A DNA stretch of 64,000 bases from positions 64,001 through 128,000 of the forward strand of contig JAEOTA010000012.1 of assembly GCA_016840085.1 (NCBI GenBank). The letters are read 5' to 3'. A program made the position numbers and the translations under genes. This DNA is from Promethearchaeota archaeon. GTDB taxonomy: Archaea; Asgardarchaeota; Lokiarchaeia; Sigyniarchaeales; SOKP01. Below the pieces are notes generated by a model. The model did no database searches and was not told the DNA's origin. It worked only from the letters and a program-made list of their open reading frames with translations. Shown here in pieces: positions 1 to 64,000 of the stretch (position 1 is its first letter; each line of letters begins with the position of its first letter).

Positions 1-61
1 TGATCCTTGCAAAAATTATTGGCAAGGAGGTTCACGGATTATGACTAAAGAGTCGATGAGA

Positions 62-250
62 TCAGCGAACTCTTAAAGCGTACTTTCCTGGGAAATGAAT
101 CTTTAAATATTGAGCAAATAATGACTGCTCTGGATCTATGATTATAACAGCACCCGTAAAATCCTCACTAAGAGTGTGAGTTTTACATTTAGGGCAGATT
201 GTTTCATTTTTAGTTAATAGATGACAATTTTTGCAAGCTTTTTCCTTCAT
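62..250 (-). CDS. spt4: Transcription elongation factor Spt4 (RpoE'')
   Basis: 62 aa with a KACKNC...CPKC zinc ribbon and C-terminal PGKYALRVR; directly downstream of rpoE'. Confidence 0.93.
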   Translation of the reverse strand: MKEKACKNCHLLTKNETICPKCKTHTLSEDFTGAVIIIDPEQSLFAQYLKIHFPGKYALRVR

Positions 251-278
251 AGTAATTTCAAATCTCTAATTTATTATT

Positions 279-884
279 TTATTCTAGTTTTTCTTCACTA
301 ACTTTTGATTTTTGTGCTTCTTTTTCTTCAATTAATTGTGCTATATCACTTTCTATCCAATCTTCTTTCCCTAGGTATTTTTGTCGCATTGATAAACCGA
401 GTTTACCACTTCTTCCCGTCCCTAAAGATACAGCGATTATTTTTGCTCGTACTTGATCGTTAACTTCAAGAATTCTTCCAGTCTCTTTACCAATAAATCT
501 ATTACTTACTTGTTCATAAGAAATATAATCATCACAAATTTGGGATACATGAACTAAACCGTCGAGTGGACCTAGTCGAATAAAACTTCCAAAATCAACA
601 ACTTCTACAACAGTTCCTTCTACTACTTCTGATAAAGTCGGTTTAAAGGTAAGAATTGTAAAATTTACTTCGTGAAACGTATTTGCATTACCAGGAATGA
701 TCGTACCTTGCCCAACATTAAGCACATCGACAACTGCAATTATAAATCCAAAATCTCTTGTAATTATTCCTTCATAATCCTCTGAAAGTATAATTCTAGC
801 ACTTACTTCTTTCTCTTGGCCGAATAAGAATGGTGGGATCTCGATCTTTCCTTCAATTGTAAAAAGTTTAAATATATTGAGCAC
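279..884 (-). CDS. rpoE1: RNA polymerase subunit E' (Rpo7)
   Basis: N-terminal IPP motif, S1 domain (EVVEGTVVEVVDFGSFIRLGPLDGLVHVSQI), KLGLSMRQKYLGK tail. Confidence 0.95.
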   Translation of the reverse strand: MLNIFKLFTIEGKIEIPPFLFGQEKEVSARIILSEDYEGIITRDFGFIIAVVDVLNVGQGTIIPGNANTFHEVNFTILTFKPTLSEVVEGTVVEVVDFGSFIRLGPLDGLVHVSQICDDYISYEQVSNRFIGKETGRILEVNDQVRAKIIAVSLGTGRSGKLGLSMRQKYLGKEDWIESDIAQLIEEKEAQKSKVSEEKLE

Positions 885-1189
885 CTGTCAAAAAAATCAA
901 TTGTTATTTATAATATCGTTAGTGATATAAAACTGTTTAATTACTCCACTAATTAAACCAATTTTAATGTTTTATTAAATGAATTACAAAATTAATAGTT
1001 TGTGGTTTTATACTAGTATATTATCGAAATTCGGATGATTTTCAATTGCTTATACTTTTCTTTCTTATTGGGTAAAATTATCAATGAAAAGAAAGAATTA
1101 AATATTCCCGATTAAATTTCATTTAATAACAAATTGGTATTATAAAGTAGTAAGATCAATTATTTATATTTTGAGATGAGGAATTAATA

Positions 1190-2191
1190 ATGAGTAGTGA
1201 TGAATTGCCTAAGGAATTGAGTTCCGAAGAATTAATTAATTTTTATAAAAAGATGTTGTTGATTCGTGAATTTGAACTTAGAATTACAAAAGATTCTGGT
1301 AAAATCAAATCACCTTTAGTGCACCCTTATACAGGTGAAGAAGCTATAGCTATTGGAGCTTGTGCTGCAATTGATGAGGATGATTATATTACCTCTACAC
1401 ACAGAGGTCACGGTCATTTTATCGCCAAGGGAGGTGATATTAACTCACTAATGGCAGAAATTTATGGAAAAGAAGGGGGAATATGCAAAGGTCGTGGTGG
1501 ATCAATGCATGTTGCTGATTTTTCTAAAAATATGCTTGGTGCAAATGGAATTGTAGGAGCAGGCCCTCCTTTAGCCCTTGGAGTTGCCTTAGCTTCAAAG
1601 ATGAGAAATGAAGGTAAGGTTGTTCTTACTTTTTTTGGTGATGGAGCAGCAAACCAAGGAATGCTACATGAATCAATGAATCTTGCTGTTATATGGAAAC
1701 TTCCTATAATTTTTGTTTTAGAGAATAACATGTATGGATGGAGCACCTCTGTTAAATATGCTACTGCTATTAAAGATCTTTCACTTCGTGCTCAAGGGTA
1801 TGGGATGAGAGGCATTACGATTGATGGTAATGATGTAATTAAGGTATATAAGACCACTAAAGAAGCAATCGATCTCGCAAGAAAGGGAGGTGGTCCCACG
1901 TTAATTGAATGCAAGACTTATAGATGGCAAGGTCAAACTACAATGGATGCTGATAAATACCGCTCAACTGAAGAAAAAGAAGAATGGAAAAAAAAATGCC
2001 CAATTGAAGCCTATAAAATAAAACTTATCAAGAGTGAAGTTATCGATCGAACTATTATTCAAAAAATTGAGGAAGATACTTTAGCACAAGTAGAGCTAAG
2101 CGTTAAATTAGCTAAAAAAAGTCCAAAACCAAATGCTACTACAGTCTTAGATGATATTTACAAAAATCCTATAGATTTAGGAGGAAATTAA
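1190..2191 (+). CDS. ThDP-dependent 2-oxoacid/acetoin dehydrogenase E1 alpha subunit
   Basis: STHRGHGH, GRGGSMH and the GDGA...N ThDP-binding motif; followed by an E1 beta gene. Confidence 0.92.
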   Translation: MSSDELPKELSSEELINFYKKMLLIREFELRITKDSGKIKSPLVHPYTGEEAIAIGACAAIDEDDYITSTHRGHGHFIAKGGDINSLMAEIYGKEGGICKGRGGSMHVADFSKNMLGANGIVGAGPPLALGVALASKMRNEGKVVLTFFGDGAANQGMLHESMNLAVIWKLPIIFVLENNMYGWSTSVKYATAIKDLSLRAQGYGMRGITIDGNDVIKVYKTTKEAIDLARKGGGPTLIECKTYRWQGQTTMDADKYRSTEEKEEWKKKCPIEAYKIKLIKSEVIDRTIIQKIEEDTLAQVELSVKLAKKSPKPNATTVLDDIYKNPIDLGGN

Positions 2192-2192
2192 A

Positions 2193-3179
2193 ATGGTTGA
2201 AGAAACTAAAACTATGAGAGGTTTGGATGCTATACGATTAGCTATTGATGAAGAAATGGAACGTGATAAATCTGTTTTCTTAATAGGAGAGGATATCGGG
2301 AAGTTTGGAGGTTGTTTTTTTGTAACAGAGGGATTATTAGAAAAATTTGGTCCTGAGAGAATTCGTGATACACCAATTAGTGAAAATGCGATTTTGGGTT
2401 GTGCTGTTGGAGCCGCTATGGCTGGCATGCGCCCTATAGCAGAAATTATGTTTGCAGACTTCTTGCCTGTGTGTATGGAGATGATTGTAAATCAAGCTGC
2501 AAAAGCAAGATATATGTATGGAGGTCAAATTTCTGTTCCTGTCACGATTAGAGTTCCATTTGGAACTGGCATAATGGGGGCGGCACAACACTCCCAATCT
2601 TTTGAATCATGGTTTATGCATGTACCAGGTTTGAAAGTTGTCTTACCATCGGATGCACGTGATTTTAAAGGATTACTGAAGACCGCTATACGAGATAATG
2701 ATCCAGTCATTTTTTTTGAAAATAAGAGGGCATATTACCTCACTAGTGAAGTTCCGCTAGATAAAGAATTCACAATACCATTTGGACAAGCAAGGATATT
2801 CACTGAAGGGGATGATGTTACTATTGTTGCTACAGGAGCTATGGTCTCAGAAAGTATTAGAGCTGCTACAAAATTAGACGCAGAAAATATTCATTGTGAA
2901 ATAATTGATCCAAGGACTTTAGTTCCATTGGATAAATCAACTATCCTAAATTCTGTGGAAAAAACAGGAAGATTGCTTATTGTAGATGAAGGCTGTAAAA
3001 CTTGTTCTGTGAGTGCTGAAATCGCCGCATTTGTCGCAGAAGAAGGTTTTCAATATTTAAAGAAGAATATAATAAGACTTAATACTCCAGATGTTCCAAT
3101 TCCTTTTGCAGATAAATTAGAAAAAGCAATTATTCCGAATGCGAAATCAGTTCAAGAAAATGTTAAGAAATTACTTTAA
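2193..3179 (+). CDS. 2-oxoacid/acetoin dehydrogenase E1 beta subunit
   Basis: GEDIG, DTPISE, AEIMFADF, AAQHSQ and IDPRTLVPLD motifs; starts 1 nt after the E1 alpha stop. Confidence 0.93.
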   Translation: MVEETKTMRGLDAIRLAIDEEMERDKSVFLIGEDIGKFGGCFFVTEGLLEKFGPERIRDTPISENAILGCAVGAAMAGMRPIAEIMFADFLPVCMEMIVNQAAKARYMYGGQISVPVTIRVPFGTGIMGAAQHSQSFESWFMHVPGLKVVLPSDARDFKGLLKTAIRDNDPVIFFENKRAYYLTSEVPLDKEFTIPFGQARIFTEGDDVTIVATGAMVSESIRAATKLDAENIHCEIIDPRTLVPLDKSTILNSVEKTGRLLIVDEGCKTCSVSAEIAAFVAEEGFQYLKKNIIRLNTPDVPIPFADKLEKAIIPNAKSVQENVKKLL

Positions 3180-3380
3180 ACAAATAAAACTAAACTTATT
3201 TTTTTATTATTACAGATTTCTTAGGATAATATATATTAATATATATTGAACTAATCAAAATGAAATAATTATACAAAAAAAAGGATCTTACAGCGTATAA
3301 TCGGAACCTTTATATATATACTTTTATATATTTCTATGAGGATTAGGATTTATTTAATTAAGGGGTGATAATACCGAAAT

Positions 3381-3485
3381 ATGACCGTGAAAGAAATATA
3401 TGAAATTGTTATAGCTATTATAGGACTTTCAAGCTTAGTAGCCCTTGGTATTGTTATATTGCTACTTATCGGTCTATTTGCTTAG
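3381..3485 (+). CDS. Unannotated 34-aa single-pass membrane microprotein
   Basis: Read by hand: MTVKEIYEIVIAIIGLSSLVALGIVILLLIGLFA*. SD-like GGGGTGA at 3362-3368 and a TATA-like run near 3309-3320. Confidence 0.5.
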   Translation: MTVKEIYEIVIAIIGLSSLVALGIVILLLIGLFA

Positions 3486-3870
3486 TTTTATTCTTTAACT
3501 TCTTTAAAAAATCTTTTCTTAATGGAAAAAAGATATCGAGCATTATAAATGGTTCATTTCCAATACATGTATCACTATGAGGAGTATTAGCAGGAATACA
3601 ATAAATATCTCCTTTTTTAACAATCCGCTCCTCCTCTCCAATTCGTAATTTTGCTTCGCCTCCATACACCATGCCTATTTGCTCATGTTTATGCGAATGT
3701 GTAGGAACTGTATGTCCCGGCAATGTGGCATTGAATGCCATCATCATCTTCTCCCCATGTAATCCCGTGAGAATTGTTGTTTCCAATCCGTCCATCTGTA
3801 TAAATTTAGGTGCATCTTTAATATCTATAAAATATAAACTCTTTTTATTTTGGATATTTATCATCTCCAA
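3466..3870 (-). CDS. Cupin domain protein
   Basis: HSHKHEQ...GEA and IPANTPH cupin metal motifs. Confidence 0.88.
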   Translation of the reverse strand: MEMINIQNKKSLYFIDIKDAPKFIQMDGLETTILTGLHGEKMMMAFNATLPGHTVPTHSHKHEQIGMVYGGEAKLRIGEEERIVKKGDIYCIPANTPHSDTCIGNEPFIMLDIFFPLRKDFLKKLKNKTKQIDR

Positions 3871-4055
3871 ATTGAATTAAATTTTAAAGAAATTCCTTAT
3901 ATAATTTTCGTCAAGCCTTATTATAAATTTTTAATATAGATAATAACTGAATCTCTACATCAATTTCAGATTTTTAAATATATTCTAACAGAAGATAAAG
4001 ATTTTGTGAAGATATATTTTAAAAGATAGAGTTATTAAAACTATCAGCATTTTTT

Positions 4056-4922
4056 TTGTATAATCATTTTAAATTGAATGATTTTAAAAATATATTAAAA
4101 TATGAGGAAATTTTAAAATTGTCTGGATATATTGGGAAGAAAATTAGATTGGAAAGAATAATAAATAGAGAAACAAAAAGGACTATTATAGTCCCAATGG
4201 ATCATGGATTAACTGTCGGACCTATTAAAGGAATCGAAAAAAAAATAGGAGAAATGGTCAATAAGATAGCTCTAGGTGGTGCGAACGCTGTTTTAGGGCA
4301 TGTTGGAATCCCTTTATACGCTCATAGAGGATATGGCCCCGATATAGGATTAATTTTACATTTATCAGGATCAACTTCATTAAGTCCTGATTCAAATTAT
4401 AAAATATTAGTAAATACAGTTTTAGAAGCTGTAAAATTCGGGGCAGATGGGGTTTCAATTCATATCAATATTGGTACAAAATCAGATCCAGAAATGTTAG
4501 AAACTTTAGGAAAAGTTTCAAGAGAATGTCGAGATCTTGGAATGCCACTTCTCGCTATGATGTATCCAAGGGGAGAAAATATAGATGATGAATATGACGT
4601 CGAAGTGGTTAAGATAGCGGCTCGGGTTGCTGCTGAATTAGGAGCTGACATTGTTAAGACAAATTGGACAGGAGATCCTGATTCTTTTAAAGAAGTTGTT
4701 GACGGTTGTATGGCTCCAGTAATAATTGCAGGAGGGGAAAAGGCAGGATTAAGAGATATTTTAGAAATAACTAAACAATCAATTGATGTAGGCGGCGCAG
4801 GTGTAGCTTACGGAAGAAATGTTTTCCAAGCTGATGATCCTACTAAATTTATAAAAGCACTATATCTTATTGTTCATAAAAATTACGATGTCCATGAAGC
4901 AATAAAAGAATTAAGTCTTTAA
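4056..4922 (+). CDS. DhnA-type class I aldolase (ADH synthase / fructose-bisphosphate aldolase family)
   Basis: [25 protein letters not shown] (Schiff-base Lys), IIAGG, GRNVFQ. The true start may be the TTG near 4119. Confidence 0.88.
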
Positions 4923-5035
4923 TTCTATGAATATCGAATTTGAAAATGAAAAGTGAGAAAATTAGAGGAGATAAGATAGTTCTAGTTTTACGATTTTTAA
5001 TCAAAAAAATGCTAATACAGTCTAAGTTTAATTAA

Positions 5036-5140
5036 CTAGATTAATTTAGCTATTTTTTCGCACGTTCACTTACAATCTAAAAATATTAATCCCAATCTTA
5101 CATCTTTCGTTGTAGAAACAGTTAATACTGCATTGTCTCC
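5036..5140 (-). pseudogene. 3' remnant of a roadblock/LC7 gene, paralog of 6010..6387
   Basis: Translates GDNAVLTVSTTKDVRLGLIFLDCK*TCEKIAKLI*, almost identical to the C-terminus of 6010..6387, with an internal TGA at 5066-5068 and no 5' part. Confidence 0.88.
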
Positions 5141-5253
5141 CAATTAATATAATTATAGAAAAAAAAAAAATCAACTGACTATAGTTTTATTAATTGCTTT
5201 AGTACTATACTAAATATTATAAAATTATTAAAAGAATAAAAAGTGAGAAATCA

Positions 5254-5967
5254 ATGGGTAAGAATCGACCTGAAACAACTCTTTTTCTAATGCAATCATT
5301 GGATGGAAAAATTTCTACGGGGAATGTCGATGAACGAGATCAAGAAATTGATTTTCCTAAAATCAAAGGTATTAAAGAAGGCAATTATCAATACTATGAT
5401 CTTTTACTTAAAACTGATAGACATGCTTTAATCAGTGGAAAAGTATTAGCTAAAATTGGTGTTAATTCACGTGATAGAGTTGATAATTATAAGGATGTCA
5501 ATCTAATTATAATTGATCGCAAACCACATCTCACAAAAAATGGAATGAATTATTTAATAAATTCATTTAAATCTATCTATGTTGTAACAAACGACAAAAA
5601 CCATCCAGCTTTTAATATTTCAAATGAAAAAGAACTTAGTATTATTTATTATCCGAATGAAATTAATTTTGAAGAATTATTTGGAAAACTAAAGCAAGAT
5701 TATAAAATTGAAAAGATATCAATTCAATCAGGGGGAACATTGAACTCATTATTTCTTAAACATAAAATTATTGATCATATTTCTATTATAATCGCTCCCA
5801 GTCTAGTTGGTGGAAAAGATACACCTACATCAATAGATGGAGTAGCTCCTCAGACTAATGATGATTTATTTAATATAAAGGCTCTAGAACTTAAAAAATG
5901 TGAAATATTGAAACATTCCTATATCTATCTTTATTACGATGTAATAAATGAAACAATAATAGAATAA
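5254..5967 (+). CDS. RibD C-terminal / dihydrofolate reductase-like protein
   Basis: QSLDGKI N-terminus; SGGTLN, IIDHISIIIAPSLVGG and TPT motifs. Confidence 0.82.
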   Translation: MGKNRPETTLFLMQSLDGKISTGNVDERDQEIDFPKIKGIKEGNYQYYDLLLKTDRHALISGKVLAKIGVNSRDRVDNYKDVNLIIIDRKPHLTKNGMNYLINSFKSIYVVTNDKNHPAFNISNEKELSIIYYPNEINFEELFGKLKQDYKIEKISIQSGGTLNSLFLKHKIIDHISIIIAPSLVGGKDTPTSIDGVAPQTNDDLFNIKALELKKCEILKHSYIYLYYDVINETIIE

Positions 5968-6009
5968 ACAAATTACAAAAATCTTTAAAGCCTAAAAGAC
6001 AGAATAAAA

Positions 6010-6387
6010 CTAAATCAATTTAGCAATTTTTTCACAGGTCCGCTTACAATCCAAAAATATTAGCCCCAATCTCACATCTTTCGTTGTAGACACAGTTAAT
6101 ACTGCATTGGGACCAGCTTGTAAGACTAAAAGATAACCATCACTCCCCTTCACATAGAGCTGATCGAACTCTCCCTTTTCCATCTCAATAACTGACCTTT
6201 CGGCTAAGGAGAGAAGCGCAGCAGTCATTGCGGCTATTCTAGTTTCATCCACTCCCTGCGGTAGAGCGGACGCGATAGGTAACCCCTCAGCGGATACAAT
6301 TGCGGCGGCTTTAACCTCTGGAATAGCAGCCAATAGTTTTTTTAGAATGTCATCTAATGAGTCAGTTGTGGGCTCCATGGAAGTCAT
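6010..6387 (-). CDS. Roadblock/LC7 (MglB-like) protein
   Basis: AAAIVSAEGLPIASALP, IAAMTAALLSLAER, LGLIFLD. Confidence 0.93.
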   Translation of the reverse strand: MTSMEPTTDSLDDILKKLLAAIPEVKAAAIVSAEGLPIASALPQGVDETRIAAMTAALLSLAERSVIEMEKGEFDQLYVKGSDGYLLVLQAGPNAVLTVSTTKDVRLGLIFLDCKRTCEKIAKLI

Positions 6388-6804
6388 TTCTTTTTGTTAT
6401 TTTTAATTAGGATCTATTTTTTTGGGATAGAGAATAACAATAACAAATATACTAATATAAATATAATTTACTTATTTTAATTTTATTTAATTTTTTGTAT
6501 TACTTACTTTTTAATAAAATATATTATTACTGCTTTATTAATTTAGTTTTGAAAAATATGTAATTTAATGATAGAGAGATCGTGAGAATTCTAAAAATTT
6601 GAATTTTTAGTTTTTAGAGAAAATTCATATTTATATTTCTTTGTAGTTTCTATTATTATTTTTATATTTTGGGAATTATTTTCGTAATATTTTCAAAAAT
6701 ACTTTTAGAAATTCTTTTGTACGGGAAAGCATTAACAAATCAAAGATTAATTATTTGATTATTAATTATTAAATTAATTAATATAATTCTTTAGCTGAGA
6801 AGAA

Positions 6805-7950
6805 ATGGATTATTGGACCGTTGTTGATCAAATTTATAATTTAACCTTATCACTTTCGTTTTTTCTTTTAATGATTTTAATGTTTCAGGTCGGGAGAAAG
6901 GGATATAAAGCGGGAAATAGGTATGGGGGTGTCTCCACTATTATTTGTGGTGTTTGTTTTTTAATATTTGGATATTATAATTCAGTTGTAAGATTTTTTC
7001 CTTATCCTTATAATGGGTTTATGGTGTGGTGGATTGGTATTAATTTGCTTATTAATTTGGGTTTTTTTTCCCTCATTAAAAAAGAAGTAAAAAAAATGAG
7101 AAGTGAAAATGAGGAACACAGTTTTAAGGGGGAAAAAAAGTCGGTATTGAGAAGATATGTAGAAAGAATGACTAAAGAAAACCCATACGGAGAAGATATA
7201 TCATTTAGGATGGAGTTGATTAGAAAAAGTTTTCATTTAACAGGATTTTTGCTTCTAATAGCATATTTTGGATTTTTTATTCTACTCCCAGTGACTCTAA
7301 TAATAAGTGATAGTGTGATAGTGTTAATAAATAATATAAGTCCCTCCTACGAATTTTTATGGGGTGATATAGCCTTATTTCCATACAGTCCAGGGGAATT
7401 TCAAGCTATAATTGATTTAACTATGATGGCGTTAATTGGCGCTTTAATGTTTGCAATAATTTCTGATTTGATAAGGATTATTTGGGGTCCAGAATACTCA
7501 GTTTTCAATTTTTTAACAAAATCAATGTTAAGAAATAAGGAGAAAAACGCAATGGGGCCACAAATTTATATAATCACAGGATTTATTTTTTCCTATATGC
7601 TGTATATGGCAGGATTAATCGGCATTTTAGTATTTTTTTCAGGAGTATTGATTGCATGTCTTTCAGATGCTGCTGCTGCTTTAATTGGGAAAAACTATGG
7701 GAAACATAAAGTAAAAGTAATAAGTAAAGAAACCAAATCTATTGAAGGTTTTCTTGCGGGTGTAATAGTTGCCTATTTAATAGGTCTAATTCTCGTGGGC
7801 CCAATATATGCAATAATTGGAGCAGTTATATTCTTTATAACAGATTATTTCCCAACGGTTATAGCTGATAATATTTTAAATCCCATCTTTATACCTATAG
7901 GCATACAGCTGTTTATTTTATTATTAGGTTTGCCCGTTGGTTGGTTTTAA
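6805..7950 (+). CDS. CTP-dependent polyprenol/diacylglycerol kinase family membrane protein
   Basis: Polytopic; ELIRKSFH, SDAAAALIGKNYGKHK, KSIEGFLAG and DNIL motifs. Confidence 0.78.
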   Translation: MDYWTVVDQIYNLTLSLSFFLLMILMFQVGRKGYKAGNRYGGVSTIICGVCFLIFGYYNSVVRFFPYPYNGFMVWWIGINLLINLGFFSLIKKEVKKMRSENEEHSFKGEKKSVLRRYVERMTKENPYGEDISFRMELIRKSFHLTGFLLLIAYFGFFILLPVTLIISDSVIVLINNISPSYEFLWGDIALFPYSPGEFQAIIDLTMMALIGALMFAIISDLIRIIWGPEYSVFNFLTKSMLRNKEKNAMGPQIYIITGFIFSYMLYMAGLIGILVFFSGVLIACLSDAAAALIGKNYGKHKVKVISKETKSIEGFLAGVIVAYLIGLILVGPIYAIIGAVIFFITDYFPTVIADNILNPIFIPIGIQLFILLLGLPVGWF

Positions 7951-7989
7951 TAATTCATTACAAAATATTTATTATATATAGAAATAACC

Positions 7990-8835
7990 ATGCCTGAACT
8001 AATCGAAGATTTTAAACATATCAAATTGGCAATTTTTGACTTAGATGGTGTTGTTTACCGTGGTCAAAAATTAATTCCAAATGTGGACAAGATTATACAA
8101 GAGTTAAAAGATCTATCATTAAGAGTAATCTATAATTCTAATAATTCTACAGCAACCAGGCAGATGTATGTTGAGAAGTTAAGGAATTTTGGTATACAAA
8201 GTGAAATAAATGATTTCTATACAAGTGCTTCTATAACTGCTACAGAAATAACTAATATAAAGAAAAATTCAAATATTTTTGTTATTGGAGAAAAGGGACT
8301 CAGAGATGAATTAAAAGTATTGGGTCATAAAATTATCATCAATCCTAAGAGTTTTAATGATATTGACTTTGTTATCGTAGGATTAGATAGAGAATTTTCG
8401 TATCAAAAACTAGCAATTGCTCAAAAATGTATCTTAGAAGGACAGGCACAATTTTATGCAACAAATACAGATTCTACGTTACCCGCTGCTAGTGGTTTGT
8501 TACCGGGAGCAGGAACAATGGTAAATGCATTAAAAACGTGTACAAGTAAGCAACCAATTAAAATTTTTGGAAAACCTGAACCATTTGGTATTAATTTGAT
8601 TTTAAAAGATATGAATATTCCAGCAAAAAATACATGTATTTTTGGAGATCGTTTGAGTACTGATATAGCTGCTGGTAATCGAGCAGGAATTATGACTATT
8701 GCTGTTTTAACAGGTGTCACCTCAGAAGATATGATTACTGATTTAAAATATAAATTAAAAGAATCAGATTTAATCGATAAAAATTTAGTGCCAGATTTAG
8801 TAATACAATCTTTAAGTGAGATTTTTAGGAAGTAA
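7990..8835 (+). CDS. HAD-IIA (NagD-like) hydrolase
   Basis: FDLDGV, SNNS, GKP, GDRLSTDI. Confidence 0.92.
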   Translation: MPELIEDFKHIKLAIFDLDGVVYRGQKLIPNVDKIIQELKDLSLRVIYNSNNSTATRQMYVEKLRNFGIQSEINDFYTSASITATEITNIKKNSNIFVIGEKGLRDELKVLGHKIIINPKSFNDIDFVIVGLDREFSYQKLAIAQKCILEGQAQFYATNTDSTLPAASGLLPGAGTMVNALKTCTSKQPIKIFGKPEPFGINLILKDMNIPAKNTCIFGDRLSTDIAAGNRAGIMTIAVLTGVTSEDMITDLKYKLKESDLIDKNLVPDLVIQSLSEIFRK

Positions 8836-8873
8836 CTTTAGCTTAAAGTATTTTTTTTGAAAATAAGTTTAAC

Positions 8874-9428
8874 TTATAACAATCCTGCTTTTTTTAACAT
8901 CAATCGACCAATTTCAGAAAAAACATCTTCTACATTTTGACCATTTTTGGCAGAACATTCTATATATCCATAAAGACTATTTTTTCTGGCTATGTCATAT
9001 GCCTCATTTCTAGAGACTGCTCTTTTATATTCTAGATCAATTTTACTCCCTACCATTAACACAGGGATTTGGTTGTCTGTGCCAGAATAACCTCTTTTAA
9101 AAATTTCAATCCAATCATTAAAATTTTTGAGTGATGAATATCGTGTGATGTCAAACATAAAGATTCCTCCTGAAGCTCCGATAACATAACTAGGCATGAG
9201 GAATCTAAATCTGTCTTCACCAGCAAAATCCCAGATTTGTAAACCAACTCGTTTTCCATCAATTTCAAGTTTTTTTACATGAAAATCGACCCCAATTGTG
9301 ATCTCAGAATGACTCTTAAAAACTCCCGTGAGATAACGTTTTATTAAAGTGGTCTTCCCAACACCACCATCGCCAAAAAATACCACCTTAAATAACGCGT
9401 CACTTAATGGAATACTCTCTCTCACCAT
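8874..9428 (-). CDS. Rab-like small GTPase
   Basis: G1 GDGGVGKT, TIGVDF, WDFAGE, SKID, SAK; no C-terminal prenylation Cys. Confidence 0.92.
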   Translation of the reverse strand: MVRESIPLSDALFKVVFFGDGGVGKTTLIKRYLTGVFKSHSEITIGVDFHVKKLEIDGKRVGLQIWDFAGEDRFRFLMPSYVIGASGGIFMFDITRYSSLKNFNDWIEIFKRGYSGTDNQIPVLMVGSKIDLEYKRAVSRNEAYDIARKNSLYGYIECSAKNGQNVEDVFSEIGRLMLKKAGLL

Positions 9429-9652
9429 ACTGGTTGGTTGAAAATCTTTTTATAAAATCTTATTGTCCTTAATATGCGTCTATTTTAGTTCTAATTAATC
9501 TGAATGTTTATTTTTTTTTATAATTATAATATATTCAATTTTTAAAAATAATTGTTTTTAATTAATGAAACTATAAATTACTATAATTTTTAATCTTAAA
9601 AATTGAAGAGATATATTTTAATTCCTTACTAAATTTCCAAATTTGAAAAATA

Positions 9653-10813
9653 ATGTCAACTAAAGTAGCTATTATAAATGTAAAAGACTATGAAAATACT
9701 CCAGATGCTGTTGTTGCTGGAATTAAATTAATTGAAGACGATTTAAAATTTGATTTCTTAAAAGCAAAAAAGATATTAATAAAGCCAAATTTACTTTCTG
9801 CTAATAAAAAAGCTTGTACTCAACCTAGCATTGTTGAGGGTGTTATTAATTATCTTAAACAATTTGGGGTATCAATGGATCATGTGATAGTTGGAGATTC
9901 TCCAGGACAACTTAAAATATCAGCATCTAAAGTTGCAAAAGAGATTGGACTGTTTGAGATATGTGAAAAAGAAGGTGTAAAAATCGTAAATTTTGAAGAT
10001 GGAACTCCTATAAATGGTGAAATTAAAGGTGCAATAAGAATGAATGAATTCTATGTAGCCAAAGCGGTGTATGATTGTGATATTCTCATAAACATACCAA
10101 AACTAAAAACTCATGCAGAAACAACCATTACAGGGGCAATCAAGAATTATTGGGGCATAATTCCAGGAGGTCAAAAAGCTAAATTACATCTTTTAGGTAA
10201 ATCTGCGGAGAAATTTGGTGAAGTTCTAGCTGATAATTTCTCTTGGATAGTAAATAACAAGCCCAGAAGATTAATTGTGTATGATCTTCAAAAAATAATG
10301 CAGGGTCCTAAAGGACCTGGAGCTGGAAAGATGGTAGATTGGAATTTGATTTTAGCGGGGACAGATGAGCTAGCTGTTGATGTGGTGGCTCTAGAAATTG
10401 GAAAATATAATGCAAAATTTGTCCCTCATTTGAAGAATGCAAAAGAGAGAGAATTAGGTATTGGGAATCTAGAAGATATAGAAATCGTTGGAATGACTTT
10501 AGAGGATGCGAAAAAGCAAGTGCCTAAATTTAAAGTACCTGGTAAATTTATTACGCGAATGGCCAGTTTTTTTTCAGGGAGAACCTTCTATAAGGTAGCG
10601 AAAAAGATTCCTAAATTAAATGAAAAAGATTGTGAAAAGTGTGGACAATGTGCTGAAATTTGCCCTGCTGATGCTATCAATTTCGAAGCTAAGCATTATC
10701 CTCGATTTATTAGAAAGAAATGCATTGCTTGTTTATGTTGTATGGAAATGTGCCCTCAACACGCCATAGAGGTGAAAAGTAGAGGAATAGGAGGATTATT
10801 TCACTCGTACTAA
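9653..10813 (+). CDS. DUF362 protein with C-terminal 2x[4Fe-4S] ferredoxin domain
   Basis: ILIKPNL, PKLKTH, TGAIKNYWG; two CxxCxxCxxxCP motifs. Confidence 0.88.
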   Translation: MSTKVAIINVKDYENTPDAVVAGIKLIEDDLKFDFLKAKKILIKPNLLSANKKACTQPSIVEGVINYLKQFGVSMDHVIVGDSPGQLKISASKVAKEIGLFEICEKEGVKIVNFEDGTPINGEIKGAIRMNEFYVAKAVYDCDILINIPKLKTHAETTITGAIKNYWGIIPGGQKAKLHLLGKSAEKFGEVLADNFSWIVNNKPRRLIVYDLQKIMQGPKGPGAGKMVDWNLILAGTDELAVDVVALEIGKYNAKFVPHLKNAKERELGIGNLEDIEIVGMTLEDAKKQVPKFKVPGKFITRMASFFSGRTFYKVAKKIPKLNEKDCEKCGQCAEICPADAINFEAKHYPRFIRKKCIACLCCMEMCPQHAIEVKSRGIGGLFHSY

Positions 10814-10821
10814 ATCTCTTA

Positions 10822-12222
10822 TCATAGTTCCTTCAAATATAAGTCAGAATAGGTCTTCAAGAAATAACTAAATCCTAGTCTTGTATTTAGGATTGAATTT
10901 ACTTGTATGAATTCATTAGGAGAATGCGCAAACCCACCTATACCTAAACCACCAGTTATGAAATTTAAACCAAGTTCTTTTTGTATTTTACTTAAAGGAG
11001 CAGCAGCAGCACTTATTGGCCATATTTCAGTAGGGATTTCTAACATTTTGGCACTTTTTATGAGACTTTTAACTAAAATAGAGTCTTTTTCAACTCTAGA
11101 ACCTTCATAACCAATGTTTTTTATTAGCTCAAAATGGGATGTTGAGTTTTTTGTATAGCTATCTATTTTTGCTTTAATCTCTTTGAAGATGTCATCAATC
11201 GAACAATTATGGGCGAATCTAATGTCAATATTGCAAATCGCTTCATTTGCAACCATGTTCTTTATACCTTCATCTAAGAATCCTGATTTTAAAGTTGAAA
11301 TATTAAATGTGGGATTAAATAAATAGCTAACAAAAATTTTTCTAGGATCTTCTTCCTTAGTTTCTATAATTCCCGCTTTTCTCTTTATTTTTTCAATATC
11401 AATTTTTTCTAGCAAACCATCTATTAAAGAACTCTCTTCTTCTGTAAGAGCATATGTAGTTTTCATACTATCTATTTGAAATTGGGTATTAGAATATATT
11501 GTGTTTAGAAGTGATACCAAGTCTGTTGCGGGGTTAGGTATCATACTGCTAAACCCAGAATGAGGTTCTTTATTCTTTGAATAAACTTTAATTGTGAATG
11601 ATAAAATACCTTTATATCCTAATTTTAACACAGCAGTTCCATCAAGATCTTGTTTAGTTGCCGGATAAAAGGCGTCAATGCAATTTTTAAAAGTCTCTTT
11701 CTTATTTTCTAAAAATTTTAGCAACGTAGGTGAGCCCATTTCTTCCTCTCCATCAAATAACAAGAGCAATGAGATAGGCAATTCATCTATTTCTTTTAAT
11801 CTTTTAACTGTATTTAAGAAACATATTAATGGCGTTTTTGAGTTATAAGCACCTCTCGCTATAATACATTCACCTAATTCCTTTAAAGGAGGAGGTAACA
11901 TTTTTTTTTCCGCTCCAAATGGAGTACTTATCCATTCTTCTTCATTATTTATAGGTTGAGTGTCATACATCATATAAATTAAAATAGATTCCTTTATCTT
12001 ACCTTTGACTCTAGCTAAGATTAAAGGATTAATAATTCCTTTAATTTCCTCGATTTTTTCGCTAAATTTTGAAATATAAGAAGTTAAGAAATTTTTAGCT
12101 TTTAAGATGCCTTTTTTATTAAGTGTATTGCTTGGAATTCTTAAAAAGGGTTGTAAATCTTTTTCGATAAATTCTTTATTACTTTCTCTTATTAAAGATT
12201 CTATACCATCGAATGATTTCAT
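10822..12222 (-). CDS. M20 family metallopeptidase/amidohydrolase
   Basis: YDTQP, ARGA, DGEEEMGS, AHSPNE; dimerisation domain present. Confidence 0.85.
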   Translation of the reverse strand: MKSFDGIESLIRESNKEFIEKDLQPFLRIPSNTLNKKGILKAKNFLTSYISKFSEKIEEIKGIINPLILARVKGKIKESILIYMMYDTQPINNEEEWISTPFGAEKKMLPPPLKELGECIIARGAYNSKTPLICFLNTVKRLKEIDELPISLLLLFDGEEEMGSPTLLKFLENKKETFKNCIDAFYPATKQDLDGTAVLKLGYKGILSFTIKVYSKNKEPHSGFSSMIPNPATDLVSLLNTIYSNTQFQIDSMKTTYALTEEESSLIDGLLEKIDIEKIKRKAGIIETKEEDPRKIFVSYLFNPTFNISTLKSGFLDEGIKNMVANEAICNIDIRFAHNCSIDDIFKEIKAKIDSYTKNSTSHFELIKNIGYEGSRVEKDSILVKSLIKSAKMLEIPTEIWPISAAAAPLSKIQKELGLNFITGGLGIGGFAHSPNEFIQVNSILNTRLGFSYFLKTYSDLYLKEL

Positions 12223-12280
12223 ATATATTCAATAGTTAAATTAAGTAATTAATTAATTTAATTATCAACAATTAAGTGGG

Positions 12281-12676
12281 TTGTTTACATTGAAGAGTAA
12301 TATTCCAGAACATGAACCTAACAATATAGCATTAAGACAAATTTTTAATGAAATAAAAGAAAAAGGTAAATTATTAGGAGTTTTATTAGCTTATCGAAAT
12401 GGAGAACTTATTTTTCAAAATATTGGTGATAATTTTGATAGTATAAAATTTGCATCGATGTGTGCTTCGGTATTAGAGGGAGCAGCAGAGTTAGGTCAAA
12501 CGATTGGAAATAAAAAAATTAATAAAATTATTGCCGAATTAGAAGCAAAAACGATAATAATTGTTGAATGTAATGTTAAATCCTTTTTTATATTAATTTT
12601 AAACAAGGAATCTCAAGTAGACTTAATATTAAATCAGTTGCCCGAATATATACAAATAATTAGTGGTATATATTAA
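12281..12676 (+). CDS. Roadblock/LC7 domain protein (divergent)
   Basis: GVLLAYRNGELI and FASMCASVL pattern; about 130 aa. Confidence 0.75.
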   Translation: MFTLKSNIPEHEPNNIALRQIFNEIKEKGKLLGVLLAYRNGELIFQNIGDNFDSIKFASMCASVLEGAAELGQTIGNKKINKIIAELEAKTIIIVECNVKSFFILILNKESQVDLILNQLPEYIQIISGIY

Positions 12677-12709
12677 ATTCAACTTTTCTTGTAAAACAGA
12701 ATCATTTTT

Positions 12710-14380
12710 CTATAAATAATTCATCCATTTCGGGTCAATCCGATTTAAAGCAATTTCAATTTCTTTTCTCACATCCCAATTATCATCCCCTAAAGCTTCA
12801 ATGAGAGACTTAATTGCTTCCTTGTTACCAATTTCACCTAAGGCTCTGGCAGCAGATATACGAATTTTATCATCACTATCTTTTAAAAAAAGAATAATGG
12901 GTTCAATTGAGTCAATTTCCTTAAAGTTTCCTAAAGCCATGGCGGCCCAACTCTTAATATAAACATCTTCATCATTTAAACATGATATAAGAGTATTAAT
13001 AGATTCATTACTGCCTGTTCTTATTAATAATCTAACTATAGTTCTTCTAGTCTTCCAGTTTGAAGTTATTAATGCATCCTTTGCTAAATTAACTACTTTT
13101 TCATTGTTAAAACTAATTAAAGCATCAATAGCTGCGTTTCTTACACTTCCATTCTCATCACTTATTAGATTGAAAACATTATTTATGGTGCTGGAATCAC
13201 CAATTTCTCCTAATATCTTGGCACAATACATTCTAACTTGGGAAGATTTATCATTTAGAGCATCTATAATCATATCATTAATTTTATTATCTAAAATTTT
13301 TAAAAGTGCTCTATAAGCTGATCTTCTTATACTAGCAACTTTACTCTCAAAGGTTTTTATCAATAAAACAATAGCATTTGTATCTTTCAGTATACCTAAT
13401 AATTTAATTGCTTCTTTCCTAGCATTGAGATTTCTTTCTTTAGCAACGTCATATAATATTTCATGTGATTTTGTTTTAAGGAAAATTTTATAAAGTGAAT
13501 TTTTAGCAAGATTTCTAAGTTTAACGTCCTTTTCTTTCAGGATCTCTAACAATGGGTTAATAGCTCTTTTACTTTTTACATTCCCTAATACTCGAATTGC
13601 TTCTTTTCTAACTTGTATATTTTGATCATTAAGAGTTTCTAAAAGGTATTTAACATTTCTTAATTCTATTATTCTTTCTAAAGCCTTTATTGCATTTTTC
13701 CTTATTAAAGGATTGTTATCTTTTAGGAAATTTATCAATATTTCTTCGCTTTCTTTTTTTCCTATTTTGCCAAGAATTATAGGTATTTCTTTTTTAATAT
13801 TTGGATCTTCTGTATTAATATATTCATTAATTATCTGTAAATTACCTTTTTTGCCGATTTTTACAATTGAATCAATTAAATCATTATATATTTCTATATT
13901 TCTAAAGTGCAACAACTCAATTAGAGGTTTTAAAGCTTCTTCCTGGCCTGCTTTTCCTAAAAAGGTAACTGTTGCCTTTTTGACTTCAAAATTAAGATCA
14001 TTTAATGTCTCGATTAAGAAAGGAATTGATCCATTTAAATCATCTTTTCCAACCATTTCAATAAGACTTTTTCTAACAGATCCATCATTGCAGTTCTTGT
14101 ATTGTTCTTTTAAGAACAAGACACCTTTATTACTATAACATGTAGCTAATAAGTCTATTAATTTCAGCCTTAGTTTTGGATGCATATCACTCATAAAAAC
14201 GTTTTTTACATCTTGAAAACGTGAATTTTCATCATCATTGAATCGAATTAAATGATCTACCGCTTTTACTTTATTTTCTAACATTTCAGATTCTTTTAAA
14301 ATCGAAAGAAGTGATTCTGTAGCCTCAGTTTCGCTCAACAAATCAATTCTTTCAAATATTAAGTTATTCCTCTCACTCAA
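12710..14380 (-). CDS. HEAT/PBS-lyase repeat protein
   Basis: Tandem 31-aa LxDxxxxVRxxAxxALG repeats throughout. Confidence 0.93.
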   Translation of the reverse strand: MSERNNLIFERIDLLSETEATESLLSILKESEMLENKVKAVDHLIRFNDDENSRFQDVKNVFMSDMHPKLRLKLIDLLATCYSNKGVLFLKEQYKNCNDGSVRKSLIEMVGKDDLNGSIPFLIETLNDLNFEVKKATVTFLGKAGQEEALKPLIELLHFRNIEIYNDLIDSIVKIGKKGNLQIINEYINTEDPNIKKEIPIILGKIGKKESEEILINFLKDNNPLIRKNAIKALERIIELRNVKYLLETLNDQNIQVRKEAIRVLGNVKSKRAINPLLEILKEKDVKLRNLAKNSLYKIFLKTKSHEILYDVAKERNLNARKEAIKLLGILKDTNAIVLLIKTFESKVASIRRSAYRALLKILDNKINDMIIDALNDKSSQVRMYCAKILGEIGDSSTINNVFNLISDENGSVRNAAIDALISFNNEKVVNLAKDALITSNWKTRRTIVRLLIRTGSNESINTLISCLNDEDVYIKSWAAMALGNFKEIDSIEPIILFLKDSDDKIRISAARALGEIGNKEAIKSLIEALGDDNWDVRKEIEIALNRIDPKWMNYL

Positions 14381-14530
14381 CCTAAAAACCTTAAAAAATT
14401 CAAATTAAATTAAAACTAAAGAAAATACAAAAACCTTTGAATTATTACAAAAAAATAGAATTATTTATTTTTATTGATTTAAAAAAAGCTGAGTGATATC
14501 ACTCAAGATTTATTTTGAATTTTTGAATAT

Positions 14531-15895
<1,365 letters not shown>

Positions 15896-16059
15896 TTAAT
15901 AAACCCGTTTTCAATTTACAATTTAATTGATATTACTTATTAAAAATATATTATAAAGTTAATTTAATTTCCATAAATCGAAATAGGATTTAACTCTTTT
16001 AGTACTCAATATGAAATGATTTTAAGACTATGAATTTGGGTACTAAGAATAAGTAAAAG

Positions 16060-16413
16060 TTAAATATACATTCCCTCTGGAGGAGGTCTATAATATATAT
16101 TTCTTTGATTTCCTCCAAAAATTTCTCTAAATATCTCCCTTATATGAATATAATCATATCTTCTAAAAATTTCACTGAAATCAATCTTTCTGGGGTCGTA
16201 TCCTGCGTCATCATAAATTCTACGTTCAGTAGGATCAATTAATGTATCGTAAGCTTCCTTTAATTCTATGAATTTGTCTTTAGATTTTGGATCTTTCCTA
16301 TTAAGATCTGGATGATATTTTTTTGCTAATTTCCGATATGCTAATTTGATTTCTTCTTCAGATGCATCCTTGTTAATTCCAAGTATTTCATAATAATCAC
16401 GGTTTTCTTTCAT
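16060..16413 (-). CDS. Small J-domain protein
   Basis: DYYEILG and KYHPD J-domain with no zinc finger or substrate-binding domain. Confidence 0.9.
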
Positions 16414-16605
16414 TTTATCCTTATTATTCGCTTTCTTTTGAAATTAAAAGAAAATATTTGAATAAAAAGTTATACCTTAAATATAATAAAAACCTAACTT
16501 CACTATTTTTATAAGATAAGGTAATATCAAGTAAACCTTATAATTAGAAAATTTAAAATATTCTGAAATAATGAATTTTAGAAAAATAAAAATTAATAAA
16601 AAAAT

Positions 16606-18585
16606 TTAACCTATTTCAACATCCATTTTCTTGCGTTCTTCTAATAGGGCCTCTACAACAGAGGGATCTGCTAGTGTAGTTACATTACCAATATCGGTTT
16701 TACTAGCAATTGCTTTAAGAATTCTTCGCATGATCTTCCCACTTCGAGTTTTTGGAAGAGCATCAGCAAATTGAATAACGTCTGGTTGAAATACTGGCCC
16801 AATTTCTTGTCTAACATGCATTCTTATCTCCTTAGATAGTTTAGCTGATTTTTCAATCCCTTGCATTAATGTAATGAATGCCCATATTGCCTGACCTTTA
16901 ATTTTATGTGGAAATGGGGCAACTGCTGCTTCAGCTACTTTTGGATGACTTACAAGAGCAGATTCTACTTCCATAGTTCCTATTCTATGGCCTGATACTT
17001 TGATAACATCATCAAGTCTACCTAAAATCCAATAATAGCCATCTTCATCTCGTCGTGCTCCATCGCCAGTATAATAGTATCCTGGATACTTTTCGAGATA
17101 GGTTGATTTAAATCTCTCTGTATCACCCCAAACATCTCTTAACATTCCCGGCCATGGTGTTTGAATTGCAAAATATCCACCTTCATCTGGTTCAGTTACC
17201 TCATCACCTTCTAAGTCGAATATAACTGGTTTTATACCAAAAAATGGCATACAACAAGAGCCAGGCTTGGTGGGGGTAGCAGTAGAAATAGGAGTCATAA
17301 TAAATCCACCAGTTTCAGTCTGCCAGTAAGTATCAACAATAGGACACCGACTTTTTCCTACAACTCTATGATACCAAGTCCAGGCTTCTGGGTTTATTGG
17401 TTCACCAACTGTTCCAAGAACCTTCAAAGAACTTAAGTCATGTTTTTTAACTGGTTCATCACCGTACCTCATTAAAGCGCGTATTGCCGTAGGTGCCGTA
17501 TAAAAATGGGTTACTTTGTGGCGTTCAACAATATCCCAAAAGCGATCTACATCGGGATATGTTGGTACTCCTTCAAACATTAAGGAGGTTGCGCCATTTG
17601 CTAATGGTCCATATACAATATAAGAATGGCCTGTAATCCATCCAATATCAGCAGTGCAATACCATATATCTCCCTCATGATAATTGAATACAACTCTATG
17701 AGTGAATGAAGTATAAAGTATGTATCCTGCAGTAGTATGATTTACTCCTTTAGGTTTTCCAGTTGTTCCGCTTGTATATAAAATAAACAGTGTATCCTCA
17801 GAATCCATTATTTCAGGCTCACATTCTTCACTCATCTCATTAATGAAGTCATGATACCATATATCCTTATTTGTATGAGGTATATCTCTTCCAGAACGTT
17901 GAACAACGATAACATGTTCTATGGTTGGGACATCGTCAATTATTTGAACAACATCCGCCATTTTTGGATAGAATTTTCCGGCTCTTACTGTTTCATCGCT
18001 AGTGAAAAGAATACGCGAATCAGAATCTTTAATCCTATCTTTAACAGCTTCTTTTGAGAATCCTCCGAAAACTATTGAATGAATTACACCAATTCGGGCG
18101 CATGCTAACATAATTATCGCTAGTTCAGGTACCATAGGTAGCCATATTGTAACTCTATCACCTTTTTTTAATCCTAATTTCTTCATTCCATTGGCTACTT
18201 TGCTTACTTCTTTTAAGAGTTCACTGTAAGTAAATCTTCTTACATGTCCTGGTTCGTCTGCTTCCCATATCAGAGCAATTTTATCCCCTTTTCCCGCTTT
18301 GACATGTCTATCTAAGGCATTATAGCTTACGTTAAGTTTTCCACCAATAAACCATTTGCCAGGAAATAAATCAGTTTTTTCCCAAACTTTACTATATGGT
18401 TTGAACCAATCTAAAGATTTTGCTTGTTCATCCCAGAAACCTTCCATATCTTCTATTGATTGTTTGTAAAGTTTTTGATATTCTTCAATTGAAATCCCAG
18501 TTTTTGCATAATCTGGATTAAGATCAACTGGATTAAAAATACGGTTTTCAGTGAGAATACTTTCCATCCTTTCTTCTTTTGACAT
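16606..18585 (-). CDS. acs: AMP-forming acetyl-CoA synthetase
   Basis: YTSGTTGKPKG, DTYWQTETGG, LPKTRSGKIMRR. Confidence 0.95.
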   Translation of the reverse strand: MSKEERMESILTENRIFNPVDLNPDYAKTGISIEEYQKLYKQSIEDMEGFWDEQAKSLDWFKPYSKVWEKTDLFPGKWFIGGKLNVSYNALDRHVKAGKGDKIALIWEADEPGHVRRFTYSELLKEVSKVANGMKKLGLKKGDRVTIWLPMVPELAIIMLACARIGVIHSIVFGGFSKEAVKDRIKDSDSRILFTSDETVRAGKFYPKMADVVQIIDDVPTIEHVIVVQRSGRDIPHTNKDIWYHDFINEMSEECEPEIMDSEDTLFILYTSGTTGKPKGVNHTTAGYILYTSFTHRVVFNYHEGDIWYCTADIGWITGHSYIVYGPLANGATSLMFEGVPTYPDVDRFWDIVERHKVTHFYTAPTAIRALMRYGDEPVKKHDLSSLKVLGTVGEPINPEAWTWYHRVVGKSRCPIVDTYWQTETGGFIMTPISTATPTKPGSCCMPFFGIKPVIFDLEGDEVTEPDEGGYFAIQTPWPGMLRDVWGDTERFKSTYLEKYPGYYYTGDGARRDEDGYYWILGRLDDVIKVSGHRIGTMEVESALVSHPKVAEAAVAPFPHKIKGQAIWAFITLMQGIEKSAKLSKEIRMHVRQEIGPVFQPDVIQFADALPKTRSGKIMRRILKAIASKTDIGNVTTLADPSVVEALLEERKKMDVEIG

Positions 18586-18826
18586 TATATTTCACAATTT
18601 TGAATTTCTTTGATTTTTATGTTGCTTAAACTAATTTAATTTTTTTTTTAAAAAATAAATTTTTTATTTTTTAAATGGAAACTTCTAAATCAAAAAAGAA
18701 TTGAATGAAATTTAAACATTTTATTTATATTTTCAAAATTAATATATGATAGAGAATAGAAATAATAATTTTATTTGATATAGATATTATTAATAATAAT
18801 TTTAGATAATTGTTTAAGAATATTTA

Positions 18827-20737
18827 ATGGAGTATAGTAAATCAATGGATTTTGAATGGAGAGTAAAGTGGAAGGATAAAGAAATTACTGCTAAAGAAGC
18901 AATACAAAAAATAATTCCGAGTAACAGAGTCTTTATAGATTCAGGGTGCTCGGAACCGCAATTATTAACTTTAGAATTAATTAAGCAATCAGATAAATTA
19001 ATAGATACAGAGATCCTTCATTTTTTAACCATAGGTCCTGGAAAATATTTCAAAGATAAAGCAGAAGATCTTTTTAGACATAATGCTTTTTTTATTGGAA
19101 AGACTCTTCGAGAGGAAATTAATAAAGGTCAAGCTGATTATACTCCAATATATGCGAGTGAAATTCCTTCATTATTTTTAACAGGTCGAAAGCATATAGA
19201 TGTTGCCCTTATACAAGTGTCTCCTCCAGATCCGTATGGTTTTTGTTCTTTAGGAATTAATGTAGATATAGCAAAACCAATAGCACAATCATCTTACCTT
19301 ACTATTGTTGAAATCAACCCTCAAATGCCACGTACTTTAGGAAATAGTTTTATTCACATGAAAGAAATAGATTATTTCGTATATAATGATACTCCATTGT
19401 TAGAATTTCATTTTGAGGAACCAGATGATATAGGTGAAAGAATTGGGCATAATCTAGAAAACCTAGTGGAGAATAAATCAACTATACATGTCGGGTTTGG
19501 AGATCTACCAAATGCTATGCTCAAATTTTTGGTAGATAAAAAAGATCTCGGGATGCACTCCCACTATTTAACAGATAATATTATTCCCCTAATTGAAGAG
19601 GGAGTTTTAACTTGTAGGAAAAAAAATTTCCACCCTGAAAAAATTATTACCAGTTTTGCTTTAGGAACTAAAAAATTATATAAATTTGTGGATAACAATC
19701 CTTATATTGAATTTTATCCTTCTGATTATGTATGTAATCCTAGGTATATTGGAATGAATAAGAATATGGTTTCAATTAATTCCGCTCGACAAATCGATCT
19801 AACTGGTCAAGTAAATGCTGCAACAGAAGGCTATAGATTCTATTCTGGTTTTGGTGAGACCATTGATTTTATGAGAGGTTCTGCATTTTCTAAAGGTGGC
19901 AAACCGATCATAATTATACCCTCAACCTCTAGAGATGGTGAAAAGTCACGAATTGTACCTCATTTAGATGAAGGAGCGGGAGTAATGTTATCGCGAGGGG
20001 ATGTATATTATGTTGTTACAGAATGGGGTGTAGCATATCTCCATGGTAAGTCAATTAGAGAAAGAATACTTGAATTGATCTGCATAGCACATCCAAAATT
20101 CCAACAGTCTCTATTAGAGGAGGCAAAAAAATTGAATTATATTTATTCTGATCAGATGCTTCCATGTGATGATAAAGGGCGGATTTGTATTTATCCATCT
20201 GAATATGAGACTATTTATAAAACACTCGATAAAGAAAGAATAATAATTCGCCCTGTGAAAACAACTGATGAGCCATTATTGAGAGATTTATATTATTCAT
20301 TAAGTGAGAGGGACAAATATTTAAGATTCTTTGAATTAAAAAAGGAATTTACTCACTCTAAAACTCAGTTTGAGGTAAATATTGATTATAATAATGTTTT
20401 TTCTATTGGGGCATTTATCGGTGAAATTGGAAATGAAGAGATGATAGGAAATGCAACTTATTATCTAAATCCTAAATTGAATATGGGAGAATATTCCTTT
20501 TTAGTTAGAGAGGATTACCGTGGTAAGGGGATTGGAGCTTTTCTTTATCAACAAATAATTATTATTGCAAAAGAAAAAGGATTAAAAGGACTTTATGGAA
20601 ATATCCACATCCAAAATAAAAGTGCTGTTAGAATAATTCAAACTGGTGGATATACTAAAATAACTCCTCCTAAATTTCCAAGCGAAAAAGAGTTATTTTA
20701 TGAGGTTTTTTTCAGTAAGGAAAATTCACTTGAATAA
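18827..20737 (+). CDS. Acetyl-CoA hydrolase/CoA-transferase-like domain fused to a C-terminal GNAT domain
   Basis: DVALIQVSPPD, VVTEWGVAYLHGKSIRER; GNAT motif A VREDYRGKGIG. Confidence 0.88.
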   Translation: MEYSKSMDFEWRVKWKDKEITAKEAIQKIIPSNRVFIDSGCSEPQLLTLELIKQSDKLIDTEILHFLTIGPGKYFKDKAEDLFRHNAFFIGKTLREEINKGQADYTPIYASEIPSLFLTGRKHIDVALIQVSPPDPYGFCSLGINVDIAKPIAQSSYLTIVEINPQMPRTLGNSFIHMKEIDYFVYNDTPLLEFHFEEPDDIGERIGHNLENLVENKSTIHVGFGDLPNAMLKFLVDKKDLGMHSHYLTDNIIPLIEEGVLTCRKKNFHPEKIITSFALGTKKLYKFVDNNPYIEFYPSDYVCNPRYIGMNKNMVSINSARQIDLTGQVNAATEGYRFYSGFGETIDFMRGSAFSKGGKPIIIIPSTSRDGEKSRIVPHLDEGAGVMLSRGDVYYVVTEWGVAYLHGKSIRERILELICIAHPKFQQSLLEEAKKLNYIYSDQMLPCDDKGRICIYPSEYETIYKTLDKERIIIRPVKTTDEPLLRDLYYSLSERDKYLRFFELKKEFTHSKTQFEVNIDYNNVFSIGAFIGEIGNEEMIGNATYYLNPKLNMGEYSFLVREDYRGKGIGAFLYQQIIIIAKEKGLKGLYGNIHIQNKSAVRIIQTGGYTKITPPKFPSEKELFYEVFFSKENSLE

Positions 20738-20785
20738 TTAGTCACTATTTTTATTTTTCTTCCATAATTATAACTTTGTAAGCTT

Positions 20786-21580
20786 ATGAAATTTAAATAC
20801 ACAGATTATCACATTCATTCTTCGGATTGGAGTGTAGATGTTCCAAATAAAAATTTAAAATTCAAAGATTATGCAGAAATTGCTGAGTTAAGCAGAATAA
20901 ATATTTGTTTTCTTGAGCATTTTGAGCTTTATTATGTTGAAAACGATAAATTAAATCCTTTTTACGGCGAAAAAGTTCAAGATTACTTAGAGAAAATCGA
21001 TGAAATAAAGGAGACTTATGATTTTGTATTGGGTGGCTTAGAAGTTGAATATTATAAGGATAAAGAGATTGAGTTATTAGAATTTATGGATGATTATGAA
21101 AGAGAGTTAGATTTTATTTCTGGTTCTGTCCATGAATGGATTATTGGTTATCCAGTTACCACAAGAGAAAAGCTTTTAAATTTCTTGGATAAAAAATCAA
21201 TGAGAGATGTCATTAATGAATATTTTGAAACATATGAAATGATGGTCAACTCAAAAATTTTTAAAAATGTATGCCATATCGATACAATCTTTCGTTACAT
21301 CAATGATAATGATTTGAAACCTGAAGAAAATTGTGATATTTCAGAAGATCGCGTGCTAGAACTCGGTAAACTTTGTATAAAAAATAAGATTAAAATAGAA
21401 TATAATTTATCTGGATTAAGATTCCCTATTAAGCGTCCATTTCCTTCAAAAAAGGTGGTATCTCTTTTAAAAAAAAATGGCGCTAAATTTTTTGTAGGAT
21501 CTGATTCACATTCTCTTGCCCAATTTAAGTGTTTTTTCCCTAAGGTAAAAGAAGCATATAATTTTTTAGATTATATTTAA
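20786..21580 (+). CDS. PHP-family phosphatase (histidinol-phosphatase-like)
   Basis: DYHIHS, EH, GSVH, HID, GSDSH. Confidence 0.85.
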   Translation: MKFKYTDYHIHSSDWSVDVPNKNLKFKDYAEIAELSRINICFLEHFELYYVENDKLNPFYGEKVQDYLEKIDEIKETYDFVLGGLEVEYYKDKEIELLEFMDDYERELDFISGSVHEWIIGYPVTTREKLLNFLDKKSMRDVINEYFETYEMMVNSKIFKNVCHIDTIFRYINDNDLKPEENCDISEDRVLELGKLCIKNKIKIEYNLSGLRFPIKRPFPSKKVVSLLKKNGAKFFVGSDSHSLAQFKCFFPKVKEAYNFLDYI

Positions 21581-21594
21581 AATAAGATTGAAGT

Positions 21595-22326
21595 TTGATA
21601 TTAATGGAGTTCAGAGATTTTTCACACAAGATAGACAGATGGGATAAAAGAGTTATTCTAAGATATAATGGGATAGGTGGTAAACCTATACTATATATTT
21701 TGAAATTTGTATCTTTCTTCGGAAGAGAAACTTTATGGCTTTTTCTAATCGCTTTTTATTTATTCATTTGGTATGATCCGTTTTTACTTTCTTATATATC
21801 TTCCACGTTTTTAATTGGGTTATTAATAATATTAGCAATTAAACAAATTGTTAATAGGGCGAGACCCTTTGAAGAGTTTAATCAAGAAGAACTTAAAGTA
21901 CTTGAAAGAAAACCCACTTCAAAGAGCTTTCCTTCATGGCATTCATACAATATAGTATCTCATGGTCTTTTATTTGGATTGTTTTTTCTGAGATCTCCAT
22001 TGATAACAATTTTAATTATATTATTTTCTATTATAGTTTCTTTTTCTAGAATCCAATTAGGCGTTCATTATCCGAGCGACGTGATTGCTGGGTTTTTTAT
22101 TGGAATAATTGGATTTCTGTTGTCAATTTATATCATTTCTCCAATATTTTTAATAGTTATTTCAAATTTGGAGCAATCTATGACGTATGAAATTCAATAC
22201 CATAAGGTAAATTCAATGTTATATGAAAATATTTGGTATCTACTCTTATCTATCCTTATTTTTTGTATAATACTCATTAGTGCCGTATATAAAAAAATGA
22301 AGGAATATATCAAAAACAAGTTTTAG
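21595..22326 (+). CDS. PAP2 family membrane phosphatase
   Basis: KQIVNRARP, SFPSWH, SRIQLGVHYPSDV. Confidence 0.92.
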   Translation: MILMEFRDFSHKIDRWDKRVILRYNGIGGKPILYILKFVSFFGRETLWLFLIAFYLFIWYDPFLLSYISSTFLIGLLIILAIKQIVNRARPFEEFNQEELKVLERKPTSKSFPSWHSYNIVSHGLLFGLFFLRSPLITILIILFSIIVSFSRIQLGVHYPSDVIAGFFIGIIGFLLSIYIISPIFLIVISNLEQSMTYEIQYHKVNSMLYENIWYLLLSILIFCIILISAVYKKMKEYIKNKF

Positions 22327-22331
22327 AATAA

Positions 22332-23573
22332 TTAAAGTTTTAAACTTCTCCTTTTGCTAAATAAATCTTTTAACTCGTTAAGAACTTGTAATCTAGTATT
22401 TTGTTGACCTCTTACAGGACTTTGGGAGGGATTGGAAATTACGAGGGGTTGCCCACTTTGAGCTGCTTGAAATGCTCCTGCCTCTATAGCTTGCAAGCGA
22501 CTATCAAGATCATTGAGTTGCGTAGATATACTCTCTGATAGACGAATTACTGCGTTCATTACTTGTTCAAGTATTTTTCCAAGACCTTCTACCTTCCTTA
22601 CAGTTGGATCGGTTAGTGAATAATGCGTACTCATCATATTTTTAATATATTTAGCAAATTGAGGTTCGCGCGAAATTAAAGAATATATGGATGTAAGATA
22701 GATTTCAACATCGAAATCATAATTCTTACTTTTAAATAGTTCATTTATATTATCTTTTAAAAGTTCGATGTTCAATAGGATTTCTGTGTCGTCTAAAATA
22801 TCTGGATCTACTTTATGGATGAATAGAAGTATATAAGGTTTTTCTTCTAACATAATAATTGAGTCTAAAATCTTATCTAAATACTCTAGAGCCTCATCAA
22901 ATCTATCAGGATCTTGTATATCAATCACGTAAAGAAGTAAATCTAGTTGAATAAAATATTGCTCTGGAGTACTTAAATACCTCTCTCTATACTCTTCTTG
23001 GCCTCCAAGGTCCCAGATGAACAGAGACAAATTAGAACTTCCAAATTTCATCCGAACTACTCCTTTAGTTGGATGGGTTGCAATAGTTTCACTAATTCCT
23101 AAGCGTCCTCCAAATTTTGACAAAGTAGCACTTTTCCCTGCGTTGTCCAATCCTGCGCATAGTATTTTCTGTTTACCAATCTCGATGCCTTCTTTCTCTT
23201 CTTTAACGCTAGCTATAAGTGAGCTTATTGTAATTGTCTTTTTTAATTTGTTTTCAAGATCTGGGTACTTATTTTTGAGTTCTTCGATTTTATCCTTTAA
23301 GCTTTCAGTTAATTCTAATGATTCATCTGATTCTTCGATTTGAGTTAAACTTTCAAAGGGATCCTCTTTATTTAAATTAGACGCGTCCGCTATGGTAGAA
23401 ACTTCTAGTAGTTGTTTTAATATTGTTGATTCTTCTTTGTCTATAAATTTATAATCGTGAATTGGTAATTTCAAAACATCATCTATTGTTTTCAATTTAT
23501 CAATTTTAGTAGATTTAAGGTCTAAAAACTTAGAAACCACTTTAATAAAATTAGAAATTTCTTCTGAGGACAT
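22332..23573 (-). CDS. Arf/Rag-like small GTPase with N-terminal extension and C-terminal coiled coil
   Basis: GLDNAGKS, PTKG, WDLGGQ, HKVD, TSI. Confidence 0.88.
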   Translation of the reverse strand: MSSEEISNFIKVVSKFLDLKSTKIDKLKTIDDVLKLPIHDYKFIDKEESTILKQLLEVSTIADASNLNKEDPFESLTQIEESDESLELTESLKDKIEELKNKYPDLENKLKKTITISSLIASVKEEKEGIEIGKQKILCAGLDNAGKSATLSKFGGRLGISETIATHPTKGVVRMKFGSSNLSLFIWDLGGQEEYRERYLSTPEQYFIQLDLLLYVIDIQDPDRFDEALEYLDKILDSIIMLEEKPYILLFIHKVDPDILDDTEILLNIELLKDNINELFKSKNYDFDVEIYLTSIYSLISREPQFAKYIKNMMSTHYSLTDPTVRKVEGLGKILEQVMNAVIRLSESISTQLNDLDSRLQAIEAGAFQAAQSGQPLVISNPSQSPVRGQQNTRLQVLNELKDLFSKRRSLKL

Positions 23574-23776
23574 AGTAATTATCGATTTTTCTTTATTATT
23601 AATAGGTATATAATAATTTTTATTATTATTTATTAAACTTTTAAGATCTTAATTAAAAAGATTAAGATTTAAATTTTCACAAGTGAATGTTATATAAACT
23701 TAAATATGCATGATTTTATGTATTTCTTACAAAAAATTAAAAATTCCAAATTCTTTTCTTCACAATCTTTATAATT

Positions 23777-24700
23777 ATGCCAGCACAGTTCGAAAATGAT
23801 GATTTTTTTGATGATAACGGAGAGGAAAGCTCTCCTTGTTGTGATAGTCCAAAGATTAGTGAAGAAGATGGATTTTATGTGTGTTTAAATTGCGGGTTTG
23901 TACATTCTAGAATACTTGATGATAGTCCTCGCAGAGCTTTCACTCAAGAAGAAATACAAAAAAGAAAGAGTAGTGAAAGAGTATATAGTCCTATTGGTCC
24001 TAGAACAATTATAAGAGGATCTAGAGATGCTCGAGGCACTTTATTAAGTCCGAAATATAAATCAAAATTTAATCGTTTAGCCAAAATACATAGATCTTTA
24101 ACTACTAGTTATGAAAGAAATCTATGGATTGCGTTACCAAACTTGCAACGTTTACAAAAGAGATTAAGTATCCCTGATGCTGTAGCAGAAGATGCACTTC
24201 GTATTTATACTCAAACTGTTAAAAAAAAGTTAACTATGGGAAGAAGCATTGATACATTATTATCCGCGTCCATTTTTGCTGCTTTAAGGGTTCATGGAAT
24301 TCCTAGAACTGCTGAAGAAATAACAAAAGTTGCACAAATTCCTAAAAAGAAGGTTATTAAGAGTTATCGGTTAATCTTAATGGAAGTATTACCAAAATTG
24401 GGTATGAAGGTACAACATTTCACAGCTGATCGCTATGTTGATAAGTTTAACGAAGAATTAAGGCTTTCAATGAAATGCCGAAATATAGCGGTTAAATTAA
24501 TTGAAAAAGCGAGAGAAAGTGGATTTAATTCAGCTGGTAAGGACCCAAAAGGTATCGCTGCTGCTGCTATTTATATTGGTTCAAAAATATGTAATGAAAG
24601 TCGAACTCAAAAGGAAATTAGCAAACTTGCTCAAGTTACTGAAGTTACACTTCGTATGAGGGTAAAAGATTTGCAAAAATACGCCAATGTTGTTGAATAA
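23777..24700 (+). CDS. tfb: Transcription initiation factor IIB (TFB)
   Basis: Zinc ribbon (CC...CLNCG), ERNL linker, two cyclin repeats, GKDPKGIAAAAIY, TQKEISKLAQVTEVTLR. Confidence 0.93.
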   Translation: MPAQFENDDFFDDNGEESSPCCDSPKISEEDGFYVCLNCGFVHSRILDDSPRRAFTQEEIQKRKSSERVYSPIGPRTIIRGSRDARGTLLSPKYKSKFNRLAKIHRSLTTSYERNLWIALPNLQRLQKRLSIPDAVAEDALRIYTQTVKKKLTMGRSIDTLLSASIFAALRVHGIPRTAEEITKVAQIPKKKVIKSYRLILMEVLPKLGMKVQHFTADRYVDKFNEELRLSMKCRNIAVKLIEKARESGFNSAGKDPKGIAAAAIYIGSKICNESRTQKEISKLAQVTEVTLRMRVKDLQKYANVVE

Positions 24701-24768
24701 TAAAACAATTTGAAAATTATATTATAATCAGAATAAAATAAATGTTAAGATAAAATTTTAGATATAAT

Positions 24769-27700
24769 TTAATCTACAATTTCAATTAATTCTTTTTCTT
24801 CTTCAAATAATGGTAAAATTTCTAACATTCCCCGAATTTTTGATAAATATATTTCTAATTTATAAGAATATACATCGATCAAGAATAAAATTAACATAAT
24901 ATAAAAAGTATCTTTAACCAATTCTTTGTTTACACCCAAAGTATTGAGAAAATTATCAATATTTTGTTTGATTTGTTTAAAAGACTCCCCTGCTTTCAAT
25001 AATGATAACCCATACAAAAGTATAAGGAGAGAACTTGTTTTTAAATCTTTCCTTTTAGATAGTGTCTCGGCTAATCCAAGATACTGTAAACCAGCTTCTT
25101 TGAATTTTTGTGAATTCAAAAGATCTAACATATTTTTGTAATATCTCTTTTTCATTGCTTTTCGCTTTTTAAAGAATTCATCTTTTTCTTGTCTAATATC
25201 CCCCATTTTAGATTGGATTTTTCCAAAAATTTGATCCATTTCGATTTGAAGTGTTGAAAATTCAGCTATTTCTTTTCGGGATAACTGTTCTTTTTCTTTT
25301 TCCTCCTCAAGTACTTCTTCGCCTAAAATAGATTTTAATAATATAATTTCGGGATCGAATAATACTAATTTCTCGATTAAAGTATCTATTACTAAATTTT
25401 TTAAAAATAATTTATCGTTTTTTATTGCAGAAAATAAATGTTTCATAATTTGAATTTCTGGGAGAGATCTAAGATCGGTTTCGCTTTTCTTAAGATAATT
25501 TTCAAATGTCTCTTCAGCTATTTCAACATTCTTTTCATTAATAAGGATTATTGAACCTAGAATTAAAGAAATAGCTGCTTGTTTGAAAAAATTTTTTTCT
25601 TCTAGTTTTGTAATTGTATCAAGATAGGATAGAGAAGCATTAATCAATTTCTTATTGGAAATATCCTCTAATCCAAGTTTCCAATATTGATTCTTCATTA
25701 ATTTTCTTTTAGCAATATCTCCTTTTTCTTTTTGAATTGAATCTGCTATTTTTTTAATTTCACGTTTAATATTTTCAATCTCAGCTATTGTTTCAATGGT
25801 TTTTTCAGGCTTTAATCCACCTTTATAGTCCTTACCTAAAACGTCATAGAGTACTTTTAATTCTTCTTCAAATAACGGGAGATTTTCAAAATATGAGAGA
25901 GCCTCAATAAATTTGGATTCATCCTGATATTCTTTCACATCAATAATATATTCAACTAAAGTGACTGGATATGTTTCAACAAACAATTTTCTTAGACTAG
26001 ATAATTCCTTTTTAGTCTCATTTAAATATACTTTAATATCTTTAAATCTTTTTTCCTTTATGAGTAATAAACTGGCTATTGCTAAACATTCACTTGCTAA
26101 TTTGTATTTTTTAATTTTGTTTAATTGTAAAAGAAGTTTCTTATAAATCTCAATTGCTTTTTCATATTCTTTATTTTTAATAAGAGATAAAGCTTCTTCA
26201 AAATACGCTCTTCTTAATGCTTTTCTTTCCTTCAATTCATTTTCTTTATCTGACCGTGCTTCGCGTCCTAAATTTTTAATAATTGAAAGTTTCTCTTTTA
26301 ATAGTTCTCCTTTACGAGATTCTTTTACTTTCTTTAATCTAATAGCACTTTTTTCTGCTTCAAGGTTAGCAATTTTATTATGAATTTCAGTTTTATATTC
26401 CTTTTTTTCTATCTTATCATTATAAGAATGAGCAGAAGCCAAATCATCTATTTCAATATATATTTCAGCAATTTTTTTATAAATTCTATTAAAAGTAACT
26501 ATTATTTTCTCTTCTTTTTCTAAATATGAGCTTGAGATTTCTAGTACTTTTTTCACTAAATCTGTAGCTTTATTAATACCTGAAATATTTTCTTCGTTCT
26601 CTAATATGTTTAATGCTTCTTGTTTGATAACTTTAATAAAAATTTGATTAATCTCTCTTGATTCATCATACAACATTAAGTTCCTGAAAATCTTATTTGA
26701 ATTTTTATATATTTTTTCGTTTCTTTCATATTTTTCTGATTCTTTAATCTCCTTTAAACTTTCTAAATAGATTGGAAAAATTCTAATTAAGTAGTTTTTT
26801 TTCATAGATATTGATAATTCCTCAAAATAAGTAAAAAATTCTTCAAAATTCTTACCTTCTAGCAATAGATCCAAAGATCTTGTCAAAATCTGATCCCTTA
26901 TCTCATCTTTCCCTATCTTTTCAAGGTAATCTGCTTGATGTTTTAAGTGTTTTGCGGCTTCGATATAGCCTTTTTGTTTTATAAGTTCACTAGTTTCTTG
27001 GATTTTTTTAGTATTCATTTCAGCAATAATATCTCTTTCAGAATTAGCATAATCTCTTAGAATACTAATACCTTTATTTATAATTTCCTCAGTTTCTTTC
27101 TTGAGTTGTTTTTTATATTGATCTTCGAACTTAGCACTTAATTTCGTTAAATCTTGTTTTAGTTTCAATGAATTCAGTTTATTTATGAAAATTGTAGCCA
27201 TACCAAAATTGTTTTCCTCTAAAAAAGTATTAATTAGGGTCTTTAAAGTAGAGTCTAAATTTTTTTTTTCTACTTTATATGATTCCCACATGTTTTCAAG
27301 TTCATTATAAGTATTTTTTGCGGCATAGGTTTCTTTTTGGTTCACTTGATTTTTAAAAAATTCAATCAAAATTTTTGTTAAGCTAAATGTTAATTTTTTT
27401 AATTCCTCAAAAAGATCTTCTTGCTGATATCTATTTATAGCTCGATATAATTGTTCTTTCGCTAATTGGTAATTATTGGTACTGAATAAATAATCTGCCT
27501 CAGCTACGATTTTATCTACAATCTCCCCTAGAATCATGATAATTCCTTTATGTGGCAAGCTTTCGAGAATTCTAAATGTATCTTCAACTTTACATGCAGA
27601 AATCCACGAGTTAACTGATAATCTAAATGCTTCATGAATAAGAGATCTATCAAGTGATTCAATACTAGACCATTGCGCTGCTTGTTCATATAATCTAGCC

Positions 27701-28503
27701 GCTTCTTCGTATTTAGTGTTATTAAATAGTCGGTTTCCATCAGTAATCATAGCTTCGGCATATAGCTTCTTGTAATTATATGATTTCCTCTTATCCACAT
27801 TTTCTAAGATCTTACTAGCTTCTAAATACAGGTTAATTTTAGAATAAAGGAATGCTGTTTGTTCAGTAATGATATAGAATTCTTCCTTTTTATAGATTTC
27901 AGCAATTAAAGCTGCTTTCCTTATAGCTAGAGCGGCATAATAATAGTTTTTATTTTCAAAATAAATATTTGCCATTTGTATAAAAATAGGGAATCTCATC
28001 CACGCATTTTCTAAATTTAAAGGTGTATCACCATTAATTATTGCTAAACCTAGAGCTTGAATTGCTTGATGAAATTCATTAGGAGAAAGATTTACAAAAG
28101 CCTCTAAACTAGGATAATTAACCCAAAAATTTTCCAATAATTCATTCACAGAGAAAGGCAGGATACCATTCTGATCATAGAAAATGACAATTGTGGGGAT
28201 GTCACGTTTAACTGAAAAAATATCTGGAAGAATCATTTCAAAAAACTCGGATTCCTCTTTTATTGATGGATTTAGAAAATAGATAATTCCATCTACTTGT
28301 TCAATTATCTCATCTAAATCGGCAGAAAAACTTGTAACTACATCTATTTCCAAATCACAGACATTATCTACGATTTTTACCTGGCGTAACCATGAAAAAT
28401 AAGATTCTTTATCCTCTCCAGATTCTTCAAAAGCTCTTGAAACATAAAAATGAATAGTTTCAGGATCACCAAGAATTAAAATGTGAAAGTAAAATAATGA
28501 CAT
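24769..28503 (-). CDS. 1244-aa protein: degenerate small-GTPase-like N-terminal domain plus TPR/SNAP-like alpha-solenoid
   Basis: N-terminal ILILGD...VDGIIYFL...IPTIVIF strands without a P-loop lysine; helical repeats such as YEEAARLYEQAA; three long C-terminal repeats. Confidence 0.6.
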   Translation of the reverse strand: MSLFYFHILILGDPETIHFYVSRAFEESGEDKESYFSWLRQVKIVDNVCDLEIDVVTSFSADLDEIIEQVDGIIYFLNPSIKEESEFFEMILPDIFSVKRDIPTIVIFYDQNGILPFSVNELLENFWVNYPSLEAFVNLSPNEFHQAIQALGLAIINGDTPLNLENAWMRFPIFIQMANIYFENKNYYYAALAIRKAALIAEIYKKEEFYIITEQTAFLYSKINLYLEASKILENVDKRKSYNYKKLYAEAMITDGNRLFNNTKYEEAARLYEQAAQWSSIESLDRSLIHEAFRLSVNSWISACKVEDTFRILESLPHKGIIMILGEIVDKIVAEADYLFSTNNYQLAKEQLYRAINRYQQEDLFEELKKLTFSLTKILIEFFKNQVNQKETYAAKNTYNELENMWESYKVEKKNLDSTLKTLINTFLEENNFGMATIFINKLNSLKLKQDLTKLSAKFEDQYKKQLKKETEEIINKGISILRDYANSERDIIAEMNTKKIQETSELIKQKGYIEAAKHLKHQADYLEKIGKDEIRDQILTRSLDLLLEGKNFEEFFTYFEELSISMKKNYLIRIFPIYLESLKEIKESEKYERNEKIYKNSNKIFRNLMLYDESREINQIFIKVIKQEALNILENEENISGINKATDLVKKVLEISSSYLEKEEKIIVTFNRIYKKIAEIYIEIDDLASAHSYNDKIEKKEYKTEIHNKIANLEAEKSAIRLKKVKESRKGELLKEKLSIIKNLGREARSDKENELKERKALRRAYFEEALSLIKNKEYEKAIEIYKKLLLQLNKIKKYKLASECLAIASLLLIKEKRFKDIKVYLNETKKELSSLRKLFVETYPVTLVEYIIDVKEYQDESKFIEALSYFENLPLFEEELKVLYDVLGKDYKGGLKPEKTIETIAEIENIKREIKKIADSIQKEKGDIAKRKLMKNQYWKLGLEDISNKKLINASLSYLDTITKLEEKNFFKQAAISLILGSIILINEKNVEIAEETFENYLKKSETDLRSLPEIQIMKHLFSAIKNDKLFLKNLVIDTLIEKLVLFDPEIILLKSILGEEVLEEEKEKEQLSRKEIAEFSTLQIEMDQIFGKIQSKMGDIRQEKDEFFKKRKAMKKRYYKNMLDLLNSQKFKEAGLQYLGLAETLSKRKDLKTSSLLILLYGLSLLKAGESFKQIKQNIDNFLNTLGVNKELVKDTFYIMLILFLIDVYSYKLEIYLSKIRGMLEILPLFEEEKELIEIVD

Positions 28504-28649
28504 TTTTAATTATTTATTTCAACTTCTATTAATTTTATTTTGTCAAACTTATGAAATTATCAAACTTATGAAATTATTTTAAAAGTAAAAAATTCTTTTA
28601 AGTATAATTAATTGAGATTGAGAATTTATATTTTTGTTTTGATTGACCA

Positions 28650-29300
28650 TTGAATAACATTGAACGGAATTATCGCATTATACAAAAGCGAATGATTGAA
28701 CAAATGGAAAATTCCATTACATTAGGAAGAAAGATAATTGATACTGAATTAGATACAGGGTTCTTAAACTTCATTATTAAACCAGTTATTAAAACTTTTT
28801 ACGATTGGTGGGCTCAAAATGAAGCTCGAGTAGGGACCTTAGAACAAATTAAAGTTACATTAGATTCTGGAAAAGTACTCTTACTTAATGGTGAATCAGA
28901 TCAAATTGTTGATGACAATTTTCAAAAATATCTTGCTGGAGATCAGACTTCACGACAATGTTCTCATTCCCACAAGAATTATGAAAGGTTAAAACAAGTA
29001 GTAAAAGAAACGTTTATAAATTATTTAAAGCAAGTAGTCAAACTTCTAGAAGTAAATGATGATCTAGATGATTATGGTGACTTATGTAGAGCAGCATTTA
29101 AAACAAAAGAATTAGCTGAAGAAAACTTAATGAAGCAACTAAGTTTTACAGAAAAAGCGATTAAAATAATCGAAAAAGATCCTTCTATACTTAAAATTCC
29201 CATAGGAAAGAAAATCTTAATCAAAGCATTGAGAAAAGGGTTTGAACAAACTAAAATTGAATTTAAAAATGCGCTTGAAGATACATATAATCAAAAATAA
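28650..29300 (+). CDS. Hypothetical helical protein (tandem paralog 1)
   Basis: Aligns end to end with 29404..30063 (ERNY, ELDTG, DAR/EARxGT, DQTxRQC, LRKGFE). Confidence 0.8.
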   Translation: MNNIERNYRIIQKRMIEQMENSITLGRKIIDTELDTGFLNFIIKPVIKTFYDWWAQNEARVGTLEQIKVTLDSGKVLLLNGESDQIVDDNFQKYLAGDQTSRQCSHSHKNYERLKQVVKETFINYLKQVVKLLEVNDDLDDYGDLCRAAFKTKELAEENLMKQLSFTEKAIKIIEKDPSILKIPIGKKILIKALRKGFEQTKIEFKNALEDTYNQK

Positions 29301-29403
29301 TTAATCTAATAAAAAATTTCAATATGTAAACTTACTCACTGAAATTAGATAAAGTGAATATATCAAAAATATCTTAGGGAGAATTAAATAAGGAGATTTA
29401 ATC

Positions 29404-30063
29404 ATGGAATTTTTAGAGAGAAACTATAAAATCTTGGAAAAAAAAATGAAAGACCAAATGGAATTATCCCTTGATTATGGAAAATCTTTGATAGATTCTG
29501 AATTAGATACAGGGGTTTTAAATGTTTTAGTGAAACCTATCATAAAATCTTTTTATAAATACTGGGCTGATAAAGATGCTCGTACAGGAACTATAAAACA
29601 AATTCGAGTAACCTTGGATTCCGCTAAAGAATTTTTAATAAATGGAGATGGTTCAAAAGAACAATTTGATAGGATCATCAATAGACATTTCTCCATATAC
29701 CTAAAAAATGATCAAACAGATAGACAATGTAAAAAAGATCATCATAACTACAATAAATTAAGGGAAGTAACTAAAAAATGCTTTATCACGCAGGTAGAAG
29801 AAAGTGTCTTATTTTTGAATGTTAATAATAATATTAAAGATTATAGTGAATTATCAAGAGCAACATTTAAAACAAAGGAAAAAGCTTTTCAAGCTTTGAA
29901 ACGTCAGTTAGATTATAATGAGGAGGGAATATCAATTGTAGAGCGAGATGATTCAATATTAAAGGTTCCTGCTGGAAAAAAAATTATCTTAAAAGTGCTT
30001 AGGAAGGGTTTTGAGTTAACTAAACAGAAATTGCTTGAAGAACTCGACGAAATTTTTGCTTAG
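29404..30063 (+). CDS. Hypothetical helical protein (tandem paralog 2)
   Basis: Same motifs as 28650..29300; GGAG SD upstream. Confidence 0.82.
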   Translation: MEFLERNYKILEKKMKDQMELSLDYGKSLIDSELDTGVLNVLVKPIIKSFYKYWADKDARTGTIKQIRVTLDSAKEFLINGDGSKEQFDRIINRHFSIYLKNDQTDRQCKKDHHNYNKLREVTKKCFITQVEESVLFLNVNNNIKDYSELSRATFKTKEKAFQALKRQLDYNEEGISIVERDDSILKVPAGKKIILKVLRKGFELTKQKLLEELDEIFA

Positions 30064-30112
30064 TAATTATTAGTAGAATTTTAAATACACATAAAGAGAG
30101 TCTGGAATTACT

Positions 30113-31177
30113 TTGAAAGATTCTATTCAAAATAATGAGCCAAAAAATTATTTAAGAGCCATTTTTTTGAACTTATTTATTAGTGCTTTTATAATAATCA
30201 CTTATGTTTATGTTTCTGAAGCATTTGGCTCAATTTCTACAATTTTTATAAAAAATCAGGACTTTTCTATTCATTTTAGTATCACTTTATTATTATTCAC
30301 TTTTTTCTCGGTTTTAGCAGGATCTTTCCATGGTTTATTCGATGGTTTTATAAGTGAACTTCTTTTTCAATTAGCAGTTTATCATTCAATATACTATGAA
30401 TGGTGTATACTTGTGGCTATTCTTGGATTACTTGTTGGAATATATAAGTATAAACCTTTAAAATATCATGAAGCGATGAAAGTATATTATTCATTTTTAG
30501 CATTAATTATCATATCTTTTGCCCTTATGGGAATTATCATTTTATTTCAAAATGTTTTTTATCCTGGACAGTTTTCTCTTGAAACATTAATAATTAACTA
30601 CGGATTTAGATTCTTAGTTCAGGCACTTTTGTCAATAGTTTTTTTAGTCCCAATATTGTTATTTTTATATGATAGAATTTTCGCTACAGAGGAAAAACAT
30701 TTATATTATATGCTTTTAACCCATCATCCAATTTCGGCATTTGATCACACTTTTTTTCTTACATTTGGTAGAACTAAGGTTTATCTCTGTTCAAGATGTT
30801 CTGGTGTAATTACTGGGGGTGTTATAGCATTATTTTTAACTCATTTACTGGAAAAAATTTACAATACCGAATTTAGCGGAGAAATTGCTTTATTGCTATG
30901 TGTTATTTTTCCTATTCCGGGGTTGATTGATTGGGGCACTCAAAGACTCTTATTAAGAAAAAGCACAACGGAATCCAGATTATTAACAGGATTTATTATT
31001 GGAAATGCGTTGCATTTTATGTCATTTACCTATAAATACTATTTATTCACATTTTTACTACTTTTCACATATTTTACTGTGTTTGGTTTATTAGTATATT
31101 TTGGACATAAAAAAGAAATGAAATTATTAAGATCAGAACTGAATGGATTATCTTCTAAAGAAGAAAATGGTAGATAA
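30113..31177 (+). CDS. Polytopic membrane protein with C-terminal DUF2085-like domain
   Basis: Many TM segments; HHP...H, LCSRCSG, PGLIDWGTQ, SRLLTG. Confidence 0.68.
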   Translation: MKDSIQNNEPKNYLRAIFLNLFISAFIIITYVYVSEAFGSISTIFIKNQDFSIHFSITLLLFTFFSVLAGSFHGLFDGFISELLFQLAVYHSIYYEWCILVAILGLLVGIYKYKPLKYHEAMKVYYSFLALIIISFALMGIIILFQNVFYPGQFSLETLIINYGFRFLVQALLSIVFLVPILLFLYDRIFATEEKHLYYMLLTHHPISAFDHTFFLTFGRTKVYLCSRCSGVITGGVIALFLTHLLEKIYNTEFSGEIALLLCVIFPIPGLIDWGTQRLLLRKSTTESRLLTGFIIGNALHFMSFTYKYYLFTFLLLFTYFTVFGLLVYFGHKKEMKLLRSELNGLSSKEENGR

Positions 31178-31682
31178 AAAGAATATAATTTTTATTCATG
31201 GATTAGAGAGTTCAGGTAAAGGATTCAAAGCTCAGTTATTAAAGAAAGTTTTCCCTCAATGCTTAACTCCTGATTTTGAAGCATATTCTCCTCACATATC
31301 AATCAACTTATTATTAGAGAAAAGAATGAATCAGTTATCTACGATTTTGGATGAAAAAAATTCATGGATAATTATTGGTTCAAGCTTTGGAGGTCTAATG
31401 GGAGCGCTATATACGTGCTTACATCCTCAAAAAGTCATAAAATTAATCTTATTAGCACCATATTTATCAAGTCCTCTATTAAATCCGAAAGATTTTTCTC
31501 CTTTAGACATCCCTGTTATTATTTATCATGGAAGTCATGATACTATTGTCTCAATGAAAAACTCCCGCATATATGGACAAAAACTCTTTACTAATCTTAC
31601 TTATAATATTGTTGATGATGATCATAAGCTTCAAAAAACCACAAAAAATATTGATTGGAAAAAATTAATTCTAAATTCATAA
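31143..31682 (+). CDS. Small alpha/beta hydrolase (YqiA-like esterase)
   Basis: FIHGLESS, GSSFGG nucleophile elbow, HGSHD, DDH. Confidence 0.88.
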   Translation: MDYLLKKKMVDKKNIIFIHGLESSGKGFKAQLLKKVFPQCLTPDFEAYSPHISINLLLEKRMNQLSTILDEKNSWIIIGSSFGGLMGALYTCLHPQKVIKLILLAPYLSSPLLNPKDFSPLDIPVIIYHGSHDTIVSMKNSRIYGQKLFTNLTYNIVDDDHKLQKTTKNIDWKKLILNS

Positions 31683-31814
31683 AATTGCAGTAAAAAACTG
31701 CTTTATTCTGTTTTCATATAGTTAATGTTATAAAAATTGGACTCCAATTTTTTTATTATTGATTATAAACATCCATAAATTAGTATTAAAAAAAGAAAAA
31801 GGTTTGATATAAAA

Positions 31815-32291
31815 ATGGATTGGAGCAATATTTTTGAAAATATGTATTTATGGTATAATGAATTTGCTGAGTGGTATTTGATTCAACCAGTTTATGTTCA
31901 AATACTCTCAATCATTGGAATAATCACGCTTCTAAGTTTAACAATCATTTTAGTCTATTATTTAATAAAAGGCATTGCGTATTTGATATATTACATACTT
32001 AAAGGTGTTTATTATCTTCTTAAAGGTATTGGTTATGGGATATTCAAGTTATGTGAAGGATTTTATAATTTAATTTCAGGAAGTTCTAATTCCAAAAAAC
32101 AAACCGAAAATAAAATTATACCAGTTGAAGATGCAAATAGAAGAAATATAATATATTGTACTGAATGTGGCAATACTTTCTCAGAAAAAATGATCTTGAA
32201 ATTGAATAATGACGGAGTTGTCTTTTGTGTCAATTGTGGGAAAAATTTTCAATTAGTGGATACTCTTAGAGCTCCAATAATATCTAAATGA
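31815..32291 (+). CDS. Membrane protein with C-terminal zinc ribbon
   Basis: TM helix, YYxxKG repeats, CTECG...CVNCG. Confidence 0.72.
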   Translation: MDWSNIFENMYLWYNEFAEWYLIQPVYVQILSIIGIITLLSLTIILVYYLIKGIAYLIYYILKGVYYLLKGIGYGIFKLCEGFYNLISGSSNSKKQTENKIIPVEDANRRNIIYCTECGNTFSEKMILKLNNDGVVFCVNCGKNFQLVDTLRAPIISK

Positions 32292-32369
32292 ATATTTATA
32301 AATAATATCTCAATTAAAAAAAATTAAATTAAAAAATTAATGATAATAATAAAGGAGTAGTACAAAAGA

Positions 32370-33932
32370 ATGTCAAAAAAAATGCTCTACTTTTGTAGAG
32401 AGTGTGGATATGAATTCCCTACGGAACTATCTAATTTAATTGACCAAAAAATTCAAGTGTATTGTGAAAGATGTGGTTCTCCTTTTGTTTTAGAGGGTGT
32501 GTACTTTAGACCAGCAACACCCTATGCTACCCAAAAGGTAAAACCATCTTATATATTATCTAAAAAGGAAACTTCTGGTTTAGATAGGTTTATACAATTT
32601 TTAAATAAAATTTCATTCATTCCTATTTTTATTTTTACAATTATTTCGTTTGGACTAATTGCTGAAATTGCAATTAACCCAGAAAATTGGTTTTTTGTTC
32701 TAACTAACCGATTTTTACAAGGATTAATAGGTTTAGTGCTTTTGATATATGATAGAGCATATATAGCTCCTAAGGTAAAAGAAAAAAAATATAATGAAAT
32801 ATTTTTGGATTCATTTTGCTGGGGTATATTAGGCTGCATTTTATACGGTACTGGAGTAATCATCTTAATAAGAGGAATTTTTATTATTTTCTATGTAATT
32901 AGCGCCTCTGAAAATAAAGATTTACGTTCCTATGATTATGGATTGCTGGCAAAAAACTCAATAAATTACTTTTCTGCTAAAGCAGGCTTTTTAATAATTT
33001 TATTTGCAATTTATAGAGCCATTTCAGATAGGATTTATATAGATATCGATTTTTATGGTTATTTTCCTTTTATCGGGTTTCCAGAGATAGTAATAGTTTT
33101 TATTGTTTTATTTTGGATTTCAGTGATAGCATTGCTTATTGATAACAAGGTAAAAGATAAGATTAAAGAGAAACGCGAATTTGAATTAAATGACTCAATT
33201 AAAATATTTTTCCTCGGAATCCTGGGCACATTGTTTTATGCTGCTGGAATCTTCGTGTTGTTAAAAGGAATTCTATTGTTTTTCCTAATTCACGGGAAGC
33301 CCTCAGAACCAATCCAAATTGAAATAGTAGAAGAAAAACCCACATATGTCCCTCCTGTATATGAACAACGTAGGGAAATGGCTCCTCAACCAGAAGAACT
33401 CGAAATGAAAGAAATCGATAAACCAATCATAAGTCAAGCACCAATAGAGGAAAGAACTAAACCAGAAATAGATAAAGTACCAATAAAAGAATTGAAAGGA
33501 AAAGAGAAAAGAGAAGTAATAGAAAAGAAAAGAGAAGATGAAAGAGAAGAAGTAGATTATAAATTAAAATTACATGAATCACTGTTACCTGTAAAAGATG
33601 AAAAGGATAAGAAATTAGTCAAACAATATTTTACTAAAATTTTTGCTCTCTTATCAAAAGATTTGAGGACACAAATTCTTGATCTTAAAATTCCTAAAAA
33701 AGAAAGAAAGGAACTGCTAGAAGAGCTTGCCTTTTTAACTAAAGAAGAGCAAACTAAGTATGTAGAAGCATTAGTAAATTTATATAGAGAAATCCCTAAG
33801 AAACTTATAGCAAGAATCCGGAAACTTTCAAATGTTAAACCAGAGCACTATTCTAAGATAATAGATCAACTGAAATATATGGATTATGAAGAACAAATCC
33901 AATTTGTACAATTTTTAGAGGAAAACGCCTAA
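32370..33932 (+). CDS. Zinc-ribbon membrane protein with charged C-terminal domain
   Basis: CRECG...CERCG; duplicated GILGxxxYxxG TM module. Confidence 0.72.
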   Translation: MSKKMLYFCRECGYEFPTELSNLIDQKIQVYCERCGSPFVLEGVYFRPATPYATQKVKPSYILSKKETSGLDRFIQFLNKISFIPIFIFTIISFGLIAEIAINPENWFFVLTNRFLQGLIGLVLLIYDRAYIAPKVKEKKYNEIFLDSFCWGILGCILYGTGVIILIRGIFIIFYVISASENKDLRSYDYGLLAKNSINYFSAKAGFLIILFAIYRAISDRIYIDIDFYGYFPFIGFPEIVIVFIVLFWISVIALLIDNKVKDKIKEKREFELNDSIKIFFLGILGTLFYAAGIFVLLKGILLFFLIHGKPSEPIQIEIVEEKPTYVPPVYEQRREMAPQPEELEMKEIDKPIISQAPIEERTKPEIDKVPIKELKGKEKREVIEKKREDEREEVDYKLKLHESLLPVKDEKDKKLVKQYFTKIFALLSKDLRTQILDLKIPKKERKELLEELAFLTKEEQTKYVEALVNLYREIPKKLIARIRKLSNVKPEHYSKIIDQLKYMDYEEQIQFVQFLEENA

Positions 33933-33934
33933 AA

Positions 33935-34828
33935 ATGTCACTTGAAAGAAGAAGAGAAGTTAAAAAAACAAAAGAAAAAGAGATTTTAGAAGATAGTTCA
34001 TTTAGGCGTGAAGATTTTAGACCATTACAAGAATTTAAAGAAGTAGAAGAAAAAGAGATAAAAGAAGAAAAAGTAATCGAGGAATTAACCGAAATTGAAA
34101 AGGACGTTCTAGATGTTGCTAAAGATATTTTAAAATTAAAACGTTATGATGCTGAATTTGAGATTGAATCACAAAGTCAAATACAAAAATATCCAATAAT
34201 CGAAAAACTCTATGCTAAATGCAGAGCGAAACTTTCTTATAGAAAAGGATATAGTAAGGAAGAAATCTTTCTTGCGATTAGAACTTTAGAGGAAAAATCA
34301 TATATTGTCACGAATGAGAGGAGAACTAAATTAGAAATACTTTCTAATGAAAAACTTATGAAGATTTTAAATTTCATTAAAGAAAATCCTGGAATCCATG
34401 CAAGAGATGAAAAAATTACGACTGAATTAGAAATAACCAGAACCCCATTTTTAAAACATGTAATGACTCTAGAACGCTTTGATCTTATTAGATCTAAGAA
34501 AATTGGTAAATCTCTTCATTATTTTTTAAGTGAAGTACCAGAAGATTATGACAAATTTAAGGTCATTTTTCTAAATCCCTTGATTCCTCAAATCTTAGAA
34601 GAATTTTTTAAAGATAAATCAATAAAAATTTCAGAAATTGGAAATACTCTTGAAATTTATTCTGGGACAATTTTATATCATGTTAAGAAATTAAAAGAAC
34701 TAAATATAGTCAAATCCACTAAAAATCAATCAAATAAGAAAATTCATCTTGTGAATGTTGAGCTATTAAAAAAATATAATGATTATTTTAAAGAACCGGA
34801 TTTCTCTAAACTTCTAAAAGGTTTATAA
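33935..34828 (+). CDS. Tandem winged-HTH transcription regulator
   Basis: ILNFIKENPGIH...LERFDLI and ISEIG...ILYHVKKLKELNIV. Confidence 0.78.
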   Translation: MSLERRREVKKTKEKEILEDSSFRREDFRPLQEFKEVEEKEIKEEKVIEELTEIEKDVLDVAKDILKLKRYDAEFEIESQSQIQKYPIIEKLYAKCRAKLSYRKGYSKEEIFLAIRTLEEKSYIVTNERRTKLEILSNEKLMKILNFIKENPGIHARDEKITTELEITRTPFLKHVMTLERFDLIRSKKIGKSLHYFLSEVPEDYDKFKVIFLNPLIPQILEEFFKDKSIKISEIGNTLEIYSGTILYHVKKLKELNIVKSTKNQSNKKIHLVNVELLKKYNDYFKEPDFSKLLKGL

Positions 34829-35388
34829 TCTAATGAAGATTTCTTAGGGTTGATATCTGGCTTAAGAGAAATAATAATCAATTATTTCTTGATTTAATAT
34901 ATTCATAGATAAATTTAATCAACAATAGTTTTTCCAAATAAAAACTAAAAACAAACTATATATCTTCTACAAAATAGATCCAGAAATCCTTACCTTTTTG
35001 CTTTTTCAGGATTAAAAAATTTATTTTCAATTAAAAAAGAGGAAATTGTTATACAGTAAGAACTGCCTGCACTTGCTGAAGATGCTTTAAACGGATAATA
35101 ATTTTTTTAATATTTTAAGAATTGTTACATCTCAGTTTTACTTTTAGCTAAAAGGTCGTGTTCTAGGCTATTTTCAACAATATAAATATCATATTCATTA
35201 TCATTGTCAATATATTTGTTTTTAAAAATTTAAGGAGGTACATTAATATAATTACCAGAGGTGCTATAGATTCATTTATGTCGATAAACTATCCATCTAT
35301 CCTTTAATTGCTTGGTCAATTTTAGAAATTAATTCTATTTCCTTATATCATCATTATTCATCCATGATTTTCTTCGAAATTTTTTATA

Positions 35389-35438
35389 TTTTTTAATCTT
35401 CTAAATAACTTTTGCTCATTAGGACGTAAAAGTCTACC
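35389..35438. repeat. 50-bp direct repeat, copy 1 (fragment of TFB-like coding sequence; att-like)
   Basis: 47/50 identical to 42296..42345; immediately followed by a tandem duplication of agtctacc. Confidence 0.9.
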
Positions 35439-35769
35439 AGTCTACCAGCTTTACTCACATTCCCTTTTATAGGTCTCACACCGACTGTAATTTCAATGGC
35501 AGGTAAAATCCCAAATTATATTCATGAAATTTTGCGTAGTCTAGGAATAATTTCTGAACCATTATCTTTAGATACCAATGTTTACAAACCAATTTAAATA
35601 TTAAATCTCACTTTTTTTATGTTCAAATCTCTCACTACTGGATTTTGCATTTACCCTATTTTTTTTGTATAAATAGATCTACCATATTTATTGTCTAAAA
35701 ACATAATTTAAGGCATTTTTTAAATTTAGGTAATAAAATTTTTTGAGTCTAAACATAGACAAGATAGAT

Positions 35770-37164
35770 TCACACCTTCAATGTAGTGTTATCCCTTGCT
35801 AAACCTAAAAAATAATTCCGTACGCCTTCTTTCTTGGATTTTGACATACCGCATTTTCTCAATGATAAAGGGATTATCTGTTTTATAAACCGTTTGACCG
35901 TGTCGGGAGCGACTCCCAATACTTTTGTTGCTTTTTCTTGAGAATAGGAGTCAATTCCGATATATAAAATAAAAGATAGTACAACCTTCTCTCGACGGGT
36001 AACACAAAGTAGGGCCATTCTTTTACAAACCCCCTTGATCAATTCATGAAGGATATCAGTGTTCTCTTTAATTTCTTTTATATATATGAATCGCTTTAAT
36101 AACTGAGTTATAGGGTCATAGACCATTAATATACACGCCTTCTTGGTTGTTAATCCTTGGTCTGTCTGTTTAATTCTTTTAAGCTTTTCTTTTCTACCAG
36201 CTAAGATAGGATTACCATACTTCTTTTCTCCTTTTATTGATAAATTGATCCCAAAATAGATTCTTAATCCCTTACTTCTGCCTGATTGATTTGTCGTGAC
36301 GCCAAGTCTATGTAAGTAATTTGTTAATTTTGCTTTGGTGATAGCTTTAAATCCTTTTTCCTTAAGATATATGTTTACTGCCTGTAATAATCCTTTTTGA
36401 GTAATCATTTTCTCTTCGCTTAAAATACATAACCTTTCTATGAATTTTCTTATGTTCACATCAGTTTTATCTCTTTCAATGAAGACCTCTAAATATTGAG
36501 AATCTCTCCCCGTCCAAGTAAGGAAATTTTTAAGACGGTATAAATATGTTTGTCGTGTTAACATTTTTAGTTTTTTAAAGCTCTTAGAATCAATCCAAGA
36601 TAAGACTCTTGATTTATTAAAATCTAAATCCCATTTAGAAAATTCTCCATATGATATTAGTGGCCTGTGATAACCAAATTTCCCTTTAACTTTTGAATGT
36701 TCCTCAAAAACATTACGAACATTTTGGAAAAATTTTAAAAAAGACTCTGAATCTTCCACTTCTCTCTTTTTGCCCACGATATATTTAGGGATAGCTATAT
36801 TTTTTCCCAGCCATTTAGCAAAGCTGTAAATCCTGGTTCTATAACTCTTTTGTGTCTTCTCACTTAGATTTTGAAATTCTATTGAGCTAAATCCTTTAAT
36901 CATATCATTTTCTGAAAAATCTATTCTCCAGTTGATACATCTCCCAAATTTAATTAAGGCTGATTTCCAAGTTGATCTTGATCGGTTGGAAGTAGTGATA
37001 TTTTGATCTAAAAAGGTATTTGTTTTCTTAAGATATAAAATCTTTGCCTTTTTGGAGTCTTCCTTATTGGTTTTCTTATTGAGAATTGCTTCTTCTTCCT
37101 TAATGAATTTAATATTTGATCTTTTATGATTTATTTTATTAATTCCCATTTTATCACCGTTCAT
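35770..37164 (-). CDS. Chimeric DNA-binding protein: two integrase core-binding-like domains, a primase-C-like wHTH and a TFB-like HTH
   Basis: LSEKTQKSYRTRIYSFAKWL and TRQTYLYRLKNFLTW; IRKFIERLC...GLRIYFGINL; ILYIG...SQEKATKVLGVAPDTVKR. Confidence 0.5.
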   Translation of the reverse strand: MNGDKMGINKINHKRSNIKFIKEEEAILNKKTNKEDSKKAKILYLKKTNTFLDQNITTSNRSRSTWKSALIKFGRCINWRIDFSENDMIKGFSSIEFQNLSEKTQKSYRTRIYSFAKWLGKNIAIPKYIVGKKREVEDSESFLKFFQNVRNVFEEHSKVKGKFGYHRPLISYGEFSKWDLDFNKSRVLSWIDSKSFKKLKMLTRQTYLYRLKNFLTWTGRDSQYLEVFIERDKTDVNIRKFIERLCILSEEKMITQKGLLQAVNIYLKEKGFKAITKAKLTNYLHRLGVTTNQSGRSKGLRIYFGINLSIKGEKKYGNPILAGRKEKLKRIKQTDQGLTTKKACILMVYDPITQLLKRFIYIKEIKENTDILHELIKGVCKRMALLCVTRREKVVLSFILYIGIDSYSQEKATKVLGVAPDTVKRFIKQIIPLSLRKCGMSKSKKEGVRNYFLGLARDNTTLKV

Positions 37165-37466
37165 TTATTTATTTTTAAATATAAATACCCCCAAATTTTT
37201 ATCTCAATTTCGGGAAACTAAAATCCTTGTAAAAATAATAAACTATACCTTCTAATGACATCTAGAACATAGGAGAAATAGAGGTGAGTGAAAGTATAAT
37301 TAGAAAATGGGAAGAATGAGATATACTAAATTGACTCAAAAAATTAAATCTTAAAGAGAGAGAAAATATAGGCAAGATTGTATTAAATAATTAACTTTTT
37401 TTTATGGACCCCAATAATATCTAGTTACTTTAGTTTTATAAAGCGTATCATTCCATTTCAAAATTC

Positions 37467-38939
37467 TTAACATAAAAATCCCTTAGACAATCCTTTCATT
37501 TTCTTATAACTTTTCATAATAAATATTATCCGTAATGGATTTAAAATAAATAGAAAACCTCTTTTTCTAATAATTCTCTTTAAAATCCCCCTAATTTTAT
37601 TTTTCAGCTTAATATTTTTGAAAGAATAAGTAATGAGATCATGTATTTGCTTCAAAGTTAATTGATAAGTTTTTGTGACGGGATGTAGAAAATCATAGTT
37701 AGACCAATCTTTAGATACAATTAATCCTTTCTCATCTAACTCATTATATATTTCTGTTCCTAGAAATGGTGAAAGTGAAAGCACATTTATAAGATCAATT
37801 TCAGTTTTATTAATAAATCTTATATCCTTCCGAATCATCTCTCCAGTTGCGTTTAAATCCAATCCAATTATTAGTGAACCAAATACAATTATGTCATTAG
37901 CATGTAATATCTTAACAGCTTCCATTATTTTATCGAAAGAAACTTTTTTATTAATATCTTTTAAAGTATCTTCATTTACACTTTCAATACCTATAAACAC
38001 AACCCAGAATCCCGCCTTACTCATCTTCTCAACCATTTTAGGAGATTTTACAATATCATCCGCTCTTAATTGTGTGAAGAATTTAAAATCTCTTATTTCA
38101 TTCTTCTTTTTACAATCAATTATTCTCTCACATAATTTCTCGATTCTTTCCGAATTTATTGCAAAATTATCATCGGTAATATAGATATCTGTAATTTTTC
38201 CATTATGAGAGATCCTTTTTAATTCATTTATTACATTATCTATCTTTCTGGCTCTCCATATTTTATTAAAAAAAGGTGATGTAGAACAAAAATTACAAGA
38301 AAAGGGGCATCCTCTTGAAGTTTCTATGGCATCTAATGATAATCCAAATAATTTATATTTATTTTTTCTAACGAGAGTTCTAGCAGGTAATCTAATATTA
38401 GCAAAATCTTCTTTTCTCATTAATGAGCGATCTGGATTATGAATAATTTCTCCATTTTTTCTATAAGAAATTCCATTTATATTTTCTGGTTTTCCCTTTA
38501 CAATTAATTCTCGGAATGTTAATTCACCCTCTCCTCTAATAATATAATCAATACAATTCAAATTTAATGTATCTTCCGCAACAAAGGTGGGATGCCTCCC
38601 ACCTAATACAACTTTGCAATCAGTATTAATTTCCTTCACCATTTTTGCAATATCTATACAACAATTAATTGCTGAAGACACAAAAACACTAATCCCAACA
38701 ATATTCGGATTAAATTTCTCTATTTTTCTTTTTAATCGAGAATAAGTTAAATTTTCAGCTCTCGCATCAAAAATCTTTAATTCAATACCAAGATCAATTA
38801 TATATGATGCTATATACATTAAATTTAAAGGCGGAAAGACGACTTTAAGATATACCCAACCATTTGATGTATAATTTGGATTGATTAATAAAACTCTATT
38901 CCATCTATATTTCTCTATTATCTTTTCATTAATCTGCAT
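37467..38939 (-). CDS. B12-binding domain radical SAM protein
   Basis: VLLINP, PPLNLMYIAS, VLGGRHPT, GEGE, ETSRGCPFSCNFC. Confidence 0.93.
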   Translation of the reverse strand: MQINEKIIEKYRWNRVLLINPNYTSNGWVYLKVVFPPLNLMYIASYIIDLGIELKIFDARAENLTYSRLKRKIEKFNPNIVGISVFVSSAINCCIDIAKMVKEINTDCKVVLGGRHPTFVAEDTLNLNCIDYIIRGEGELTFRELIVKGKPENINGISYRKNGEIIHNPDRSLMRKEDFANIRLPARTLVRKNKYKLFGLSLDAIETSRGCPFSCNFCSTSPFFNKIWRARKIDNVINELKRISHNGKITDIYITDDNFAINSERIEKLCERIIDCKKKNEIRDFKFFTQLRADDIVKSPKMVEKMSKAGFWVVFIGIESVNEDTLKDINKKVSFDKIMEAVKILHANDIIVFGSLIIGLDLNATGEMIRKDIRFINKTEIDLINVLSLSPFLGTEIYNELDEKGLIVSKDWSNYDFLHPVTKTYQLTLKQIHDLITYSFKNIKLKNKIRGILKRIIRKRGFLFILNPLRIIFIMKSYKKMKGLSKGFLC

Positions 38940-39218
38940 TATCCTTAATAATAATTTTTATTATTTTGAGTTAGCAACACATACTTTATTCTAGTTTTAT
39001 CAAAACAATCCTTACAATCCTTACTGCAACCATCACACTCCTTCCTCTTAGGTAGCTAAATATAAAGTTTTATAGTATTGCTTTCATCATCATTATAGGT
39101 TATGAATTATTAATCTATGTTTCAATCTTATGTGCTCCGGGCATGGGTGACCAACGGTGGCTAGATAGGTAAAAATTTAAGATTCAAGGATAACAAGACT
39201 ATACAAATTCCGAATTAT

Positions 39219-40688
39219 CTAAAACCTTGATTGAAATGTTTCAATTTCCCAAGATTTAGATTTTTCATCTCGAGTAGCGCATAGAATTTTTTTACCGTCA
39301 GTACGAACATTTACTAATCCATATATTATTCCTCCTGCAATTTGGGTTCTATCAAAGCTCTTCTTTCTAAGTTTTCGCTTTAGTTTAAAATATATTTCTG
39401 GATTATCCTTTGATTTTAGGGTAATATCAATCTTATTTCCATCGACTTCATAATTTTTTTTCAAAATTTTATGCAACATACTTAGATTAATACTTCGCGA
39501 GATTTCTGTCGAATATAACAAGGGAGTAACGATTTTATCTCTCTTAATGATTTTATATCCAGATAAAGCGCTAGCAGAGAGAACACTGGGACGCGGGTGG
39601 CCATAGGATTCATTATCACCAGAAGATATCACTGTCATTCCAGCATTTATTCTTGAAAGAAATTCAAAAGAGTAGTCTTCACTTCCGTGATGACATGCTT
39701 TGGCTATATCACATGAAAATTCTTGTAATTGGTCTCTATAATGGTTCAAATACCGTTTTTGACTCCTTTTATTCAAGTCTCCTGTTAGCAAAATTCTAAC
39801 ACTGCCATAATCCAATCTAAGGAGAATACTATGACCATTGCTATCTTGACTTGTGGATCCAAATGAAAAAAAAGCAGGTGTACTATCTACTTTGGTTTCA
39901 ATTGGACCTAAAACTTTCAATGATGCTTTTCCATCACATGGTTCAAAATCTGGAATATATCCTGATTTATTGGTAAGACGTTTGATAGGATTGTTATTTA
40001 GTTTTTTAATAACATCATTCATGAATTCTGCCCATGGACCATATAATTTACTTTCATTAACTCCATTCAGAGCCTTTTCAATGCTTTCCTTATCATCCAA
40101 TAACTGTACTAAATAATTTAAATTTTGTTTCTTTACTTTTTTTCCAAGTGTTTTATCCCCCTGAGAAATTACCCATCGCCCTAATCCTGCATGATAAAAA
40201 GCTTTAATTTCAATATTGTCCCATAGAATATCTAATTCTTCTTGTTCCTCTTTATTTATTAAATCCCATAACCCTCCGTAATGATCTTCATCACAATGTG
40301 ATACAATCATTGCATCAATTACCATTTTTTCTAAACCATAATCTTTGTTAAATTTCCAATCTACGAAATCTGCCGTATTTTTTCCTGTAATCTGTTTACT
40401 TCTTCTGTTTCCTCCATCAATCATTACATGTCGACCATCAGGCATTCGTATTAATATTCCATCTCCTTGCCCGACATCTATAAAATATAGTTCAAGAAGC
40501 GGTGTATCCCCAAGAACTGTAGGATTTACATATCCTTCTTCCCCTCTGCCTTTAACTAAGGTTTTCTGTGAATCAGTAGCATCTACTACTTCCACTTCAT
40601 CTCCCCAAAGAAAATAAAGAATAGTTTTACCTTGTTCATCAACTAACTTGGTTGTATCTACATTAATATATTTTTTTGTCATTTTCAA
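39219..40688 (-). CDS. ComEC/Rec2-type metallo-beta-lactamase-fold hydrolase (soluble, possible SH3-like N-terminus)
   Basis: DVGQGD, SHCDEDHYGG, LLTGD, KACHHGS, YGHP; no membrane domain. Confidence 0.85.
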   Translation of the reverse strand: MKMTKKYINVDTTKLVDEQGKTILYFLWGDEVEVVDATDSQKTLVKGRGEEGYVNPTVLGDTPLLELYFIDVGQGDGILIRMPDGRHVMIDGGNRRSKQITGKNTADFVDWKFNKDYGLEKMVIDAMIVSHCDEDHYGGLWDLINKEEQEELDILWDNIEIKAFYHAGLGRWVISQGDKTLGKKVKKQNLNYLVQLLDDKESIEKALNGVNESKLYGPWAEFMNDVIKKLNNNPIKRLTNKSGYIPDFEPCDGKASLKVLGPIETKVDSTPAFFSFGSTSQDSNGHSILLRLDYGSVRILLTGDLNKRSQKRYLNHYRDQLQEFSCDIAKACHHGSEDYSFEFLSRINAGMTVISSGDNESYGHPRPSVLSASALSGYKIIKRDKIVTPLLYSTEISRSINLSMLHKILKKNYEVDGNKIDITLKSKDNPEIYFKLKRKLRKKSFDRTQIAGGIIYGLVNVRTDGKKILCATRDEKSKSWEIETFQSRF

Positions 40689-41592
40689 ACCCCAACTTAT
40701 TTAATAATTCAATATTGGATTTTTAGTAGCTGAGGTATGAGGATGAAAGGATCCAATATTTAGTTTTTGATCTTAGATCTTTAATAGAGTTTTAGACCAT
40801 TTTTAGACTTTAATGTAAAAAATATTACACAATGATATCCTTTTTGACGTGTTTTTGCGTTTTCCTGGCACAAGGCTATAATATAATTCCAACTTTAATA
40901 TTTATTTTTTTAAGAGTAGATTTCGGGATGATTATCCTTGTGAAAAACTTAATAATCCTGAAAAGCTATTTCAGAAAATTAAAGAAATAAATAATTGGTT
41001 TAACTAGCAAGATTAATCCATTAGACTTTTTAAGATACTATAAAATAATCTTTAATTGGTTTAGCGACAACAGACCTCCTAATAATAAGCTATCATACTA
41101 AATCATCTCAACTTATAATAGGGAATGGAATATTTAATGATAGTAAAGTACGTATACCTAAGTTAATTCTCAGAGATCGGTTATTCAATTGGGTCAAAAG
41201 AATCAGTTTTAAATTAAAAGAAGTGCTGGCTTCTTTATATTCAATAATATAGAAATCATCGTAGAATACCTTTTTAAAGAAAAGAATATAAAAAAAGTAG
41301 CAATAATAGAATGGGATTGACACCATGGCACCTTTATTTAAAAAATATGAAGGTTTTTTCCAATTAATTGAATTCTTATGAAATTTCTGTTGAGCAAAAA
41401 TTAGATAATCTTATCGATAACCTTAGAAAGGAAAAGAACTCTTCAAAAATGATAGAAGTTAATGAGAAAGCAACCACAATGATTATAAATATATTCCTGT
41501 CTCACATAATTTTTTATTTATAGATTCTATCATGGTGTTGTATACAACTTCACTTTCATGTAATAGTTCCTCATCTACGTTATTGATTGTAT

Positions 41593-42504
41593 CTATCTTA
41601 TTGATTGTTTAAAAATAGGTTTTAAAACATTAACATAATGGTCTCTTATAGAATATTCAGCGATATTAGTAGCTTCAGAAATAATCCATTGAGCTAAGAC
41701 AGGCTTCTGAAAATATTTTTTAGCCAATAGTTTGTCTGCTAAATAAATTATCCCCCCTGTTAAAATAAAGGGATTTCTACCTCCACGCTGTTTCATAGGT
41801 AACTTTTTTAATATTTCACGACACTGTATAGTCAACTTATTTTGAAATTCTCCTTTTGACCAAAGTACATTTTTCTTTTTTAATCTCTCTTCCAAATCTT
41901 TATGATTTATGACTTGATTAATTAATCTCATGAGATAATCTTCACTTTTATGAGGGAAATTCTCATCTTTAATATGATGTTTATATTCTATTCCATCTCT
42001 TAAGATTAATCTCGGATTAACTCGATGACCATAGTTTTGAAAAGCCTCAGAGATCTCCTTTATTGTAATAGGTGCATTATGATATTCTTTCCTCGCAGCA
42101 TAAAATATACAAAACCCTATTAATGAGATATTATTTACAACCTTAACCTCATTTTTGATTATTTTCCTGTAATAATACGCTGCGTTGTTTCTAATATTTT
42201 TATTGAGATTTAGATATGACGAAATTTTATTTAAAATATTAAAAATTCTGTATTCTGTTTCATGATTTTTAAGCCTTAATAATAGGTCATAATTTTTTTT
42301 TAATCTTCTAAATAATTTTTGTTCATTCGGACGTAAAAGTCTACCGGTTTTATCTTTTAAAAACTTAGTATTTCCATAATCTATATATGAACCTAATCCT
42401 CCAATAAAATCAGTACGCTCCCCTAAAGCTATATATTGTTTGCTTAAATTTCTTTCATTATTCTTATTATTTTCAGTATAAACAAAAGATGATTCTTTAT
42501 AAAA
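41593..42504 (-). pseudogene. 5'-truncated TFB-like paralog (zinc ribbon and start codon missing)
   Basis: The frame of ORF 41593..41931 stays open to 42504 (303 codons). It includes LKDKTGRLLRPNEQKLFRRLKK, cyclin repeat 1 (ISSYLNL...AAYYYRKI...ITIKEIS) and repeat 2 (GRNPFILTGGIIYLA...ISEATNIAEYSIRD). In-frame stop at 42505-42507. Confidence 0.85.
42296..42345. repeat. 50-bp direct repeat, copy 2 (inside the TFB-like gene)
   Basis: ttttttaatcttctaaataatttttgttcattcggacgtaaaagtctacc. Confidence 0.9.
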
Positions 42505-42600
42505 TTATATTGAACCTATTGATTTGAATCTCTGTATAACTTGTAGGAAAGAAAGAAAACAAGATATTATTAAAAAGTTTAAAAGCTTATTACCTTCGGA

Positions 42601-43203
42601 TTAAAACTTCGCTAATTCTTTGCTTACCTTAAATGAAAAAACGTCATTAACATGGTTTATTAATTCTCTCATAACTCTTTCAAATTCTTTCTTATTTATA
42701 ATTTCTTTATTCTCATCTAAAGATATTAATTTGCAAATTGGATCTAGTCCAATAAGGTATTTATCCAGAATATAGAGTTCTGAAGATCTATACGTTGCTT
42801 TACCCATATCAAGAGGGTGTACATCTTCTTCTTCCTTCTGATTGATCTCAATTCCAATTTTAATCAAAATCTCGGGAAATTTTTGAGATATAAAATGAAT
42901 AAAAGACATTGAACCTGAAAATCTATAATAACCTCTCTTTTTAGTATTCATAAGGTATTTTAGATAACCCTTTACTCTTTTAATAATTTGAATAACTATA
43001 TCTTTTTCATCCCTTTCTTTCTCTTTTCTTTCAATCCCTTTTATAATAAAAGGTAAAATAAGAGCTGTTATAATGCTGAATTGAGTTGTTAGGTTTTGAA
43101 ACAAGGATATAGGAAAAATTATAGATAATATAATTAATATTATTACTATAATAATTAGAGAAAAAACAACCTTATTCTTTAGTAATTCTTTATAGCTTAT
43201 CAT
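42601..43203 (-). CDS. Hypothetical protein with two N-terminal TM helices
   Basis: Hydrophobic residues about 11-54; overlaps the upstream ORF by 4 nt. Confidence 0.65.
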   Translation of the reverse strand: MISYKELLKNKVVFSLIIIVIILIILSIIFPISLFQNLTTQFSIITALILPFIIKGIERKEKERDEKDIVIQIIKRVKGYLKYLMNTKKRGYYRFSGSMSFIHFISQKFPEILIKIGIEINQKEEEDVHPLDMGKATYRSSELYILDKYLIGLDPICKLISLDENKEIINKKEFERVMRELINHVNDVFSFKVSKELAKF

Positions 43204-43442
43204 GTCTTAAATTCCTTATTAAAACTCTTATATGAAGTTTTTCCTCTATAATATCTGCGAACATTCATATGATAGAAAATATTATTACATTCAGAACATC
43301 CTAAGATTTGTATTCTATCACTTTCATCAAAAATTTCAGGTTGTATACCTTCAAAATTAATTTTTATTGCTATTACTTGTTTCTTACATACAGGACATCT
43401 AGCCATCATTCTATATTTATAAAAGCTTATTCTTGAATTCAA
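43200..43442 (-). CDS. Small zinc-finger protein
   Basis: CPVC...CSEC. Confidence 0.6.
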   Translation of the reverse strand: MNSRISFYKYRMMARCPVCKKQVIAIKINFEGIQPEIFDESDRIQILGCSECNNIFYHMNVRRYYRGKTSYKSFNKEFKT

Positions 43443-43513
43443 AATTAATACCTTAATACCTTAATTAATTATTAGATGGTAAAAGCTCTCTTCTTTTCCT
43501 ATATAAGCTTCTA

Positions 43514-43572
43514 GGGTAGCCGATTTTCTGATTCTTTACTTATCACCTGACGGGTTCAGTTCCCGCTACCTG
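43514..43572. ncRNA. Structured, tRNA-like GC-rich element lacking a D-arm
   Basis: gggtag/ctacct closing stem, tgat/atca hairpin and a cggg-ttcagtt-cccg T-arm-like hairpin. Confidence 0.35.
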
Positions 43573-43686
43573 ATATTTATTGATTTTTTGATTTATTAAC
43601 AGTGAAATAAATAAATACTAAATATGCAAAGATAAATTATTTTTTAATAGACAAAAATAGAAAAAAAATAAATAAGTGAAAATAAA

Positions 43687-43836
43687 ATGGTTAGTGGGAT
43701 GGATGTAACAACAGGAAGACTCAATTTAGAAGATAAATTAATTAAATATATCGATAAATTAATTGATAAAAATATGGAAGAAAGTGCCCTTACTACCGAT
43801 GAGCTAGAATTAATAATTAAATATCTTAAAAGATAA
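43687..43836 (+). CDS. Unannotated 49-aa helical protein
   Basis: MVSGMDVTTGRLNLEDKLIKYIDKLIDKNMEESALTTDELELIIKYLKR*; more protein-like than the antisense ORF 43644..43904. Confidence 0.5.
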   Translation: MVSGMDVTTGRLNLEDKLIKYIDKLIDKNMEESALTTDELELIIKYLKR

Positions 43837-44046
43837 TAAACAGTTATTTGAAGGATTAATTTCCATATTCTTCGAAAGAATATGAAGGGAAAACTCGAAA
43901 ACATAAAATATGGAGTCCTGAAGCTATCAAAATATTAATAGAAAATATATAATGGAACGATGGGAAAATCAAGTAATAAAAAAATTTAAAGAAAAAGATA
44001 TTAAAACTTAATCTCTGTCTATTATTTATAGATTACTGGAAATCTA

Positions 44047-44712
44047 TTATATCATCATTTTCCAACTTCCTAACCAAGAAATGATTAAAATTATAATAAA
44101 AAAAATAATTAATGATAAAAATAATAAACCACCAACTAGAATTTGCAAAATAATAGAGGTAATAATTAATAGCATTAAATAGATAATTGAAACCATTCTA
44201 ACAGTTAAACAAGCAAGAATATTAACTCTTTTATGGTACTTTATCATAAAGTATGGATTTTTTACGAGTCTAATCCAAGTTGGATTCTTTAATTCTTCAA
44301 TTAATTCGTTTTCAAATTTTGATTTATTTTTTTTCTCATTACTCAGTTTTTTATATCTCCTGCCTATTTTTTTTTCTAATTTTTTTTTGCTACTATAGAT
44401 CCATAGATATCTCTTAACTTCACTGATATCAGTTATACTCTCTTGATTTCTTAAAAGATCTTCAATGAGGTTGCTTTGTACAATATTATATCGTTGGAAT
44501 TGTTTGAATAATCCATCCAAGATCCAAAATGTAATGATTAGAAAAAAAGGTACCAAATAAGCAAGCTCATCTTTTAATTGTACAAAAATGAAAATCATTA
44601 CTGCAGACCAGGCAGTAATAGCCCAGCCTTTTGTTGTCATTGAAAATTTATCCCATTTATTAATATTATCTTGAAGTATTTTATTTTTTTCTTTTAATTC
44701 TTCGTTATTCAT
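44047..44712 (-). CDS. Four-TM membrane protein (SLATT-like effector-type architecture)
   Basis: QDNINKWDKFSMTTKGWAIT followed by FWILD...QR; two TM pairs. Confidence 0.55.
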   Translation of the reverse strand: MNNEELKEKNKILQDNINKWDKFSMTTKGWAITAWSAVMIFIFVQLKDELAYLVPFFLIITFWILDGLFKQFQRYNIVQSNLIEDLLRNQESITDISEVKRYLWIYSSKKKLEKKIGRRYKKLSNEKKNKSKFENELIEELKNPTWIRLVKNPYFMIKYHKRVNILACLTVRMVSIIYLMLLIITSIILQILVGGLLFLSLIIFFIIILIISWLGSWKMMI

Positions 44713-45151
44713 TGTTTAAACACGAAACTGATAATTATTTTTTCATCCTTATATACAATATAGCAACCTATTCATTTTAATTTCATTTTTTTTTAAGGAA
44801 TTAAAATTTTTATAATAGTCTTGGATTAAAAAAATTAGATTCTAAACTTTTGTGAATCATTGCTCCCACAGTAGCCATAGCCACCACCTTAACCCAGTAT
44901 AACCAATATATATAATTATTTTTCCAAATTTATAGCATATTTGAAACACTCAAATTGTTCTGATAAGCTTTTTTATTTTAGCCAAAATAATTTACTAATT
45001 CTAAAATCTTTACCAGTTCATACCAGCATAAACCAGCTCACATAAACTATTAATAGCTTTTGATGTCAATGTGAACTTTCATAGTAGAAAAGACTAGCAT
45101 ATAACCACAACTGCCCCAGTTTCATGCGTTCTCTCATCTCCTACACTTCTT

Positions 45152-45730
45152 TTACCTCTTAAATATATAAAAAAAATTATGGCCTTTAATTTCAATAATT
45201 TGGATTTCAGCTCCATGGAAGATGATGATCTCTTTCTCATCTAACCCGTAAGTAAATTCACAATTTTTTAATAAAGTTAGAGTCCAATTAACATCTCTCT
45301 TAAAAATTGTCCCAGCTATTAGATATTCATTATTTAAATTCATCTCATTATGTGAATGCAAAGCATCCTTACTCCATACCCACAATTCTGGAAAATTTCT
45401 TTGAAACATGAAATATTCATTTTCTCTTAAATCCCTGAGAAAGACTTTTACATTAGGTATATCCAAAAAACTATAAATCTTAAATGGCTCAGGAAAGTAA
45501 TGGTATCTGTCAATTAAAACATTTACTTGTTCTGTAATCTCATCTTCAAGCGTCTTCATAGCTTCAAATTTGGATATTTTTTTAGTATAAACAAGAGCTT
45601 CTACATGGGTCTTGATTTGATCTGGATAAAATTTCTTCCATTCTTTTAAAAATTGAGGTAGATAATCTTTTATCTCTTCTGGATTTTGCACAATTATATC
45701 TAATAATTTTGGATTTTTGTCTTTTACCAT
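45152..45730 (-). CDS. Hypothetical protein, possible ADP-ribosyltransferase-like fold
   Basis: WVWS and EKEIII motifs spaced as in ART folds; weak support. Confidence 0.45.
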   Translation of the reverse strand: MVKDKNPKLLDIIVQNPEEIKDYLPQFLKEWKKFYPDQIKTHVEALVYTKKISKFEAMKTLEDEITEQVNVLIDRYHYFPEPFKIYSFLDIPNVKVFLRDLRENEYFMFQRNFPELWVWSKDALHSHNEMNLNNEYLIAGTIFKRDVNWTLTLLKNCEFTYGLDEKEIIIFHGAEIQIIEIKGHNFFYIFKR

Positions 45731-45850
45731 GGTTCAGTTAACCTCTCTACAGTCTTCTTTTTTTATTTAGTATTTTACCTTTCTATACACTACTTCATCT
45801 TTTTTTTGAGAAATTGTGTTATTTTTATACATGTCCTCAATTTTTCCATA

Positions 45851-46045
45851 TTATAATTCTTCTAGTATCTTTCTCATATTTTTTTGAAGTAGTCCTTCTA
45901 AGTACTGTTTTACAGTCGTGTGGCCTAATTCGGGGTGAAGAGTTATATATCTTTCAATAAGCTTTACTGAGTCATTATCAAGTTCCACAGACACTATTTC
46001 AAACTCATTATCAATATTAGACATATCCAAATTATTTTCAACCAT
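45851..46045 (-). CDS. Ribbon-helix-helix (CopG-like) regulator
   Basis: VSVELDNDSVKLIERYI...ELGHTTVKQYL pattern. Confidence 0.65.
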   Translation of the reverse strand: MVENNLDMSNIDNEFEIVSVELDNDSVKLIERYITLHPELGHTTVKQYLEGLLQKNMRKILEEL

Positions 46046-46062
46046 ATATTTCTAACCTATAA

Positions 46063-46605
46063 TTAATCTTTATCTTCTTTTTTTTCAAATAGATCTTTCA
46101 GAAATTTCTTAATTTTTGAAATATTGCAAAAATCTTCAATAATATAATAATCTCCCGCTACAAGATCATCCCCTATTATATTCCACTGCCATTGAATGGC
46201 TTTTCTAATAAATACCTCTGGTGTATAATGAATTTCTTCTGAAATCTCTTTAATCACAGTATGATATTTGTGGCCTATTTTTACAGAGATGTTTTTTATC
46301 TTCATTTCAGCTTTATTTAAGGAATCACATGTATTATTCTCAGAATTATTAAAAATCTCATCAAAACAAAAATAATAATAAGGTAAGAGTTCATAGTCCT
46401 CACTCTCGACTTCAGATTTTAGATCATAAAAATGATAAGATAATAGCTTATTAATTAAAATATCGTAGGAAATTTGGAATCTTTCAATGAATTTGTTTAT
46501 TTTACCGACTAAATTCTCTGGAAATGATATTGTATATTCGATATTTTTATTATTCTCTGTTGAAAGAGAATCATTATAACCGTCAATTTCATTTGGATTT
46601 ATCAT
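46063..46605 (-). CDS. Tandem RHH-like protein
   Basis: YTISFPENLVGKINKF and ISVKIGHKYHTVIKEI...PEVFIRKAI form two similar units. Confidence 0.55.
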   Translation of the reverse strand: MINPNEIDGYNDSLSTENNKNIEYTISFPENLVGKINKFIERFQISYDILINKLLSYHFYDLKSEVESEDYELLPYYYFCFDEIFNNSENNTCDSLNKAEMKIKNISVKIGHKYHTVIKEISEEIHYTPEVFIRKAIQWQWNIIGDDLVAGDYYIIEDFCNISKIKKFLKDLFEKKEDKD

Positions 46606-46816
46606 TAATATTTTATTTTATTTGATATTATTATATATATTTTTTTTATGTATAAATTCATAATGAATTTCTATAATATTTAAGTATTATGATTCGAATT
46701 TTTTTCTTTATATAAAAAATAATTTGTAAAATGTTTTTTTTAGACTTTAATAAATATATAAAAATAATATGATTTAGAAGAAGTTAAAATAATATTAAAC
46801 AAATATAAATATAATT

Positions 46817-47140
46817 ATGGAAAAAGATTTTGATATAAAACTAAGATTTAAAGCATCCCCAGCTAAATCTGGAGACCAATATCATTTTAATATCCCAGCT
46901 TATTTAATAAGAAATAAAAAAATTAATCCCGATAAAGAATATTGGGTCGATTTTATTGAAAAGACAAAAGATATAAAAAAAGATAATACTCCTATTAGGC
47001 AAGTATTACCATATAAAGCTTCCCCTGCTAAAGGAGGAGGGCAGCAATATCGATTTACTATTCCAACATTCTTGATTAAGAATAATTATTTTGACCCAGA
47101 TAAGAATGTAGAATATTGGGTATACTATTCAGAAGTTTAA
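46817..47140 (+). CDS. Tandem AbrB/swapped-hairpin-like DNA-binding protein
   Basis: Internal duplication KASPAKxGxQYxFxIPxxLIxNxxxxPDKxxEYWV. Confidence 0.65.
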   Translation: MEKDFDIKLRFKASPAKSGDQYHFNIPAYLIRNKKINPDKEYWVDFIEKTKDIKKDNTPIRQVLPYKASPAKGGGQQYRFTIPTFLIKNNYFDPDKNVEYWVYYSEV

Positions 47141-47446
47141 AAAAATAAAGTAAATCGATAATTCGAACTTATTCTGTCTTGATTTCCTTTATATTGCTAA
47201 TTTTTAAATAACTCCTAAGATTATCGAACGTGATGGTAGTTTAGGAGTCACCCTCGAATTTTGGTTTACTGAAGATGTGAGAATTAAAGAACATGACAAC
47301 TACCAAGCTGAATTTAGAAAACTTAAATCTCCCCCCATATAATATTTTCTCTTTTCATAACTTCCCGTAAATTATATCCATGTAGTTCAAGAGAATTATA
47401 GAAATCAAAAAAAAAAAATTTTAATATTTAAATTACTTCAGTATCT

Positions 47447-48448
47447 TTAGTCTTTGTGATATTTCGGCATACAATGTTTACATCCATCGAATTTATACTT
47501 AATTGCTTTTTTTGCTATGTTCAGCTTTTCAATATACATTTTATTTTCTTCTTTAATTAAACGTAGATTGCATAATGGAGTTAAATTCTGCATATCATGT
47601 ATCTCATTAGTGTTTGAATTAACTAAGTATTTTAGTTCAATCGGTGGTGTATTGGGATATCCATTTTGATAAATTTGGTCGATCTCTTTTTTATCTGCCT
47701 TTGCTTCTGAACTTTTAAGTTCAAGTATAGTTTTCTGTTCTTCTTTTGAAATAGGTCTTTCAAAGTCTTTGATTTTTACCTCATTTAACACATTTTTCAT
47801 CCGTTCCTTAATAACTTCAGGATCAGAATCCTTAATATCTTCATATACTTGAAAAAGTGAGTTTGATGCCTCTTTGATAAAGTCTCGTGGAACCAATTTT
47901 AAAATTATTGATCTACTATTTTCTAACTGACGAAACTCTTCCCACTTATAAGCAAATTTATCACATACAGCTTTACACGTATATATAACAGGAACAAATA
48001 TTGGAATGAATCCCAAAAACCATCTGATATACCATCTATTAAAATCCAAAGCGTGATCATAGCCCCACATCGTTGCAAGTATATCTTCAAGAGAAAATTT
48101 CATCTTAAACCAAGGAAGATTACCAATCGCTTCCTGAAATACCTCCCAACCAGAACCTATAAAAAAAGCCACATCCCGTGATACAAGTGCCCTTCGCATT
48201 CTACATCCTACAAACCCGTGAGCCCATTTATCATGCCATTTTTCGTGTCTTGGTACATATAAATTCGTAGCAATAGCTGCTTCAGTTGCAATCAATAAGC
48301 CCCATCCAATTGAGAACGGATCTAATGTTCTATACTGAATAGGAACTGTTCTTACTGAGATATTAAGTCTTGTCTTTCCTATTTGACCATAAGTCAAATC
48401 TGATCTTAAATCCTCATCTTCTTCTAGAACTTGCATAGAACCTCCCAT
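47447..48448 (-). CDS. Membrane protein with VanZ/YfiM-like motif and C-terminal Ada-like metal-binding domain
   Basis: DKWAHGF...WEVFQ...FSLEDILA; YLVNSNTNEIH...C...GCKHC. Confidence 0.55.
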   Translation of the reverse strand: MGGSMQVLEEDEDLRSDLTYGQIGKTRLNISVRTVPIQYRTLDPFSIGWGLLIATEAAIATNLYVPRHEKWHDKWAHGFVGCRMRRALVSRDVAFFIGSGWEVFQEAIGNLPWFKMKFSLEDILATMWGYDHALDFNRWYIRWFLGFIPIFVPVIYTCKAVCDKFAYKWEEFRQLENSRSIILKLVPRDFIKEASNSLFQVYEDIKDSDPEVIKERMKNVLNEVKIKDFERPISKEEQKTILELKSSEAKADKKEIDQIYQNGYPNTPPIELKYLVNSNTNEIHDMQNLTPLCNLRLIKEENKMYIEKLNIAKKAIKYKFDGCKHCMPKYHKD

Positions 48449-49279
48449 CTAAGTTGTTACTTAATTTTGCCTTTAAAGTAAAGATTGCACAAATTAAACA
48501 GATAACTTATTATTTAACATTTTTGTAAAATGATCACATAAAATGATACTCCATATATTAAAAAGTGATTCTTAAAAGTAGGTAAATTCTACAATATTAA
48601 GATGCCATAACTTTGCTTATTTTACTTTGCATTACTTTGCCTACTCACATATTCAACGTGATAAAATTTGCAGCATTACATCTGAAGGAAATTTTGTCCT
48701 AAGATTCTTCCTGTAAATTAGCCTAATAATTTCTTTTTTCTGGACATATATGAGAAAATTTATTTCTACAACGTGAATTTATATATGGCTAATTGTTAAT
48801 AATTATAATTATATTAACAAAATGGGAAGGAAGATTACAAGAAAACTTCACAACCTACAATAAAGTCAAACGTGTAGGTTTTGGAATTTCATAGAAATTT
48901 CTAATTCTTATAAATAATTTTAAGGTTCTGAGCGTCATATGGTTCTCTGATCAATATCATAAAAAGTACCCCGTATTTTAATTGTTGATATAGATAAAAA
49001 ACCAATACTTATCACATGCACGGCTTTCTAAATATAAGAAATTTAGCGGATTTTACAAATTAATCATACCTAAAAATAAAAAAAACAAGTAGCGAAAATT
49101 ATATAAAGGGTTTCATCCTAGTATTCTAAAATAAGAGAGTTTTATACTGTATTTTATAGATTATAATATGAAAAGTTAATATATGTCCTGTTAACATATT
49201 TAAATAAACAAATAGGTTATTTAATTTTTGAAAATACAAAATTAAGGATAAAAGAGAATAAAATTCTTCATGGTGATAT

Positions 49280-49480
49280 ATAACGACTGCCAAGAAAGAG
49301 ACCCAAAAAAGGAAAAATAAGTATGATCTTAAAATACCTTATGAGATGTCTCTAGTCATACGAAAATATATTGAAGAGCATAAGGAATTAGGATATTCAA
49401 ATGTTAGTCAATATCTAAATGAATTAATCCGCATGGATGTGAAAAGGATATTAAAATTAGAAAAAGAGGAAGAAAAATAA
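49280..49480 (+). CDS. Unannotated RHH regulator, paralog of 45851..46045, probable non-canonical ATA start
   Basis: ...KYDLKIPYEMSLVIRKYIEEHKELGYSNVSQYLNELIRMDVKRIL; GGTGA SD at 49272-49276. Confidence 0.65.
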   Translation: MTTAKKETQKRKNKYDLKIPYEMSLVIRKYIEEHKELGYSNVSQYLNELIRMDVKRILKLEKEEEK

Positions 49481-49516
49481 TAACCTAATTTTTTATTTCT
49501 ACGTATCATAACACAC

Positions 49517-51697
49517 TCATTTTCTTGTTGCGCTCTCCCAATCATTCCAAAATCTTTCTAATTTTTGAAGCCCGAATTTACTAATAAAGGAGATTTCATC
49601 AAAAACCTCAACTAACGAGGCTTTTGAATATCTCTCTATCTTTGCCATCATCTCAAAAAATTGTTTATAAATGTTGAGATAGCGCCAAAAAGTTTGCTTG
49701 TCCAATTTTTCATGTTTAGTAAGTTTTTGTATAGCTTTACAATCATAAAGGTTTTCTCCTTTTAATGCGTCCCAATCATCCGTATCAGGATTATATTGAA
49801 AGAGAGTATCAATATCACCAGAGGAGTTGATTTCAGCTACTTGAATGACTTTTCTCTTGCTGGTGTTGGAATCTTTTTTCATCAAAACAATTAAGTCTAA
49901 ATCATTAAAGCATGAAGAATCAATCTTAAAATGGTGTAAAAAGCGATTAATCAGAGATTCGATATTATTACAGTGAATTGTTTGGAATCCTCTTAATCCT
50001 GCTGAAAGACAATGAAACATGGCTTTAGCTTCTTCTTCAGTTAAAATTTCTCCAAGATAAATTATATCAGGAGATCGATGTAATAATTTCTTTATTAGAT
50101 TACTTTTTGAATATTTTATATCTACATCATCGTCTAGTGAATCTACTTTATATTTTAATTGATGTTTGTCTAAATCGTCTTGGTTTGACGATTCGATAGC
50201 ATTTTCTATGTATATTTTTCTAAATTCTTTAGGCGCTATTAAATCCAATGCATTAATTAAAGTCGTTTTCCCAGTATCAGTCTCACCCGTCACAGTAATA
50301 TTATTTCTTTTTAAGATGTTAAAATAGAGAAAAGAGGCAATGAGGGGATTCAAAGTGTTATTCTGAACTAAATCTTGAATAGTAAAAATATTTTTATTAA
50401 GTTTTCTTATATCTAAAGAAAATCCCGATGCATGAATAGGAGCTATATCTACCGCGATTCTGCAAAAGAAAAGGTTATTCTTCATAACAAATTTAATGCT
50501 TGGATTAGAATAGTCTAACCGTTGCCCGCTATAAAAACGGCAAAAAGTTTTTAATCTTTCAATCTCGTTCTCATTAAATCTGATATCTGTACGACACCTA
50601 CCATGTATACGATGATTAATATAGACATATGATATATCAGAATCTAAAAAAATCTCTTCTATGAAGTCATCAATCAAGAAAGGAAATAATTTTGCAAGGT
50701 CTATAGCATCAAAAGTAGCTAATAAACTTATCCTCTCTTTCTCGTCATCAGAGACATGATACTTTCCGCTAATATAATCAATTCCTTCATTTTTATATTT
50801 TTGAATAAGTTCTTCAAAGGTTATTAAACCCTCAATCTTAAATGAATCGATAAGATGATTCTTGACGTCTTTTGCAATTTTTTTAAAGAACTGTTCTTCG
50901 CCTTTAGTCTGAAAAGTGAGATTAACTTCATATAACTTCTCAAATGCATGCGTATCATAAATTCGGATCTTAAATAATTGATGTTCCCCTATTAAATAAT
51001 TATCAATTAATCCAAATCTTTCTTTTGAATGAAGATCCTTTTTTGTCTTCTTTTGTGATTGACTAGAAATATTTTGAGTTGAAAATAACTCTCTATGAAA
51101 TCGTAAATAAGAAGGATATTGATTATGTTTTTTACAGAAGGTTATATATTCATTAATAATTCTTTGTTCTTTTAAGACTCTTAGAAAAGTCGTAAATTTA
51201 GCCTTTAATTCTTTTTGACATGTAAAACAAGCAGCATTATTTACTTCTTTACTCTTTATCAGTTTGTATCTCATTTGAATAAGCTCGAAGAGTCCAATTG
51301 GATCATGAAAATCGATCTTGGCAGGACGTACACCTGAATAAAAATCAGAAAACAGAACACATCCCATATCGTTTTTAATACATCCTTTACTGAAATCGAA
51401 ATCTATGAGCTCAAAAGAATCTTTAATCTGTTTAGTCTTTTTGAAATATTCCAAGAATAACTCAATACTATCTTTCGTTATTGTAAACTTCTCAGTTCCC
51501 AACGATAAAGATTCAAATTTTTTTCCTTTAATCTTATGTAATATCGCTAAGAAACATTGGATACATTTTGTATTTTTTAATATTACCCCTGTATATTTTG
51601 GACAATTCTTACAATCAACTATAACCAATCGTTCTTTTTTACCTTGAAAATTCTCTCTTTCTTGAAATATGACTAAATCTGATGTTTTAAGGGTCAT
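49517..51697 (-). CDS. TadA/CpaF/VirB11-family secretion ATPase with Cys-rich N-terminal extension
   Basis: Walker A GETDTGKTT, Asp box IENAIE, Walker B PDIIYLGEI, His box FQTIH, IEEIFLD, DIRK. Confidence 0.9.
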   Translation of the reverse strand: MTLKTSDLVIFQERENFQGKKERLVIVDCKNCPKYTGVILKNTKCIQCFLAILHKIKGKKFESLSLGTEKFTITKDSIELFLEYFKKTKQIKDSFELIDFDFSKGCIKNDMGCVLFSDFYSGVRPAKIDFHDPIGLFELIQMRYKLIKSKEVNNAACFTCQKELKAKFTTFLRVLKEQRIINEYITFCKKHNQYPSYLRFHRELFSTQNISSQSQKKTKKDLHSKERFGLIDNYLIGEHQLFKIRIYDTHAFEKLYEVNLTFQTKGEEQFFKKIAKDVKNHLIDSFKIEGLITFEELIQKYKNEGIDYISGKYHVSDDEKERISLLATFDAIDLAKLFPFLIDDFIEEIFLDSDISYVYINHRIHGRCRTDIRFNENEIERLKTFCRFYSGQRLDYSNPSIKFVMKNNLFFCRIAVDIAPIHASGFSLDIRKLNKNIFTIQDLVQNNTLNPLIASFLYFNILKRNNITVTGETDTGKTTLINALDLIAPKEFRKIYIENAIESSNQDDLDKHQLKYKVDSLDDDVDIKYSKSNLIKKLLHRSPDIIYLGEILTEEEAKAMFHCLSAGLRGFQTIHCNNIESLINRFLHHFKIDSSCFNDLDLIVLMKKDSNTSKRKVIQVAEINSSGDIDTLFQYNPDTDDWDALKGENLYDCKAIQKLTKHEKLDKQTFWRYLNIYKQFFEMMAKIERYSKASLVEVFDEISFISKFGLQKLERFWNDWESATRK

Positions 51698-51699
51698 TG

Positions 51700-51963
51700 T
51701 TATCTATCTCCATACATATAATCATATTCTCTTTTTACGGTAGGATCTTTTTCTATAGCAGACTCCATTTTAATCCTCTGAAGCATTTTGGGAGCATCAG
51801 CTAGAGATTCTAAGATATAAGTCTGTTTTTCTATTTCTGAAAATTTCATCTTATAACCACATTTGATACATTTAATTTTTTCAATCCTTTTTAGAACATA
51901 GCGCCAAGTTTTACACTTTGGACATTGGAAAAAAAATGCAGGTGTTTTAAACATTATTTTCAC
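51700..51963 (-). CDS. Zinc-ribbon protein (DUF1922-like)
   Basis: FQCPKC...KCIKCG. Confidence 0.7.
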   Translation of the reverse strand: MKIMFKTPAFFFQCPKCKTWRYVLKRIEKIKCIKCGYKMKFSEIEKQTYILESLADAPKMLQRIKMESAIEKDPTVKREYDYMYGDR

Positions 51964-51972
51964 ACCCCATAA

Positions 51973-53091
51973 CTAAAATAGATCTATTATATTTTGTTTT
52001 ATAAAATATTCATAATTAAAGATTCTAACATTTGGCAACTCCATCAATTTCTTTCTGTTTATTATTTTGGAATATTCTTTATCATTAATAACTAAAATTA
52101 CTATGTTATATTTCGGATAAAGTTGATCAAAGACTCTTGTAAGTAGTTTATAATCAACTGTGTCAAATATTAGAAACATAAACTTATCATTAATTAAAAA
52201 TGATCTATTACTTAATCTACGATAAGAAAGTCCATCTAAGATGAGCAATTTCTCAATTTCAGCATTTATTTTTGTAAAATCTCTTTTTTCTTTACTAAGA
52301 GGGTTTGAATAAAACATTTGCTCTATATCTGTATAGGTAAGATAATTATTGGAAATATCTAACCGCCATAAGATTTTATAACAATCATTAAGCGCTAAAG
52401 CAAACGAATCTACTAAGCCACATTCAAAAAAACTATTAATCTCATATTCAAGGTTATATTCATCCCTGATATTATTTTTTTGATCGACAAAATATCCCGA
52501 AATAACCATTTGAGAATCCTTTATCATACAATTAAAAATTAAAAAACCTTGGCGTTTAAACCGTTTAATCAAATTTGTAAACTCATAAAGAAAATTTACT
52601 TTTTTTTCTAATTCATATAGATCCAACGCATAAATATCCAATATATTTAAAAATCGCTCATTCTCTATGATAAATGAGTTTGTTGATTTTAACCTATGAA
52701 TTTTGGAATTAAGATTTGTAAAACCTATTTCAAGAAAATGAAGTTCTAATTTTTTCCCATCTAGGAATATGGCAGGAATTTGCGATTCCTCAACAAACTT
52801 GGTCTTTAGGACGTTGAGAACGGCTAAAATATTTTTTTTTTCGGCGTCCATAAAACATAGAACGATATATGATTCAATCTTATTGGTTATAGATATTTGA
52901 ACTGAGAAATAATGGAGCTTCTCTTTTTGTACTAAATGTTTCAGTATAGGAAGAGCTGTATGATAATTAAAGGCCTTTATGATTGAAAAGGCAATAATCT
53001 TATTAGATCTGTTAAGACTTGTATAACAAATTAAATTATCTTCAATTTCAAATGTTCCAAGTTTATAACATCCTTTTTTTATGTATGCCAC
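51973..53091 (-). CDS. Hypothetical 372-aa soluble protein in the ATPase cluster
   Basis: Long ORF, 9 nt from the next gene; no recognised motif. Confidence 0.7.
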   Translation of the reverse strand: MAYIKKGCYKLGTFEIEDNLICYTSLNRSNKIIAFSIIKAFNYHTALPILKHLVQKEKLHYFSVQISITNKIESYIVLCFMDAEKKNILAVLNVLKTKFVEESQIPAIFLDGKKLELHFLEIGFTNLNSKIHRLKSTNSFIIENERFLNILDIYALDLYELEKKVNFLYEFTNLIKRFKRQGFLIFNCMIKDSQMVISGYFVDQKNNIRDEYNLEYEINSFFECGLVDSFALALNDCYKILWRLDISNNYLTYTDIEQMFYSNPLSKEKRDFTKINAEIEKLLILDGLSYRRLSNRSFLINDKFMFLIFDTVDYKLLTRVFDQLYPKYNIVILVINDKEYSKIINRKKLMELPNVRIFNYEYFIKQNIIDLF

Positions 53092-53134
53092 AATTTAGAG
53101 TGTCTCATTTAATAATTTTAAACTCCATGGAAAT

Positions 53135-53428
53135 TTACGCATAAAAACACAAGATAAATAACATGATTGCCAAATATATACCTACAAAAATATAAATAAA
53201 TCTAGCAAAACCGAACAAAAGTTGAAAAAACAAGAGGTTTTCTATACCTAAGAAAAGTAATGATTTATATAACGTGTTCAATAAAACTAAGAGAGGAATT
53301 AGAACAATAAGATAAAGTCCGAAAGAAAAAAACATAATTAATTGATCTGTTGCGATTACATTATACGCAAAGAGAAGTATATAAAAACCAAGTATTATTA
53401 ATATTTCAAGTATTAATATTTCGAGCAA
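53135..53428 (-). CDS. Small three-TM hydrophobic protein
   Basis: 97 aa, almost entirely hydrophobic. Confidence 0.65.
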   Translation of the reverse strand: MLEILILEILIILGFYILLFAYNVIATDQLIMFFSFGLYLIVLIPLLVLLNTLYKSLLFLGIENLLFFQLLFGFARFIYIFVGIYLAIMLFILCFYA

Positions 53429-54176
53429 TTTTATCCAACTTATTCATAATTTTTGAGGTAATTTGAAAAATAGTTTGAGCAGATCTATTTTGTTCGGCAA
53501 ATCGATATTGTTGTGCTAGATAAGAAGAATACTGTATCGCTTCCTCATAGAAGGCAAATTCAAGTTCCCTTTCTTCTATTTCAAACAATAAATCGTTAAC
53601 ATCGAAATATTTGATCCCTAAAAACTCCGCTAATCGTAAGAAAAGATAATTGATAAGGGTATTACAGCCCTCTATTACGGCAGAAGAATATCCAATTCGA
53701 TAATGATTCTCTAATTCTTGGAAACGGTGTGTTAATTTATCCAATTCAAGATTCGGCTTTGTCGGAGTATATTCTAGACTTCTACTATTCGGTGTGCGCT
53801 TTTGATATCGTAAAGAATTAGACTGATAGCTAGAAGTAGATGGTAATTGCCTATTATTCTGGATGGGTGACATTTCTCTTCTCTGATGTCTACCCCCTAT
53901 ATTAAGATTTTCGACATTTTCGATATTTTTAATATTAATATTATAATTTTCAGGACGATATTGTTTTCTTTTTTGGCGTTTCGCCTTACGTTTGCGATAT
54001 GATTTTATTGCTTTTTTTATGCTTTTTTTGATATCTTTCTTTTTTCTTTTTACAATTGGTTTAAAAATGTGCTTATACCAAGGTGCAAACTTATATTCTT
54101 TCCAATCATTAAACTTTTCTTTTTTTTCTCGTAATTTCTCAGACATGCTTTTTTTTTCATATTCCATACTATTCAC
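53406..54176 (-). CDS. Hypothetical protein with basic N-terminus and helical (HEPN-like?) C-terminal domain
   Basis: K/R-rich first 75 aa; YRIGYSSAVIEGCNTLI helical bundle with no RxxxxH motif. Confidence 0.6.
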   Translation of the reverse strand: MNSMEYEKKSMSEKLREKKEKFNDWKEYKFAPWYKHIFKPIVKRKKKDIKKSIKKAIKSYRKRKAKRQKRKQYRPENYNINIKNIENVENLNIGGRHQRREMSPIQNNRQLPSTSSYQSNSLRYQKRTPNSRSLEYTPTKPNLELDKLTHRFQELENHYRIGYSSAVIEGCNTLINYLFLRLAEFLGIKYFDVNDLLFEIEERELEFAFYEEAIQYSSYLAQQYRFAEQNRSAQTIFQITSKIMNKLDKIARNINT

Positions 54177-54177
54177 C

Positions 54178-54552
54178 TTATAATATTACATCGAATTGGT
54201 CATTAAAGCGTTTAAAAAACAATTCTAAACCAAGTTTGGTATTTTCCAAATCTTTATCTCTTTTTCTGACTAAAACCGTCTCAATTAACGTCAAAATTAG
54301 GTCAAAATCCCTAAGAGTTAAAACAGAATTCGTGTAATTCATATCATTTCCCTCAGTTAAATTATATTGTTCATATAATTTATCTATTATTCTTAAAATA
54401 TCCTTGTTTAATCTCGTTTGCACTTTATCGTCAAATGTATACCAGAATTCGTGATAGAGCTTCTCCACAGAAATAATAAGATTTTCAATATTGGAAATTT
54501 TGAATATTGAAAATGAGGCTTTTTTTTTTGTATCTTTATCATATAATTTCAT
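54178..54552 (-). CDS. Hypothetical protein
   Basis: Tight operon spacing. Confidence 0.65.
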   Translation of the reverse strand: MKLYDKDTKKKASFSIFKISNIENLIISVEKLYHEFWYTFDDKVQTRLNKDILRIIDKLYEQYNLTEGNDMNYTNSVLTLRDFDLILTLIETVLVRKRDKDLENTKLGLELFFKRFNDQFDVIL

Positions 54553-54559
54553 TTATTTA

Positions 54560-54967
54560 CTATTCCCTCTCATTAGTTTTGTGTGATTCAGGAAAACAAT
54601 CAGATATATATTTTAGGGCGGTGTGAGACTCATATTCTTTATTAAGGATATCTTTCATTATCTTCATACATTTTGACGTAAAACTCTTCTTAGAGATCGA
54701 ACGCTTTAGAGACTTTATTTTCTTTTTTATTTCTTTTAGCTCAGACACATACATAATACCTGTCTTAAAGGGATTAATCTTTGAATCAAATGGAATCTCG
54801 TATCTAAGAACATCTGATATTTTCTCTATTAAACTTGGTATCTTTTCACCTTGTTTTTCTCTAATCTTTTGGTTATTGCGATAAATCTCCATTAGAGTTT
54901 TCAAAAGATTCTGAAAAGGTTTTATTTCGAATATAACCCATTTAATTTCACATTTTCTCATCATCAT
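54560..54967 (-). CDS. Hypothetical protein
   Basis: Overlaps the stop of the upstream ORF (ATGA). Confidence 0.6.
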   Translation of the reverse strand: MMMRKCEIKWVIFEIKPFQNLLKTLMEIYRNNQKIREKQGEKIPSLIEKISDVLRYEIPFDSKINPFKTGIMYVSELKEIKKKIKSLKRSISKKSFTSKCMKIMKDILNKEYESHTALKYISDCFPESHKTNERE

Positions 54968-55659
54968 CGCTCTTGTTGTCTATAATAAATATCTTCAATA
55001 TTTTTATGTCGCCCGTATTTTTTGTTGAGCATCTCTCTTACCAGTTCATCATCGCTCTTCATAAGTAATTCTTTATTTGTTATTTTCTTCTTTAATTGCT
55101 TAATCTCTTTTTTAATATCTTTTAAATCAGAGGATTTTGCAGACCTACCTCTTTTACCTCGCCTTCCTCTCTTTCCTCTTTTACCCCTTTTAGGTTTGTC
55201 CCTTTTTCTTTTATCTTTTTTTCGTTCTATATCTTTTTTATCATCTGTATCTTCCTTATCATCTCTTTTTTTTCCATCATCTTTATCTTCCCTTCGTTTT
55301 CTATCAAGCTCTTCGCCTTTAATATCTCTTTCTGAAGGAGTATCTTCTATTTGCTTATGCTCCTTTTCTCCCAAATATTCATTATAGTTCTTATCCTCTT
55401 GGATATTTTCTAAATCTGTATCAGATAATGATTCTCTTTCTTCCAAAGGCTCATATGTATTATCATTTTCGAAGAATTTCATAGATTCTTCCTCTGAAAG
55501 TGGTTCATACTTATCGGACTCTTTATCAGAATCATTATCAAATAGACTCTCGTCTGTTTCATCGAAATCCTTATCATCCTCATTATCGAAAAGATCTTCT
55601 GAATCTTCTTCAAAAAAGTCATCCGTATTATCATCATAATCTTCTTCAAAATCAGCCAT
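54964..55659 (-). CDS. Disordered protein with acidic N-terminal half and basic KRG-repeat C-terminal half
   Basis: D/E-rich first 110 aa; KRGKRGKRGRRGKRGR. Confidence 0.72.
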   Translation of the reverse strand: MADFEEDYDDNTDDFFEEDSEDLFDNEDDKDFDETDESLFDNDSDKESDKYEPLSEEESMKFFENDNTYEPLEERESLSDTDLENIQEDKNYNEYLGEKEHKQIEDTPSERDIKGEELDRKRREDKDDGKKRDDKEDTDDKKDIERKKDKRKRDKPKRGKRGKRGRRGKRGRSAKSSDLKDIKKEIKQLKKKITNKELLMKSDDELVREMLNKKYGRHKNIEDIYYRQQER

Positions 55660-55730
55660 TTTAATATACCCTTATAATTCTTTATCTACTTTTGTTGTTT
55701 TGAAATAATCTTAAATACACCTTGAAATTT

Positions 55731-58355
55731 TCAATCTGTTTTAGCAAAAAAATTATCATAAGATAATTCCTTTCTTTTTTTACGTTTGTAAACAAAATCT
55801 TCAGTTTTGAAAAGATACGAATATGAACCGTCTTTTGCCATACAAATCCGTTTATCTAAACGAGAAATTAATTCTTGTTCTTTTAAATCATTAGTGAAAT
55901 TCTGAGTGCTTGCAATAGACTGCTGAAATAAGAAGAACAAACAAGGAATATTGATTACAGATTCGTATAACCCCACGCTTGTTTGATCAGCTAATATATG
56001 CCCCACTCCTTTCGAGCGAAACTCACGAATTAACTGTGAAAAAATCTTCCTGAAAGAATCCATTGCAATATAATCATCATCTTCAGGATTAACATTTTTA
56101 GGCTCTTCTGTTAATTGATGTGCTTCATCTAATACTATAATTTGTTTTAGAGTGTCCTGTTCTTTATCTGGAATAAGGGCCCTAAACATTTGTAATATTA
56201 ATGTTGCTAACAATCGCTTTTCAGTAGGTTTGCATCCTGCTAAATTAATCATTACTTTTCTTCCGTTATATACAACGTCCTCAAACCATTTAGGTATTTT
56301 ATCTTCTGTTCTTAATGCATAGTTTATCAAAGGAGTTGAGAAAAGTTGAGTATATCTATGTTTTATTGCTTGCACTAATCTCATCTGAAGCCGTGTATCA
56401 TAAGGATTTTTATCTAAATACCGTAAAAGCTCACTAAAAAGATGTTTGATATGCTTTGGTACTTTGAAATAAGTGTTATAATATAATAACAGTGTATTGT
56501 ATATTGCATCAACAACAACATTCTTTAAACCAAGTGAATAAACAAGGCATTCTGATATTTCAAATAGACAACGGAGAAAATTATCGTTAAAAACAGCATA
56601 CGGAATGTGAAGTCTCTCGTCTCCCCAATCTAAGCAATAATCTGAAGGATATAATTCAGATTGTTTTCCTTTAGCAAGATTAATTATCAATATACCTACA
56701 TTTAGATTATATTTAATGAAATGATTCAATATAACACCTATTAAATATGTTTTTCCAGTATCAGGTTTACCGATCATTAGAACGGAACGTCTTAATGACT
56801 CAGTTGAGATTGTTGCTTTTTTCTCAGAAACGATTCCGTCCATGATATGGTTTCCAATGATAATTTCAGAAGGATCTCCTTTTGGTATTTTCTTAAGGTC
56901 AAAACTCTGAAGTTCATAAATAAACTTTTTAGGTATAGGTAATTCTTTAGCAAGATCAAAATCGAGTAAATAAGAAGTGATATACTGCCCAAAGTAAAAG
57001 TTTAATGTATAGATATCGATAAATACACCTTTTCTTACTCGCTTTAGTTTTGCGGGTCGTTTATCATTTCTTCCTGCAATTGCCAAACTTTCTAATATGC
57101 CTTCGATCATATTTTTTCGATTTTTTTCCAGGGGAACATTTTTGAAACTAACAAAAATTTTTACTTTTTGCAACTCATCTTGCCACATTCGTGAAAAATT
57201 CATACGTTCTTCCTTATCGCGATATTCAAGAAAGTTGGCTTTTTCTCTTATTCGGATAATCTTTTTCTTTCGTCCTTTTTTCCATAATATATATAGATTT
57301 ATATCTTCAGAAGTAGTTCTGAAGGCATTAATAAAACTCTGTATAATTTTAATCTTTTCTATATATGGTGGTCTCGGAAGCTTAATTTCATAAAAATAAT
57401 CATGATTTACTGAGAATAATTCGTTCCGAGTCATGGGAATTATATTTATTTCTGCATCCAATCCACGATATTTGACCTGTAATTCTGCTTTAAGGGTCTG
57501 TCCTCTTTTAATTGCTAATTTTTCTGAATGTGAATTAAAAAAAAATGAAAACTTGAAATCGTTATGGCATTTAACTTCAATCCCATACACACTGTTATTT
57601 CCCAATAAATCCTTTATCCAACTCTCATAATAATCATATTGATATTTTTTATTGTCTGATTCATGTTCTAAGGCTACTTGAGTAATTGTGATTTTGCTTT
57701 GCCAAAATAAGATCTTTTTAAGATGTGAGTTAGAACTTGCTCCTTTCAAGAAACACAATTGAATACTGTGAAAATACGAATATAATAATCTGTAAACTGG
57801 TTCATAAAAAAACAGAGTTAAAAAAGATTGAAGAATAATTGAATAAATAACAACTTCAATAAAGCCTTGAATAGTGGCAAAATAAAATAAAAACGACAGC
57901 GAAATAACACCACTTAGAAATTTGATGATAAATTCTATTTCTGGTGTAAATACTATTAGAAAAATAATAGTGAGTATTAAAATAGTAATAGAACTGTAAA
58001 AGAAATCCCCATTTATAGTTAAAACTATGATATGACAAAAAAAGGCGATAATTAAAGGATATACCCTTGCTAAATCGACTCTTTTATTACTATTATTTAA
58101 GAAATAAAGAGCTATACAAAATGTAAATATTAGAGCCCTTTCACATTCAAAGATCGTTATAAATGTTGGATCATCATAATTCATAATATGAATGCGTATT
58201 ATTGAAAACAGAATTACGAAAAGAAAGAGTATAAACAAAAGAAAAATGCGACTCCTCCCTTTTTCTACTAGAAATGAATGGATAAAACTAACGATTAGAA
58301 TAATTATAAGAAGGATAGCAATAGAATCAAATAAAGTAAATATCATATCATACAC
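55731..58355 (-). CDS. Membrane-anchored HerA/VirB4/VirD4 (FtsK-HerA superfamily) ATPase
   Basis: About 6-7 N-terminal TM segments; Walker A GKPDTGKT; Walker B IIVLDEAH; REFRSKGVGHILADQ. Confidence 0.87.
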   Translation of the reverse strand: MYDMIFTLFDSIAILLIIILIVSFIHSFLVEKGRSRIFLLFILFLFVILFSIIRIHIMNYDDPTFITIFECERALIFTFCIALYFLNNSNKRVDLARVYPLIIAFFCHIIVLTINGDFFYSSITILILTIIFLIVFTPEIEFIIKFLSGVISLSFLFYFATIQGFIEVVIYSIILQSFLTLFFYEPVYRLLYSYFHSIQLCFLKGASSNSHLKKILFWQSKITITQVALEHESDNKKYQYDYYESWIKDLLGNNSVYGIEVKCHNDFKFSFFFNSHSEKLAIKRGQTLKAELQVKYRGLDAEINIIPMTRNELFSVNHDYFYEIKLPRPPYIEKIKIIQSFINAFRTTSEDINLYILWKKGRKKKIIRIREKANFLEYRDKEERMNFSRMWQDELQKVKIFVSFKNVPLEKNRKNMIEGILESLAIAGRNDKRPAKLKRVRKGVFIDIYTLNFYFGQYITSYLLDFDLAKELPIPKKFIYELQSFDLKKIPKGDPSEIIIGNHIMDGIVSEKKATISTESLRRSVLMIGKPDTGKTYLIGVILNHFIKYNLNVGILIINLAKGKQSELYPSDYCLDWGDERLHIPYAVFNDNFLRCLFEISECLVYSLGLKNVVVDAIYNTLLLYYNTYFKVPKHIKHLFSELLRYLDKNPYDTRLQMRLVQAIKHRYTQLFSTPLINYALRTEDKIPKWFEDVVYNGRKVMINLAGCKPTEKRLLATLILQMFRALIPDKEQDTLKQIIVLDEAHQLTEEPKNVNPEDDDYIAMDSFRKIFSQLIREFRSKGVGHILADQTSVGLYESVINIPCLFFLFQQSIASTQNFTNDLKEQELISRLDKRICMAKDGSYSYLFKTEDFVYKRKKRKELSYDNFFAKTD

Positions 58356-58666
58356 TTATCAGGTCCTTATATACTTATTGTCGACATGTAATTATAAAAA
58401 CCAATTGAATTTAATAAAAACCTATAACCGAATATTAATCTCTTTTGATATGATTTCTATTGTTTGCTAATACATTTCATACAATTCACTGTAAGATTTT
58501 TTTTAGCTTTTAATAATTTTCCTTAACGCGAAGTGAATCAAGGAAAATGGGAGTGAAGAATTTGCGGATATACTACTCATCTAATAATCATATGTTTAGC
58601 ATACTGAGAGATAAATAATAATCAATTTAAATGGGAGTTTTTATAATTTTTTTTGGATATTAAGAT

Positions 58667-59095
58667 ATGTCAAACATGTTTATAGGCACTGAATTAGCTT
58701 TTGTTGATATTCTCATTTTGCTTCTTATAACCGTTTTGGATTTTCTCTTTTATTATTATAAAAAGAGATCTAAAGAAGTGAAAATATTGAAATATTCAAT
58801 TCCTACAATTTTGATTGGATTGGTGATACTTTTAGCGGTTAAAGACACGGTTCAGGATTACTTTTTCCTTATATCAATTGGCATGCTTTCTATATTTTAT
58901 ATTTATGTTCTGCAAGCAAATTATAAGCCTTTTAAGAGAAAATCAAAGGGAATAAAATATAATATAACCTCTGAATCAGAACATGATTTTGATTTTAAAA
59001 CTGAGATTGAGCAAGAGGATATTGAAGTTTCTAAAAGCGACTCAGATGAGTTTGATCAATTAATTGAACGAATATACGATAGAGATACCAAATAG
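58667..59095 (+). CDS. Three-TM protein with acidic tail
   Basis: Three hydrophobic segments; D/E-rich C-terminus. Confidence 0.65.
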   Translation: MSNMFIGTELAFVDILILLLITVLDFLFYYYKKRSKEVKILKYSIPTILIGLVILLAVKDTVQDYFFLISIGMLSIFYIYVLQANYKPFKRKSKGIKYNITSESEHDFDFKTEIEQEDIEVSKSDSDEFDQLIERIYDRDTK

Positions 59096-59116
59096 GAAAA
59101 ATAAACCTTTTTCTGC

Positions 59117-59722
59117 TTAAAGCATTTTAAATTTTAGACCATTCATAATTGTGAACGGTAGCGTAAATCCGCATATAATTGATCCTATCAGTCCTATGAT
59201 TATAAAATTGAAAGGCTTCCATTTTGTATGTAAAATCCTTTCATTATAAATAAGCAGAAAGACACCATATGCAAGAAGAAAAAAGCATAATAATGAAATA
59301 AATCCTAAAAAATAAAGAAAGAACTTATCAATTAATAAAACCTCTACCTCTCCCTCTTTAATTTGTGCGTAAAAAAGATCCAAATCCGAACTGAATATAT
59401 ACTTATATATAAATGGAGCAGGAAGAGATGTCGTGAGTGAATCTAGAAGCATAATTAAGATATTAGTTAGGAATAACACCCCAATAACCACACATCCGAT
59501 CATTCCCCCCCTCCCATACTTTTTCGAAGAAGATAAAGCATATGAATGGATCTTTTCATTATTTTCTTTCAGTTTTGAACCTTTATATAACGAATAAAAT
59601 AAAAAGAGAAACCATGCAAAAAAGATGTAATTTCCCAAGAAAAAGACAATTGAAAATAATTGATTAAAGAAATTAAAAACATCATCAAACCATTCGGACA
59701 TATTAGGAAGAACATCTGTCAT
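59117..59722 (-). CDS. Four-TM membrane protein
   Basis: Four hydrophobic segments; 22 nt downstream of the pilin-like ORF. Confidence 0.7.
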   Translation of the reverse strand: MTDVLPNMSEWFDDVFNFFNQLFSIVFFLGNYIFFAWFLFLFYSLYKGSKLKENNEKIHSYALSSSKKYGRGGMIGCVVIGVLFLTNILIMLLDSLTTSLPAPFIYKYIFSSDLDLFYAQIKEGEVEVLLIDKFFLYFLGFISLLCFFLLAYGVFLLIYNERILHTKWKPFNFIIIGLIGSIICGFTLPFTIMNGLKFKML

Positions 59723-59744
59723 TTTTTAAAATCACATCATCAAA

Positions 59745-59909
59745 TCAAAAAAACGGCAGTAAACACGCCCCTTCCCCTAAGAAAAATTCACTCAAATTGA
59801 ACATTTCACCAGTAAGAATATCAATTAAGTCTGTAACAATTTTAACTATCAAAAAGAAAACGAAAATCGCGAATGCTATTAACAATCCTTTTTCGATCAA
59901 ACTACCCAA
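59745..59909 (-). CDS. Unannotated 54-aa Flp/type IV pilin-like protein
   Basis: TTG start; MGSLIEKGLLIAFAIFVFFLIVKIVTDLIDILTGEMFNLSEFFLGEGACLLPFF*; lies directly downstream of the GspF/TadBC gene. Confidence 0.6.
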   Translation of the reverse strand: MGSLIEKGLLIAFAIFVFFLIVKIVTDLIDILTGEMFNLSEFFLGEGACLLPFF

Positions 59910-59975
59910 TTAAATCAACTTTTTTCCTATATTCATCATAATTGTGAACATAAAATAATTTAAACCAAACCAATT

Positions 59976-61502
59976 TCAAATCAATTCAATCCCAAGAACA
60001 CTAAAGAAGGAAAGAAAGAATGCTAACGCAAACACAATATCACTGAGAATAAGAATTATATAATATGACTTGTATTTTGTAATTTTGAGAAAATAAAAAC
60101 ATGTAATCGAATTGCATGCAAAAAATGTAAGAAACATAACGATTGCATTAATAATATTTGTCATAGAGCGATAGTCAGGAATAGTCATATTAGCAAAATT
60201 TCTTAGATTAAATGTGAATATTGCAAAAAAAGGCAACATTCCGCATATAGCCCCCGTTATCACGGGTAAGAGCAAGATGAAAGCAAGTACTTTGAACCTT
60301 TGAGATCGTATTTCCCCTTCAAACTTATCTTCTAACTTTCGATGTTTATCAATCAAACTTAAAATCTCAAAGATCTTTTCGGAAGATAAATACGCACTTT
60401 CTTCAACCATGATCTTTATCGTATCCAGGATTAAAATATATCTTAAATTCTTCAGGATAAATTTTAAGGAATCTATCATTTCATTGAACGAGCAAGTAAG
60501 TTTTCCCAACTGTATAGCATGATTACCAACAGTATGTTCTAATAGCTGAAATTGAGACTTTTTTTCAGAATAATAATTGATGAACGCTCTTTCAGGAGAG
60601 ATATTGTTGTTTAGCCGAATTGCAAATCCTTCTAAAAATTTTAAAAACTGTTCGAATGTTCTTTTTTCCATTTTTGTTCCTTCTAATATCCCTATAAAGA
60701 AAATATTAATCTTTACAAGTCTACGGCAGAGATATCTAAGTAAGAATAAAAAAATTGGTACAATTACAATTACAAGAAATAAGGGAATTTGCATCATTAA
60801 TACAAAAAAGATTACGCCAATAGGGAAAAATATACCCACAAAAAACACCACCGATAGTTTTCCCTCTAGCCCTTTCAGATAAGTTTTAAATTGCTTTTCT
60901 AATTCATAATCTCTTACACTTTCTTGAATACTAGATGTTTTAAAATGACTAGTAATTAATTTCTGCAAATATAAATTAAAATCGGATGAAGGGGTTAATA
61001 CTTTTTCCAATTCTTTTTCAGGACTTTTCCCCCGCTGCACCTTATCTAAAATTTCTTTGAATAATCCTGAGAACACCAAATCTAACCCACTCATCAACTT
61101 AATAAAGCTTAAACATAAATCCGATCTTGGAGTAAGGACTTTTTGCAAGAGTGAGAAATTAATTTTTATGAAATATATTGAAGCGTTAATCGACACCTCA
61201 TCTTTATTGATTCTTTTGTAAAGATATAGATTGAAATTATACGCCACTATTACTGCAATACAGAGAGAACAGACACTATTAATCAAAATATCATTTCCTA
61301 ACAATAGAAAAGAGATTAATATTGAACCGATAAGCGAGATTATGAAAATAATGGTTGTTGCTTTATCGATTGCCGATTTACTAACTCCATATTCTCGATA
61401 CAGTTTTCTATAAACATCATTGATATCTTTAAAACTAATTTTGGGAATCTGGTATCTCTCGAATCTATTACAAAATCTTACAAAATCTTGAATATCAGTC
61501 AA
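59976..61502 (-). CDS. GspF/TadB-TadC/ArlJ-like membrane platform protein (two domains)
   Basis: Two cytoplasmic domains (ILDKVQRGKSPEKEL; LNNNISPERAF), each followed by TM bundles. Confidence 0.75.
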   Translation of the reverse strand: MTDIQDFVRFCNRFERYQIPKISFKDINDVYRKLYREYGVSKSAIDKATTIIFIISLIGSILISFLLLGNDILINSVCSLCIAVIVAYNFNLYLYKRINKDEVSINASIYFIKINFSLLQKVLTPRSDLCLSFIKLMSGLDLVFSGLFKEILDKVQRGKSPEKELEKVLTPSSDFNLYLQKLITSHFKTSSIQESVRDYELEKQFKTYLKGLEGKLSVVFFVGIFFPIGVIFFVLMMQIPLFLVIVIVPIFLFLLRYLCRRLVKINIFFIGILEGTKMEKRTFEQFLKFLEGFAIRLNNNISPERAFINYYSEKKSQFQLLEHTVGNHAIQLGKLTCSFNEMIDSLKFILKNLRYILILDTIKIMVEESAYLSSEKIFEILSLIDKHRKLEDKFEGEIRSQRFKVLAFILLLPVITGAICGMLPFFAIFTFNLRNFANMTIPDYRSMTNIINAIVMFLTFFACNSITCFYFLKITKYKSYYIILILSDIVFALAFFLSFFSVLGIELI

Positions 61503-61564
61503 ATAAATTCCTATTAATATTTTTATATACTTTCATAAAAATATGTTAAAAATTCCCCCATTTT

Positions 61565-61855
61565 TTATGATGTTTTAGCTTTGAAATCCTTTTTTAAACG
61601 CTCATATTGTTCAATTCCCGCTAGGGCACCTTGTAATAAATGATAGATTTCATTCATACGCATAAACTCAGTAAAATAGGGGCAGAAATTCTGACCTTGC
61701 AACCCCTTCTTCTCAAATTTAGTGGAAAACACCAGTTTATATAATCTTCTTTTATCATGTTTGTAGGGGTAAAGATTAAGCGAATTTCGAGGCAAATCTA
61801 ACATTTTTTCGATAAGGGAAATCTTATTTAAAAGCATTTGTTTAGTATATTTCAT
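61565..61855 (-). CDS. Hypothetical protein
   Basis: 96-aa ORF, co-oriented with the cluster. Confidence 0.55.
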   Translation of the reverse strand: MKYTKQMLLNKISLIEKMLDLPRNSLNLYPYKHDKRRLYKLVFSTKFEKKGLQGQNFCPYFTEFMRMNEIYHLLQGALAGIEQYERLKKDFKAKTS

Positions 61856-61971
61856 TTTTTTTTATCTTCTTTTTATTTCATCTATCTTATCATCTTAAAA
61901 AAGACATAAAAATCCAACCTCTTTTTATCATTTTTAGAGAGGTTTTTAAGTTGAATGTAGAATGATAATAT

Positions 61972-62313
61972 ATGATAGAAGGCAAAAATTTACTTGAATT
62001 AATTCTTACATATGATCACTTTTTATCCCCTATTCAATACAAAATATTAGAGGTGTTATGGGAGCATGAAGATCTCACACGAGCGGATTTAGTTAAACTT
62101 TTAAATACACCAAGAACAACCGTTTATGATAATCTTGTTAAACTTGAGAAAATGGGCTTTATTAAAAACTTTACAAGAGATACAGGTATAAAAGGACGAC
62201 CCAAAGTCTATTGGGCTCTTAATTATATAACCCTTCTAAAAAAATTATCAGAAATTAAAAAAGAATCAAAAATAAAAAGGCGACTAAAGAGTGGACAATC
62301 TTTACGAAATTGA
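61972..62313 (+). CDS. TrmB-like winged-HTH regulator
   Basis: LTRADLVKLLNTPRTTVYDNLVKLEKMGFI...GRPKVYW. Confidence 0.85.
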   Translation: MIEGKNLLELILTYDHFLSPIQYKILEVLWEHEDLTRADLVKLLNTPRTTVYDNLVKLEKMGFIKNFTRDTGIKGRPKVYWALNYITLLKKLSEIKKESKIKRRLKSGQSLRN

Positions 62314-62797
62314 TTTAGAACAGTTCTGTATTAATAAGCACGCGTTTTATGAGAAAATAGTTGAAATTATATCAAGAAACTATGGATGGGTTAATTTTAA
62401 AAAAGCCGTATTTGACTCGGAAGTGGAAAGGGATTATGCGTTATTTGAACTTGAGCAGGAGTTTGGAGTTGCAGGTAAAGAGATAAAAGAATTTCAAAAT
62501 GATGCAAAGGTGCTTTATGAGACATTTCGAGAGCTAATTTTTCCCGATAAAGAATTATCTGTAAAAGAGCAAAAAAAATTAAAAGACCTGTTATTAGAAA
62601 TAATTTTATTAGATGAATCAGAAATATATTATCTTGTAGGAATTTCAACCACTTCAATTCTTAAAAAACAGCGAAGAGAAACCTTTAAGGAGCTTGAAAA
62701 TATTTCAAAGCTAAAAAATCCATATATAAAACAAAAACTCAAAAAAGTATACAAAATTGATAACAAGATAAATAAAATATTTCTAAAGAAAGTATAA
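62291..62797 (+). CDS. Hypothetical protein
   Basis: 168-aa ORF overlapping the end of the wHTH gene. Confidence 0.6.
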   Translation: MDNLYEIDLEQFCINKHAFYEKIVEIISRNYGWVNFKKAVFDSEVERDYALFELEQEFGVAGKEIKEFQNDAKVLYETFRELIFPDKELSVKEQKKLKDLLLEIILLDESEIYYLVGISTTSILKKQRRETFKELENISKLKNPYIKQKLKKVYKIDNKINKIFLKKV

Positions 62798-62799
62798 AA

Positions 62800-63102
62800 T
62801 CAATCCTCTTTTTTCTGTATATCGACAGCAATCATTTGCCCCTCTTTTAAATTGAACAATTCTACGATCTCTTTCTTCACAGTAATACCTCTAGAGGTTT
62901 GACCCGCTTTCACAACTGTGCTGGGCATAGGTATTACAGGATCTAATTCCTTCATTTTGTTCCCTTCTTCAAATATTCCATAAATAAATATTTTTAGTGT
63001 ATCCCCAGAATTAATATTTAAACTTTCTCTAACAGTAGGAGAAATCAAAAACCTGAGTGATTTCCCTTTTGGGTTTTTTAATGATACTATATCTTTCATC
63101 AT
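62800..63102 (-). CDS. Tandem AbrB/MazE-like DNA-binding protein
   Basis: GKSLRFLISPTVRESLNINSGD and GQTSRGITVKKEIVELFNLKEGQ. Confidence 0.75.
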   Translation of the reverse strand: MMKDIVSLKNPKGKSLRFLISPTVRESLNINSGDTLKIFIYGIFEEGNKMKELDPVIPMPSTVVKAGQTSRGITVKKEIVELFNLKEGQMIAVDIQKKED

Positions 63103-63116
63103 ACCAATTTTTTTGT

Positions 63117-63136
63117 TTGTTACATATTGTTACATA
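63117..63136. promoter_or_regulatory. Perfect 10-bp tandem repeat (ttgttacata x2), candidate operator
   Basis: Lies 14 nt upstream of the AbrB-like gene start. Confidence 0.45.
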
Positions 63137-63239
63137 ATTATTTTACGATACTTATAAAGATAATCCCCTTATTTCTCAAGCACACTCCGACAAAGCCCGA
63201 CTCTATCTTGCGAATACCAGATAAAGAATGACAAAAAGC

Positions 63240-63470
63240 TCAAAATATTTATATATGTATTCTTATATTTATAATAATAAATAAAAGATTTCTATTATCG
63301 ATCTTTCCATATAAAACTCTATAAAGGTTATTAAATTGGAAAATATATACCATCCATCCAATCTGTCAGCATCTCATCTGTCGGCATCTTCCAGAGGCAA
63401 AAACTTCCTTGTTTTTCGGGAGTTAGAAGATTACAATATGGGGGGACGCCCATTCCCCCCATATTACGAA
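63240..63470. other. Candidate replication origin upstream of orc1/cdc6
   Basis: AT-rich tract, 14-bp direct repeat (63361-63374 and 63376-63389), ORB-like ttccagaggcaaaa at about 63389, and a perfect 12-bp G/C-run inverted repeat at 63435-63465. Confidence 0.5.
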
Positions 63471-63529
63471 TCGATAATTAAGAAAATCTTTTTTTTAATA
63501 ATTTAATAAATTTATAAGGAGAGTCAATT

Positions 63530-64000
63530 TTGGGAAAGGAACATAATAAAGGGTTGTTGTGTGGTAGGTTTTTTGACTCTGTATTGAGAAGAGACTCTTT
63601 AATTAAAGAAGAAAAATTTTTAAGTATTGATTATCCTACAAGAATATTACATCGAGACGACAAATTAAATGAATTAGCTCTTCTTTATTCGTCTATGATA
63701 ACTCATGCAGGGTCTAGAGGCATAAATCAGATTGTATTAGGCGAGCGAGGGATTGGAAAAACGGCAACAGTAAGATATTTCGGCACAGAGTTAGAGAATA
63801 CAGCTTTAAGAAAAGGTATTAACCTTAAATACCTTCATATTAATTGTCGAAAAGAACGAACAGAATATAAAGCCTTAGTGAAAATTAACAAGCTTATTAA
63901 TAATCAGATTGCTAGTCGGGGTTATTCCCCACAAGATTTATTAGATTTTATCTATGATCATCTTGAAAAGGAAAATATGTTTCTTTTATTAGTTCTAGAT
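63530..64000 (+). CDS. cdc6: Orc1/Cdc6 replication initiator (partial, runs off the window; absent from the ORF track)
   Basis: TTG start after AGGAG. Translation contains LSIDYPTRILHRD, Walker A GERGIGKT, HINCR, RGYS and ends in Walker B LLLVLD. Confidence 0.92.
   Translation, partial: MGKEHNKGLLCGRFFDSVLRRDSLIKEEKFLSIDYPTRILHRDDKLNELALLYSSMITHAGSRGINQIVLGERGIGKTATVRYFGTELENTALRKGINLKYLHINCRKERTEYKALVKINKLINNQIASRGYSPQDLLDFIYDHLEKENMFLLLVLD

What the first reader, a model, noticed from the sequence alone, without database searches (positions are those of the whole stretch)
35389..42345. 50-bp direct repeat from inside a TFB-like gene brackets a 7-kb island, with only synonymous differences
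Seen: 35389-35438 matches 42296-42345 at 47/50 positions. On the minus strand both read GRLLRPNEQKLFRRLK, and all three mismatches are synonymous third positions (ccg/cct, gaa/gag, aaa/aag). Inference: the short copy came from another functional allele of the gene rather than from random decay. That is the pattern of an att core inside a protein-coding gene, so a TFB paralog may serve as an integration hotspot instead of a tRNA. The cargo between the repeats is a chimeric integrase-like protein, a B12 radical SAM enzyme and a ComEC-like hydrolase.
Basis: partly seen in the sequence, partly recalled or inferred. Interest (0 to 1): 0.72.

Follow-up and report, generated by a model that had tools for sequence, protein, structure and literature searches.

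The report
Leftover transcription-factor gene scrap inside island
The 50-base repeat is real, but the short copy is a stray leftover piece of an extra transcription-factor (TFB-like) gene lying inside a very large foreign DNA island, not the island's docking site; the real insertion point is about 1 kb to the left, inside a neighbouring regulator gene.

Summary
In detail: 35389-35438 matches 42296-42345 at 47/50, none expected by chance, and all three mismatches are synonymous.

The att reading fails.
- The short copy is an isolated 52-nt TFB piece with sharp edges and an 8-nt tandem duplication.
- It is 51/52 identical to a full-length TFB paralog 51 kb away on the same contig, closer than to the in-window copy.
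- The in-window TFB is itself a 5'-truncated duplicate. It has no zinc ribbon and no start codon, and it ends at a rearrangement junction at 42503/42504.
- No recombinase catalytic domain was found on this contig.
- None of 53 genus relatives has an isolated copy of the 50-mer.
- No relative places the wHTH gene next to a TFB gene.

Both repeat copies lie inside a much larger accessory island whose left junction is inside the wHTH gene, at about 34290-34300. The gene's 5' part is native and its last 524 nt are foreign. The displaced native 3' half sits on another contig (C4). The same breakpoint occurs in at least three other Promethearchaeota (Loki-type) genomes, and 43 of 52 species show the empty site.

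Best reading: the 50-mer is gene debris from TFB-paralog turnover inside a mosaic island (confidence about 0.7).

The parts
35389..35441 (-). Isolated 52-53-nt piece of a TFB-like gene. It corresponds to codons ~108-125 of the full-length paralog and reads GRLLRPNEQKLFRRLK, followed by unrelated codons and a stop.
   Evidence: It is 51/52 identical to C69:150888-150939 and 49/53 to 42296-42348. The flanks show no TFB similarity (z about 0).
35434..35449 (-). 8-nt tandem duplication (CTGGTAGA twice on the minus strand) at the 5' edge of the piece. Five further bases beyond it (TAAAG) also match the source gene.
   Evidence: Read directly. It shifts the frame, as expected of non-coding debris.
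42296..42348 (-). The matching stretch inside the truncated in-window TFB copy.
41593..42504 (-). 5'-truncated TFB-like paralog. It has 303 open codons, no zinc ribbon, and no ATG/GTG/TTG before codon ~192. It is 95.5% identical over 917 nt to the full-length copy at C69:150180-151096.
   Evidence: dN/dS is 0.126 and dS 0.165. The Pfam TFIIB-repeat match is below the family cut-off.
42503..42604 (+). C-terminal 33 codons of a 71-aa zinc-ribbon gene, also cut at its 5' end. It abuts the truncated TFB head to head, which marks a deletion or rearrangement junction at 42503/42504.
   Evidence: The full copy lies at C69:169633-169845. Homology of 42503-43542 to C69:169731-168694 is 81% and starts exactly at the junction.
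33935..34828 (+). Chimeric wHTH regulator gene, the real left junction of the island. The first 351 nt are native (91.5% identical to G024, 98.3% to G067). The last 524 nt are foreign (74% to G024). The break is at about 34290-34300.
34304..34828 (+). Island-supplied replacement 3' half of the wHTH gene (signature SYIVTNERR in place of native NWIVTNERR). Its displaced native counterpart is at contig C4:5860-6384.
35770..37164 (-). 'Integrase-like' protein of 464 aa. It has two integrase N-terminal SAM-like (core-binding type) stretches, no detectable catalytic domain, and is predicted to be all-helical.
   Evidence: It is absent from 53 genus genomes. Only one homolog was found in 5.8 billion proteins. 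The AlphaFold model was not usable, with pLDDT 40.
37467..38939 (-). B12-binding radical SAM enzyme (cargo). Its paralogs elsewhere in the genome are 23-52% identical.
39219..40688 (-). Metallo-beta-lactamase-fold hydrolase (cargo). It is single-copy in this genome. 'ComEC-like' was not tested beyond the fold family.
41043..41495 (.). Patchwork of three abutting short pieces, 89-92.5% identical to other loci: 41043-41216 to C69:194764; 41219-41328 to the middle of a histone-deacetylase-like gene on C85; 41322-41495 to C22:32097. This is more gene debris in the same 7 kb.
   Evidence: The deacetylase-like piece has 9 non-synonymous against 1 synonymous codon change, plus a stop.

Best explanation
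The short copy (35389-35441) is a non-functional scrap of an island-borne TFB-like paralog. It is not an attachment site.

This genome carries its ordinary TFB-like gene on contig C81. It also carries extra copies inside a large accessory island:
- a full-length copy at C69:150186-151258;
- a divergent copy at C69:129491-130510;
- the 5'-truncated copy in the window (41593-42504).

Inferred: a further copy of the 150-kb lineage was cut down by deletions or illegitimate recombination to about 65 nt. What remains is a 52-nt core, 98% identical to its source, with an 8-nt slippage duplication at one edge.

Shown: the 'only synonymous' differences from the in-window copy follow from the fact that the two source paralogs diverged under purifying selection. 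They need no att function to explain them.

Shown: the segment between the two repeat copies is not a discrete island. It is the first 7 kb of a much larger mosaic element, more than 30 kb within the window and probably more than 100 kb in all. Its left junction lies inside the wHTH gene at about 34290-34300. There the element supplies a replacement 3' half and the native 3' half is displaced to the far end (contig C4).

Not shown: how that large element integrates. No recombinase was found.
For: 1. Closest relative of the scrap. It is 51/52 identical to the full-length paralog and 49/53 to the in-window copy. Two of the three mismatches to the in-window copy are shared with the 150-kb copy.
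2. Sharp edges. The flanks show no more similarity to the adjoining TFB sequence than shuffled flanks do (z 0.14 and 0.32). An 8-nt tandem duplication breaks the frame.
3. The partner gene is itself a relic. Two 5'-truncated genes abut head to head at 42503/42504.
4. Whittling is directly visible in this lineage. A 246-nt TFB piece at the other island end in sister genome G067 is reduced to about 60 nt in this genome, at C4:4183-4242.
5. Other gene scraps lie in the same 7 kb, including a decayed piece of a deacetylase-like gene.
6. No isolated 50-mer occurs in 53 genus genomes. Every strong hit lies inside a full-length TFB gene.
7. No Phage_integrase or archaeal-integrase domain was found on C69 or at the C4 end. 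The integrase-like protein has N-terminal domains only.
8. The true junction is in the wHTH gene. The same break occurs in G067, in isolate H3B.172 and in locus L095. The empty site is present in 43 of 52 species loci.
9. Three assemblies of separate sequencing runs carry the identical integrase-like gene. All three end 379-381 nt past its stop codon, at the outer edge of the scrap. This is what a k-mer assembly graph would do at a real repeat, so the inner junction is probably not a binning artefact (inference; no DNA was returned).
Against: - An isolated piece that is 98% identical requires a recent extra copy, or a short gene-conversion or template-switch event, that is no longer visible. 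The source copy was not observed.
- The scrap lies only 330 nt from the 3' end of the one integrase-related gene of the region and about 1.1 kb from the island junction. A second, older TFB scrap covering the same motif lies near the other end of the island in G067. TFB pieces at both island ends may be more than coincidence.
- The only homolog of the integrase-like gene sits, in another Loki-type genome, in the variable interval that holds the TFB gene in the C81 locus.
- No reads were available, so neither the junctions nor any excision products could be checked directly.
Confidence: 0.7

Rival explanations
1. The scrap is the distal att of a nested element of about 51.5 kb (window 35442 to C69:150887) that integrated into the island-borne TFB gene. 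The full-length copy at 150 kb would then be native 5' part plus core plus element-supplied 3' part. The non-catalytic integrase-like protein beside the scrap would be a DNA-binding accessory, with catalysis coming from a host recombinase such as the XerA-like gene on C49.
For: - The two cores are 51/52 identical and in direct orientation.
- The integrase-related gene is adjacent to one core.
- The enclosed DNA carries a pilus/VirB4/Orc1 gene set typical of a self-transmissible element (earlier notes e1-5573666 and e1-5573681, not re-tested here).
- It is absent from relatives, including the sister genome G067.
- The TFB at 150 kb is intact.
Against: - The displaced native 3' part (about 700 nt) that should follow the distal core is missing, and the flank has no TFB similarity.
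- The core carries a frame-breaking 8-nt duplication.
- No catalytic recombinase is present in the element.
- No other genome shows this core at an edge.
- Divergence along the TFB copies shows no significant break at the core.
Confidence: 0.1
2. The scrap is a short templated patch. During replication or break repair a polymerase switched onto the TFB template for about 65 nt, slipped back 8 nt, and returned. No third gene copy ever existed at this place.
For: - The edges are sharp, with 5-nt microhomology (TAAAG), and the other edge lies in an A-run.
- There is an 8-nt tandem duplication at the entry point.
- The piece is near-identical (98%) to a template on the same replicon.
- A chain of three abutting short pieces from different loci lies at 41043-41495, with a 7-nt overlap at one joint.
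Against: - Direct precedent in this lineage favours erosion by deletion: the G067 246-nt piece is down to 60 nt here, and there is a deletion junction at 42503/42504.
- Templated patch insertion has not, to my knowledge, been described in archaea.
- Sequence alone cannot distinguish this from erosion.
Confidence: 0.15
3. The two copies are attL and attR of a 7-kb element (integrase-like gene, radical SAM enzyme, hydrolase) that integrated into a TFB paralog.
For: - Direct repeats of 47/50 lie 6.9 kb apart.
- An integrase-related gene lies just inside one repeat.
- The cargo is absent from relatives.
Against: - The flanks outside the repeats are not contiguous in any relative.
- The TFB copy is continuous through the core on both sides and is itself a truncated duplicate.
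- The short copy is closer to another paralog.
- No displaced gene part is present, and no catalytic domain.
- No such island edge was found in 53 genomes.
Confidence: 0.03

Closest known systems
Gene remnants (pseudogene fragments) in accessory regions of prokaryotic genomes
   Same: It is a short piece of a coding gene with sharp edges, a frame-breaking indel, no start codon and no conservation in relatives. It lies among other scraps in strain-specific DNA.
   Different: It is unusually young, 98% identical to its source, and very short. It also covers the most conserved stretch of the gene, which is what made it look selected.
e14 prophage in the E. coli icd gene, with the icdC C-terminal pseudogene (Hill et al. 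1989, PMC210168; PMC13626634)
   Same: This architecture is found here for the wHTH gene. The element sits inside a coding gene and supplies an alternative 3' end that keeps the gene open. The native C-terminal fragment is displaced to the far end.
   Different: It does not apply to the TFB 50-mer. The replaced part is long (524 nt, 59% of the gene) and only 73% identical to the native half. The island is far larger, and no integrase was found.
[quoted passage not shown]
   Same: The host is an archaeon. The targets there include transcription regulators (AsnC family) and a zinc-finger protein gene. That study validated sites the same way, by comparing occupied and empty sites in related species. 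It also describes relaxase-free integrative-conjugative elements.
   Different: Those elements have short att sites (tens of bp) and tyrosine integrases. Here the junction shows at most about 14 identical bases, a long replacement gene part, and no detectable integrase.
SSV-type 'suicidal' integrases whose attP lies inside the integrase gene (PMC7253208, title and abstract only)
   Same: An att site lies inside a coding gene of an archaeal element.
   Different: There the partitioned gene is the integrase itself. Here neither the TFB gene nor the integrase-like gene is split in that way.

Membership tests
attL/attR pair of a site-specific integrative element (the 50-mer pair) | The sequences outside the two repeats are contiguous in relatives that lack the element (empty site) | tested here: not met
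   In relatives the wHTH gene is followed by a PNP-family gene, homologous to contig C4:6399-7280, and never by a TFB gene. The sequence right of 42504 is accessory too.
attL/attR pair of a site-specific integrative element (the 50-mer pair) | The target gene is split or rebuilt, with its displaced part next to the distal repeat | tested here: not met
   The TFB frame runs through the core on both sides. The flanks of the isolated copy have no TFB similarity.
attL/attR pair of a site-specific integrative element (the 50-mer pair) | A recombinase with a catalytic domain is encoded in the element | tested here: not met
   PF00589 hits only contigs C49 and C19, and PF16795 hits nothing. The 464-aa protein matches only Phage_int_SAM_4. 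Serine recombinases, Cas1 and transposases were not searched.
attL/attR pair of a site-specific integrative element (the 50-mer pair) | The same site is used in other genomes (isolated core copies at island edges) | tested here: not met
   The 65-nt query was searched against 54 genus genomes. All hits with E < 1e-4 lie inside full-length TFB genes, except the isolated copy in this genome.
Element inserted in a protein-coding gene with replacement of its 3' part (the wHTH junction) | Chimeric gene with a native 5' part and a foreign 3' part | tested here: met
   The 5' 351 nt are 91.5% identical to G024 and 98.3% to G067. The 3' 524 nt are 74% identical to G024.
Element inserted in a protein-coding gene with replacement of its 3' part (the wHTH junction) | The displaced native 3' part lies at the far end, followed by the native downstream genes | tested here: met
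   C4:5860-6384 (residues 123-297) is 87% identical to G024 and 97% to G067, and is followed by conserved genes. C4:1-5858 is absent from relatives. The physical link between C69 and C4 is inferred, because both contigs end in repeats.
Element inserted in a protein-coding gene with replacement of its 3' part (the wHTH junction) | Empty sites in relatives, and the same breakpoint in independent genomes | tested here: met
   43 of 52 species loci are empty. The same break occurs in G067, in isolate H3B.172 (L073 and L110) and in L095. In H3B.172 the island-end giant ORF is 92.8% identical while the flanking chromosome is about 72%.
Element inserted in a protein-coding gene with replacement of its 3' part (the wHTH junction) | Element-encoded integrase and a short identical att core | tested here: not met
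   No integrase domain was found. The longest identical run at the junction is about 14 nt. The assembled island is incomplete.
TFB/TFIIB family (the gene that holds the 50-mer) | N-terminal zinc ribbon plus cyclin-like TFIIB repeats | tested here: inconclusive
   The full-length copies hit Zn_Ribbon_TF (21-22 bits, cut-off 29) and the TFIIB repeat (22.4-24.9 bits, cut-off 23.6). Only the C81 copy passes a cut-off. The in-window copy lacks the ribbon.
Diversity-generating retroelement template and variable repeat pair | Mismatches confined to adenines of the template repeat | tested here: not met
   The mismatches are T/G, G/A and G/A at third codon positions. No reverse transcriptase was searched for.

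The most novel reading that the evidence does not exclude
TFB-like genes really are a docking target in this lineage. Under this reading the 52-nt core next to the non-catalytic integrase-like gene is the far att of a roughly 51-kb pilus/VirB4/Orc1 element that inserted into an island-borne TFB gene. The older TFB scrap at the other island end in G067 would be a scar of an earlier such event. Integration would then use a DNA-binding protein with integrase core-binding domains plus a host recombinase, with no element-encoded catalytic integrase.
Probability: 0.08. Interest if true: 0.7.

Novelty: new member of a known kind. Interest (0 to 1): 0.3.

Why it matters
As stated, the finding would have made a basal transcription-factor gene an integration hotspot in the archaea closest to eukaryotes. 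The evidence does not support that. The repeat is ordinary gene debris, and its 'synonymous only' pattern is inherited from two selected paralogs.

Three by-products are useful:
- Large mosaic islands in Promethearchaeota (Loki-type Asgard archaea) insert at one codon of a conserved winged-helix regulator gene, in at least four genomes. They replace its C-terminal 175 codons, and no recognisable integrase is present.
- These islands carry extra TFB-like genes that are duplicated, truncated and eroded on a short time scale.
- Short, highly conserved gene scraps inside islands can mimic att cores. Comparing occupied and empty sites in relatives is the test that separates the two.

Tried and rejected
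- Weak TFB homology beyond the 52 nt. A lax blastn extended the match to 35319-35440. A shuffle test of the flanks alone gave z about 0, so I rejected the extension.
- tRNA or known RNA in the 7 kb as an alternative att. ARAGORN found none, and Rfam gave only a chance microRNA match.
- Diversity-generating retroelement template/variable pair. Rejected from the mismatch pattern.
- TFB-like C-terminus in the integrase-like protein. BLASTP gave E > 1.
- Structure of the integrase-like protein. The AlphaFold model had mean pLDDT 40 and was unusable, so no fold search was made.
- More relatives of the integrase-like gene. There are none in 53 genus genomes, one in the 5.8-billion-protein set, and none in metagenome contigs.
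- Exact junction 30-mer in metagenome contigs. No match.
- A recombination break at the core between the two TFB copies. Divergence upstream is 6.4% and downstream 3.8-3.9%; I judged this too small a difference to count as a break, without a formal test.
- GC content does not mark any boundary, at 22-33% throughout.
- The 917-bp TFB repeat pair (41588-42504 and C69:150180-151096) as attL/attR of a 43.7-kb element. Considered, but the left 'end' is a junction of two 5'-truncated genes, which fits a deletion better. It is not excluded.
- Look-up of the exact chimeric wHTH protein in public assemblies. Not on record.
Full report
**Observation.**
The window is G000 contig C69:64001-128000. The contig belongs to a Promethearchaeota (Loki-type Asgard) genome, judging from the record titles of its relatives. 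The stretch 35389-35438 matches 42296-42345 at 47/50, and no such match appeared in 100 shuffles. The repeat finder extends it to 53 nt at 49/53. On the minus strand both copies read GRLLRPNEQKLFRRLK, and the three mismatches are synonymous third positions.

**What the two copies are.**
The long copy lies in a 303-codon frame (41593-42504, minus strand). The frame is TFB-like but has no zinc ribbon and no start codon before codon ~192.

The genome holds a full-length paralog with a zinc ribbon at C69:150186-151258. It also holds a divergent copy at C69:129491-130510 and another on contig C81.
- The in-window frame is 95.5% identical over 917 nt to the 150-kb copy. The homology stops exactly at 42504.
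- At that point a different duplicated block starts: 42503-43542 is 81% identical to C69:169731-168694.
- That block begins with the last 33 codons of a 71-aa zinc-ribbon gene, whose full copy is at C69:169633-169845.

So two genes, both cut at their 5' ends, abut head to head at 42503/42504. This is a deletion or rearrangement junction. The two TFB copies differ by 26 synonymous and 15 non-synonymous changes (dN/dS 0.126, dS 0.165). They therefore diverged while both were under selection, and the truncation is recent.

The short copy is 51/52 identical to the 150-kb copy and only 49/53 to the in-window copy. This explains the 'only synonymous' pattern. The scrap comes from the 150-kb lineage, and that lineage differs from the in-window copy mainly at synonymous sites.

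The scrap has sharp edges:
- At its 5' edge (minus strand) 8 nt are tandemly duplicated, and 5 more bases beyond match the source.
- Beyond that, neither flank resembles the adjoining TFB sequence more than shuffled sequence does. The apparent extension in a lax blastn does not survive this test.
- After FRRLK the frame runs into unrelated codons and a stop.

**Is there a 7-kb island?**
Twenty-four genus relatives are collinear with the window from 29000 up to 34829, the end of the wHTH gene, and no further. Their sequence then continues with DNA that in this genome lies on another contig, C4, from position 5859.
- C4:5860-6384 is a second copy of the last 175 codons of the wHTH gene.
- Along the wHTH gene on C69, identity to the closest of the first-drawn relatives, G024, is 91.5% for the first 351 nt and 74% for the last 524 nt. 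The C4 fragment is 87% identical to G024 over those 524 nt.
- C4:1-5858 has no counterpart in relatives, while C4 from 5859 onward is conserved.
- The rest of the window (46-64 kb) and the end of C69 are not conserved either, even in G067. G067 is the sister genome and is 94-98% identical in the flanks.

The real junction is therefore inside the wHTH gene at about 34290-34300. The insert brings a replacement 3' half and displaces the native half to its far end. Both copies of the 50-mer lie inside this insert. That C69 and C4 are the two ends of one insert is an inference, because both contigs stop in repeated sequence.

**The wHTH site is used repeatedly.**
- In G067, the contig with the 5' part ends at the break. 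Another contig holds the same island end as C4 (92-95% identical), followed by the displaced half.
- Isolate H3B.172 has a full chimeric wHTH gene (L073) and a displaced half covering residues 123-297 (L110). That half is directly preceded by a giant ORF 92.8% identical to C4:1696-4196, while the chromosomal flanks are only about 72% identical. This isolate is probably the same genome as G008, which gave the same two matches.
- The island-type 3' halves of the two genomes are 83% identical, while the native halves are 71%.
- A fourth genome (L095) has the island-type signature SYIVT and no PNP gene downstream.
- 43 of 52 species loci show the empty site, a whole wHTH gene followed by a PNP-family phosphorylase gene.

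Insertion of archaeal elements into the 3'-distal part of protein-coding genes, regulators included, is documented for Thaumarchaeota (PMC6563490). The e14/icd/icdC case in E. coli has the same architecture (PMC13626634). No recombinase was found here:
- PF00589 hits only contigs C49 and C19, and PF16795 hits nothing.
- The 464-aa 'integrase-like' protein has only N-terminal SAM-like domains.
- It has no homolog in 53 genus genomes and one homolog anywhere (56% identity).

**Tests of the att reading of the 50-mer.**
1. Empty site: failed, as shown above.
2. Displaced gene part next to the isolated core: absent.
3. Catalytic recombinase: none found.
4. Recurrence: a 65-nt query over 54 genus genomes gave strong hits only inside full-length TFB genes, apart from the isolated copy in this genome.
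5. The 'target' TFB copies are themselves island DNA. The ortholog shared with relatives is the one on C81. G024 is 88-91% identical to C81 and collinear with it, against 78-82% to the C69 copies.

**Why I read it as debris.**
- The same 7 kb holds a chain of three short pieces, 89-92.5% identical to other loci. One is 110 nt from the middle of a deacetylase-like gene, with 9 non-synonymous changes against 1 synonymous, plus a stop.
- At the other island end, G067 keeps a 246-nt TFB piece (residues 90-171, including the same motif). Only about 60 nt of it remain in this genome, at C4:4183-4242, after a loss of about 1.5 kb. TFB pieces are demonstrably being whittled down in this lineage.
- Three assemblies of separate runs carry the identical integrase-like gene and all stop 379-381 nt past its stop codon, at the outer edge of the scrap. 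This is expected if a real repeat breaks a k-mer assembly graph there (an inference, since no DNA was returned).

**Caveats and rivals.**
The scrap is young, 98% identical to its source, and sits 330 nt from the only integrase-related gene. TFB scraps occur near both island ends in the G000/G067 lineage. The one homolog of the integrase-like gene lies, in another Loki-type genome, in the variable interval that holds the TFB gene in the C81-type locus.

I therefore keep about 10% for a nested element of about 51 kb bounded by the scrap and the 150-kb TFB. Divergence along the two TFB copies shows no clear break at the core.

**Verdict.**
The att and hotspot interpretation is not supported, although the inference that the scrap derives from another functional allele is right. 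The feature is an ordinary gene remnant. The more interesting result lies 1 kb to its left: a recurrent insertion site for large islands inside the wHTH gene, with no detectable integrase. Earlier notes of this scan had already flagged the truncated TFB and the large island on this window. I tested the truncated-TFB and island notes here, fully or in part.

Noticed in passing
window 34290-34828, with G000 contig C4:1-6384 (L023): Large accessory islands insert at codon ~121 of a conserved wHTH regulator gene and replace its last 175 codons. The same break occurs in at least four Promethearchaeota genomes, and 43 of 52 species show the empty site. No integrase was detected.
   Followed up: yes
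L023:1-4188 (G000 C4 start); also L110:877-3377 and L051:6078-8671: A giant ORF (at least 1,395 aa, no Pfam match) sits at the island's right end. Its C-terminus has a motif that looks like a PD-(D/E)xK nuclease, and a LAGLIDADG-like stretch is visible by eye. It is 92-93% identical between genomes whose chromosomal flanks are about 72% identical. Paralogs lie at several contig ends (C81, C35, C13, C85, C86) and break the assembly. It is a candidate for the island's own insertion machinery.
   Followed up: partly
L020:4985-11469 (C69:152985-159469) and L039 (G012:C16:16665-23149): A 6.5-kb block between the island-borne TFB and a Roadblock/GTPase gene block is 93% identical to a contig of another species of the genus, against a background of about 70-77%. 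This points to recent horizontal transfer of a module.
   Followed up: partly
C69:150180-161549 compared with C81:857-6228: The island carries a second, 81-83% identical copy of the chromosomal TFB neighbourhood (TFB plus a 2.1-kb Roadblock/small-GTPase block), with about 6 kb of extra DNA inserted between the two parts.
   Followed up: partly
window 41219-41328: A 110-nt piece of a histone-deacetylase-like gene (source C85:64098-64207, covering the DWDxHH site). It is decayed, with 9 non-synonymous changes against 1 synonymous, plus a stop. It is flanked directly by two other 174-nt pieces copied from C69:194764 and C22:32097.
   Followed up: partly
L023:4183-4242 (C4) and L051:5892-6137 (G067:C60:19891-20136): An older, diverged TFB scrap lies just after the giant ORF at the other island end. 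It is 246 nt (residues 90-171, frame still open) in G067 and about 60 nt in this genome.
   Followed up: partly
L111 (G067 contig C103 end) and L051: The G067 contig with the wHTH 5' part ends 45 nt past the break. Those 45 nt are identical to the displaced copy on another contig. Either the att repeat is long and identical there, or the sampled population mixes occupied and empty sites.
   Followed up: no
L049:10001-11248 (record of GCA_024239015.1, labelled Patescibacteria): The only homolog of the integrase-like protein lies on a contig with Asgard-type genes (Arf/Ras GTPases, Roadblock), so the taxonomic label of that bin looks wrong. The gene sits beside an IS605-type TnpB gene in a variable interval between the Roadblock block and a T2SSE ATPase gene.
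   Followed up: partly
TFB ortholog loci of many genus genomes: In some twenty assemblies the contig ends 0.4-0.9 kb beyond the Roadblock/GTPase block, about 5.3 kb upstream of the TFB ortholog. This suggests a repeated or multi-copy sequence at that spot.
   Followed up: no

Follow-up and report, generated by a model that had tools for sequence, protein, structure and literature searches.

The 64,000-nucleotide stretch of a Lokiarchaeia genome analysed here (the window, on contig C69) carries a foreign second cdc6/TFB/Tad neighbourhood with a membrane-anchored VirB4-like ATPase set into it. Fold and context suggest that the cluster may pump DNA, and the tentative reading adopted below, quite possible though short of probable, is that an integrated Lokiarchaeia element encodes a relaxase-free machine for contact-dependent DNA transfer. 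The genes were judged to be real: all ORFs between 49,517 and 64,000 were confirmed at their place and strand, and a second assembly has stop-free orthologues of the cluster genes at 47-70% identity.

The cluster is part of an integrated, horizontally acquired element, as the sequence-only reading had allowed; this is supported by a split target gene, empty sites and the TadA tree. The left edge of the island lies at about 34,293, inside a core winged-helix (ArsR-like) gene (33935..34828, plus strand) whose 3′ part from that point is a divergent copy. Compared with a close relative, the 5′ part of this gene is 85-93% identical and the 3′ part only 63-78%. The displaced original 3′ half (78-95% identity) is found on contig C4 (C4:5850), followed by the same neighbour as in nine relatives, in which the empty site is visible. 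On entry, the element displaced the 3′ half of this core gene. Its right junction falls on a contig other than C69, and the start of C4 matches several other contig ends, so that the path from C69 to C4 is ambiguous. C4 also encodes a giant acidic protein without a Pfam match, in which nuclease motifs were seen by eye only. Related islands occupy different chromosomal places and carry other captured host genes as well. The junctions are gene-end duplications of 0.5-0.9 kb, and no long terminal repeats were found in the other islands. Integration at a tRNA was rejected, as C69 carries no tRNA genes.

Within the island, the 3′ part of a TFB-like gene with an open frame (41588..42504, minus) forms the left copy of a 917-bp direct repeat. 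The right copy (C69:150180-151096, 95.5% identity) lies within a full TFB-like gene. The copies differ by 24 synonymous and 14 non-synonymous codons and enclose 44.6 kb, including the cluster. A 52-bp TFB gene fragment that carries an 8-bp tandem duplication (35389..35447; 98% identical to C69:150888-150939) is possibly the scar of a further insertion. A 464-aa protein (35770..37164, minus) has an integrase-type N-terminal SAM-like domain (PF13495, E 3e-8) and is island-associated, with homologues in two related islands; a catalytic integrase domain was not found in it, and PF00589 is absent from contig C69.

It is highly improbable that an assembly or binning error introduced the second copy from another organism. 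The 7.6% contamination of the host bin and the placement of the right junction on a different contig would fit such an error, but Logan contigs from three runs, which may be the source samples, tile over the left junction into the cluster at equal depth. In addition, one bin contains the two halves of the split gene, each with its expected neighbours. In one mangrove run the flank was covered better than the island; missing cover carries no weight there.

The gene at the window's end, an Orc1/Cdc6 paralogue of 418 aa (63530..64000, plus, running past the end), passes the TIGR02928 cut-off. It is 44% identical to the host's core cdc6, from which the tree places it apart, and it falls in an island clade; cdc6 belongs to the backbone of most related islands. 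These features would suit a plasmid or mini-chromosome able to replicate itself from a cdc6 origin of its own and at present integrated, as would the 917-bp direct repeat, which could release a 44.6-kb circle. Large archaeal plasmids likewise rely on Orc1/Cdc6 and bear VirB11 and HerA clusters (PMC9674854). Against such a replicon, no ORB-like repeats or origin boxes were found beside the window cdc6 (nor were any found beside the core copy), contig depth is the same inside and outside the island in three runs with no copy-number step, and no cdc6 was found in the island of genome G023. The replicon is very unlikely, and the origin and the self-replication proposed from the sequence found no support.

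From 58,355 down to 49,517, eight minus-strand genes follow one another with gaps of -23 to +71 nt; beyond 58,355 lie one plus-strand gene and then three minus-strand genes. This agrees with the tightly spaced, nearly all minus-strand run that had been described. The plus-strand gene encodes a 142-aa three-TM protein (58667..59095). Among the smaller minus-strand genes are those for two proteins of 124 and 135 aa (54178..54967), for an 87-aa zinc-ribbon protein (51700..51963; weak zinc-ribbon matches, no counterpart found in other islands) and for a 256-aa basic protein with a helical C-terminal domain (53406..54176). The last has homologues in 3 related loci, is HEPN-like by eye only and had no match in a Pfam search. 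The interval 61565..63102 holds a 96-aa gene (minus), a TrmB-type HTH gene (plus; E 2e-8), a 168-aa island-backbone gene (plus) and an AbrB-like gene (minus; E 2e-4). Two of the flanking regulator types named earlier, TrmB and AbrB-like, were thus recovered, and no RHH gene was identified within these coordinates.

The Tad half consists of TadA, TadBC, a pilin, 97-aa, 372-aa and 4-TM proteins, cdc6 and TFB, and duplicates a neighbourhood that belongs to the family core. The core TadA is present in 101 of 135 family genomes and the core 372-aa gene in 36 of 40. TadA, TadBC and pilins are also found in two complete genomes (G032 and G038) of a sister family within the same taxonomic order. The sequence-only reading had missed this duplication of a core neighbourhood.

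The TadA/VirB11-family assembly ATPase (726 aa; 49517..51697, minus) was recognized correctly from the sequence, with a T2SSE match at E 5e-17, a Walker A motif (GETDTGKTT) and N-terminal cysteine pairs; the FlaI, TadA and VirB11 models match below their cut-offs. It is 46% identical to the host's core TadA, and a quick tree places it apart from that copy, as sister to the core copy of another genus (SH-aLRT 94). The TadA tree also derives the two Tad subtypes of the islands from different core lineages. The 508-aa TadBC/GspF-type platform (59976..61502, minus; about 7 TM helices) has a T2SSF match that is weak (E 0.09), yet it is 39% identical to the core copy, which has a fixed place beside TadA. 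A homologue of the 97-aa three-TM protein (53135..53428, minus) adjoins TadBC in the core locus.

The tiny ORF taken for a pilin (54 aa; 59745..59909, minus; start MGSLIE) is indeed pilin-like, having a hydrophobic N-terminus with a Glu and homology to the core Flp-like pilins. The correction to be made is that its class III leader is absent, with an in-frame stop just upstream; the core Flp-like pilin and the subtype-B pilins have the leader. A pseudogene was considered and rejected, since the second assembly has the same ATG start. As had been noted, no prepilin peptidase is found in this island, and PF01478 has no match in the genome. The core peptidase gene is frameshifted in this assembly, and a peptidase is present in a subtype-B island. 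The 201-aa four-TM protein (59117..59722, minus) is family-core, and extra copies adjoin membrane ATPases. Its family has no Pfam and no meaningful PDB match; a weak likeness to VirB2/CedA1-type hairpins (scores of 0.80-0.85; 0.80 for CedA1) is a lead only. Sequence matches to GPCR helices were taken as chance.

The 874-aa membrane ATPase (55731..58355, minus; DUF87, E 5e-4) has about seven N-terminal TM helices, a middle domain at about 215-460 and an ATPase domain at about 495-860. The ATPase is intact, with Walker A at 529, Walker B at 740 and an EFRSKG motif at 778. The nine best Foldseek matches are full-length VirB4 proteins over about 800 columns, and in VIA only TrwK aligns across both domains of the protein (528-550 residues). 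The ATPase core alone does not separate VirB4 from HerA, DndH or TrwB (Z 22-28), and no sequence-level match to the VirB4 family was found. The predicted fold and the domain order support a VirB4-type ATPase, in line with the VirB4/HerA-type assignment first proposed. A HerA-NurA or HerA defence system was rejected, there being no NurA, Sir2 or DUF4297 neighbour, and the protein having TM helices and a VirB4-type middle domain.

The 372-aa protein (51973..53091, minus), earlier listed as an orphan, has a known fold. Its predicted model (pLDDT 86) aligns with TrwK/VirB4 at Z 16.9 (rmsd 3.6, 250 aligned), and as modelled it is a free-standing VirB4 N-terminal domain followed by a small C-terminal alpha/beta domain. 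The gene is family-core and occurs in all island Tad loci; the core gene of G012 has an open frame of 392. Profile comparison found no sequence-level link between the 372-aa and ATPase families, and an atlas feature search was blank.

The ATPase is present in 8 of 9 island Tad loci, set among the Tad genes in two gene orders; the island of G141 has Tad genes and lacks the ATPase. The Tad-linked ATPases form one clade (99.9), though they are only about 27-30% identical between subtypes, and this clade joins two long branches and may be an artefact. Within subtype B the ATPase tree agrees with the TadA tree. The family as a whole is patchy, occurring in 64 of 161 genomes, and multi-copy, with as many as 7 copies. 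Of the 28 members examined, 20 lack Tad genes in their vicinity. The proposed linkage is lasting for one clade and does not extend to the family.

It is rather unlikely that the two halves are passengers. In that case the island would have taken the cdc6/Tad set from another lineage, the pilus would go on serving the host in its usual way (in adhesion or partner contact), and the ATPase and its acidic partner would be a separate selfish cassette that landed among Tad genes. The core status of the Tad set, the patchy and mostly Tad-free ATPase family, the G141 island and the other captured host genes are in favour of passengers. Where an island copy exists, moreover, the core Tad genes decay, being deleted in G023 and split in G074, which suggests that the island pilus serves the host's ordinary job. 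Passengers are opposed by the single clade of Tad-linked ATPases, still embedded after rearrangements, by the concordant trees within subtype B and by the VirB4 N-terminal domain encoded in the Tad locus itself.

Beside the ATPase gene lies that of a 231-aa acidic partner (54964..55659, minus), with 52% D+E in 60 N-terminal residues. In 15 of 28 ATPase loci, the related ones not being independent, a neighbour in the same orientation has 30% D+E or more within a terminal 60 aa, as against a background of 1.4% of genes in this genome. Elsewhere the partner ends in, or precedes, a nuclease, and the ATPase family adjoins LAGLIDADG and HNH nucleases; the window's partner has none. VirB4 also drives effector secretion. 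The ATPase could accordingly secrete proteins tagged by an extended acidic leader, which in most loci would be nuclease effectors, while the pilus gives contact; the excess of acidic neighbours would fit, as would the variation in what follows the acidic stretch (LAGLIDADG with intein, HNH repeats or no domain). Such protein export is nonetheless unlikely, in that the variable domains are homing-type, site-specific nucleases and not typical toxins, no immunity genes were recognized, and the acidic partner is missing from each of the five subtype-B Tad islands.

Under the preferred reading of a DNA-transfer machine, TadA and TadBC would polymerise the short leaderless pilin to make cell contact. 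The pilin may be matured by removal of its first methionine, in which case no prepilin peptidase would be needed. The ATPase, held by its own seven TM helices, would pump DNA across at the contact, perhaps assisted by the 4-TM protein and the stand-alone VirB4 N-terminal-domain protein. Without relaxase or integrase, incoming DNA might then integrate either by recombination with the carried copies of host genes or following cleavage by a homing-type nuclease. The overall logic would be that of Ups plus Ced merged in one mobile locus.

This machine is favoured by the empty site in nine relatives, the split target, the foreign TadA and cdc6, the differing places of related islands, the VirB4 folds of two proteins, the ATPase clade of the Tad islands, the nuclease neighbours elsewhere and the Ced/Ted precedent. 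Points against it are the Tad-free ATPases, the ATPase-free Tad island, the differing core lineages of the Tad subtypes with the possible long-branch artefact, the core Tad loss beside islands, the nuclease-free partner, the ambiguous ATPase core and a depth equal to the flank. A further point against it is the outcome of the searches for transfer parts. No relaxase had a Pfam match among the island ORFs scanned, no coupling protein (VirD4) was recognized in the C69 part of the island, and no clear VirB6/CedA or catalytic integrase was recognized in the island; the lack of relaxase and integrase had been noted at the outset. A 2-TM HerA-type ATPase is near-core elsewhere. Archaeal elements are generally without recognizable relaxases (PMC9905601).

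The closest precedents, Ced/Ted with Ups pili in Crenarchaea, are relaxase-free VirB4 systems acting with type IV pili, and share a VirB4-like membrane ATPase and small membrane proteins with the cluster (PMC9905601). Ced/Ted are domesticated chromosomal loci with a VirB6-like CedA and a VirB2-like pilin, Ups being a separate locus (PMC9905601). The island, by contrast, interleaves both halves, is patchy instead of conserved and non-mobile, has a foreign TadA and a free VirB4 N-terminal-domain protein, and has no recognized CedA. VirB4/TrwK of R388 shares the two-domain ATPase fold and the fold of the 372-aa protein. Unlike in R388, about seven TM helices are fused in front of the ATPase, no VirB6/8/9/10, coupling protein or relaxase was recognized, and the pilus genes are of the type IV filament type. 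Archaeal type IV filaments have the same VirB11-type ATPase, TadC-type platform and pilin-like N-termini (PMC4858521, PMC13705601), whereas the island has a pilin that lacks a leader and has no peptidase. Text searches of these surveys gave no mention of a VirB4-linked subsystem, and Asgard type IV filament genes are called scattered.

Fusexin-carrying integrated haloarchaeal elements (PMC9259645) and Methanoperedens plasmids (PMC9674854) are likewise large and patchy with VirB4/HerA-type ATPases, the plasmids also having Orc1/Cdc6 and a VirB11 cluster. The former differ in their XerC/D integrases and VirD4 and the latter in being circular replicons, and gene-end replacement is not described for either. 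The ICEs and plasmid of Atabeyarchaeia (PMC11529989) are also integrated mobile elements of Asgard archaea; they are small (11-21 kb), the plasmid has a tyrosine integrase, and HerA, VirB, FtsK and Cdc6 go unnamed in the text. A literature search, which took in few subscription papers, returned no description of this island type or ATPase module.

To our knowledge, the mode of DNA exchange in Asgard archaea is not known, and their genomes show much transfer and duplication. The locus is a concrete candidate for a DNA-exchange machine of these archaea, and gene-end replacement is a candidate route by which replication, transcription and GTPase paralogues cross genera. A broader reading, doubtful but conceivable, is that Lokiarchaeia have a hybrid of type IV filament and VirB4 pump. 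Its parts would be scattered in the host (Tad locus, stand-alone VirB4 N-terminal domain, 4-TM protein, 2-TM CedB-like ATPase) and compact on integrase-free, gene-end-replacing islands that move large DNA blocks from genus to genus, cdc6, TFB and small-GTPase/roadblock genes among them. Complete sister-family genomes (G032, G038) hold the core half, so its parts can be studied in culture, and in vitro study is feasible for the leaderless pilins as well as for the free VirB4 N-terminal domain. If the hybrid pump is real, it would be the first candidate mating system for Asgard archaea.

The genes at 49517-64000 form a real, foreign and integrated cluster, in which a captured type IV filament locus is joined to a VirB4-like motor. 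The genes listed in the sequence-only reading were found to be present, closely packed and intact. The host bin (G000) is 4.68 Mb in size and the window corresponds to C69:64001-128000; the relatives of the window TadA come mostly from records labelled Promethearchaeota (Lokiarchaeia). In contigs from three read runs, possibly the source samples, depth inside the island equals depth outside, and it is extremely improbable that the cluster is an artefact.

The left boundary of the island lies within a core 297-aa gene (window 33935-34828). The same 293-aa gene comes next in all nine informative relatives, directly in eight and behind one small gene in the other. In the host, this neighbour lies on contig C4, preceded by a duplicate of the 3′ half of the 297-aa gene. 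The window copy shows 85-93% identity to the closest relative up to ~34,292 and 63-78% thereafter, while the C4 fragment shows 78-95%. This drop and the better-matching fragment indicate that the island replaced the end of the gene and displaced the original. The island comprises the remaining 98.5 kb of C69, with a GC content of 27% versus 30%, and C4:1-5850 is perhaps also part of it through a presumed C69-C4 join. The gene-end duplication pattern occurs again at a second level: a 917-bp direct repeat, the 3′ part of a TFB gene, brackets 44.6 kb inside the island, including the cluster. No catalytic tyrosine integrase was found on C69.

Several other features of the island were noted. Just inside the right junction, C4:1-4188 (L250) encodes a giant protein whose N-terminal part is acidic and in which LAGLIDADG-like and PD-(D/E)XK motifs were spotted by eye; several contig ends carry a repeat of its start. 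In the island part at C69:150185-173635 (L159, L160), host roadblock/small-GTPase genes are present as copies (≤83% nucleotide identity to C81:857-2945), together with a second cdc6 paralogue and a TFB paralogue that is intact; a helicase-phosphoribosyltransferase block in this part has a nearly identical counterpart in genome G012. Short repeats at window 41043-41495 are common to C22, C42, C85 and the end of C69, and are probably IS ends or MITEs.

The Tad half of the cluster is a second copy of a core locus. Another TadA, 46% identical to that of the window, is encoded on C81 in the order cdc6, winged-helix gene, prepilin peptidase, 99-aa TM gene, TadBC, 140-aa pilin, TadA, ribosomal L3/L4/L23, 372-aa gene, TrmB and Flp-like pilin, with the 4-TM gene farther along. 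This order is found again across the family. Of 135 family genomes, 101 have TadA, almost all in one copy; the 372-aa gene occurs in 36/40 and the 4-TM gene in 106/131; the large ATPase is absent from the core locus. C81:8815-30769 (L062, L063) is a family-core type IV filament locus of an Asgard archaeon in ordered form, where the Tad genes stand together with cdc6, L3/L4/L23, the gene for a free VirB4 N-terminal domain and a Flp-like pilin; a recent survey describes such genes as scattered. Its prepilin peptidase gene (C81:10309-10976) is frameshifted in this assembly, either as a true pseudogene or through assembly error.

The Tad copy in the window is foreign. In a quick TadA tree, it forms one clade (subtype A) with three other island copies, sister to the core copy of another genus (SH-aLRT 94), and the host's own TadA falls among those of its genus. 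The other five island copies make up a distinct clade, subtype B. The window cdc6 is also placed apart from that of the host. The count of island Tad loci, nine with seven of them in ~135 family genomes, is a lower bound, as single-copy TadA genes were inspected only in part. Other islands lie near tRNA-Gly (G074) and between the Smc and ValRS regions (G023). In these two island-bearing genomes, TadA is split and the core Tad genes are deleted, respectively; at G023:C29:52184-56500 (L177), TadA, pilin, TadBC and the TM gene are cleanly missing in a genome with a subtype-B island. A close island relative under a Patescibacteria label (GCA_024239015; L085/L089/L191) is probably a mis-binned Asgard contig.

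The cdc6 gene is real, and no ORB-like repeats were found at it or beside the core cdc6 genes; that the cluster represents a replicon is very unlikely. A perfect 12-bp G/C-rich inverted repeat lies at window 63435-63465, 65 nt upstream of cdc6.

The membrane-anchored ATPase (55731-58355, minus strand) sits among the Tad genes in eight of the nine island loci, and G141 carries the island backbone and Tad without it. These eight ATPases form one clade (99.9), read with the caveat of two long stems; 20 other family members lack Tad. That the cluster genes are passengers of the island is somewhat unlikely. The ATPase family is patchy and multi-copy (64/161 class genomes), with the TM-fused form in ~12/121. 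An acidic-ended neighbour is present at 15 of 28 ATPase loci, often ending in, or preceding, LAGLIDADG or HNH domains. The window has such a partner (54964-55659, minus strand) without a nuclease, and subtype B a basic protein in its place. Proteins with an acidic leader and a terminal module of intein-type Hint plus LAGLIDADG (by Pfam for G012 and G133) occur at G012:C27:20516, G082:C75:142631 and G133:C68:20724, adjoining genes identified by eye as ribonucleotide reductase or LeuRS. Two TM-less paralogues of the ATPase were noted in the host, C60:74548-79826 and C35:92645-96487, with an HNH-repeat protein beside one and a long acidic ORF after the other. Short ATPases with an upstream GIY-YIG-like acidic-tailed protein (G003:C2, G008:C47, G019:C1, G135:C12) always adjoin the thermosome gene, where variable DNA begins.

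The predicted model of the 874-aa window ATPase is VirB4-like: ~7 TM helices precede a duplicated alpha/beta domain, which is followed by a RecA-type ATPase (pLDDT 72, low in the TM part). Full-length TrwK/VirB4 ranked first in Foldseek (E 4e-16, ~800 columns). The ATPase core alone gives a tie among DndH, HerA, VirB4 and TrwB (Z 22-28), and TrwK is the sole structure to align over both domains. The catalytic motifs are intact. The 372-aa gene (51973-53091, minus strand) encodes what its model (pLDDT 86) presents as a free VirB4 N-terminal domain: in structural comparison TrwK came first (Z 16.9 and rmsd 3.6, with 250 residues aligned) and EccE next (Z 12.1), and Foldseek and the atlas concur. 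It is found in all family Tad loci examined, core or island, save where contigs end. Protein export by such a cluster is doubtful, and contact-dependent DNA transfer is tentatively favoured.

The 54-aa pilin (59745-59909, minus strand) starts MGSLIE directly after an in-frame stop, as does its orthologue. In leaderless homologues, a small residue 2 (T, G, P) goes with Glu at residue 6, and E or K at position 2 with Glu at residue 5. Under the aminopeptidase rule, loss of the first methionine would place Glu at +5. Maturation by methionine removal fits these sequences and would account for the missing prepilin peptidase. The core 140-aa pilin-like proteins (C81:13991-14413 and homologues) also lack a leader and have the same Glu 6/5 pattern, again as methionine removal would produce.

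By the defining features of conjugative T4SS, Ced and canonical T4F, the cluster is not a member of any, and a literature search found no published description of this system. By analogy, its most plausible mode of action is that of Ups and Ced combined, carried by a mobile element. A HerA-type ATPase of ~595 aa with 2 TM helices is near-core (60/81) and in relatives often adjoins a 4-TM gene (the window's own 4-TM gene is at 59117-59722, minus strand); in the host the ATPase lies at C83:1896-3668 and, split, at C9:14716-16469. This HerA/CedB-like ATPase is a candidate domesticated DNA importer. Together with the free VirB4 N-terminal domain of the core Tad loci, the near-core ATPase suggests that the host may possess the island's machine in dispersed form.
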